Origin: Pyrinomonadaceae bacterium
GTDB lineage: Bacteria; Acidobacteriota; Blastocatellia; Pyrinomonadales; Pyrinomonadaceae
Assembly (NCBI GenBank): GCA_035644995.1
Contig: DASQNL010000652.1
Span: 1 to 15,898, forward strand
Direction of reading: 5' to 3'
DNA: 15,898 bases
In this document: in pieces, positions 1 to 15,898 of the stretch
How the letters are laid out: each line of letters starts with the position of its first letter
How positions within the stretch are numbered: position 1 is the first letter of the stretch
Notes under the pieces: generated by a model
Database searches by the model: none
The model's input: only the letters and a program-made list of their open reading frames with translations
Told to the model about the DNA's origin: nothing
Program-made: the position numbers and the translations under genes

Positions 1-46
1 TTGCTCAAGCGTTGCTGTTTAAGAACGGGTTTCGTATCGTAGAGAC

Positions 47-118
47 GGCAGATGAGCAAGTAGAGTGCGATAAGTTTAGTTTCCACAAAACCATCTTATC
101 CCTCATTGCTCATCTGCC
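47..118. repeat. 13-bp perfect inverted repeat (GGCAGATGAGCAA 47-59 / TTGCTCATCTGCC 106-118) separated by 46 nt, upstream of the TPR gene
   Basis: Read directly from the sequence. The arms are exact reverse complements. Function is unknown. Confidence 0.6.
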
Positions 119-238
119 TCCTCTACTCCTGATTCGCATAATCTATTGCAACTCATGCTTTCGCGTCCGGCATTAAGCCGAGATACGGAGTCGTTATGAC
201 AAACCGTGACACCCTGGAATGCTGTGCGGAGGCCTTAG

Positions 239-877
239 ATGGGGTTCCTGAACGCCCTTAAATTACGTAACCGGAGCGAAGCGGCGGAAGATGAATCCGG
301 TAAACCGTCCCTCGTCTCTGTACACAGTGCCCGACAACATTATGAGGCGGGCATGGCGCTGGCCGGGCAGGGCTTATACCGGGAAGCGATAGAAGCGTTT
401 CAACAGGCGACTTTGAAACAGCCGCACGACGCCAAGTTACATTACCATCAAGGCCGAATGTATGACATGCTCGGCCGGGTAGATAAGGCGCTGGTATGTT
501 ACGAGCAAGCCGTCCGGTTGAAGGCCGACTATATAGAGGCCTGTAACGATTTAGGGGTCGTCTACAGCAAACTCGGGCGCAATGTTGAGGCGATAACACT
601 ATTTCACAAGACGCTGCGACAGAGTCCCGGCTATGTAGAGGCGCTCAATAATCTAGGGGTTGCATATTACAATTGGGGCAGTTACGCCGAGGCCATTAAA
701 GCCTGCCGCAAGGCCATTCAGATTAACCGGGCTTATCCAAATTCCTATTATTTACTGGGTCTCATCTATATTGATCTGAAGGATAAAGAGATGGCTCTCG
801 AAGCTCAGCGAACGCTTCAGGAACTTGACCCCGAAACGTCGCGTCAATTATTGGAGCAGATTTACAAACAATTCTAG
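239..877 (+). CDS. Tetratricopeptide (TPR) repeat protein, 212 aa
   Basis: GGAGG (228-232) lies 6 nt before the ATG. The translation shows several tandem ~34-aa TPR-like units, e.g. AIEAFQQATLKQPHDAKLHYHQGRMY, ALVCYEQAVRLKADYIEACNDLGVVY, AITLFHKTLRQSPGYVEALNNLGVAY, AIKACRKAIQINRAYPNSYYLLGLIY. G+C is lower than in the fad region. Confidence 0.85.
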   Translation: MGFLNALKLRNRSEAAEDESGKPSLVSVHSARQHYEAGMALAGQGLYREAIEAFQQATLKQPHDAKLHYHQGRMYDMLGRVDKALVCYEQAVRLKADYIEACNDLGVVYSKLGRNVEAITLFHKTLRQSPGYVEALNNLGVAYYNWGSYAEAIKACRKAIQINRAYPNSYYLLGLIYIDLKDKEMALEAQRTLQELDPETSRQLLEQIYKQF

Positions 878-896
878 CCCCTGACATCAAGTTTGA

Positions 897-1431
897 AGCG
901 CAGTCAGCCTCCCGTTGGCCGACGCCGGCGCGCGCCTCGACCTCAGGCGGACGCTCTCCGAGCATGCGCTTGCCGGCGAGCCGTCCGCGGCTATCGTAAG
1001 CTCCGTAGCGCTCACGTCGCCGCTTGCGCGCGCCGCGCAGGTGGAGGTGGAGCGTCCCGCCCTGTCGCTTGTCACGCCAGACGTGGCGGTAGATCGTCTC
1101 GTGGCTGATTGAAAGCCGCCCCAGGCGGGCGAGGCGGGCGGCGACTTGCTCAGGACTCCACAGCCGACAGAGCAGTTCGTCCATCGGCGCGAAGTCCTCC
1201 GCCGAGAAACGGCTGTCGCGGCGTGAGCGTGCGCGGCGGCCGTTCGTCCTTTCCTGTGCCGTAGTGGCGCGGTAGCAGCCGTCAGTCCGGGTGCTGTTGC
1301 GGCTGAGTTCACGGCAGATGGTGGAGCGGTGGCGACCGGGCGCGCGTGCGATCTGTGATTGGTTGTAGCCTTGCCTTACTGAGCGCGGCGAGCATATCTC
1401 TCTCCTCGGGGGAGAGCCGGCGGTACGTCAT
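897..1431 (-). pseudogene. IS30-family transposase remnant, N-terminal part only, frameshifted and 3'-truncated
   Basis: The minus-strand ATG at 1431 reads MTYRRLSPEERDMLAALSK and then terminates. After a 1-nt frame change near 1375-1385 the reading continues as QGYNQSQIARAPGRHRSTICRELSRNS...WSPEQVAARL...ISHETIYRHVW...ERPPEVEARAGVGQREAD. These are the HTH and linker motifs typical of IS30 transposases. No DDE catalytic core follows. Similarity and high G+C stop at about 897, only ~20 bp from the TPR stop codon. The left boundary is approximate. Confidence 0.75.
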
Positions 1432-1731
1432 GACATAAGACCTCTTCGTGTTGGTTGGAGTCTTAGTCAGTATTGCGGCTCACCTCCACTTGAGGGAAGC
1501 CTGTTGCACTTAGTATATGAATCCGCGAGTGATAACTCACCCTTCGGCATCGTTTGGCAGAGAGAGCGCGCCGAAGACGCGTTCGAGGTCAGACCGCCTC
1601 ATTTTGTTTGTCGCAGGTGACCAAGTCATGCTTCTTTTCATCCCTGGGGGTTGTGAACGTATCGCATTTAAACGCTGATAACTCCCGCCACTCCTGCTCA
1701 AGAACCGATGGAAACTGTTTCAAAGTGTCAG

Positions 1732-1860
1732 TTCGTGCATAAAGTGCGAATTCCCGCCACCAACTATCAACAACTTACAGTAATAATTCGCTCATAAAGC
1801 GAGAAATTATTCGTGCATAAAGTGCGAAAATGCATTACTTTTCGTGCATAAAGTGAGAAT
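1732..1860 (+). repeat. Cluster of four 20-bp direct repeats, consensus TTCGTGCATAAAGTGCGAAW, upstream of the SWIM gene
   Basis: Copies: 1732-1751 TTCGTGCATAAAGTGCGAAT, 1787-1806 TTCGCTCATAAAGCGAGAAA, 1810-1829 TTCGTGCATAAAGTGCGAAA, 1841-1860 TTCGTGCATAAAGTGAGAAT. All are in the same orientation. Each has a TTCG...CGAA/AGAA outer dyad. Confidence 0.8.
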
Positions 1861-1910
1861 TAGCCGGGAAGTAAACAAAATAGAAATTTGTGGTTCCCTG
1901 TAGAGGTTGC

Positions 1911-2909
1911 ATGGCTGAGGGAAAGTTGCCCCGGCTGACCGAGGCGCACATACGTAATCTTGCCGTTGCGCCGAGCTTCGAGCGCGGCCAAGCCTACTAT
2001 CGTGACGGAGCAGTTCTAGACCCTATCTGCCAAGAGTCCAGCCTGCGCGCCCAGTGTGAAGGCTCAGACTATGAGCCGTATCAGGTCAGTGCGACGCTCG
2101 GCAAAGGCGGCATCGCAGAAACTTCCTGCACCTGTCCTTATGACTATGGCGGCATCTGCAAGCACATCGTCGCCCTGCTGCTGACATACATACACAAACC
2201 ACAGTCATTCCGTTTCATACCGCCACTCGGCAAGTTGCTCGCCAGGCGCAGCCAAGAGGAACTCATCACCCTCATCGGCGAGATGATCAAGATAGAGCCA
2301 GAATTGCTGTCGCTGGTCGAACTCTCTATCGCAACCGAAGAAGCCCGGCAAGACCAGCCGTTGGATGTGACAGCGTATCGCCGTCAGGCGCGGCGGGCGC
2401 TGCGACACGAGCACCTGCACATGGTAGAGAAAGAATTGCGAGCGTTACGAGAACTGGCCGCCCGTTCGGCTAAGGCTGACAACTGGCTGAACGCAGGCGC
2501 GATCTATCACGCGGTTCTCGACGAGACGGTTCGCGGCTACGAAGACCTATTGTGGGAGATGGATGAGGACGGCGAGATCGCCGTCCTGATTGACGAGTTC
2601 GCGCTGGGGTTGAGCCAGTCTCTCAAGAAAAGTAAGGCCGACGACCAGACGCGCCGGGCGTGGCTGGGGGCGCTCTTGGAGGCTGAACTGGCCGACATCA
2701 AAATGGGCGGAATTGACCTCGCGCCGAGCGCCCGCGAGGCGGTTTTAGAACACGCCGATGATGAGGAGTGGGGGTGGATTGAGAAGCGTCTCGAAACTGC
2801 TATCTCGAAGTGCCGCGACTGGGGACGGGAAGCGCTGGTGAGGTTTTTATCTGCGGGGCAGAAGCGGCACGGGCGCGCAGGTGAAAGCAAAACAGCCCGA
2901 AAGAGATGA
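1911..2909 (+). CDS. SWIM zinc-finger domain protein
   Basis: The CxCx(n)CxH SWIM signature is in TSCTCPYDYGGICKHIVALLL. The rest is helical and acidic. I prefer the ATG at 1911 (GAGG 1903-1906 upstream) to the GTG at 1890 listed in the ORF track. Confidence 0.8.
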   Translation: MAEGKLPRLTEAHIRNLAVAPSFERGQAYYRDGAVLDPICQESSLRAQCEGSDYEPYQVSATLGKGGIAETSCTCPYDYGGICKHIVALLLTYIHKPQSFRFIPPLGKLLARRSQEELITLIGEMIKIEPELLSLVELSIATEEARQDQPLDVTAYRRQARRALRHEHLHMVEKELRALRELAARSAKADNWLNAGAIYHAVLDETVRGYEDLLWEMDEDGEIAVLIDEFALGLSQSLKKSKADDQTRRAWLGALLEAELADIKMGGIDLAPSAREAVLEHADDEEWGWIEKRLETAISKCRDWGREALVRFLSAGQKRHGRAGESKTARKR

Positions 2910-2961
2910 TCAAGCAGGAAGCAAACCGCATCACGGAACGGACACAACAGGCAGAGATGAA

Positions 2962-3477
2962 ATGGAACAGAACGACCGACAGGAAACGCTAAAGGCAGCC
3001 CTTCATTATTTTTATCGGGATAACTCAAGGTCTGGCTCACATTGCCGCTACAGCCTGCAATATCACCTCGTCTGGATTCCGAAATACCGCCGAAGTTTCT
3101 TGGTTGGTGAGATAGCCGAGAGGCTGAAACAGATACTCAAAGAGATTGCCCATGATTATCGTATTCACATTATCGCCATGGAGGCGATGCCCGTCCACGT
3201 TCATATGCTGGTTGAAGCACCGCCCAAATATGCGCCTGCAAAGATCGTTCAACTTTTCAAAGGCATCTCGTCGAGGAGGCTCAGGCGGGAATTTCTCGAC
3301 CTGATAAAGAGGTACATCTGGAAAGAAGGAACTCTGTGGGCAATCGGCTACTACATCGGCAGCGTGAGCGATAAAGTCTCAACGGAACTTGTAAAGAAAT
3401 ACATCAGGAATCAGAAGTCGAAAGATGAAAAACTGAAACAACAAACAGAATATGTTCAGGCAAGCCTTTTCGGTTAA
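2962..3477 (+). CDS. tnpA: IS200/IS605-family Y1 (HUH) transposase TnpA
   Basis: Hallmark motifs are present: YSLQYHLVWIPKYRR, the HUH motif in PVHVHMLVEAPPKY, and a C-terminal helix with the catalytic Tyr region LWAIGYYIGSVSDKVSTELVKKYIRNQ. I placed the start at the first ATG (2962). The GTG at 2881 in the track would overlap the SWIM gene and has no SD. Confidence 0.85.
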   Translation: MEQNDRQETLKAALHYFYRDNSRSGSHCRYSLQYHLVWIPKYRRSFLVGEIAERLKQILKEIAHDYRIHIIAMEAMPVHVHMLVEAPPKYAPAKIVQLFKGISSRRLRREFLDLIKRYIWKEGTLWAIGYYIGSVSDKVSTELVKKYIRNQKSKDEKLKQQTEYVQASLFG

Positions 3478-3516
3478 GGCGTGTGTCAACATCCATTTAA
3501 GGCGTTATGTTTGCGC

Positions 3517-3545
3517 TTGCTGAATGAATGCTCATTCAGTATGAT
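3517..3545 (+). promoter_or_regulatory. Candidate sigma70-type promoter of the fad operon with a palindromic operator in the spacer
   Basis: TTGCTG (3517-3522), a 17-nt spacer, then TATGAT (3540-3545). The spacer holds the perfect dyad CTGAATGA-ATGC-TCATTCAG (3520-3539). The site is 45 nt upstream of the fadN ATG, with RBS GGAGAAAGG at 3571-3579. The dyad could instead be a tnpA terminator or an IS200 end hairpin. Confidence 0.4.
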
Positions 3546-3589
3546 ATGTGGCCTCTCGCACGAGACTTTTGGAGAAAGGTTCTTCCCCT

Positions 3590-6001
3590 ATGCTTCGGAT
3601 CGAACGAGCGGCGGTGCTGGGCGCGGGTACGATGGGCGCGCAGATCGCCGCGCACCTGGCGAACGCCGGAATTCCCGTCCTCTTGCTGGACATCGCGCCG
3701 CGCGAACTCACGCCCGATGAACAGGCCAAAGGCTTGACCCTCGACGCGCGCGCCGTGCGCAACCGCATCGCGCAGGCCGGACTCGACGCGGCGAAGCGCG
3801 CGAAGCCCGCCGCCTTCTTCACCACGGACGCGGCTGCGCTCGTCGCGGTCGGGAATTTTGAAGACGACATGGCGCGTCTGAAAGATTGCGATCTGGTCAT
3901 CGAAGCGGTCGTCGAGAATCTGGAGATCAAGCGAAAGCTCTACGCGCAGGTTGAGCAGCACCGGCGCGCTTCGTCGGTCATCGCGTCGAACACGAGCGGC
4001 ATCCCCATCCGCGCCATCGCCGAAGGGTTCTCGGAAGACTTTCGCGCGCACTTCCTCGGCATACACTTCTTCAATCCGCCGCGCTACCTCCACTTGTGCG
4101 AACTGATCCCGACCGAATGGACGCGCGCGGAGGTGGCCTGCGCCGTCTTCGGCTTCCTCGATCAAAGACTCGGCAAGGGCGTCGTCATTGCGAAGGATCG
4201 CCCGAACTTCATCGCCAACCGCATCGGCACTTACGGCGCGCTCGTCTCGATCAAGACGATGCTCGAAGACGGCTACACCATCGAAGAAGTTGACCGGATG
4301 ACGGGGCAGGCCGTCGGTCGCCCGAAGTCGGCCACCTTCCGCACGTTCGACATCGTCGGCCTTGACGTGTTCGCGCACGTCGCGCGTAATCTCTACGAGG
4401 CCGTACCCGAAGACGAGGAGCGCGAGGTGTTCGTCGCGCCGGAATTTTTGCAAGGGATGATCGGGCGCGGCATCCTCGGCAACAAGACGAAAGGCGGCTT
4501 CTACCGCAAGCAAAAAGGCGAGGGCGAGAAACAGGAAATCTGGACGCTCGACCACGCCTCGCTCGAATATCGCCCCGCCGAGAAAGTTAAACTGCCCGCG
4601 CTGGAGATGGCGAAAAACGTGGAAGACGTGGGCGAGCGCATCAAGGCTCTCGTCTGGTCGCGGGATCGCGTCGGCGCGTTTTTGTGGAAGACCATCTCAC
4701 GCACTCTGCGCTACGCGGCGAACCGCATCCCGGAGATCGCGAACAACGTGGTGGACGTTGACCGCGCGATGCGCTGGGGCTTCAACTGGGAACTCGGCGT
4801 CTTCGAGACGTGGGACGCCATCGGTGTTGAGAAGTCGGTCGCGCGCATGCGCGAGGAAGGCGCGGCCGTTCCCGCGAACGTGGAGCGAATGCTTGAGGCG
4901 GGCGCGCATAGTTTTTACCGGACGGAGGGGGGCGCGCGTTTCTATTTCGATTTCGATAAACTCGACTACCAGCCGTTGAACGAACCGGCGGGCGTGCTCG
5001 TCTTGAAGTCGGTTAAGGATCGCACGGGCGTGGTGAAGAAGAACGCGGGCGCGTCTTTGATCGACATCGGCGACGGCGTGGCGTGTCTGGAATTTCATTC
5101 CAAGATGAACGCCATCGGCGGCGATACGATCCAGATGCTCAAGTGGTCGCTCGCCGAAGTGGAGCGAAACTTCGTCGGCTTAGTGGTCGGCAATCAGGCG
5201 CAGTATTTCTCGGTCGGCGCGAACCTGATGCTCATCCTTTTGGAAGCGCAGGAGGAGAACTGGGAAGACATCGATTTGATGGTGCGCGAGTTTCAACGCG
5301 CGACGATGAGTTTGCGCTATTCGTCGAAGCCGGTCGTCGTCGCGCCGTTCGGCCTCGTGCCCGGCGGCGGCTGCGAGGTGACGATTCACGGCGACCGCAT
5401 CCGCGCTTCGGCCGAGTTGTACATCGGTCTGGTCGAGGCGGGCGTCGGCGTCATCCCGGCGGGCGGCGGGACGAAGGAGATGCTCATGCGCGCGCTCGAT
5501 TCGATCCCGAAGGGGATGGACGACGCAGACCCGTTCCCGTTCGTCAAACGCGCCTTCGAGACGATTGCGCTGGCGCGTGTCGCCACGTCGGCCGGAGAGG
5601 CGCGGCAGTTGGGCTTCCTGCGCGACGAGGATTCCGTCACGATGAACCCGGATCGTCTCATCGCCGACGCCAAACAGGACGTGCTCGCGCTCGCGCGCGG
5701 CGGCTACACCGAACCGCAGCCGCGCACGGACATCCTCGCGCTCGGAAACCCCGCGCTCGCCACTCTGAAACTCGGCATCCACCAGATGAAACGCGGCGGC
5801 TTCATCTCCGACTACGACGCGCACATCGGCGAACGGCTCGCGCGCATCCTGACGGGCGGCGATCTCAACCACCCGACGCGCGTCAGCGAACAATACCTGC
5901 TCGACCTCGAACGCGAGGCGTTCCTCTCGCTCTGCGGCCAACGCAAGACGCAGGAGCGCATGGCGGCCATGCTCAAGACCGGCAAGCCGCTCAGGAATTA
6001 G
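3590..6001 (+). CDS. fadN: Bifunctional 3-hydroxyacyl-CoA dehydrogenase / enoyl-CoA hydratase (FadN-type, dehydrogenase domain first)
   Basis: The N-terminus carries a Rossmann motif, AAVLGAGTMGAQIAAHLANAGIPVLLLDI. The 3HCDH core is VIEAVVENLEIKRKLY...SNTSGIPI...HFFNPPRYLHLCELIP. The C-terminal half has a crotonase fold (LEFHSKMNAIGGD...VVAPFGLVPGGGCEV...GLVEAGVGVIPAGGGT). I took the start at ATG 3590 behind the GGAGAAAGG RBS rather than 3548. Confidence 0.93.
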   Translation: MLRIERAAVLGAGTMGAQIAAHLANAGIPVLLLDIAPRELTPDEQAKGLTLDARAVRNRIAQAGLDAAKRAKPAAFFTTDAAALVAVGNFEDDMARLKDCDLVIEAVVENLEIKRKLYAQVEQHRRASSVIASNTSGIPIRAIAEGFSEDFRAHFLGIHFFNPPRYLHLCELIPTEWTRAEVACAVFGFLDQRLGKGVVIAKDRPNFIANRIGTYGALVSIKTMLEDGYTIEEVDRMTGQAVGRPKSATFRTFDIVGLDVFAHVARNLYEAVPEDEEREVFVAPEFLQGMIGRGILGNKTKGGFYRKQKGEGEKQEIWTLDHASLEYRPAEKVKLPALEMAKNVEDVGERIKALVWSRDRVGAFLWKTISRTLRYAANRIPEIANNVVDVDRAMRWGFNWELGVFETWDAIGVEKSVARMREEGAAVPANVERMLEAGAHSFYRTEGGARFYFDFDKLDYQPLNEPAGVLVLKSVKDRTGVVKKNAGASLIDIGDGVACLEFHSKMNAIGGDTIQMLKWSLAEVERNFVGLVVGNQAQYFSVGANLMLILLEAQEENWEDIDLMVREFQRATMSLRYSSKPVVVAPFGLVPGGGCEVTIHGDRIRASAELYIGLVEAGVGVIPAGGGTKEMLMRALDSIPKGMDDADPFPFVKRAFETIALARVATSAGEARQLGFLRDEDSVTMNPDRLIADAKQDVLALARGGYTEPQPRTDILALGNPALATLKLGIHQMKRGGFISDYDAHIGERLARILTGGDLNHPTRVSEQYLLDLEREAFLSLCGQRKTQERMAAMLKTGKPLRN

Positions 6002-6082
6002 TTTCAGGTTTCAGGTTTCAGGTTTCAGGACTGACGGGTTCTTCCTGCTGTAACCTGAAACTTGAAACTCGAAACTTGAAAC
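6001..6082 (+). repeat. Heptamer-array hairpin element, copy 1: (GTTTCAG)x4, 26-nt loop, CTGAAAC TTGAAAC TCGAAAC TTGAAAC
   Basis: Read directly: left array 6001-6028 (four perfect units), loop 6029-6054 (GACTGACGGGTTCTTCCTGCTGTAAC), right array 6055-6082. The first G of the element is the G of the fadN TAG stop codon. Confidence 0.9.
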
Positions 6083-6087
6083 CCGCT

Positions 6088-6561
6088 ATGGATTACCCTG
6101 TGACGCCCGCCGTGAGGTTGCTGCGGGAGCGCAAAATAGAGTTTGAGCCGCACCTCTACGCTTACGAGGAGCGCGGCGGCACGCGCCACTCGGCCGCCGC
6201 GCTCGGCGTGGACGAGCACGCGGTCGTCAAGACGCTCGTGATGGAGACGGAGGCGCGCAAACCGCTCATCGTCCTGATGCACGGCGACCGCGAAGTCTCG
6301 ACGAAGAACCTGGCGCGCGTCATAGGCGCAAAGAGCGTGCAGCCGTGCGACCCGGCAAAGGCGCAGAAGCACACGGGCTACCTCGTCGGCGGCACAAGCC
6401 CCCTGGGGACGCGCACACGGCTGCCCGTCTACGTCGAGCGCACGATCTTCGCGTTGCCGAAGATTTACCTCAACGGCGGCAAGCGCGGCTTTCTCGTCGG
6501 GATTGAGCCGAACGTTTTGCATGAGTTATTGTCAGCCGAAGAAGTTGAAGTAGCCATCTAG
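6088..6561 (+). CDS. ybaK: Cys-tRNA(Pro)/Cys-tRNA(Cys) deacylase, YbaK/EbsC family, 157 aa
   Basis: The translation MDYPVTPAVRLLRERKIEFEPHLYAYEE...AVVKTLVME...LIVLMHGDREVSTKNLAR...HTGYLVGGTSPLG...PVYVERTIFALPKIYLNGGKRGFLVGIEP matches the YbaK family layout. The listed ORF from 5083 is read-through of the fadN 3' end in another frame. Confidence 0.87.
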   Translation: MDYPVTPAVRLLRERKIEFEPHLYAYEERGGTRHSAAALGVDEHAVVKTLVMETEARKPLIVLMHGDREVSTKNLARVIGAKSVQPCDPAKAQKHTGYLVGGTSPLGTRTRLPVYVERTIFALPKIYLNGGKRGFLVGIEPNVLHELLSAEEVEVAI

Positions 6562-6577
6562 GGACGCGAGGTGCGAG

Positions 6578-6835
6578 ATGCAGAATATTTACAAGCGCCC
6601 GCTGGTATTAGAACCGCAACCGGAAGGCGGCTACACGATTACCTGCCCGCTTTTGCCTGAATTGATTACCGAGGCTGACACGTTGGATGAGGTGATGACA
6701 AACGTCTCGGATGCTCTGGCGGCGGTAATCGAATCTTATGTAGACACGAAGCAGCCTTTGCCGGAGATTCTCAAACCGTTGAATCCCAACTCGCCGTTGT
6801 GGACGGAGACGCTCGTGTCTGTGAAAGCGGCATGA
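6578..6835 (+). CDS. hicB: HicB-family antitoxin (UPF0150-type, no obvious DNA-binding domain), 85 aa
   Basis: EPQPEGGYTITCPLLPELITEADTLDEVMTNVSDALAAVIESY is the typical HicB/UPF0150 RNase H-like fold signature. GAGGTG RBS lies upstream. Its TGA overlaps the ATG of the next gene (ATGA). Confidence 0.8.
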   Translation: MQNIYKRPLVLEPQPEGGYTITCPLLPELITEADTLDEVMTNVSDALAAVIESYVDTKQPLPEILKPLNPNSPLWTETLVSVKAA

Positions 6836-7044
6836 ACTACAGGGAAGTGGCGGCGAAACTGCGTGCGCTCGGTTGCGTAGAGATTCCGCGCCGGAGCGGC
6901 GGGTCACACCGGAAATGGCACAACCCGCGGAAGCAAAAGATCGCGCCCGTGCCGGATTGGGGTAACAAAAGCCTGAAACTCGGAACCATCCGCGCTATCG
7001 TGCGGCAACCGGATTTAGATTGGGAGGCATTCAAAAATGCCTGA
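6832..7044 (+). CDS. hicA: HicA-family mRNA interferase toxin, 70 aa
   Basis: The translation MNYREVAAKLRALGCVEIPRRSGGSHRKWHNP...PVPDWGNKSLKLGTIRAIVRQ carries the HicA GSH motif and dsRBD-like layout. I placed the start at ATG 6832, overlapping the hicB stop by 4 nt, not at 6799. Confidence 0.85.
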   Translation: MNYREVAAKLRALGCVEIPRRSGGSHRKWHNPRKQKIAPVPDWGNKSLKLGTIRAIVRQPDLDWEAFKNA

Positions 7045-7082
7045 GCAGATAGTTTGAGGAAGTTTTACCGGAAGGAAGAATT

Positions 7083-8267
7083 ATGAGAGACGCAGTGATC
7101 GTATCGGCGGTGAGGACGGCGGTGGGGAAAGCGCCGAAGGGGACTTTGCGCGACACGCGGCCGGACGAGATGGGCGCGGCCGTGATTCAGGAAGCGTTGC
7201 GGCGCGCCGAGGGCGTCGAGTTGAACGAGGTCGAAGACGTGATCATGGGCTGCGCGATGCCGGAGGCGGAGCAGGGCATGAACGTGGCGCGGGCGGCGGC
7301 GATTCGCGCGGGGCTGCCGGTGGAAACTTCGGCGATGACGATCAACCGCTTCTGCTCGTCGGGGCTGCAATCAATCGCGATTGCGGCCGACCGCATCAGA
7401 ACCGGCGCGGCCGACGTGATCGTGGCAGGGGGCTTGGAGACGATGTCGCTCATCCCGATGGGCGGCCACACCATCAGGCCGAACCCTTACCTCGTCGAAC
7501 ACTACCCGGACTTTTATCTGAACATGGGACTCGCCACCGAGAACGTCGCGCGCAAGTATGAAGTGTCGCGCGCGGAGCAGGACGAGTTCTCCTATCAGTC
7601 GCACAGCCGCGCGGCGGCGGCGCAGGACGCGGGCAAGTTCGACGACGAGATCGTGCCGCTCAAAATCGTGTTTGAAGAGTTGGACGAGCGCGGGCGTAAA
7701 CAGCGGCGCGAGGCGACGTTCGAGCGCGACGAGGGCGTGAGGCGCGACACTTCGGCGGAGAGCCTGTCGAAGTTGCGGCCGGCGTTTCACGCGCAGGGGA
7801 CGATCACGGCGGGCAACGCGTCGCAGATGTCGGACGGGGCGGCGGCCGTGGTCGTGATGTCCGGCGAGCGAGCGCGCGCTTTGGGCTTGAGGCTGATGGC
7901 GCGCTTCGTGGCCTACGCCACCGCCGGATGCCCGCCCGAAGAGATGGGCATCGGGCCGGTCTACGCGATTCCGAAGGTCTTGAAGATCGCGGGGCTGACG
8001 CAAGATCAAATCGACGTGATCGAACTCAACGAAGCCTTCGCCGCGCAATCGCTCGCCGTCATCCGCACGCTCTCGCTCGACCCGGAAAAAGTGAACGTCA
8101 ACGGCGGAGCCATCGCGCTCGGCCACCCGCTCGGCTGCACGGGCGCGAAGCTGACCGCGACCGCCCTGCGCGAACTCGCACGCCGCGGCGGCCGCTACGC
8201 GATGGTGACGATGTGCGTCGGCGGCGGCATGGGCGCGGCGGGCATTTTCGAGAGGCTCGAAAATTAG
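7083..8267 (+). CDS. fadA: Acetyl-CoA C-acyltransferase (3-ketoacyl-CoA thiolase), 394 aa
   Basis: The N-terminus [20 protein letters not shown] is classic. The active-site Cys region is [13 protein letters not shown]-terminal motifs are [25 protein letters not shown] and [17 protein letters not shown] is GGAAGGAAG. Confidence 0.95.
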
Positions 8268-8347
8268 TTTCAGGTTTCGAGTTTCAAGTTTCAGGACTGA
8301 GGTTCCGAGGCTTTCAAACTTGAAACTTGAAACCTGAAACTTGAAAC
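8267..8347 (+). repeat. Heptamer-array hairpin element, copy 2: GTTTCAG GTTTCGA GTTTCAA GTTTCAG, 25-nt loop, TTGAAAC TTGAAAC CTGAAAC TTGAAAC
   Basis: Read directly: left array 8267-8294, loop 8295-8319 (GACTGAGGTTCCGAGGCTTTCAAAC), right array 8320-8347. The first G is the G of the fadA TAG stop codon. Confidence 0.9.
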
Positions 8348-8373
8348 TTTATTCCGACTTAAAGGAGCAAATT

Positions 8374-10152
8374 ATGTCAGCCGTGGTCGAAGAGAAAAAG
8401 ATAATCGCGGGCGGCAGCTTCCTCATCGAGGAGCGCACGCCGGAAGAGGTGTTCACGCCGGAGGATTTCACGGACGAGCACCGCATGATCGCGGAGACGA
8501 CGCGCGAGTTCATGGACAATGAAGTGCGCCCGGCGACGGACGAGTTGGAGCGGCACAACTGGCAACTCGCGCGCGAGTTGATCCGCAAGTCGGCGGAGTT
8601 GGGGATGGTCGGCGTCAACATTCCCGAAGAATACGGCGGCCTCGGACTCGACCAGACGAGCGGCGCGATTGTCGGCGAACTGCTCGGACGCTCGGCCAGT
8701 TTTGCGACGACGCTCGGCGCGCAGAGCGGCATCGGCCTGACGCCCATCCTCTACTTCGGCACGGAAGCGGCGAAGCAAAAGTACTTGCCGCGCATCGCTT
8801 CGGGCGAGATGGTGTCGGCTTACGCGTTGACGGAAGCCGGGTCGGGTTCGGACGCGATGGCGGCCAAAGCCACGGCGCGCCTCAGCGCGGACGGCACGCA
8901 CTACATCTTGAACGGCGAGAAGATGTGGATCACGAACGGCGGCTTCGCCGACGTGTTCATCGTCTTCGCCAAGCTCGACGGCGACAAGTTCAGCGGCTTC
9001 ATCGTCGAACGGCAGGAAGGACTGACGAACGGCGCGGACGAGCACAAGATGGGCATCAAAGGATCGAGCACGACCGCGCTCATCCTGTCGGATGCGAAAA
9101 CGCCGGTGGAGAACCTGCTTGGCGAGGAAGGACGCGGCGCGAAGATCGCGTTCAATATTTTGAACATCGGCCGCTTCAAGCTGGGCGCGATGTGTAGCGG
9201 CGGGATGAAGTTGATGCTGCACGAGGCGGTGCGCTACGCGAACGAGCGGCAACAGTTCGGCCGCCCGATCTCTTCGTTCGGCGCGATCAAGTCGAAGCTG
9301 GCGGAGATGGCGATCAGGACGTGGGTGGGCGAGTCGATGGTCTACCGGACGCTCGGCCTCATCGAAACGGCGACGAGCGGCGAGACGGAGGCGGAGGCCA
9401 AACTGCGCGGCATCGAGGAGTATGCGGCGGAGTGTTCGATCATCAAGGTCGCGCTCTCCGAGTATTGCGATTTCGTCGCCGACGAGATGGTGCAGATTTA
9501 CGGCGGCTACGGCTACTCGGCCGACTATCCGGCCGAGCGCGCCTACCGCGACTCGCGCATCAACCGCATCTTCGAGGGCACGAACGAGATCAATCGCATG
9601 TTGATTCCCGGTCGCATGATGAAAAGCGCAATGTCGGGGCGGCTCGCGCTCCTGCCCGCCGCGCAGAAGTTGATGGACGAAGTGTTGTCGCCGTCGCTCG
9701 CGTCGTTTGAAGAGGACGAGGGCGTGCTCGCCGCCGAGATGAAACTCGCGCGGAACGCGAAGAAGGTCGCGCTGATGACTCTGGGCACGGCGGCGCAGAA
9801 GTACATGGCGAAACTCGCCGACGAGCAGGAGATTCTGATGGGCGTGGCGGACATCACGATGGACGTGTACGCGATGGAATCGGCCATCCTGCGCGCGCAG
9901 AAACTCGCGGCGAAGCGGGGCGAAACGGCCGCCGCGCGTTACATCGAGATGGTGCAGGTCTTCTGCAACGACGCCGTGCAACGCATCGAAGCGCGCGCCA
10001 AGAACACGCTCGCCGCCATGAGCGAAGGCGACGAACTGCGGACGCTCCTCGCCGCCCTGCGCCGCTTCACCAAGCAGACCCCGGTCAACACGGTCGCCGC
10101 CCGTCAGGCGATAGCCGACGTGCTGATCAAGGCGAACAAGTACGCCTACTGA
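8374..10152 (+). CDS. fadE: Acyl-CoA dehydrogenase, long form with C-terminal extension (FadE-type), ~592 aa
   Basis: ACAD N-terminal, middle and C-terminal domains are recognisable (YALTEAGSGSDA, MWITNGGFADVFIVFAK, QFGRPISSFGAIKSKLAEM, QIYGGYGYSADYPAERAYRDSRINRIFEGTNEINR). I took the start at ATG 8374 behind AAAGGAG (8361-8367). The TTG at 8341 lies inside the heptamer array. Confidence 0.93.
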   Translation: MSAVVEEKKIIAGGSFLIEERTPEEVFTPEDFTDEHRMIAETTREFMDNEVRPATDELERHNWQLARELIRKSAELGMVGVNIPEEYGGLGLDQTSGAIVGELLGRSASFATTLGAQSGIGLTPILYFGTEAAKQKYLPRIASGEMVSAYALTEAGSGSDAMAAKATARLSADGTHYILNGEKMWITNGGFADVFIVFAKLDGDKFSGFIVERQEGLTNGADEHKMGIKGSSTTALILSDAKTPVENLLGEEGRGAKIAFNILNIGRFKLGAMCSGGMKLMLHEAVRYANERQQFGRPISSFGAIKSKLAEMAIRTWVGESMVYRTLGLIETATSGETEAEAKLRGIEEYAAECSIIKVALSEYCDFVADEMVQIYGGYGYSADYPAERAYRDSRINRIFEGTNEINRMLIPGRMMKSAMSGRLALLPAAQKLMDEVLSPSLASFEEDEGVLAAEMKLARNAKKVALMTLGTAAQKYMAKLADEQEILMGVADITMDVYAMESAILRAQKLAAKRGETAAARYIEMVQVFCNDAVQRIEARAKNTLAAMSEGDELRTLLAALRRFTKQTPVNTVAARQAIADVLIKANKYAY

Positions 10153-10156
10153 AAAG

Positions 10157-10191
10157 CGGAAGACAGGAGACAGAAAACAGGAGTCAGAATG
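10157..10191 (+). repeat. Left heptamer array flanking the four-helix-bundle gene: CGGAAGA CAGGAGA CAGAAAA CAGGAGT CAGAATG
   Basis: Period-7 pattern read directly. The fourth unit provides the AGGAG Shine-Dalgarno and the fifth unit contains the ATG (10189). Confidence 0.8.
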
Positions 10192-10557
10192 GAACGTTTG
10201 CCTGCGCGTACTTTTCAAGACTTGATCGTGTGGCAGAAAGCGCACGAGTTTGTTTTGGGGGCGTACCACCTGAGTAAAAACTTTCCGCGAGAAGAGCTTT
10301 ATGGCCTGACTTCGCAATTCAGGCGTGCCGCCGTTTCGATACCGGCGAATATCGCGGAGGGTTTCAAGAAGAAAGGCTCTAGTGATAAGGCGCGGTTCAT
10401 GAACATCGCACAAGGCTCTTTAGAAGAATGTCGCTATTACCTGATCCTGACAAACGATCTTGGCTACGGCGATACAAGACAACACATGCAGCAACTTGAA
10501 GAGGTCAGCAAACTTCTCGCGAGTTACATCTCCGCGATTAAAACTTCTGACTTCTGA
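10189..10557 (+). CDS. Four-helix-bundle protein (23S rRNA intervening-sequence protein family; Avd-like), 122 aa
   Basis: Strong family signature: FQDLIVWQKAHEFVLGAYHLSKNFPREELYGLTSQFRRAAVSIPANIAEGFKKK...FMNIAQGSLEECRYYLILTNDLGY. G+C is lower than in the neighbours. Confidence 0.9.
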   Translation: MERLPARTFQDLIVWQKAHEFVLGAYHLSKNFPREELYGLTSQFRRAAVSIPANIAEGFKKKGSSDKARFMNIAQGSLEECRYYLILTNDLGYGDTRQHMQQLEEVSKLLASYISAIKTSDF

Positions 10558-10577
10558 CTTCTGTATCCTGTATTCGC
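10543..10577 (+). repeat. Right heptamer array flanking the four-helix-bundle gene: ACTTCTG ACTTCTG ACTTCTG TATCCTG TATTCGC
   Basis: Read directly. Its reverse complement (GCGAATA CAGGATA CAGAAGT CAGAAGT CAGAAGT) is an imperfect match to the left array. It encodes the last codons (T S D F stop) of the four-helix-bundle gene and ends 1 nt before the MBL ATG. Confidence 0.8.
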
Positions 10578-10578
10578 C

Positions 10579-11544
10579 ATGCGCATCATCCCCATCTCGC
10601 TGCCGACGCCGTTTTACATCGGGCCGGTCAACGTCTACTTGATCGCGGAAGACCCGGTGACATTGATTGACACGGGGCCGAAGACGCCGGAAGCGTTAGA
10701 GGCTCTGCGCGAGGGGTTGAGGCGGGCGCGCTTTCGCGTCTTAGACGTAAAGCGCATCGTCCTGACGCACGCCCACGAGGATCATTGCGGGCTGGCGAAA
10801 CGCCTGCGCGACGAGGCGAAGGATGCGGAAGTGCTCGTCCACGGGTGGGAGACGGGGCATCGCCAGGGGCGTCTCGAATATGAGGAGCACCGCGCGCTGC
10901 TGGTGCGCGCCGGGGTGCCGGGCGAAGAAATCGAGGGGATGCGGCGCATGTATGAGGGCGTGCGCCGGTATGCGGACGCGCTCGAAGACGAGGAACACAA
11001 GGAACTGACGGACAACTCGGAGTTGGAGTTTGAGACCGGCGCGCTGCGCGTGGTGCATACGCCGGGACACACGCCGGGGTCGTGCTCGTTCGTGCGCGAG
11101 GCCGACCGGACGATCATCGCCGGCGACTGCGTGTTGAAACGCGTGACGCCGAACCCGGTGCTCTCGCCCGACCCGGTAGACCCTTCGCGCAGATTTCCGT
11201 CGCTCGCCGAATACCTCGTGAGCCTGGCGCGTTTGCGCGCGTTCGCGCCGACGCTCGTTCACGGCGGGCACGGCGAGGCGGTGGAGGATTTCGAGGAGTT
11301 GTTCACGCGCTACCTGCGGGCGATCCGGGAGCGGCAAGCGGAGGTGGCGCGCCTCGTGCCGAAAACGGGCGCGAGCGCGTGGGAGGTGGCGCGCGAGATG
11401 TTTCCGGGAACGGAGGACGTGCATCGCTTCCTCGCCGTGTCGGAGGTGGTGGCGCATCTCGATCTGGCGCACGCGGAGAATAAACTCGCGTTGGAGATGA
11501 CGGCCGACGGGCGGGAGATTTATCGTAAGTCGGCGGGCGGCTGA
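10579..11544 (+). CDS. MBL-fold metallo-hydrolase, 321 aa
   Basis: The HxHxDH motif is in LTHAHEDHCG. Downstream are VHTPGHTPGS and a GD motif. The N-terminus GPVNVYLI...TLIDTG is typical of beta-lactamase-fold hydrolases. No clear SD, so the start is somewhat uncertain. Confidence 0.85.
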   Translation: MRIIPISLPTPFYIGPVNVYLIAEDPVTLIDTGPKTPEALEALREGLRRARFRVLDVKRIVLTHAHEDHCGLAKRLRDEAKDAEVLVHGWETGHRQGRLEYEEHRALLVRAGVPGEEIEGMRRMYEGVRRYADALEDEEHKELTDNSELEFETGALRVVHTPGHTPGSCSFVREADRTIIAGDCVLKRVTPNPVLSPDPVDPSRRFPSLAEYLVSLARLRAFAPTLVHGGHGEAVEDFEELFTRYLRAIRERQAEVARLVPKTGASAWEVAREMFPGTEDVHRFLAVSEVVAHLDLAHAENKLALEMTADGREIYRKSAGG

Positions 11545-11613
11545 AGAGTGTGCGCGGGCGCGCGATGCCGCCGCAGGCTCAGATCGAAGCGGCGCAAACG
11601 CGAGTTGAAATTA

Positions 11614-11658
11614 AACCGGCCGCCGTTCGTCAGGTTGAATGACGGACGGCGGCCGGTT
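11614..11658. terminator. Bidirectional intrinsic-terminator-like hairpin between convergent genes
   Basis: AACCGGCCGCCGTTCGTCA (11614-11632), 7-nt loop GGTTGAA, then TGACGGACGGCGGCCGGTT (11640-11658). This is a 19-bp stem with one T/G position. On the minus strand it is followed by TTTAATTTC. On the plus strand it is followed by CGGTTT, a weaker U-tract. Confidence 0.6.
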
Positions 11659-11729
11659 CGGTTTAGCGGAAAAGCCCTGCGGCGTTCCGGCGGATGAGAA
11701 TGCGGGCGGGCGTTAGCGCGCCGCCGCGT

Positions 11730-13664
11730 CTATTGGTTGCCCTTGGCAACGCGGCTTTTGCTGCGCGTCGCCTGAGCCTTGGTGGCGCTGACGGGCGGAG
11801 CCGGAACCGCCGTCAGGGCTTCGACGTTGACGAAGAAGCGGAACGAGCCGTTCTGTTCCACGCCAAGCAGGAACTGCAAGTTGACGCTCGCGCCCGCCGG
11901 AAGCTGATTAGCCAGCGTGACGGTACCGGCCGAGAGCGTGGAGTTGAAGCCGCCGCCGTTCGGTTGGCCGAGCGCGTCCGTTTCAAGCGTGGTGCCCTGG
12001 ATAGTGGTCTGCGGGCTGGCGTTGTCGGAGCAGAGGTGCGGCGTGCCGTTCTCACTCTGGCAGGTCGCAGTGATAGACGAAGAAGTGATCGCCCGCAGGT
12101 CGGCCGTGCCCAACAGCGAGGGGAAGGTGGTGATGTCCACGATGCGGAAGCGCAGGCGGGTCACGCTCGCGCCCGTGTTGTTGGTGAAGCGGCGGCGGAT
12201 CGAGAGCGTGCCCGTCGAAGTGGGAGACGAGCCGAAGCCCGAACCCGCATTCGTGCGACGCTCGAAGCGGCACGCGCTCGGCAGCGCCGGGTTGACGGCG
12301 ATGCCGGTGCATTGCGTGTCCACGAGCGACGCCTTGATCTCGGCGTTGCGCTGCGTGGGCGACGAGAGATTTTCGGGGCCGGGCGCGCCGAGCCGCTGGC
12401 ACCGGAAGTTAATCGTCGAGCTGCACAAGTTCGTGCCGTTGATGTCGGCGGTCTGGAAGTCCGTCTCGTTGTTATTGGTGTCGAGCGGCATGCCGCTCTG
12501 CGCGTTGCGGAAGAGGCTGAAGTTGACGCCGGGGTTCCCACTCAGGACAGCCGAGAACGGGGGGTAGCCCGTGCCTTCGACGTAAATGGGGTTGGTCTCG
12601 GCGGTCGAGCCGACGGCGTCGAGGCGGTTGGCGAGCGTGAAACTCGCCTGAACCGACGTGTTGAAAATGGCGATCCCGGCGTTCGCGGGGATGTTCTCGT
12701 TCAGGGTGTTGTCGCCCGTGGCCGTCGTGCCGTTGCCCGCCGGGTACGCGCTGCCGCTGAAAGAGCCGGTGCATGCGCCGCCGCCGTTATTGACGGCGAG
12801 ATAGTGGCCGCGCGCCGGGATGTTCGTGCCGTTCGGGATAGTGAACAACACGTTGCCGTTCGAGTGCGCGACGGCAAAGCCGGTCGTGCCGGCTTCGAGC
12901 GACTGCACCGTGAATGTGCTGTTCGACGGGTTGTAAATCTCGACGAACTCGTCGCACGTGCCGGTCGGCCCGAAGGTGCGGAACTCGCTGATCAGAAGCA
13001 TCGTTCCGGTGAGCGAATTGCGCGGGGTCGGAGCGGCGGCGGTGAAATCCAGATTGTTGTTATCGGTGTCCACGCTGCCGCCGCCGTTACGAATATCGGC
13101 GGTGGTGGTCGAGGGGGCGGGCGCGGGGCCTGCCCCTTCAAAGCAGTTGGCGGTCGAGCCGTAGCCGACGAAGTCTCTGACCTGTGAGGGAGTGGCCGGG
13201 CAGCCGGCCGCCGTCAGCGTGACCGGGGTGGTGGTGTTGGCGAGAAAAACTTTGCCCGCCGTCGCGCTCATGGCTATCGTGCCGGTCGTGTTCGGCGTCG
13301 GGAGCGCGAGCGTGCCGTTCGCGCTGAATGACTCGGCGACCAGATAATACTGTCCCGGTTGGAGCGTGAAGTTCGTCAGCGGTGTGATCGCGCTCGCGGC
13401 GTTGGCGATTGTCGTGCCCGTGGCGGAGCTGTATTGCACCGAGAGGCCGTTCAGCGAAACGGGGGTCGTGCCCCGGTTGTAGATTTCGATGAAGTCGTTT
13501 TTGTAAGTGGAGCAGTTGGCCGTGCCGCACCCCGCCCCGCCGTAAATCTGGCTGATGACGAGATCGGGGCTGCCCTGTGCATAGGCAACTTGCGAAGCCG
13601 AGAACGCGAAGCCCAGCGCGAGCGTCGCGAGAGCAAAAGTATAGAATCTACGAAGGGGTTGCAT
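11730..13664 (-). CDS. Secreted protein with two lamin-tail-domain (LTD) modules and an uncharacterised C-terminal domain, 644 aa
   Basis: A signal peptide ends ..ASQVAYAQG. LTD 1 (LVISQIYGGAGCG...YKNDFIEIYNRGTTPVSLNGLSVQYSSATG...DFVGYGSTANCFEGAGPAP...DTDNNNLDF) resembles the N-terminal module of ExeM/NucH-type extracellular nucleases. LTD 2 reads LLISEFRTFGP...DEFVEIYNPSN...DTNNNETDF. AGGAGA RBS is on the minus strand (13672-13679). Confidence 0.85.
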   Translation of the reverse strand: MQPLRRFYTFALATLALGFAFSASQVAYAQGSPDLVISQIYGGAGCGTANCSTYKNDFIEIYNRGTTPVSLNGLSVQYSSATGTTIANAASAITPLTNFTLQPGQYYLVAESFSANGTLALPTPNTTGTIAMSATAGKVFLANTTTPVTLTAAGCPATPSQVRDFVGYGSTANCFEGAGPAPAPSTTTADIRNGGGSVDTDNNNLDFTAAAPTPRNSLTGTMLLISEFRTFGPTGTCDEFVEIYNPSNSTFTVQSLEAGTTGFAVAHSNGNVLFTIPNGTNIPARGHYLAVNNGGGACTGSFSGSAYPAGNGTTATGDNTLNENIPANAGIAIFNTSVQASFTLANRLDAVGSTAETNPIYVEGTGYPPFSAVLSGNPGVNFSLFRNAQSGMPLDTNNNETDFQTADINGTNLCSSTINFRCQRLGAPGPENLSSPTQRNAEIKASLVDTQCTGIAVNPALPSACRFERRTNAGSGFGSSPTSTGTLSIRRRFTNNTGASVTRLRFRIVDITTFPSLLGTADLRAITSSSITATCQSENGTPHLCSDNASPQTTIQGTTLETDALGQPNGGGFNSTLSAGTVTLANQLPAGASVNLQFLLGVEQNGSFRFFVNVEALTAVPAPPVSATKAQATRSKSRVAKGNQ

Positions 13665-14029
13665 TGAAACAATTCTCCTGAGAAAGTTTGGCAGTTGAAA
13701 TGGAAAGTTGCCTAAGAGCAGCTTGTGGCCTGGTTCGTCGTTTGTGTTCGCGCGTGGGCGGGAGTCGTTTAACTAACGCCTTGTGATTCGGATCGCTGCT
13801 TAAATAAAATTCGGTGGAAACGAATTTCCATAGGCGTTGCGAGAATAAGACAGACGGCCGCGCGCGGTCAACTCTAACGCCCCGTGTTTCTGTTAAATCT
13901 TTTACCCGAACCCACCGCCCGCGCACGCCGCCGTCGCCTCAGCGCGTTTCGCCGCCTGCTGAAACTTTTTGCTCCCGCCTTCCATCTACCATACCAGTAA
14001 GAACGCGCACGCGCGGGCGGCGCGGCCGA

Positions 14030-14575
14030 TCACTTGACGACTTCAAACTCGAAGTAGATGGTCTTGCCGCGAATCACGTAGCAGAGGTAAGTCTCCCAAA
14101 AGCGGCGGAGGAAGCGCAAGGACGGGTAGCGGTTGGAGAGGTTGACGAGAAATTCTATGCCGAGCGCGCGCCAGAGTTTGAGGAGCGTGACGCGGACGAC
14201 GCGGGGGCGCAAAGTGACATCGCTGTAGAAGGCGAAGTCGGGGCGTTTGCCCGTGAAGTAGGCGAAGGATTCGGTCGTCAGGTGATGCCGGTGCGTGGGG
14301 TCTGTGTAGGAGGCGATGTCGGAGTAGTGGGGCGTGTCGAGGCGGATGAGGCCGCCGGGCTTCGTGATGCGGTGCAACTCCGCGACGACGGCCAGCACGT
14401 CGTCGATGTGTTCGATGACCTGATTGCCGACGATCACGTCGAACTCGTTATCGGGAAAAGGATAGGGCACGGCGTCGAGGTCGTGAATCACGTCGGCGTG
14501 CGTTTTCGGGTTGCTGTCGAGGCCGATGCTGCCGGGCGTCTTCTTGATGCCGCAGCCGATGTCGAGAATTTTCAT
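14030..14575 (-). CDS. Class I SAM-dependent methyltransferase, 181 aa
   Basis: Motif I is MKILDIGCG, followed by FDVIVGNQVIEHIDD and LHRITKPGGLI. I chose the ATG at 14575. The track start at 14782 would add a low-complexity extension overlapping the divergent PDZ gene. No clear SD, so the start confidence is moderate. Confidence 0.78.
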   Translation of the reverse strand: MKILDIGCGIKKTPGSIGLDSNPKTHADVIHDLDAVPYPFPDNEFDVIVGNQVIEHIDDVLAVVAELHRITKPGGLIRLDTPHYSDIASYTDPTHRHHLTTESFAYFTGKRPDFAFYSDVTLRPRVVRVTLLKLWRALGIEFLVNLSNRYPSLRFLRRFWETYLCYVIRGKTIYFEFEVVK

Positions 14576-14704
14576 CGCGGAGAAATTAACCCAAGTGCGC
14601 GTGCCCGCGCAAAATACGGGCGCGTTCGCGCGGCGCAAAATTTTCGGAACCACGCGGCCTGCGCCTCGTGAAATTGCCAGAAATCTCTCTCGGAGGATTG
14701 ATTT

Positions 14705-15898
14705 ATGTTCGTTAAAAAAACGGTTCTTTCCCTCATCATCGCACTCTTCGCATCCGTCGGCGCACAGGCGCAGGAGGCGCAAGGGGGCAGCGGCGGCGGC
14801 GGCGGGGGCGCGCGAGTTTTCGTCTCAGGCGGAGGCAATCATCTCGGCGTTTCGGTCGAAAGCGTGACGCGCGAAAACATGAACAGTTTCAACCTGCGCG
14901 GCGAGCCGCGCGGCGTGGCCGTGCGCGACGTGCTGGCGAACAGCCCGGCGGCGAAGGCGGGGCTGCAAAAGAACGACGTGATCCTGCGTTTCGACGGCGA
15001 GCAGGTTTCGAGCGCGCAGAAACTCCAACGCCTCATCAACGAGAGCGCGCCCGAACACACAGCGCGACTCTCCATCAGCCGCGGCGGCACGGAGCAGGAG
15101 TTGTCCGTCAAACTCGGCCGGCGTGAAGGTTTCGCGCCGGGGGCGTTCGGTAATTTCAACTTCCCGCAAGGCCAGACCTTCAACTTCGACGCCGACGAGT
15201 TTAAACGTCGCGCCGAGGAGCTGTCGCGCAACTCGGAGGAGTGGAAGAAACGCGCGCAGGAGTTGGGGCGGAATTCCGAAGAGATGCGCCGTGGCCTGGA
15301 GAAGTTTCGCGCCGAAGGCTTCGGCAACAACAACAACTTCGCGCGCGTCTACGGCATGAGCGGCCGCCGCATCGGCATCACCACGCAAACCCTGAGCGAG
15401 CAACTCGCGAACTACTTCGGCGTGGCGGGGCGCGCAGGTCTGCTCGTTACCTCCGTCGCCGAGAACAGCCCGGCGGCGAAGGCCGGACTCAGGGCGGGCG
15501 ATGTCGTCACGGAAGTCGACGGCACGCGTCTCAACAACGCGAACGAACTCTCGCGCGCCCTCAACCGCAAGGACGAAGGCGACGTGTCGCTGACCATCGT
15601 GCGCGACAAGAAAACGCGCACCGTTAAAGTGACGCCGGATCGCACGCAAAACAACCCGACGCTTTACACGCCGGGCGGCCTGGGAGCGGCCGCGCCCATG
15701 GCCTTGCTCGCGCCGCGCGTCATGGTTGCGCCGCGCGTGCCCTTGCCCGCGCTGCCCGCGTCGCCGCTCACGCCCGCGCCCCTCATCGCGCCGCGCCCGC
15801 TCGTCGCCCCGCGCATTCACGCCGCGCCGCCCGCCGTGCCGCCCGCCGTGCCGCTGGCGCCGCTGGCGCCGCTGCATTCCGGCACGTGGATTTTGTAA
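14705..15898 (+). CDS. Secreted protein with two PDZ domains and a Pro/Ala-rich C-terminal tail, 397 aa
   Basis: Signal peptide is MFVKKTVLSLIIALFASVGAQAQ. Two PDZ cores are present: GVAVRDVLANSPAAKAGLQKNDVILRFDGEQV and GLLVTSVAENSPAAKAGLRAGDVVTEVDGTRL. A charged linker with duplicated ELSRNSEE/ELGRNSEE separates them. The tail has APRV/APRP repeats. GGAGG RBS is upstream, and the TAA stop lies at the window end. Confidence 0.85.
   Translation: MFVKKTVLSLIIALFASVGAQAQEAQGGSGGGGGGARVFVSGGGNHLGVSVESVTRENMNSFNLRGEPRGVAVRDVLANSPAAKAGLQKNDVILRFDGEQVSSAQKLQRLINESAPEHTARLSISRGGTEQELSVKLGRREGFAPGAFGNFNFPQGQTFNFDADEFKRRAEELSRNSEEWKKRAQELGRNSEEMRRGLEKFRAEGFGNNNNFARVYGMSGRRIGITTQTLSEQLANYFGVAGRAGLLVTSVAENSPAAKAGLRAGDVVTEVDGTRLNNANELSRALNRKDEGDVSLTIVRDKKTRTVKVTPDRTQNNPTLYTPGGLGAAAPMALLAPRVMVAPRVPLPALPASPLTPAPLIAPRPLVAPRIHAAPPAVPPAVPLAPLAPLHSGTWIL

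Follow-up and report, generated by a model that had tools for sequence, protein, structure and literature searches.

What kind of element places a long hairpin of tandem heptamers precisely in the gap that separates one gene's stop codon from the next gene's start codon? The question is raised by a 15,898-nt stretch of DNA from a Pyrinomonadaceae bacterium (contig DASQNL010000652.1; hereinafter the window), the fad operon of which carries such a hairpin between fadN and ybaK (copy 1) and another further downstream (copy 2). The sequence of copy 1 at 6001–6082 is exactly as the first-pass annotation had described it: four copies of GTTTCAG, then a loop of 26 nt and four units in inverted orientation, after which just CCGCT (5 nt) precedes the ybaK start codon (ATG at 6088) and no Shine–Dalgarno sequence is evident. 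In the predicted RNA fold the 4 + 4 units form a nearly perfect stem of ~28 bp with an MFE of −45.3 kcal/mol, as against −20.6 ± 3.1 for shuffled versions (z = −7.97; 0/200 shuffles as good), bearing out the potential 28-bp stem suggested earlier. Both arrays are detected by TRF, and the arms are reported by the repeat finder in several pairing registers (I5/I6/I9), again in agreement with that annotation, as is the lower GC of the hairpin (0.44 versus 0.61 for the window). The window holds 10 matches to (GTTTCRR)3 with at most one mismatch, compared to 0.00 expected from 200 shuffles. On the evidence set out below, we consider it probable that 6001–6082 is an ORF-less member of a multi-phylum class of heptamer-stemmed cassettes with an RNase III-cuttable RNA stem, the full-length members of which carry a PF05635/TIGR02436 gene.

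Table 1. Coordinates of the two gene-less hairpins, the gene-bearing cassette and the adjoining genes in the window.
Feature	Sequence or product	Position	Strand	Remark or basis
Host gene 5′ of copy 1	FadN-type 3-hydroxyacyl-CoA dehydrogenase/enoyl-CoA hydratase	3590–6001	+	
Copy 1 left arm	GTTTCAG x4, perfect	6001–6028	+	First G is the final base of the fadN TAG stop (5999–6001)
Copy 1 loop	GACTGACGGGTTCTTCCTGCTGTAAC (26 nt)	6029–6054	+	No ORF; sequence
Copy 1 right arm	CTGAAAC TTGAAAC TCGAAAC TTGAAAC	6055–6082	+	Sequence, repeat finder, fold
Host or accessory gene 3′ of copy 1	YbaK-type aminoacyl-tRNA editing domain protein	6088–6561	+	
Host gene 5′ of copy 2	Thiolase	7083–8267	+	
Copy 2 left arm	GTTTCAG GTTTCGA GTTTCAA GTTTCAG	8267–8294	+	Begins on the final base of the thiolase TAG stop
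Copy 2 loop	GACTGAGGTTCCGAGGCTTTCAAAC	8295–8319	+	Sequence
Copy 2 right arm	TTGAAAC TTGAAAC CTGAAAC TTGAAAC	8320–8347	+	Sequence, fold
Host gene between copy 2 and gene-bearing cassette	Acyl-CoA dehydrogenase (ACAD)	8374–10152	+	
Cassette left heptamer array	GAAGACA GGAGACA GAAAACA GGAGTCA	10159–10189	+	Holds the Shine–Dalgarno sequence of the cargo gene
Cargo gene	122-aa PF05635/TIGR02436 four-helix-bundle protein ('23S rRNA intervening-sequence protein'), distantly Avd-like	10189–10557	+	
Cassette right array	ACTTCTG x3, TATCCTG, TATTC	10543–10575	+	Overlaps the 3′ end of the cargo gene (final codons and stop)

Copy 2 (8267–8347), in the gap between the thiolase and ACAD genes, combines the GTTTCAR unit with a loop (GACTGAGGTTC...) related to that of copy 1. 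Its stem is likewise very stable in the predicted fold, and it is followed by the host Shine–Dalgarno sequence AAGGAG and then by the ACAD ATG at 8374. Beyond the window, a search of genome contigs from many bacteria with the pattern (GTTTCRR)3-N10-40-(YYGAAAC)3 recovered at least 120 loci. The hairpin is thus not confined to the loci of the window, and the arm copy number differs among relatives. Among the matches listed, 36 are from Pyrinomonadaceae, 27 from other Acidobacteriota and 39 from flavobacterial (Flavobacteri-) taxa, with the remainder coming from Bacteroidales, Cytophagales, Chloroflexota, Planctomycetota and others. Single MAGs have at least 5–8 copies, and the unit is found in unrelated operons and phyla. 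The Pyrinomonadaceae copies have a common loop motif, GTTAAAGA...CTCAGWC, and are hence related by descent; the loop of copy 1 is its reverse-complement orientation, and loop orientation relative to transcription is mixed overall (6 versus 12). More generally, ~58% of 202 short heptamer hairpins are located between the end of one same-strand ORF (at most 12 nt away) and the start of another (at most 40 nt away), and such hairpins are sometimes nested. TAG is found at 36% of the ORF ends abutting hairpins as compared to 23% (odds ratio 1.9, p = 0.006), a modest bias that is suggestive only.

Comparison of the orthologous junctions across 80 related fad operons reveals how these gaps change over short distances. 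At the fadN→ybaK junction, a GTTTCAR hairpin is found in the window and in L125, L127 and L130; in L128 and L131 (FadN 90–94% identical) the hairpin is built of GGAGTCT/CAGGAGT units, in L129 of GTTTTCA units, and in L183 the gap is empty, at just 9 nt. The thiolase→ACAD and ACAD→MBL junctions display the same turnover and feature ~13 genes for the intervening-sequence (IVS) protein, in either orientation. The fad junctions of close relatives are therefore occupied by hairpins of other units or by array-flanked PF05635/TIGR02436 genes, or are empty gaps, and hairpins are nearly universal among the 80 operons. No target-site duplication was seen when the empty L183 junction was compared with the filled ones of the window, L128 and L131. 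Considered purely as DNA, the element behaves like a dispersed sequence with fast turnover that occupies the stop-to-start (or stop-to-Shine–Dalgarno) gaps of operons.

What such DNA might do to the transcripts in which it lies is a distinct issue. The hairpin would be co-transcribed with the fad operon, and its nearly perfect ~28-bp stem resembles the double-stranded RNAs on which RNase III acts; the polycistronic mRNA would therefore probably be cut at both the fadN–ybaK and the thiolase–ACAD junction, with a 3′ stem remnant left on each upstream fragment. We infer such cleavage of the fad mRNA because the Coxiella IVS, the heptamer stem of which is likewise 28 bp long, has been shown by experiment to be cut by this enzyme. 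The stem would also keep the stop and start codons side by side, which could explain the tolerance of insertions in such tight gaps. Nevertheless, we think it unlikely that the hairpin is a host-selected RNA element that sets the expression of operon segments by mRNA processing or stabilization, or by translational coupling, comparably to REP/BIME elements in E. coli operons. Its placement exactly between the stop and start of co-directional genes, the very stable stems, the presence of some hairpin at the same junctions in most relatives and the fact that the Xanthomonas counterparts are mostly transcribed would all suit this proposal. However, among 106 hairpins of known transcription direction, sense-strand mismatches are equally frequently G.U (114) and A.C (106; p = 0.64), a test that thus gives no sign of RNA-level selection on these hairpins, and both loop orientations exist. 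Further, the junction sequence is swapped wholesale between close relatives with some junctions being empty, one unit recurs across unrelated operons and phyla, and the GC of the hairpin is foreign to the host. The parity of G.U and A.C, together with the mixed loop orientation, indicates that any effect of the hairpin on RNA is probably a by-product.

The membership of copy 1 in a cassette class draws on two further lines of evidence, namely the period of the repeats and their association with a gene. In a census of 1.22 Mb of sequence chosen regardless of repeats, we found 42 inverted-array hairpins of period 7, comprising 28 distinct units mostly with 3–5 copies per arm, while shuffled sequence yielded 0; the corresponding counts for periods 5/6/8/9/10 were 3/1/1/1/0. 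Arrays of periods 5 and 6 are as common as those of period 7, yet hairpins among them are almost absent. Three samples of IVS-protein genes drawn from many phyla (n = 80, 80 and 24) had at least one flanking heptamer array in 74/80, 64/80 and 23/24 cases (80–96%), and a matched inverted pair of arrays in 55/80, 32/80 and 10/24 (40–69%), as compared to 1 of 2000 random 400-nt control segments. The unit type tracks the cargo protein subfamily: the distance between heptamer units grows with the distance between the proteins (Spearman 0.32, permutation p = 5e-4), a correlation that could stem from common descent of linked sequences instead of recognition.

GTTTCAR arrays themselves flank PF05635/TIGR02436 genes in L048/L204, L218, L222, L229, L221 and L237, and the L048 contig has a GTTTCAR hairpin without a gene 3 kb from a gene flanked by GTTTCAR arrays. 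The existence of GTTTCAR-flanked PF05635 genes leads us to regard copy 1 as the gene-less form of that subfamily, with the source genome being represented by one contig and the cognate genes coming from other loci. As its 26-nt loop encloses no ORF, copy 1 is filed as a gene-less derivative or satellite. An IVS-protein gene is present near GTTTCAR hairpins (8-kb regions) at just 2 of the 120 listed loci; hence, the link between hairpin and gene rests on the common unit and not on nearness. By eye, the gene-less loop bears no recognizable resemblance to the interior ends of those GTTTCAR cassettes that carry a gene, and we found no recombinase or other mobility function. L168, with GAGATCT arrays around just the C-terminal third of a subfamily-B gene, is a decay intermediate and shows derivation by deletion, in the GAGATCT unit family rather than in that of GTTTCAR. 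The window also codes for a gene-bearing cassette of its own (10159–10575), the left and right arrays of which pair with each other in the predicted fold. The first-pass annotation had suggested that copy 1 may be the gene-less counterpart of this cassette (given as 10157–10577). While the two are of the same class, the cassette uses heptamers of the CAGRAGA/TCTTCTG family and encodes a protein subfamily other than the GTTTCAR-flanked one, and copy 1 is therefore not its gene-less form.

These observations also bear on an origin in place, whereby polymerase slippage and subsequent hairpin-templated repair to a palindrome would generate each hairpin without any mobile family, a scenario to which we assign a small probability. 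The window copies and dozens of others in Pyrinomonadaceae have a common unit and loop motif; in distant phyla one unit goes with one specific protein subfamily; the equally common period-5/6 arrays almost never form hairpins; and at one site, relatives with 90–94% identity carry entirely different units. On the other side are the varying arm copy number in relatives, the several possible pairing registers and the prevalence of heptamer repeats, which, as relayed via PMC4679880 and PMC4692102, are reported to be the most frequent class of long simple repeat in many bacteria.

Very improbable, in our estimate, is a REP-like element mobilized by a Y1 (IS200/RAYT-type) transposase such as that encoded at 2881–3477. 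Although this Y1_Tnp gene is situated 2.5 kb upstream of the hairpin, it has no flanking heptamer arrays and is found just in the window and L138, being absent from 78/80 of the related operons in which the hairpins are nearly universal. DNA hairpins are known substrates of IS200/IS605- and RAYT-type enzymes, and the absent strand asymmetry fits a DNA-level process; however, no Y1 gene was noticed beside the IVS-protein cassettes that we examined, and the hairpin lacks the conserved head sequence typical of REPs. An intra-operon intrinsic terminator or attenuator lacking a U-tract is just as improbable, for despite the strong stem directly 3′ of the stop codon a U-tract is missing, as the first-pass annotation had noted, with the AT-rich stem (44% GC) being followed by CCGCTATG. 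Neither copy is called as a terminator, the terminator and promoter scan having returned nothing at the hairpins; the one-pathway genes on either side stay adjacent in 80 genomes, just 5 nt separate the stem from the next start codon, and hairpins are present at successive junctions of one operon.

Several established identities were considered and set aside. The comparison to a REP/BIME- or MITE-like structured repeat made in the first-pass annotation captures the dispersed and structured nature of the element but goes too far in its specifics. The arms are tandem heptamers with no REP sequence and there is no RAYT flanked by copies; a classical MITE does not fit either, as a target-site duplication is lacking and the gene-bearing relatives encode just a ~120-aa four-helix bundle and no transposase. 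REP/BIME and the Neisseria Correia (nemis) MITEs resemble the present element in being abundant extragenic palindromes that are transcribed together with the operons around them; Correia elements serve as substrates for RNase III, and REPs stabilize the mRNA upstream of them. In contrast to these, the present element has heptamer arms and no REP consensus, RAYT, TIR/target-duplication architecture or transposase parent. A strict 23S rRNA IVS, replacing the tip of helix 9, 25 or 45, does not apply as the element sits between protein-coding genes and has no rRNA match. The G-quadruplex interpretation of heptamer repeats (proposed for Xanthomonas/Nostoc) needs at least four runs of at least three G or C, and GTTTCAG has no G-run. 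A search of the window against Rfam 15 (E <= 1) gave nothing beyond miRNA-hairpin matches at chance level that fell short of the gathering score, and no Rfam family covers the hairpins at 15 related loci. An integron attC site is unlikely because the copies are scattered singly in operon gaps with no integrase nearby; the loop ends GTTAAAG/CTTTAAC resemble the attC GTTRRRY/RYYYAAC just loosely.

We return, then, to copy 1 as a member of a heptamer-stemmed cassette class. The ends of this selfish-looking class are inverted arrays of ~3–5 tandem heptamers that pair over at least ~20 bp, and those of copy 1 pair over 28 bp. The microsatellite-built stem, earlier regarded as unusual for this copy, is instead the hallmark of the whole class, including the 23S rRNA IVS of Coxiella, which is its closest characterized relative and the type example of the class. 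The latter has a 28-bp terminal stem of tandem GACAGAT/GACAGAA units, the number of which varies between strains, and RNase III cuts it mid-stem in vitro (PMC4990558). The 23S rRNA IVSs with an S23p/PF05635 ORF (Coxiella burnetii, Leptospira) are thus alike in the ~28-bp stem of strain-variable tandem heptamers and, as with the window element, have a GC content below that of the host. The Coxiella unit is close to that of the window cassette, and their cargo gene family is identical. In contrast, the Coxiella IVS is located in 23S helix 45 whereas the element here occupies the intercistronic gaps of a protein-coding operon; copy 1 is also ORF-less and has the GTTTCAR unit of another subfamily. 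The heptamer-stemmed 23S rRNA IVSs are accordingly the first-described special case of the cassette class.

Comparable repeats have been recorded in several other lineages. In Xanthomonas, Rehm et al. (2015) described ~186 dispersed GGGAATC arrays, mostly of 4 units and with 70–75 in inverted pairs, which adjoin stop codons and are mostly transcribed (PMC4692102). As with the present hairpins, these are intergenic, often form close inverted pairs, number in the hundreds, and are found between co-directional ORFs at or overlapping the stops. However, they were interpreted as G-quadruplex formers (PMC4692102), structures that GTTTCAG is unable to form. That study did not link the four-helix-bundle gene to the repeats, whereas we find that a Xanthomonas IVS-protein gene (XCC0516 relative, PDB 2GSC), located between accB and accC, is flanked by GGGAATC-type units. 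Another set of tandem heptanucleotide repeats, found for instance between proB and proA, forms opposite-strand pairs of ~5 units with the consensus MTYCTGA, to which the CTTCTGA units of the window cassette correspond; they have been annotated as putative protein-binding sites only, with no gene or mobility link proposed. The cyanobacterial STRR and the Beggiatoaceae TAACTGA repeats are likewise intergenic heptanucleotide arrays near start codons and span distant phyla, but are mostly direct arrays unlike the hairpins here (PMC4679880). In the literature searched, we found no report of a link between operon heptamer hairpins and the four-helix-bundle gene.

How such cassettes might spread can be addressed more tentatively. 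Our working guess is that the pentameric cargo protein recognizes the heptamer array cognate to it, and that copies lacking a gene rely on a matching protein encoded elsewhere in the genome. It is conceivable, albeit doubtful at present, that the arrays are sequence-specific docking sites for this pentameric four-helix-bundle protein, together forming a self-propagating element of a new type, with the gene-less hairpins being non-autonomous satellites mobilized or maintained in trans. One protein subunit per 7-nt unit would explain the 3–5 units per arm. Movement might perhaps proceed via RNase III-excised RNA or hairpin DNA at replication forks, and the replacement of one unit family by another at a single junction could represent the homing of new elements into resident hairpins.

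The above suggests that three observations that have been treated separately might be faces of one cassette class: the 23S rRNA-fragmenting IVS elements that carry an orphan four-helix-bundle gene; the unexplained intergenic heptamer excess in Xanthomonas, Geobacter, cyanobacteria and other bacteria; and the many stand-alone 'four helix bundle protein' genes across bacterial genomes. If they are indeed one class, the function of the PF05635/TIGR02436 proteins, which are related to Avd, the accessory protein of DGRs, could be tested directly by asking whether they bind a known 7-nt repeat, and the origin and spread of the rRNA IVSs would likewise become testable. Hairpins at most operon junctions in some phyla should also matter for operon prediction, for the interpretation of RNA-seq ends and for metagenome assembly at repeats. 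Should the docking-site reading be true, it would offer both a function for the orphan IVS/Avd-like family and an explanation of the bacterial heptamer-repeat excess.

Copy 1, the hairpin in the gap between the genes for a FadN-type dehydrogenase/hydratase and a YbaK-type editing protein, is very probably a gene-less member of a class of heptamer-stemmed cassettes resembling the 23S rRNA intervening sequences (IVS). Its four GTTTCAG units, 26-nt loop and four inverted units are exactly as the first-pass annotation described them, with CCGCT running into the ATG at 6088 and the upstream gene's TAG stop codon overlapping the first base of the array. Both arrays are called by Tandem Repeats Finder, and a separate repeat finder recovers the arms in several registers, as proposed. 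The anticipated 28-bp stem is consistent with a predicted RNA fold of -45.3 kcal/mol as compared to -20.6 ± 3.1 for shuffled sequence (z = -8), and the element is indeed AT-richer than its context (GC 0.44 vs 0.61 for the window). A triple-unit pattern matches 10 times in the window and never in 200 shuffles.

Features of the window considered here
Feature	Position	Strand	Description
IS200-type Y1 transposase gene	2881-3477		just upstream of the fad operon
Perfect palindrome	3520-3539		CTGAATGA-ATGC-TCATTCAG; about 50 nt upstream of the fadN start
Copy 1, left arm	6001-6028	+	GTTTCAG x4
Copy 1, loop	between arms		26 nt
Copy 1, right arm	6055-6082	+	CTGAAAC TTGAAAC TCGAAAC TTGAAAC
ybaK	6088-6561		accessory insertion in the fad operon
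HicB/HicA toxin-antitoxin pair	6578-7044		lower GC; between ybaK and the thiolase gene
Copy 2	8267-8347		thiolase/acyl-CoA dehydrogenase gap; unit as copy 1, loop related
Gene-bearing cassette	10159-10575		inverted heptamer arrays GGAGACA.../...ACTTCTG, unit unlike GTTTCAG
GC-rich tandem repeats, period 9-18	15726-15874		near the 3' end, within the ORF starting at 14705

Hairpins formed by a pair of inverted tandem arrays are specific to period 7: in 1.22 Mb from 80 fad loci, chosen regardless of repeats, we found 42 of this period as compared to 3, 1, 1, 1 and 0 of periods 5, 6, 8, 9 and 10, while period-5 and period-6 arrays as such are as common there as period-7 arrays and shuffled sequence yields no such hairpins. 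The period-7 hairpins comprise 28 distinct units, with arms mostly of 3–5 units, and across all fetched loci the spacing of paired arrays has modes at 10–30 nt and 400–700 nt. About 58% of 202 short hairpins lie between two ORFs of one strand, no more than 12 nt from the end of the first and 40 nt from the start of the second, and in loci with a GC of at least 0.5 the ORFs ending at heptamer hairpins use TAG in 36% of cases vs 23% in the background. Many arrays start TAG/T..., both window copies reading AATTAG/TTTCAGG.

A genome-wide pattern search, as the first-pass annotation proposed, recovers copies well beyond the window: scanning for (GTTTCRR)3-N10-40-(YYGAAAC)3, with one genome per species, gave at least 120 loci in many phyla. 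The 120 matches listed come from Pyrinomonadaceae (36), other Acidobacteriota (27), Flavobacterium/Flavobacteriaceae (39), Bacteroidales (5), Cytophagales (3) and others (10), including Chloroflexota, Planctomycetota, Verrucomicrobiota, Chlamydiota and Desulfobacterota. Single metagenome-assembled genomes (MAGs) hold at least 5–8 such hairpins, and nested copies occur in three loci (L053, L122, L127). The window, a metagenome contig, has a thiolase 91–97% identical to those of Pyrinomonadaceae MAGs, and because a loop motif, GTTAAAGA...CTCAGWC, is common to the Pyrinomonadaceae copies (the window carrying its reverse complement), these are related by descent rather than independently made. Of the earlier comparison to REP/BIME or MITE elements, the dispersed and structured character stands; the element itself is neither. 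Elsewhere, in a trp operon of Flavobacteriaceae (L025 4206-7545, L004) that has a match to the Bacteroid-trp leader, GTTTCAR arrays or hairpins sit at successive gene junctions and also flank a 135-aa gene, possibly an acetyltransferase. In L005 (5013-5399) a long GTGAGCR array pair encloses a central palindrome together with two inverted Rfam Acido-Lenti-1 matches; here one repeat family lies inside a heptamer hairpin.

Across 80 related fad operons the order FadN-(YbaK)-(HicBA)-thiolase-ACAD-(IVS protein)-MBL, where ACAD is acyl-CoA dehydrogenase, is conserved and the intergenic gaps are not. Between fadN and ybaK, the GTTTCAR hairpin of the window recurs in L125, L127 and L130, while L128 and L131, with FadN 90–94% identical, have at the same position a hairpin of GGAGTCT/CAGGAGT units, L129 has one of GTTTTCA units and L183 an empty 9-nt spacer. 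Between thiolase and ACAD, the six closest genomes carry a GTTTCAR hairpin, L126 (thiolase 96% identical) and several others one of AGTGAGC units, and the remainder other units, REP-like palindromes, the insertion of a ~180-aa gene or empty spacers of 19–36 nt. Some heptamer-array hairpin fills the ACAD–MBL gap in almost all genomes, about 13 having an IVS-protein gene inside it in either orientation. Such presence, absence and replacement at orthologous junctions make these gaps hot spots at which elements of a rapidly turning-over class come and go.

Repeats of several kinds are drawn to the gaps, where further palindromic families occupy the same junctions (L132, L138, L153, L157, L177-L181; for example, TGTAGGGGCAGGG...CCCTGCCCCTACA, GGAGTGCGGTGAC...GTCACCGC and CCGGAAAGGCATAGCCTTTCCGCACA). 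The ~180-aa gene, conserved and with no function assigned (MT.SEVFE.VTGSGSSDFA...WCLIGGLAVNCYVEP...), takes the place of copy 2 in at least 10 genomes (L143, L153, L154, L160, L164, L169, L176, L177, L182, L184). Among L124-L203, ybaK is confined to the closest relatives plus a few further genomes, accompanied by a ~190-aa gene in L133-L137 and L166 and by a small membrane-protein gene in L125 and L127; among relatives, only L129 shares the HicB/HicA insertion. A gene like the Y1 transposase gene, which lies in a low-GC island (~2900-3500), is seen among the 80 operons in L138 only. The palindrome upstream of fadN is one that we take to resemble FadR/TetR-type operators of fatty-acid degradation operons.

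The heptamer arrays are tightly tied to one gene family. The window cassette codes for a 122-aa four-helix-bundle protein (PF05635/TIGR02436), which is a relative of PDB 2GSC, a five-chain entry, and has a weak relationship to Avd, an accessory protein of DGRs. Copy 1 had been suggested to be the gene-less counterpart of this cassette (10157-10577); the two share a class, but their units differ and the pairing with that particular cassette fails. L137, L139 and L148 have bare hairpins of that cassette's unit type in their ACAD–MBL gap. Inverted arrays surround nearly all 24 IVS-protein genes of the fetched fad loci, with CAGRAGA/CAGAATA-type units in the ~122-aa subfamily (including the window's) and GAGATCT/GAGATTT units in the ~160-aa one (subfamily B). 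GTTTCAR arrays themselves flank the IVS-protein gene of L048. Among 80 relatives of its product (52–100% identity, at least 12 phyla), almost all have upstream arrays of GTTTCAR, GTTTCTG, GTTCAAR, GTCCAAR, GTTGCGA or similar units and, downstream, the reverse complement, often with the stop codon inside the array; in 80 relatives of Xanthomonas XCC0516 this arrangement recurs, built from many additional units. With a single strict detector applied to all samples, at least one flanking array was found for 74/80 L048-type, 64/80 XCC0516-type and 23/24 of the earlier IVS genes, and a matched inverted pair for 55/80, 32/80 and 10/24, respectively; random 400-nt segments gave an array on ~7% of sides and a matched pair in 1/2000. 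Unit distance grows with protein distance (Spearman 0.32, permutation p = 5e-4); therefore, the arrays travel with the gene. In L168, GAGATCT arrays surround no more than the C-terminal third of a gene of subfamily B, an intermediate in the decay from full cassette to bare hairpin. XCC0516-type genes also occur in MAGs of Methanophagales archaea (L344, L360) and CPR bacteria (L318, L319, L341), several with short repeated units in their flanks by eye.

Comparable elements have been described separately. The Coxiella 23S rRNA IVS carries an S23p (PF05635) ORF and a 28-bp terminal stem with tandem GACAGAT/GACAGAA heptamers, whose number differs among strains, and is cut mid-stem by RNase III in vitro (PMC4990558); copy 1 has such an IVS-like stem, but in mRNA instead of rRNA. 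In Geobacter metallireducens, runs of five heptanucleotide repeats (MTYCTGA) form paired inverted sites, one of them between proB and proA, that were annotated as putative regulator-binding sites (PMC2700814). Rehm et al. reported ~186 GGGAATC arrays in Xanthomonas, mostly of four units and 70–75 in close inverted pairs, lying between aligned ORFs, adjoining or overlapping stop codons and mostly transcribed, and read them as G-quadruplex formers (PMC4692102). In Xanthomonas/Pseudoxanthomonas (L284, L285) we find the IVS-protein gene, a relative of XCC0516 (PDB 2GSC), between accB and accC, flanked by GGGAATC/GGGAATA-type units as in those arrays; this gives another, independent example in which a gene-bearing cassette coexists with many gene-less arrays of the same unit. 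Our search of a literature library found no paper joining the Coxiella IVS, the Geobacter sites, the Xanthomonas arrays and the four-helix-bundle gene.

At the RNA level, copy 1 would be transcribed within the fad operon and its ~28-bp stem might be cut by RNase III, a processing to which, by analogy with the Coxiella stem, we give roughly even chances. The stem may also hold the stop codon next to the start codon, a possible reason that tight gaps tolerate the element. Selection on the RNA was not apparent from the sense-strand mismatches of 106 hairpins of known transcription direction (114 G.U vs 106 A.C) or from loop orientation relative to transcription, both orientations occurring. Hence, any effects on RNA are in our view by-products of the element, not what it exists for, and it is apparently maintained at the DNA level or through recent copying. 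No Rfam family matches the hairpins. The nearby IS200-type gene is rejected as their mobiliser, having no flanking arrays and being absent from nearly all related operons, and, as initially held, copy 1 is not a canonical terminator, the hairpins being devoid of terminator features. Returning to the IVS-like cassette class, recognition of the cognate repeats by the pentameric cargo protein is the explanation that we find most appealing, although we place little confidence in any specific mechanism of mobility. As a member of this class, the hairpin is of more interest than a REP look-alike.

Follow-up and report, generated by a model that had tools for sequence, protein, structure and literature searches.

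The window, a 15,898-nucleotide stretch of a Pyrinomonadaceae genome (contig DASQNL010000652.1), contains two hairpins with arms made of tandem heptamers, referred to as copies 1 and 2, and a third element in which such arrays enclose an open reading frame (ORF). Copy 2 lies between genes coding for a thiolase and an acyl-CoA dehydrogenase (ACAD), as recognized in the preliminary description, and the third element is 1.8 kb further downstream in the same operon. The features of the region are as follows.

6001..6082, + strand: copy 1, composed of (GTTTCAG)x4, a 26-nt loop GACTGACGGGTTC...GTAAC, and four YYGAAAC units
7083-8267: thiolase gene, upstream of copy 2
8266..8349, + strand: entire predicted stem-loop of copy 2, with a main stem of ∼30 bp and one mismatch
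8267..8294, + strand: 5' arm of copy 2, four units, GTTTCAG (8267-8273), GTTTCGA (8274-8280), GTTTCAA (8281-8287), and GTTTCAG (8288-8294)
8295..8319, + strand: loop of copy 2, 25 nt, GACTGAGGTTCCGAGGCTTTCAAAC, with the family motif GACTGA...AAC (alignment A5 and 12-mer search)
8320..8347, + strand: 3' arm of copy 2, four inverted units, TTGAAAC (8320-8326), TTGAAAC (8327-8333), CTGAAAC (8334-8340), and TTGAAAC (8341-8347)
8362..8376, + strand: Shine-Dalgarno AAGGAG (8362-8367) and ATG (8374) of the ACAD gene, 14-26 nt past the copy 2 stem
8374-10152: ACAD gene (592 aa), downstream of copy 2
10156..10189, + strand: 5' arm of the third element, GACAGGA, GACAGAA, AACAGGA, and GTCAGAA, running up to the ATG and including a GGAG Shine-Dalgarno
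10189..10557, + strand: 23S_rRNA_IVP/four-helix-bundle (S23p) ORF (122 aa), in the "loop" of a heptamer-array stem
10545..10577, + strand: 3' arm of the third element, ACTTCTG x3 and then TATCCTG, with the ORF stop TGA (10555-10557) inside the array

Structure of the copy 2 hairpin

Copy 2 begins within the thiolase stop codon (TAG, 8265-8267), the G of which doubles as base 1 of the first heptamer unit, and it is followed directly by the TTTATT previously noted, at 8348-8353. The arms have the consensus GTTTCAR on the 5' side and YTGAAAC on the 3' side, and direct reading reproduces exactly the arrangement first described, with four GTTTCAG-type units, a 25-nt loop, and four inverted units; the arrays are found by pattern search and are also called by TRF and by an inverted-repeat finder. 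Copy 1 has the same layout, again as described before, with a loop that opens with GACTGACGGGTTC and ends in AAC. It is located between a fadB-like stop codon (5999-6001) and a ybaK-like start codon (6088), ending 5 nt upstream of the ybaK-like ATG, at which there is no Shine-Dalgarno.

The + strand RNA of copy 2 folds with a predicted free energy of −43.8 kcal/mol (106-nt construct, 8255-8360), compared with −22 ± 3.5 kcal/mol for dinucleotide shuffles (z = −6.3), none of 200 of which is as good. With one mismatch or fewer allowed, GTTTCARGTTTCAR occurs 14 times in the window (0.02 expected), always inside copies 1 and 2. An independent JGI metagenome assembly (L002) contains both copies without a single base difference; they are therefore not assembly artifacts, and the copy 2 hairpin is real. 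In each, the sense strand is the more stable, by 4 to 8 kcal/mol in 106-nt constructs and by 7 to 12 kcal/mol in trimmed arrays, but this advantage is not general, because there is no sense-strand stability signature, and hence no general G-U asymmetry, among 34 hairpins between co-directional genes (sense more stable in 12, antisense in 15).

A dispersed palindromic family and its turnover at orthologous spacers

Copy 2 is a member of a dispersed intergenic palindromic family in the Pyrinomonadaceae, which is defined by at least three GTTTCAR units, a loop, and at least three YYGAAAC units, 5' to 3' in that order. Copy 2 has this unit order, which is seen 30 times in the sampled loci, the reverse order being seen three times. 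Alignment of 17 GTTTCAG-type hairpins from Pyrinomonadaceae and related Acidobacteriota (alignment A5), representing ∼9 unlinked genomic sites in at least eight genomes, shows that all 17 loops begin with G[A/T]CT[G/C]A and that most end with ..TCTTTAAC; the copy 2 loop has the G(A/T)CTGA start and one of the usual family ends (TTTAAC or AAC). The loop motif GGACTGA...TTTAAC is present at ∼9 unlinked sites in at least eight genomes, and the 12-mer TTTCAGGACTGA is found in 12 sampled loci. The motif is missing from 15 low-GC hairpins with the identical heptamer, mostly from Flavobacterium. The earlier proposal that copies 1 and 2 belong to a single element family, and are not independent simple repeats, is supported by the loop similarity, which is reproduced in all 17 aligned hairpins. 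The copy 2 element is real, repeated, and clade specific.

Members of the family are found in the fadB-ybaK, thiolase-ACAD, and MFS-DoxX spacers and at loci L016, L018, L024, L045, L075, L112, and L121. GTTTCAR arrays are more widely distributed, with at least 120 stretches identified by a genome scan in Pyrinomonadaceae, other Acidobacteriota, Flavobacterium, Bacteroidales, and Desulfobacterales, and short-loop hairpins are also diverse, with 117 inverted array pairs and ∼30 heptamer families. Of 46 hairpins that can be classified, 34 sit between co-directional genes, where they typically begin 0 to 10 nt past a stop codon and end 1 to 20 nt ahead of the next start codon; some hairpins occupy divergent or convergent spacers. 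The loop motif is oriented either way relative to transcription (∼5 sense, ∼3 antisense), and this mixed orientation, the divergent placement, and the sense/antisense parity do not demand any RNA-level role. Covariation in the GTTTCAG family does not exceed the shuffle control by any measure (94% of cells are paired), and the arms are merely conserved. All-frame stop codons in the 3' arm were considered as a general rule, which holds for CTGAAAC and IVP arms but fails in the TRAGCAG and GAAAGGG families.

The spacers of eight syntenic relatives vary. Between the thiolase and ACAD genes, four have a GTTTCAG hairpin, two a TRAGCAG hairpin, and one a GTCCCAA hairpin, and the site is empty in close relative L210, which has a 15-nt spacer, an unchanged gene order, and the ACAD Shine-Dalgarno directly past the thiolase stop codon. 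The ACAD Shine-Dalgarno/ATG segment is kept in the relatives irrespective of the type of hairpin upstream. Between the ACAD and MBL genes, two relatives have an IVP ORF within GACAGRA arms, and ORF-less hairpins are of the GAAAGGG (three relatives), TRAGCAG (one), or CAGAGGT (one) type; ORF-less and IVP-containing versions are thus found in one and the same spacer among close relatives. The exchanged hairpins all fold (−30 to −68 kcal/mol, 25 to 43 bp). The element follows the stop codon immediately and occupies the whole of an intercistronic spacer that may also be empty, and its place at fixed spacers is taken in some relatives by hairpins of other heptamers or by a version that contains an IVP ORF. 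Smaller changes are also evident. Close relatives do not all have the same number of units or the same unit variants, one arm plus the loop start is tandemly duplicated in L209, and L207 has a GTTTCAG unit within a GTCCCAA array, resembling an in-place change. The TRAGCAG family occurs at two distinct spacers, one in L204 and L208 and the other in L206, and in the hairpin common to L204 and L208 one A-U pair is replaced by G-C in a compensatory change, with flanking genes that are 80% identical.

Several other identities were considered for these elements. A MITE, as a cut-and-paste derivative, would have terminal inverted repeats plus a target-site duplication. Inverted repeats are present, no direct repeat of at least 9 nt stands out from a permutation control (6.19 versus 5.98 ± 0.09), and the fuzzy array ends would mask duplications of 2 to 4 nt; an apparent 11-nt direct repeat in L207 (GACTCCAATAA/GACTTTAATAA) did not generalize. 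No transposase linked to the hairpins was found, and a RAYT link was rejected, the Y1 transposase in the window being of the IS200/IS605 type. Rfam returns only subthreshold matches to microRNA hairpins (at most 30.5 bits, against thresholds of 51 to 102), and nothing in the window matches rRNA. Integron attC sites have RYYYAAC 5' and GTTRRRY 3', the opposite order to GTTTCAR 5' and YTGAAAC 3', the units misfit R''/R' cores, and the window has no integrase domain.

IVP genes and inverted heptamer arrays

The ORF of the third element is a member of the 23S_rRNA_IVP family (Pfam PF05635, E = 6.5e-37; TIGR02436, E = 7e-35; PDB 2GSC, E = 2.5e-19), and its flanking arrays are predicted to form a 29-bp long-range stem (10156-10189 with 10545-10577) that covers the Shine-Dalgarno and AUG. 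Among 80 IVP loci selected by protein only, 78 were scored for arrays, and period-7 arrays are present upstream in 55, downstream in 64, and at both ends in 51 of the 78. The ends of IVP genes have 6.5 arrays per kb, compared with 0.35 per kb elsewhere, an 18-fold enrichment, and the signal is confined to period 7, with neighboring control genes scoring 2/90 and 6/90. The arm heptamers have the consensus RARNCAG, with 99 of 134 ending in CAG, and are mostly unlike those of the ORF-less hairpins. There are IVP ORFs associated with heptamers of the copy 2 type, one lying between GTTTCAG-type arrays themselves (L004) and another flanked by two GTTTCAG-type hairpins (L080).

In the 23S rRNA IVS of Coxiella, which includes S23p, the ATG is preceded by tandem GACAGAT heptamers and the terminal stem is 28 bp long, and cleavage of this stem by RNase III has been shown experimentally (PMC4990558). 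The loops of the ORF-less hairpins were considered as remnants of a deleted IVP ORF, but they contain no ATG and, by eye, have no similarity to IVP gene ends. No recent mobility of the window IVP copy is evident, the identical protein being found only in the same genomic context.

Interpretation and relation to known systems

On balance, copy 2 is probably an ORF-less, IVS-like palindromic element with a ∼30-bp RNA stem that is a probable substrate for RNase III, and it would be a tolerated insertion at this site. It would be a version, lacking an ORF, of the architecture that surrounds a 23S_rRNA_IVP (S23p) gene at other sites, as in the ORF-bearing 23S rRNA IVSs, and because its stem design is shared with the stems of IVP genes, a role in RNA processing or a selfish nature is more likely than termination. 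Copy 2 is likely cotranscribed with the thiolase and ACAD genes, and its ∼30-bp double-stranded stem would be cut by RNase III as is the heptamer stem of the Coxiella IVS, by analogy with that one experimental system and from the stem length. Such a cut would separate the thiolase part of the operon transcript from the ACAD part, and the thiolase message would retain a remnant of the stem at its 3' end. The element would owe its persistence mainly to being tolerated as a selfish or neutral insertion, and not to a dedicated role in the regulation of fadE.

A broader version of this reading is that IVP/S23p genes with their arrays and the ORF-less hairpins are the autonomous and nonautonomous forms of one unrecognized class of selfish elements, able to enter any transcribed spacer or rRNA helices, with a stem that RNase III renders removable or harmless in the RNA, and with a pentameric Avd-like IVP protein that binds, propagates, or homogenizes the 7-nt arrays. 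This is conceivable but unlikely; if true, the 23S rRNA IVSs would be merely the special case that was noticed first. Only one ORF-less hairpin was found in 248 kb of IVP-locus flanks, and a parent-derivative relation of the two forms is at most tentative.

The preliminary description had suggested that copy 2 could be a partial attenuator before fadE, that is, an intrinsic terminator in which the hairpin and TTTATT halt a fraction of the transcripts before the ACAD gene. The hairpin is very stable, TTTATT follows it, and 5 of 17 GC-rich hairpins have at least six T residues among the 10 nt that follow on the sense side, but this role is very unlikely. The T-run is not conserved at orthologous hairpins (L209 has TGTATT and L206 TTGTTT in its place, and L204 has no such run) and is lacking from copy 1 and most other family members, and T residues are not enriched after such hairpins, the means being 3.8 on both the sense and antisense sides of the 34 hairpins between co-directional genes. 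A terminator scan makes no call at copy 2, the stem base is A-U rich, its ∼30 bp are far beyond the length of typical terminators, hairpins of this kind also lie between divergent genes, and L210 has the same gene order with an empty spacer; weak pausing at copy 2 may occur. A role in translation is also highly improbable, namely a coupling or occlusion device in which the terminating ribosome melts the stem base and exposes the downstream initiation region. The stem does start at the stop codon, the next ATG is 1 to 20 nt past the 3' arm in many members, copy 1 ends 5 nt before an ATG that has no Shine-Dalgarno, and the stem of the IVP element covers both Shine-Dalgarno and AUG. However, the Shine-Dalgarno and ATG downstream of copy 2 are 14 to 26 nt outside the stem, L210 has the same Shine-Dalgarno right after the stop codon without any hairpin, and the hairpins are present in divergent and convergent spacers too.

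It is quite unlikely that copy 2 acts as a REP/BIME-like stabilizer, an uncut stem-loop that blocks 3'-to-5' exonucleases and protects the thiolase message, with copies spread by a RAYT. The elements resemble REPs in being intergenic, palindromic, multicopy, located right after stop codons in operons, and without target-site duplications of at least 9 nt, and there is a Y1 transposase gene in the window (2962-3477). However, the product of this gene is an IS200/IS605 transposase (146 bits, compared with 39 bits for the RAYT model, which has a cutoff of 80), no heptamer hairpins flank it, and it is absent from syntenic relatives that carry hairpins; ∼30 heptamer families are also hard to reconcile with a single sequence-specific transposase. 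Furthermore, a perfect 30-bp stem is long enough to be an RNase III substrate, and the short stems of REPs are not. The hairpins could alternatively be a mutational by-product with neither function nor mobility, in which slippage grows arrays in the A+T-richer spacers and template switching in quasi-palindromes keeps the arms complementary. The differences in unit number and variants among close relatives, the L209 duplication, the GTTTCAG unit in the L207 array, covariation not above that of shuffles, the lack of an orientation preference, and the viability of the empty site in L210 are all consistent with this, but it is rather improbable. The specific loop motif of 6 to 12 nt is common to hairpins at unlinked sites in different genomes, which calls for copying of whole elements and not local slippage, the TRAGCAG family is at two spacers (L204/L208 versus L206), and the arrays are concentrated 18-fold at the ends of one gene family with a period of strictly 7.

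Both repeated extragenic palindromes and heptamer repeats had been described before, each on its own. Literature searches (for heptamer strings, inverted heptamer hairpins, and IVP with heptamers) identified only two relevant papers (PMC4990558 and PMC4679880), and heptamers beside an IVP ORF are noted, for one such ORF, only in the former, on the Coxiella IVS. Relative to this literature, there are two new observations: in Acidobacteriota, hairpins with tandem-heptamer arms are "cassettes" that replace one another at fixed positions between cistrons, with similar hairpins in Bacteroidota, and inverted period-7 arrays generally enclose 23S_rRNA_IVP/four-helix-bundle genes. The IVP family is widespread and has been functionless to date, and these observations offer a concrete handle on two old questions, the nature of IVS elements and their ORFs and the abundance of heptamer repeats in some phyla. 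There is also a practical aspect, as heptamer hairpins are easily confused with terminators, and the arrays overlap the stop codons and last codons of genes.

Copy 2 shares features with several known systems. Like Rho-independent terminators, it is a stable stem-loop just past a stop codon, followed by TTTATT, but terminators have a G+C-rich stem of ∼5 to 14 bp and a loop of 3 to 8 nt, whereas copy 2 has a 30-bp stem and a 25-nt loop, lacks a conserved U-tract, and is inside an operon. The REP/BIME elements and REPINs of Enterobacteria and Pseudomonas are likewise short multicopy extragenic palindromes in either orientation, lack target-site duplications (none of at least 9 nt being found for the heptamer hairpins), and are cotranscribed at gene 3' ends within operons, as copy 2 probably is. 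The heptamer hairpins differ from REP/REPIN-RAYT systems in their much longer, tandem-heptamer arms, their many sequence families, and the lack of a conserved GTAG-type head, and the sole nearby Y1 transposase is of the IS200/IS605 type and unlinked to them. The Correia/NEMIS elements of Neisseria are also dispersed and intergenic, with long inverted repeats that fold in the mRNA and are cut by RNase III, altering transcript stability. In Correia elements, however, the terminal inverted repeats are fixed, the target TA is duplicated, and tandem heptamers are absent, whereas the heptamer hairpins have tandem heptamers and show no target duplication of at least 9 nt.

Heptamer repeats have been described as the STRR of heterocystous cyanobacteria and as TAACTGA repeats in Beggiatoaceae, Cyanobacteria, and Bacteroidetes (MacGregor 2015, PMC4679880). 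These too are intergenic 7-nt arrays, often abutting start or stop codons, in overlapping taxa (Bacteroidota) and with a patchy distribution that suggests horizontal spread. The TAACTGA-type arrays are, however, direct repeats, only one of the 170 sets in the BOGUAY genome being inverted, and are proposed to be single-stranded protein-binding sites (PMC4679880), unlike the arrays here, which occur in inverted pairs and form hairpins. Copy 2 differs from the ORF-bearing 23S rRNA IVSs of Coxiella and Leptospira in that its 25-nt loop has no ORF, the S23p ORF being in the neighboring element (10156-10577), in its location in an mRNA intercistronic spacer between protein genes rather than in 23S rRNA helix 25 or 45, and in its GTTTCAR rather than RARNCAG heptamer. 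The likeness to these IVSs is in the stem, which is ∼28 to 30 bp and formed from terminal inverted repeats of tandem heptamers, GACAGAT in the Coxiella IVS and GACAGRA around the window IVP ORF, with a unit number that varies between strains. The terminal inverted-repeat stem of copy 2, at ∼30 bp, is within the range of at least ∼20 bp for S23p-type IVSs and, like theirs, is made of tandem heptamers.

Anatomy and setting of copy 2

The window covers bases 1 to 15,898 of the 17.7-kb metagenome contig k141_696522 (ENA ERZ27286116), and its thiolase has close homologues at 86 to 98% identity, all named Pyrinomonadaceae or Acidobacteriota. The genes around the copy 2 hairpin are organized as follows.

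Genes and parts of copy 2, in order along the window
3590-6001, +, fadB-like bifunctional enzyme
after the fadB-like gene, +, YbaK-type deacylase
between the deacylase and thiolase genes, +, HicB and HicA
7083-8267, +, thiolase
8267-8294, +, copy 2 left arm (GTTTCAG, GTTTCGA, GTTTCAA, GTTTCAG)
8295-8319, +, copy 2 loop, 25 nt
8320-8347, +, copy 2 right arm (inverted units TTGAAAC, TTGAAAC, CTGAAAC, TTGAAAC)
8374-10152, +, acyl-CoA dehydrogenase (ACAD), 592 aa
10189-10557, +, 23S_rRNA_IVP (IVP) protein, 122 aa
after the IVP gene, +, metallo-beta-lactamase-fold (MBL) protein

On direct reading, the preliminary description of copy 2 (four units, a 25-nt loop and four inverted units) is exact, including the TTTATT immediately 3' of the right arm; unit 1 overlaps the thiolase stop codon TAG by its first base, G. 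The RNA folds into a nearly perfect stem of ~30 bp (-43.8 kcal/mol; z = -6.3 against dinucleotide shuffles). Copy 1 (6001-6082) shares this layout, and its loop is related; all 14 matches to the two-unit pattern in the window (0.02 expected) lie inside the two copies. Both are unchanged in an independent JGI assembly and are thus not assembly artefacts.

Seven syntenic relatives (L203, L204/L205, L206, L207, L208, L209, and L210) have genes with 80 to 95% DNA identity to the window. The segment between copy 1 and the thiolase gene (6088-7044) differs among them, containing ybaK and hicBA in the window and L209, ybaK and hicB with a decayed hicA in L203, ybaK and an unknown 168-aa ORF in L204, DUF4345 and ybaK in L206, and ybaK only in L207 and L210; it is empty in L208. 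The fad operon is thus a hot spot for small accessory genes beside the hairpin. Two ORFs just 5' of the fadB-like gene, one with a SWIM domain (1911-2909) and one for a Y1 transposase of the IS200/IS605 family (2962-3477), are absent from all of L203 to L210 and are therefore a recent insertion; directly 5' of the pair (1732-1861) are four 21-nt copies of the motif TTCGTGCATAAAGTGCGAATT, all of them small imperfect palindromes that may be end structures of this insertion sequence.

Other repeats include a perfect small palindrome, CTGAATGA-ATGC-TCATTCAG (3520-3539), between the transposase ORF and the fadB-like gene, and an inverted repeat at the contig start (39-126), 5' of a TPR-repeat gene, with 21-nt arms GTAGAGACGGCAGATGAGCAA and TTGCTCATCTGCCTCCTCTAC 46 nt apart. 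A G+C-rich palindrome with 19-nt arms AACCGGCCGCCGTTCGTCA and TGACGGACGGCGGCCGGTT (11614-11658), between the convergent MBL and LTD-domain genes, looks like an ordinary bidirectional terminator, unlike the heptamer hairpins.

Hairpin family and turnover in syntenic spacers

A search for three GTTTCAR units, with each species represented by a single genome, yielded at least 120 stretches, those listed being mainly from Flavobacterium, Pyrinomonadaceae and other Acidobacteriota, Bacteroidales, and Desulfobacterales. Among the matches listed, the loci contain 547 period-7 arrays, 117 inverted pairs, and 55 short-loop hairpins built from ~30 different heptamers. These hairpins usually span from the stop codon to 1 to 20 nt before the next start codon; of 46 that are classifiable, 34 are in co-directional, 5 in convergent, and 7 in divergent spacers, which roughly resembles expectation under random intergenic placement. 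The order is 5'-(GTTTCAR)n...(YYGAAAC)n-3' in 30 listed cases versus the reverse in 3, all 3 in one Desulfonema magnum locus. Across heptamer families in the listed matches (L003 to L122), the 5' arm carries CAG in eight versus CTG in one, a chirality bias that IVP arms also follow.

GC-rich GTTTCAG hairpins (Acidobacteriota) have a shared loop start, G(A/T)CTGA, and frequently the loop end TCTTTAAC, in an alignment of 17 sequences from ~9 unlinked sites (A5); the motif is present in 0 of 15 low-GC GTTTCAG-type hairpins. The loop similarity first noted between copies 1 and 2 therefore recurs well beyond them rather than being the chance match that would have refuted kinship, and both are, as proposed, members of one element family, and a clade-specific one. 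In a Pyrinomonadaceae MAG (L084, 7468-7610), an AATCGTG/ATTCACG hairpin is nested in the loop of an AGTGACA/ACTCGTC hairpin, an indication that the loops of hairpins can in turn receive insertions.

Contents of two spacers in the window and its syntenic relatives
Thiolase to ACAD: GTTTCAG hairpin with GACTGAGGTTC loop (window, L203, L206, L209)
Thiolase to ACAD: (TRAGCAG)4-loop-(CTGCTYA)4 hairpin (L204 and the outgroup L208)
Thiolase to ACAD: GTCCCAA hairpin retaining one GTTTCAG unit (L207)
Thiolase to ACAD: no hairpin, TAA + GAAAGGATCAAACTT + ATG alone (L210)
ACAD to MBL: IVP element (window, L203)
ACAD to MBL: ORF-less GAAAGGG hairpin (L204, L209, L210)
ACAD to MBL: TRAGCAG hairpin (L206)
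ACAD to MBL: CAGAGGT hairpin (L208)
ACAD to MBL: 220 nt, non-heptamer (L207)

Hairpins downstream of fadB and in the MFS-DoxX spacer turn over similarly. The flanks are conserved on either side, and all variants are predicted to fold with 25 to 43 bp at -30 to -68 kcal/mol; the TRAGCAG hairpins of L204 and L208 differ by one compensatory change, A-U to G-C. Sequence is exchanged while structure and position persist, one site (the ACAD-to-MBL spacer) can hold either the ORF-containing or the ORF-less form, and the hairpin is dispensable. In the hairpin downstream of fadB in L209 (8881-9000), the left arm and loop start are duplicated in tandem, with (GTTTCGA)3 GTTTCAG GACTGAAAGTA preceding a complete hairpin, which illustrates how such hairpins grow.

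Heptamer arrays around IVP genes

The IVP ORF of the window is also enclosed by inverted heptamer arrays, with a unit differing from the GTTTCAG type. The 5' arm (GACAGGA, GACAGAA, AACAGGA, GTCAGAA) reaches the ATG, and the 3' arm (three ACTTCTG units and TATCCTG) begins within the last codons of the ORF. In the minimum-free-energy fold of 10150-10585, 10156-10189 pairs with 10545-10577, and this predicted 29-bp stem covers the GGAG Shine-Dalgarno sequence and start codon.

This arrangement is common among 80 metagenomic loci encoding relatives of the IVP (56 to 76% identity), picked by protein similarity only. A strict lag-7 test finds an array at one or both ends of 49/75 IVP genes, versus 2/90 upstream and 6/90 downstream of neighbouring control genes; at other periods the IVP loci have zero (periods 5 and 6), three (period 8), and two (period 9). 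With TRF, 55 of 78 loci have an array upstream, 64 downstream, and 51 at both ends, an 18-fold enrichment (6.5 per kb at IVP gene ends, 0.35 per kb elsewhere), and the two arrays are recognisably complementary in 37 loci. The arm consensus is RARNCAG, with a CAG end in 99/134 units, and the upstream arm thus has GGAG-like Shine-Dalgarno sequences; the downstream arm holds CTCC and TGA, such that the array itself encodes the last codons and stop codon. In Bacteroidota, one IVP ORF has arrays of the GTTTCAG type itself at both ends (L004), and another has a GTTTCAG-type hairpin on either side (L080). The scattered occurrence of IVP genes within cas operons (PMC3936711) fits promiscuous insertion.

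Nature of copy 2 and related systems

The sequences directly establish anatomy, family relations, turnover, and a connection with IVP-type elements, and copy 2 is quite probably a dispersed IVS-like palindromic element. The suggestion that its TTTATT makes it a partial attenuator gains no support, as the T-run is not kept in orthologues, T is not enriched after hairpins of this kind, and a terminator scan does not call the site. A REP/RAYT origin is disfavoured since the Y1 transposase of the window is of the IS200/IS605 type, under the RAYT cut-off, and is absent from relatives having the hairpins. Target-site duplications of at least 9 nt, sought at the hairpins as for a MITE, were not found. 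Slippage probably adds to the variation in unit number and to the duplicated arm of L209, but by itself cannot account for a loop that unlinked sites have in common. Signatures at the RNA level are null: the hairpins compared have no general sense-strand G-U bias, loop motifs occur in both orientations relative to transcription, and covariation within the GTTTCAG family is not above shuffles. Structural support therefore comes from between-family replacement and the one compensatory change.

Copy 2 is very likely transcribed, because it is inside a same-strand gene run with short spacers. RNase III requires ~20 to 22 bp of stem; processing by this enzyme is favoured because the copy 2 stem is longer and the one experimentally studied heptamer stem, that of Coxiella, is cut. 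The operon transcript would be processed by RNase III at the hairpin, which would itself be a selfish or neutral insertion that is tolerated and not a dedicated regulator. We lean slightly to this combined reading; RNase III cleavage, taken by itself, is a tentative proposal.

Extragenic palindromes, heptamer repeats including STRR and the TAACTGA repeats (PMC4679880), and IVS elements are already known kinds. Two findings appear to be undescribed in the literature searched: that heptamer-array hairpins act as exchangeable elements between cistrons, and that IVP genes are systematically enclosed by inverted arrays of period 7. In that literature, heptamers next to an IVP-type ORF are described only for the Coxiella burnetii 23S rRNA IVS (PMC4990558). 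There, AGAAGA and tandem GACAGAT/GACAGAA heptamers lie ahead of an S23p ORF, the heptamer number differs among strains, and the 28-bp terminal stem is cleaved by RNase III at the first repeat, as determined in vitro and by RACE (PMC4990558). The Coxiella IVS and the IVP element of the window are alike in design, and their ORFs belong to one Pfam family.

What the first reader, a model, noticed from the sequence alone, without database searches (positions are those of the whole stretch)
10149..10581. Four-helix-bundle (23S rRNA-IVS/Avd-like) gene nested between inverted heptamer arrays: an IVS-like 'gene in a hairpin loop' cassette inside an mRNA operon
Seen in sequence:
- The 369-bp ORF is bracketed by two 35-nt period-7 arrays. 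The left is CGGAAGA CAGGAGA CAGAAAA CAGGAGT CAGAATG (10157-10191). The right is ACTTCTG x3 TATCCTG TATTCGC (10543-10577).
- The arrays are imperfect reverse complements of each other. Unit by unit, 4 to 7 of 7 positions can pair if G:U is allowed.
- The arrays supply the gene's own SD (AGGAG), its ATG, its last five codons and its stop.
- The fadE TGA sits in a further CTGAAAA unit at 10149-10155, and the next gene's ATG follows 1 nt after the right array.

Established knowledge: this protein family was named because members are encoded in the loops of 23S rRNA intervening sequences, which RNase III excises by cutting the flanking long stem. The DGR accessory protein Avd is a relative.

Inference: the same stem-plus-ORF architecture is reproduced here outside rRNA, between fadE and an MBL hydrolase. 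Two neighbouring gaps carry 'empty' heptamer hairpins. This suggests a compact selfish or mobile cassette, or an RNase III-processed module, whose stem could control its own translation and segment the polycistronic fad mRNA.
Basis: partly seen in the sequence, partly recalled or inferred. Interest (0 to 1): 0.8.

Follow-up and report, generated by a model that had tools for sequence, protein, structure and literature searches.

The report
Gene nested in heptamer-repeat hairpin
A small gene for a ring-forming four-helix-bundle protein sits between two mirror-image runs of five 7-base repeats inside a fatty-acid operon; the same gene-in-a-hairpin package occurs in more than ten bacterial phyla and, according to the literature, inside Coxiella ribosomal RNA, so two long-unexplained features (these proteins and heptamer repeats) appear to be linked.

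Summary
ORF 10189-10557 (PF05635/TIGR02436 four-helix-bundle protein) lies between two 35-nt period-7 arrays, 10157-10191 and 10543-10577. They pair in the minimum-energy and centroid folds. Chance expectation for such arrays is 0.

It is one copy of a widespread cassette.
- In 80 genome loci from over 10 phyla, homologs 67-88% identical carry CAGRANN arrays upstream and NNTYCTG arrays downstream, spaced 7 nt.
- A second clade with no BLASTP similarity to the first shows the same layout with another core, GATTNNN / NNNAATC.
- In both clades, on both sides, the commonest array length is five units. Solved family members are homopentamers.
- Inverted arrays bracket 32% and 24% of these genes, against 0.7% of neighbouring ORFs.
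- The gene is co-oriented with its neighbours and no promoter-like site was found in the window. Host stop and start codons lie a few nt from the stem base. dN/dS is 0.03-0.11.

The Coxiella 23S rRNA intervening sequence is described with the same protein family, similar heptamers ending CAGAATG, and a stem cut by RNase III. None of about 160 cassettes here lies in 23S-like sequence.

Best reading: an intervening-sequence-type hairpin cassette carried within an mRNA. RNase III cleavage, translational control and mobility are untested. No recent movement was found.

The parts
8374..10152 (+). Upstream host gene: FadE-type acyl-CoA dehydrogenase. Its stop codon TGA (10150-10152) lies 4 nt before the left array.
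   Evidence: Pfam Acyl-CoA_dh_N/M/1 plus Acyl-CoA-dh_C; called gene in L001; sequence.
10157..10191 (+). Left heptamer array, five units of type CAGRANN: CGGAAGA CAGGAGA CAGAAAA CAGGAGT CAGAATG. It contains the Shine-Dalgarno sequence (AGGAG) and the ATG of the four-helix-bundle gene, and forms the 5' arm of the stem.
   Evidence: chance expectation 0. It pairs with the right array. The same array type is found upstream of 61 of 80 homologs.
10189..10557 (+). Four-helix-bundle protein gene, 122 aa (family names: 23S rRNA intervening-sequence protein, S23p, TIGR02436; distant Avd relative).
   Evidence: PF05635 E 6.5e-37; TIGR02436 119.5 bits; PDB 2gsc E 2.5e-19; dN/dS 0.03-0.11 among orthologs; GC 0.49-0.52 against about 0.65 in the flanks.
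10543..10577 (+). Right heptamer array, five units of type NNTYCTG: ACTTCTG x3, TATCCTG, TATTCGC. It is the imperfect reverse complement of the left array, encodes the last four codons plus the stop, and forms the 3' arm of the stem.
   Evidence: The same array type is found downstream of 74 of 80 homologs.
10579..11544 (+). Downstream host gene: MBL-fold hydrolase. Its ATG lies 1 nt after the right array, and I see no Shine-Dalgarno sequence in the bases before it.
   Evidence: Pfam Lactamase_B; sequence.
6001..6082 (+). 'Empty' heptamer hairpin: (TTTCAGG)x4, a 22-nt loop, then (CCTGAAA-like)x4. It fills the gap between the fadB stop (6001) and the ybaK-like gene (6088). The heptamer differs from that of the cassette.
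   Evidence: fold -45.3 kcal/mol on the sense strand against -35.4 on the antisense strand.
8266..8349 (+). 'Empty' heptamer hairpin of the same repeat family as 6001-6082 (the loops share GGACTGA..GG..TTC). It lies between the thiolase stop (8267) and fadE.
   Evidence: fold -41.6 kcal/mol on the sense strand against -35.0 on the antisense strand; only sub-threshold generic hairpin hits in Rfam.

Best explanation
Segment 10157-10577 (421 bp) is one copy of a widespread, probably ancient cassette. It consists of a promoterless gene for a four-helix-bundle protein (PF05635/TIGR02436, 'S23p'). The solved members of this family are homopentamers. The two ends of the gene are embedded in two mutually complementary arrays of five heptamers, CAGRANN upstream and NNTYCTG downstream.

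By the published description it is the same kind of element as the S23p-encoding intervening sequence (IVS) of 23S rRNA. Here it is lodged in an intergenic gap of a beta-oxidation operon rather than in an rRNA helix.

Proposed mechanism:
- The cassette is transcribed by read-through from the host operon.
- The two arrays zip into an imperfect stem of about 31-37 bp that closes the insert off as a hairpin.
- This stem places the fadE stop codon (4 nt before the stem) next to the MBL start codon (1 nt after it).
- It buries the cassette's own Shine-Dalgarno sequence and AUG against its own 3' end.
- It offers a long double-stranded RNA target of the kind RNase III cuts in the rRNA version.
- Because both arms are 7-nt periodic, the stem can re-pair in shifted registers. 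It therefore tolerates gain or loss of whole units.

Shown here: the anatomy, the complementarity, its conservation and left/right co-variation, co-orientation with host genes, tight abutment to the host stop and start codons, and purifying selection on the protein.

Inferred: formation of the stem in vivo, RNase III cleavage, translational control, and any coupling between fadE and MBL.
For: (1) Pairing. The arrays pair in the minimum-energy and centroid folds and in all six distinct orthologous cassettes (seven loci folded), with 30-41 bp. In the window all three stems are more stable on the transcribed strand.

(2) Family-wide conservation.
- In 78 loci, CAGRA occurs 3.2 times per locus upstream and TYCTG 3.9 times per locus downstream. 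The opposite polarity occurs about 0.2 times per locus.
- Spacing is exactly 7 nt in 161 of 185 and 211 of 234 cases.
- The cognate left-right duplex averages -44.0 kcal/mol, against -37.9 for non-cognate pairs (p 8e-5) and -24.9 for shuffled arms.
- Unit types co-vary between the arms: cosine 0.53 against 0.35 +/- 0.03, with 0 of 2000 permutations reaching the observed value.

(3) Enrichment. Inverted period-7 arrays flank 25 of 79 clade-1 genes and 17 of 71 clade-2 genes, against 3 of 439 neighbouring ORFs (p 2e-19 and 4e-13).

(4) Expression context.
- The gene is co-oriented with its upstream neighbour in 72 of 78 loci and with its downstream neighbour in 65 of 78.
- No promoter-like site was found in 5800-11800.
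- The host stop codon lies a median 3.5 nt before the first unit. The host start codon lies a median 8.5 nt after the last unit.

(5) The protein is functional. dN/dS is 0.03-0.11 while dS is 0.4-2.0, yet the arrays persist.

(6) Published homolog. The Coxiella IVS is 428 nt and carries an S23p ORF. It has AGAAGA followed by GACAGAT x3 and GACAGAA, then TG, which reads ...CAGATGA CAGAATG. Its 28-bp terminal inverted-repeat stem is cut mid-stem by RNase III, as mapped by RACE (PMC4990558).
Against: - There are no RNA data for this organism.
- Across the family the stem is no more stable on the sense strand than on the antisense strand: -44.0 against -42.8 kcal/mol, p 0.13. The empty hairpins show the same lack of asymmetry. 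A DNA-level role is therefore not excluded.
- A plain stem does not explain why each protein clade keeps its own 4-5-nt core (CAGRA or GATT).
- A plain stem also does not explain why the modal array length is exactly five units.
- In clade 2 the Shine-Dalgarno sequence often lies outside the array, judging by eye from the flanks printed. Hiding the ribosome-binding site therefore cannot be the general rule.
- In Coxiella the authors conclude that S23p is probably not expressed.
Confidence: 0.6

Rival explanations
1. The arrays are binding sites for the encoded protein. The pentameric ring reads five heptamers, one protomer per unit, through the conserved 4-5-nt core, with 2-3 variable spacer bases. 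This would resemble the way the TRAP ring reads its triplet repeats. Binding would compete with the left-right stem and so autoregulate the cassette. It might also act on matching heptamer hairpins elsewhere in the genome. This reading can coexist with the hairpin model.
For: - The modal array length is five units on both sides in both clades: 30 of 78 and 32 of 78 in clade 1, 25 of 67 and 22 of 67 in clade 2.
- Solved family members are homopentamers. PDB 2gsc and 2rld each have 5 chains, and the pentamer of Lin 2006 is cited in PMC4990558.
- The cores are specific to each clade and fixed in orientation relative to the gene: CAGRA/TYCTG against GATT/AATC, with little cross-use. The two clades have no BLASTP similarity to each other.
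- In the DGR cryo-EM structure, pentameric Avd holds an RNA stem-loop with all five protomers. The same residues from different protomers hold flipped-out bases.
- A Nostoc study infers a heptamer-repeat binding partner that is 'yet to be identified'.
Against: - There is no binding evidence of any kind.
- Five units equal 35 bp, which could simply be a preferred stem length.
- The clade-1 core contains the Shine-Dalgarno sequence, which alone could explain its conservation.
- Shared descent of gene and arrays could explain the clade-specific cores.
- The window's empty hairpins use a heptamer that matches neither core.
Confidence: 0.25
2. The arrays act on DNA. They would be terminal inverted repeats of a non-autonomous mobile cassette, in effect a MITE carrying a passenger gene. 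Alternatively they would be portable 35-bp homology arms that let the gene be copied, by recombination or gene conversion, into any hairpin built from the same heptamers.
For: - The cassette sits in different slots in different lineages. These include fadE-MBL, fadB-thiolase, a histidine kinase-response regulator junction, and upstream of aspartate kinase.
- The fadE-MBL slot holds a different paralog, on the opposite strand, in L009 and L027.
- Gene-free hairpins built of cassette-type units exist in L020, L022, L032, L050, L053, L064 and L077. L064 holds one filled and one empty hairpin, each immediately upstream of an ATGTCCA... start codon; the filled one precedes a response-regulator-like ORF, and the second is only presumed to be a paralogous junction.
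- L039 (Deinococcota) and L051 (Deltaproteobacteria) share an extra terminal inverted repeat, GTAACTACT, and 82% nucleotide identity.
- Stem stability is equal on both strands.
- The gene's GC content is consistently about 7 points below that of the host.
Against: - No transposase or recombinase travels with the cassette, and no target-site duplication was found.
- Identical proteins are always found in one context.
- The site is stable across dS of about 1-2.
- GC content tracks the host with r = 0.90.
- No copy was found in viral contigs.
- The loops of the empty hairpins are not convincing gene remnants.
Confidence: 0.2
3. The association is incidental. These genomes are simply rich in heptamer tandem repeats (STRR-like), which pile up in any intergenic gap, including the gaps around a small gene.
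For: Period 7 dominates tandem repeats in these loci, with 418 of about 1000 TRF rows. Many intergenic gaps in the related fad operons carry heptamer hairpins with unrelated units.
Against: - Only 0.7% of 439 neighbouring ORFs are bracketed by inverted arrays, against 24-32% of four-helix-bundle genes.
- Of 41 inverted array pairs spaced 250-500 nt apart, 39 enclose a four-helix-bundle gene.
- The same unit core and polarity travel with the gene across phyla and across a GC range of 0.34-0.68.
Confidence: 0.03
4. The gene is the Avd accessory protein of a diversity-generating retroelement (DGR).
For: Weak similarity to Avd models: bAvd E 1e-4 and the DivGenRetAVD model at 28.8 bits.
Against: The Avd equivalog score is far below its cut-off of 80. 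No reverse transcriptase was seen among the ORFs of the 15.9-kb window that were scanned, nor among the precomputed Pfam families of the called genes, and TRF listed no long repeat. A template/variable repeat pair was not specifically searched for. The gene is wedged between fadE and an MBL hydrolase.
Confidence: 0.02

Closest known systems
S23p-encoding intervening sequence (IVS) of 23S rRNA (Coxiella burnetii; also Leptospira, Brucella, Xanthomonas as cited in PMC4990558)
   Same: - Same protein family.
- Nearly the same size, 428 nt against 421 nt here.
- The ORF is in the sense orientation within a host transcript.
- Tandem heptamers sit immediately 5' of the ATG and end in ...CAGAATG.
- Terminal inverted repeats form a long stem, 28 bp in Coxiella and about 31 bp here.
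- Unit number varies between lineages.
(searches compared)
   Different: - The host RNA is a protein-coding operon, between fadE and an MBL hydrolase, not helix 45 of 23S rRNA. There is no 23S (LSU) rRNA hit in the window or in any of 170 loci.
- The protein here is under strong purifying selection. In Coxiella it is judged to be decaying and unexpressed.
- RNase III cleavage is demonstrated for Coxiella and untested here.
Avd, the accessory protein of diversity-generating retroelements
   Same: Distantly homologous four-helix-bundle fold that forms a pentameric barrel. Avd binds an RNA stem-loop with all five protomers, and the 3' codons of avd base-pair with downstream RNA.
   Different: No reverse transcriptase was found among the scanned ORFs. 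The Avd model scores below its cut-off. DGRs have not been described with heptamer arrays, to my knowledge.
Heptamer tandem repeats of cyanobacteria (STRR), Beggiatoaceae and Bacteroidetes
   Same: Intergenic arrays of 7-nt units close to start codons, with a patchy cross-phylum distribution. A regulatory or translational role has been proposed, and the binding partner is unknown (PMC4679880; bioRxiv 2022.06.06.494920). The STRR literature (Mazel et al. 1990) is cited from my own knowledge.
   Different: Neither of the two heptamer-repeat papers I read links the repeats to this protein family: a term search of PMC4679880 found no mention of '23S', 'four helix' or 'intervening', and the Nostoc preprint names no binding partner. 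Here the arrays come as inverted pairs that bracket one specific gene family.
REP/REPIN-RAYT systems and transcribed hairpin MITEs (Correia, ERIC) - named from my own knowledge, not tested here
   Same: Short palindromic repeat elements in transcribed intergenic gaps. RAYT genes are flanked by their cognate REP sequences, and gene-free copies are dispersed around the genome. Correia hairpins are RNase III substrates.
   Different: The enclosed gene is not a transposase or any recognisable enzyme. The arms are built of periodic 7-nt units. The window's IS200-type Y1 transposase (2962-3477) has no heptamer arrays next to it.
TRAP and other ring-shaped RNA-binding proteins that read repeats - named from my own knowledge
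   Same: An oligomeric ring, with the number of repeats matching the number of subunits and a conserved core plus variable spacer. This is an analogy for the five-unit, pentamer coincidence.
   Different: The fold is unrelated. No binding has been shown for this family apart from Avd.

Membership tests
PF05635 / TIGR02436 four-helix-bundle protein (23S rRNA IVS protein, S23p) | Profile match above the curated cut-off over the full domain. | tested here: met
   PF05635 126.4 bits against a cut-off of 33.8, covering residues 10-111. TIGR02436 119.5 bits against a cut-off of 24. PDB 2gsc E 2.5e-19.
PF05635 / TIGR02436 four-helix-bundle protein (23S rRNA IVS protein, S23p) | Homopentameric toroid of four-helix bundles. 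| not tested
   Inferred from homologs only (2gsc and 2rld each have 5 chains; Lin 2006 as cited). No structure was predicted here.
23S rRNA intervening sequence (IVS) | Inserted in a 23S rRNA helix (9, 25 or 45), replacing its loop. | tested here: not met
   The cassette is flanked by fadE and an MBL hydrolase. Rfam gives no 23S (LSU) rRNA hit in the window. No 23S-like sequence occurs in any of 170 loci.
23S rRNA intervening sequence (IVS) | Terminal inverted repeats that form a long stem enclosing the element. | tested here: met
   About 31 bp between 10156-10190 and 10543-10577 in the minimum-energy and centroid folds; arm duplex -42.3 kcal/mol.
23S rRNA intervening sequence (IVS) | Sense-strand S23p ORF preceded by tandem heptamers (Coxiella type). 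| tested here: met
   Five CAGRANN units ending in CAGAATG, compared with the published AGAAGA, GACAGAT x3, GACAGAA, TG.
23S rRNA intervening sequence (IVS) | Excision by RNase III cleavage within the stem. | not testable with these tools
   Requires RNA end mapping with and without RNase III.
DGR accessory protein Avd | Match to the Avd equivalog model above its cut-off. | tested here: not met
   NF033474 28.8 bits against a cut-off of 80. PF22296 23.2 bits against a cut-off of 40.
DGR accessory protein Avd | Adjacent reverse transcriptase and template/variable repeat pair. | tested here: not met
   No reverse-transcriptase domain among the ORFs scanned or the called genes with precomputed Pfam families. 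TRF listed no long repeat, but a template/variable repeat pair was not specifically searched for.
MITE / TIR transposable element | Terminal inverted repeats. | tested here: met
   The arrays are inverted repeats. L039 and L051 add GTAACTACT termini.
MITE / TIR transposable element | Target-site duplication and evidence of recent transposition (identical copies at different sites). | tested here: not met
   No duplication is visible at the window junctions. The exact proteins P0110 and P0019, and the 83-93% homologs, each occupy a single context.
MITE / TIR transposable element | Many copies per genome. | not testable with these tools
   The source is a 17.7-kb metagenome contig, and whole genomes could not be fetched. 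Some loci hold two copies, for example L057 and L079.
Heptamer tandem repeats (STRR-like) | At least 3 tandem 7-nt units in intergenic DNA. | tested here: met
   TRF period-7 rows at 10161-10187, 10543-10563, 6001-6029, 6052-6082, 8266-8293 and 8316-8349.

The most novel reading that the evidence does not exclude
The four-helix-bundle pentamers are the missing partners of bacterial heptamer repeats. Each protomer would read one 7-nt unit through a clade-specific core: CAGRA in the window's clade, GATT in the second clade. An array of five units would then equal one ring.

Each gene would sit inside its own pair of cognate arrays and regulate itself by competing with the left-right stem. A genome's set of paralogs would control the matching gene-free heptamer hairpins in its operons. 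The classical S23p-encoding rRNA intervening sequences would simply be such cassettes that landed in rRNA loops.
Probability: 0.2. Interest if true: 0.9.

Novelty: new variant of a known kind. Interest (0 to 1): 0.72.

Why it matters
Two old puzzles meet in this cassette.
- Proteins of the '23S rRNA intervening sequence' family have had no known function since the 1990s.
- Tandem heptamer repeats in cyanobacteria, Beggiatoaceae and other bacteria have had no known partner or mechanism.

The evidence here shows that the gene and inverted five-unit heptamer arrays form one conserved package across more than ten phyla and two protein clades that share no BLASTP similarity. The rRNA intervening sequence then looks like a special case of this package rather than its defining home, because none of about 160 cassettes examined lies in 23S-like sequence.

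This turns 'function unknown' into concrete experiments:
- Does the stem form, and is it cut by RNase III?
- Does it let a 420-nt insert sit inside an operon without uncoupling the flanking genes?
- Does the pentamer bind five heptamers?

It also cautions annotators that the family name '23S rRNA-intervening sequence protein' is misleading for most members.

Tried and rejected
- **Strand asymmetry.** I compared stem stability on the two strands to separate an RNA role from a DNA role. The three stems in the window favour the sense strand. Family-wide there is no significant difference, for cassettes (p 0.13; G:U pairs 295 against 259) or for empty hairpins. The test is inconclusive.
- **Empty hairpins as deletion remnants.** I asked whether empty hairpins with cassette-type units are internal-deletion derivatives. 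Some keep ...CAGAATG plus a few codon-like bases, but their loops do not convincingly match the ends of the gene. I do not claim this.
- **Phage carriage.** No relative of the gene was found in viral contigs.
- **Defence role.** No PADLOC hit.
- **Known RNA family.** Rfam gives only sub-threshold generic hairpin (miRNA-like) hits on the empty hairpins and nothing on the cassette.
- **Own promoter or terminator.** No promoter-like site was found. Terminator-like sites are not above the shuffle expectation, and none lies at the array boundaries.
- **Recent mobility and unit-number variation.** Contigs carrying identical proteins all share one context and have identical arrays.
- **Recent horizontal transfer as the explanation for 70% identity across phyla.** GC content tracks the host (r 0.90), and nucleotide identities between phyla are mostly 0.75 or less. 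This looks like strong protein constraint with only occasional transfer.

Full report
**1.

The window is a metagenome contig of a Pyrinomonadaceae bacterium (Acidobacteriota). The same sequence occurs in three independent assemblies.

Gene order on the + strand:
- TPR protein and SWIM-domain protein
- IS200-type transposase
- fadB (3590-6001)
- a heptamer hairpin (6001-6082)
- ybaK-like gene and hicB/hicA
- thiolase (7083-8267)
- a heptamer hairpin (8266-8349)
- fadE-type acyl-CoA dehydrogenase (8374-10152)
- the 122-aa ORF (10189-10557)
- MBL-fold hydrolase (10579-11544)

One detail needs correcting: the right array covers four codons plus the stop, not five. A three-unit CAGRANN pattern with up to one mismatch hits only these two arrays, where dinucleotide shuffles give 0.00 hits.

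The ORF is a clear PF05635/TIGR02436 four-helix-bundle protein. Its closest solved structure is Xanthomonas XCC0516, PDB 2gsc.

The arrays pair with each other in the minimum-energy and centroid RNA folds and under DNA parameters. The arm duplex is -42.3 kcal/mol.

**2. This is not a local oddity**

A genome scan returned 80 loci encoding proteins 67-88% identical to the window protein (best tblastn segment). They come from Acidobacteriota, Nostocales and other Cyanobacteria, Verrucomicrobiota, Nitrospirota, Deltaproteobacteria, Bacteroidota, Planctomycetes, Chloroflexi, Firmicutes, Deinococcota and others.

Printing the flanks shows the same picture almost everywhere. Upstream are runs of CAGGAGT, CAGAAGT, CAGAATT or CAGGAGC, usually ending ...CAGGAGTCAGAATG at the start codon. 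Downstream are ATTCTG ACTCCTG ACTTCTG... runs that begin inside the last codons.

Quantified over 78 loci:
- CAGRA occurs 3.2 times per locus upstream, and TYCTG 3.9 times per locus downstream.
- The opposite polarity occurs about 0.2 times per locus.
- Spacing is exactly 7 nt in 161 of 185 and 211 of 234 cases.
- The cognate left-right duplex averages -44.0 kcal/mol, against -37.9 for non-cognate pairs (p 8e-5) and -24.9 for shuffled arms.

The variable positions of the units co-vary between the two arms of a locus. The cosine is 0.53 against 0.35 +/- 0.03, and none of 2000 permutations reaches the observed value.

**3. A second clade shows the same layout**

Distant paralogs that happened to lie in the fetched loci were also bracketed by inverted heptamer arrays, but with other units. 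I therefore scanned metagenomes with two of them.

This second clade has no BLASTP-detectable similarity to the window protein. It is still PF05635 above the curated cut-off. It shows GATTNNN arrays upstream and NNNAATC arrays downstream in 34 loci, and the reverse polarity in 2. Cross-use of the clade-1 core is rare.

With a strict period-7 detector, inverted arrays bracket 25 of 79 clade-1 genes and 17 of 71 clade-2 genes. Only 3 of 439 other ORFs in the same loci are bracketed in this way (p 2e-19 and 4e-13).

Among all inverted heptamer-array pairs, the spacing is bimodal:
- 36 pairs are 'empty' hairpins with a gap of 80 nt or less.
- 41 pairs are spaced 250-500 nt, and 39 of those enclose a four-helix-bundle gene.

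**4. Five units**

In both clades and on both sides, the commonest array length is five heptamers:
- clade 1: 30 of 78 on the left and 32 of 78 on the right
- clade 2: 25 of 67 on the left and 22 of 67 on the right

Random windows give one or two units. The window has five and five.

Solved family members crystallise with five chains and are described as homopentamers. The relative Avd is a pentameric barrel that grips an RNA stem-loop with all five protomers. I treat this match as a lead, not a finding.

**5. Context and evolution**

*Placement within operons*
- The gene is co-oriented with its upstream neighbour in 72 of 78 loci and with its downstream neighbour in 65 of 78.
- The host stop codon lies a median 3.5 nt before the first unit. 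The host start codon lies a median 8.5 nt after the last unit.
- In the window these gaps are 4 nt and 1 nt.
- The window has no promoter-like site from 5800 to 11800.

The cassette is therefore a promoterless insert that fills an intergenic gap in an operon almost exactly.

*Stability at this site*
- Homologs 83-93% identical all sit at the same ybaK-thiolase-fadE-[gene]-MBL-LTD site.
- Their arrays differ by whole 7- or 14-nt units.
- In every ortholog the arrays still pair, with 30-41 bp.
- dN/dS is 0.03-0.11 while dS is 0.4-2.0.

So the protein is functional. The arrays persist over a span in which neutral sequence would have been randomised.

*More distant Pyrinomonadaceae*
- They carry the gene between fadB and the thiolase gene instead.
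- Their fadE-MBL gap holds unrelated heptamer hairpins. In L009 and L027 it holds a different paralog on the opposite strand.

*Composition and mobility*
- The gene's GC tracks the host (r 0.90) but stays about 7 points lower.
- Identical proteins are always found in one context, with identical arrays.
- Movement therefore happens, but rarely.

**6. Link to the known element**

Warrier et al. (PMC4990558) describe the Coxiella burnetii 23S rRNA intervening sequence as follows:
- It is a 428-nt element in helix 45 with a sense-strand S23p ORF.
- It has a 28-bp stem formed by terminal inverted repeats.
- Its 5' region consists of AGAAGA, three tandem GACAGAT heptamers and one GACAGAA, followed by TG.

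Read in the window's register, that 5' region is ...CAGATGA CAGATGA CAGATGA CAGAATG. This is the same unit family and the same final unit as here. Repeat number varies between Coxiella strains.

The window cassette is 421 nt. I could not align the Coxiella sequence myself; this rests on the paper's text.

Conversely, none of about 160 cassettes examined lies in 23S-like sequence. The rRNA location looks like the exception.

**7. Mechanism**

The best-supported reading is an intervening-sequence-type hairpin cassette carried within an mRNA. Its proposed steps are:
- read-through transcription from the host operon
- a register-tolerant stem of about 31-37 bp
- the stem closes off the insert and juxtaposes the host stop and start codons
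- in clade 1 it hides the cassette's own Shine-Dalgarno sequence and AUG
- it is a plausible RNase III substrate

Shown here: anatomy, conservation, co-variation, context and selection. Inferred: folding in vivo, cleavage, and translational effects.

Strand asymmetry does not settle RNA against DNA. The three stems in the window favour the sense strand, but the family as a whole does not.

Two rivals can coexist with this reading:
- The arrays are binding sites for the pentamer. This alone would explain the clade-specific cores and the five-unit mode.
- The arrays are DNA-level inverted repeats or homology arms for rare relocation.

Incidental association with genome-wide heptamer repeats, and a DGR Avd role, are both disfavoured.

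**8. Novelty**

Already in the literature:
- S23p-encoding rRNA intervening sequences
- the direct heptamer repeats in Coxiella
- heptamer repeats in cyanobacteria and Beggiatoaceae

Within the held library I found no description of any of the following:
- this protein family being generally nested between inverted heptamer arrays in mRNA operons
- the clade-specific cores
- the five-unit mode

I therefore rate the finding as a new variant of a known kind. The library is incomplete, so prior description elsewhere cannot be excluded.

Noticed in passing
window 2962-3477 (+), hairpin about 3517-3540: An IS200/IS605-family Y1 transposase ORF (NF033573, 146 bits) lies between the SWIM-domain gene and fadB. 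A short palindrome (CTGAATGA ATGC TCATTCAG) lies downstream of it. It has no heptamer arrays nearby, so it seems unconnected to the hairpins.
   Followed up: partly
window 6088-7044 (+): A ybaK-like Cys-tRNA(Pro) deacylase gene and a hicB/hicA toxin-antitoxin pair sit between fadB and the thiolase gene. In other Pyrinomonadaceae this same slot holds the four-helix-bundle cassette. The fad operon gaps appear to be repeated landing sites for foreign genes.
   Followed up: partly
window 1890-2909 (+): The SWIM zinc-finger protein gives weak PADLOC hits to PDC-S62 (E 4e-11) and DpdE (E 8e-8). This may indicate a defence-related neighbour.
   Followed up: no
L014 1698-2485; L006 5760-6410; L008 7633-8340; L171/L179 about 4100-4690: An extra gene of about 175-190 aa (MTASEVFEAVTGSGSSD..., with a faint AbiEii/nucleotidyltransferase hit) is inserted between the thiolase gene and fadE in several relatives. 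In L014 it has heptamer hairpins, (GTAACAA)n/(TTGTTAC)n, on both sides. The four-helix-bundle gene is therefore not the only gene found next to such hairpins.
   Followed up: partly
L009 9506-10230, L027 9132-9940, L010 9500-9826: In L009 and L027 the fadE-MBL gap holds a 159-aa PF05635 paralog on the minus strand. It is flanked by (GAGATCT)n arrays, and another such array lies inside the ORF. L010 appears to have only a plus-strand remnant of the C-terminal extension of that gene, judging by eye from the sequence. That would suggest inversion plus deletion between inverted arrays.
   Followed up: partly
L005 5882-6005, L006 4025-4180, L009 5876-6005, L010 5889-6005, L027 5435-5580: In the cassettes between fadB and the thiolase gene, the left array is separated from the gene's ATG by an insert of 60-90 nt. 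In several of them the insert contains a second copy of the fadB 3' end (..GCCGCTTxGAAxxTAA). In L027 the old start survives as CAGAATGGAACGGTAA. This looks like a duplication or recombination scar and is unexplained.
   Followed up: no
L039 and L051, cassette termini: Cassettes assigned to Deinococcota and to Deltaproteobacteria share 82% nucleotide identity. They also share an extra terminal inverted repeat outside the heptamers, GTAACTACTCAGGAG...CTCCTGA(G/A)TAGTTAC. This is the best candidate for a recent cross-phylum transfer, or else a binning error.
   Followed up: partly
L064 6001-6369 and 11991-12092: L064 holds a full cassette immediately upstream of a response-regulator-like ORF (ATGTCCAAACTT...). 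It also holds an 'empty' hairpin with the same unit type and a retained ...CAGAATG, which likewise precedes ATGTCCA. This is possibly a filled/empty pair at paralogous two-component junctions; the second junction was not checked.
   Followed up: partly
L017, L050 upstream junctions: In some Acidobacteria the upstream histidine-kinase ORF has no stop codon before the array. It appears to read through the heptamers into the cassette in another frame.
   Followed up: no
Related Pyrinomonadaceae loci L005-L010, L014, L027: Many of the intergenic gaps inspected in the fad operon carry a heptamer-array hairpin with a unit specific to that locus: ACTTTGN/CAAAGAC, GGGTAAG/CTTACCC, GCAAAGA, CGATTGC/GCAATCG. 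This points to a general heptamer-hairpin feature of operons in this family.
   Followed up: partly
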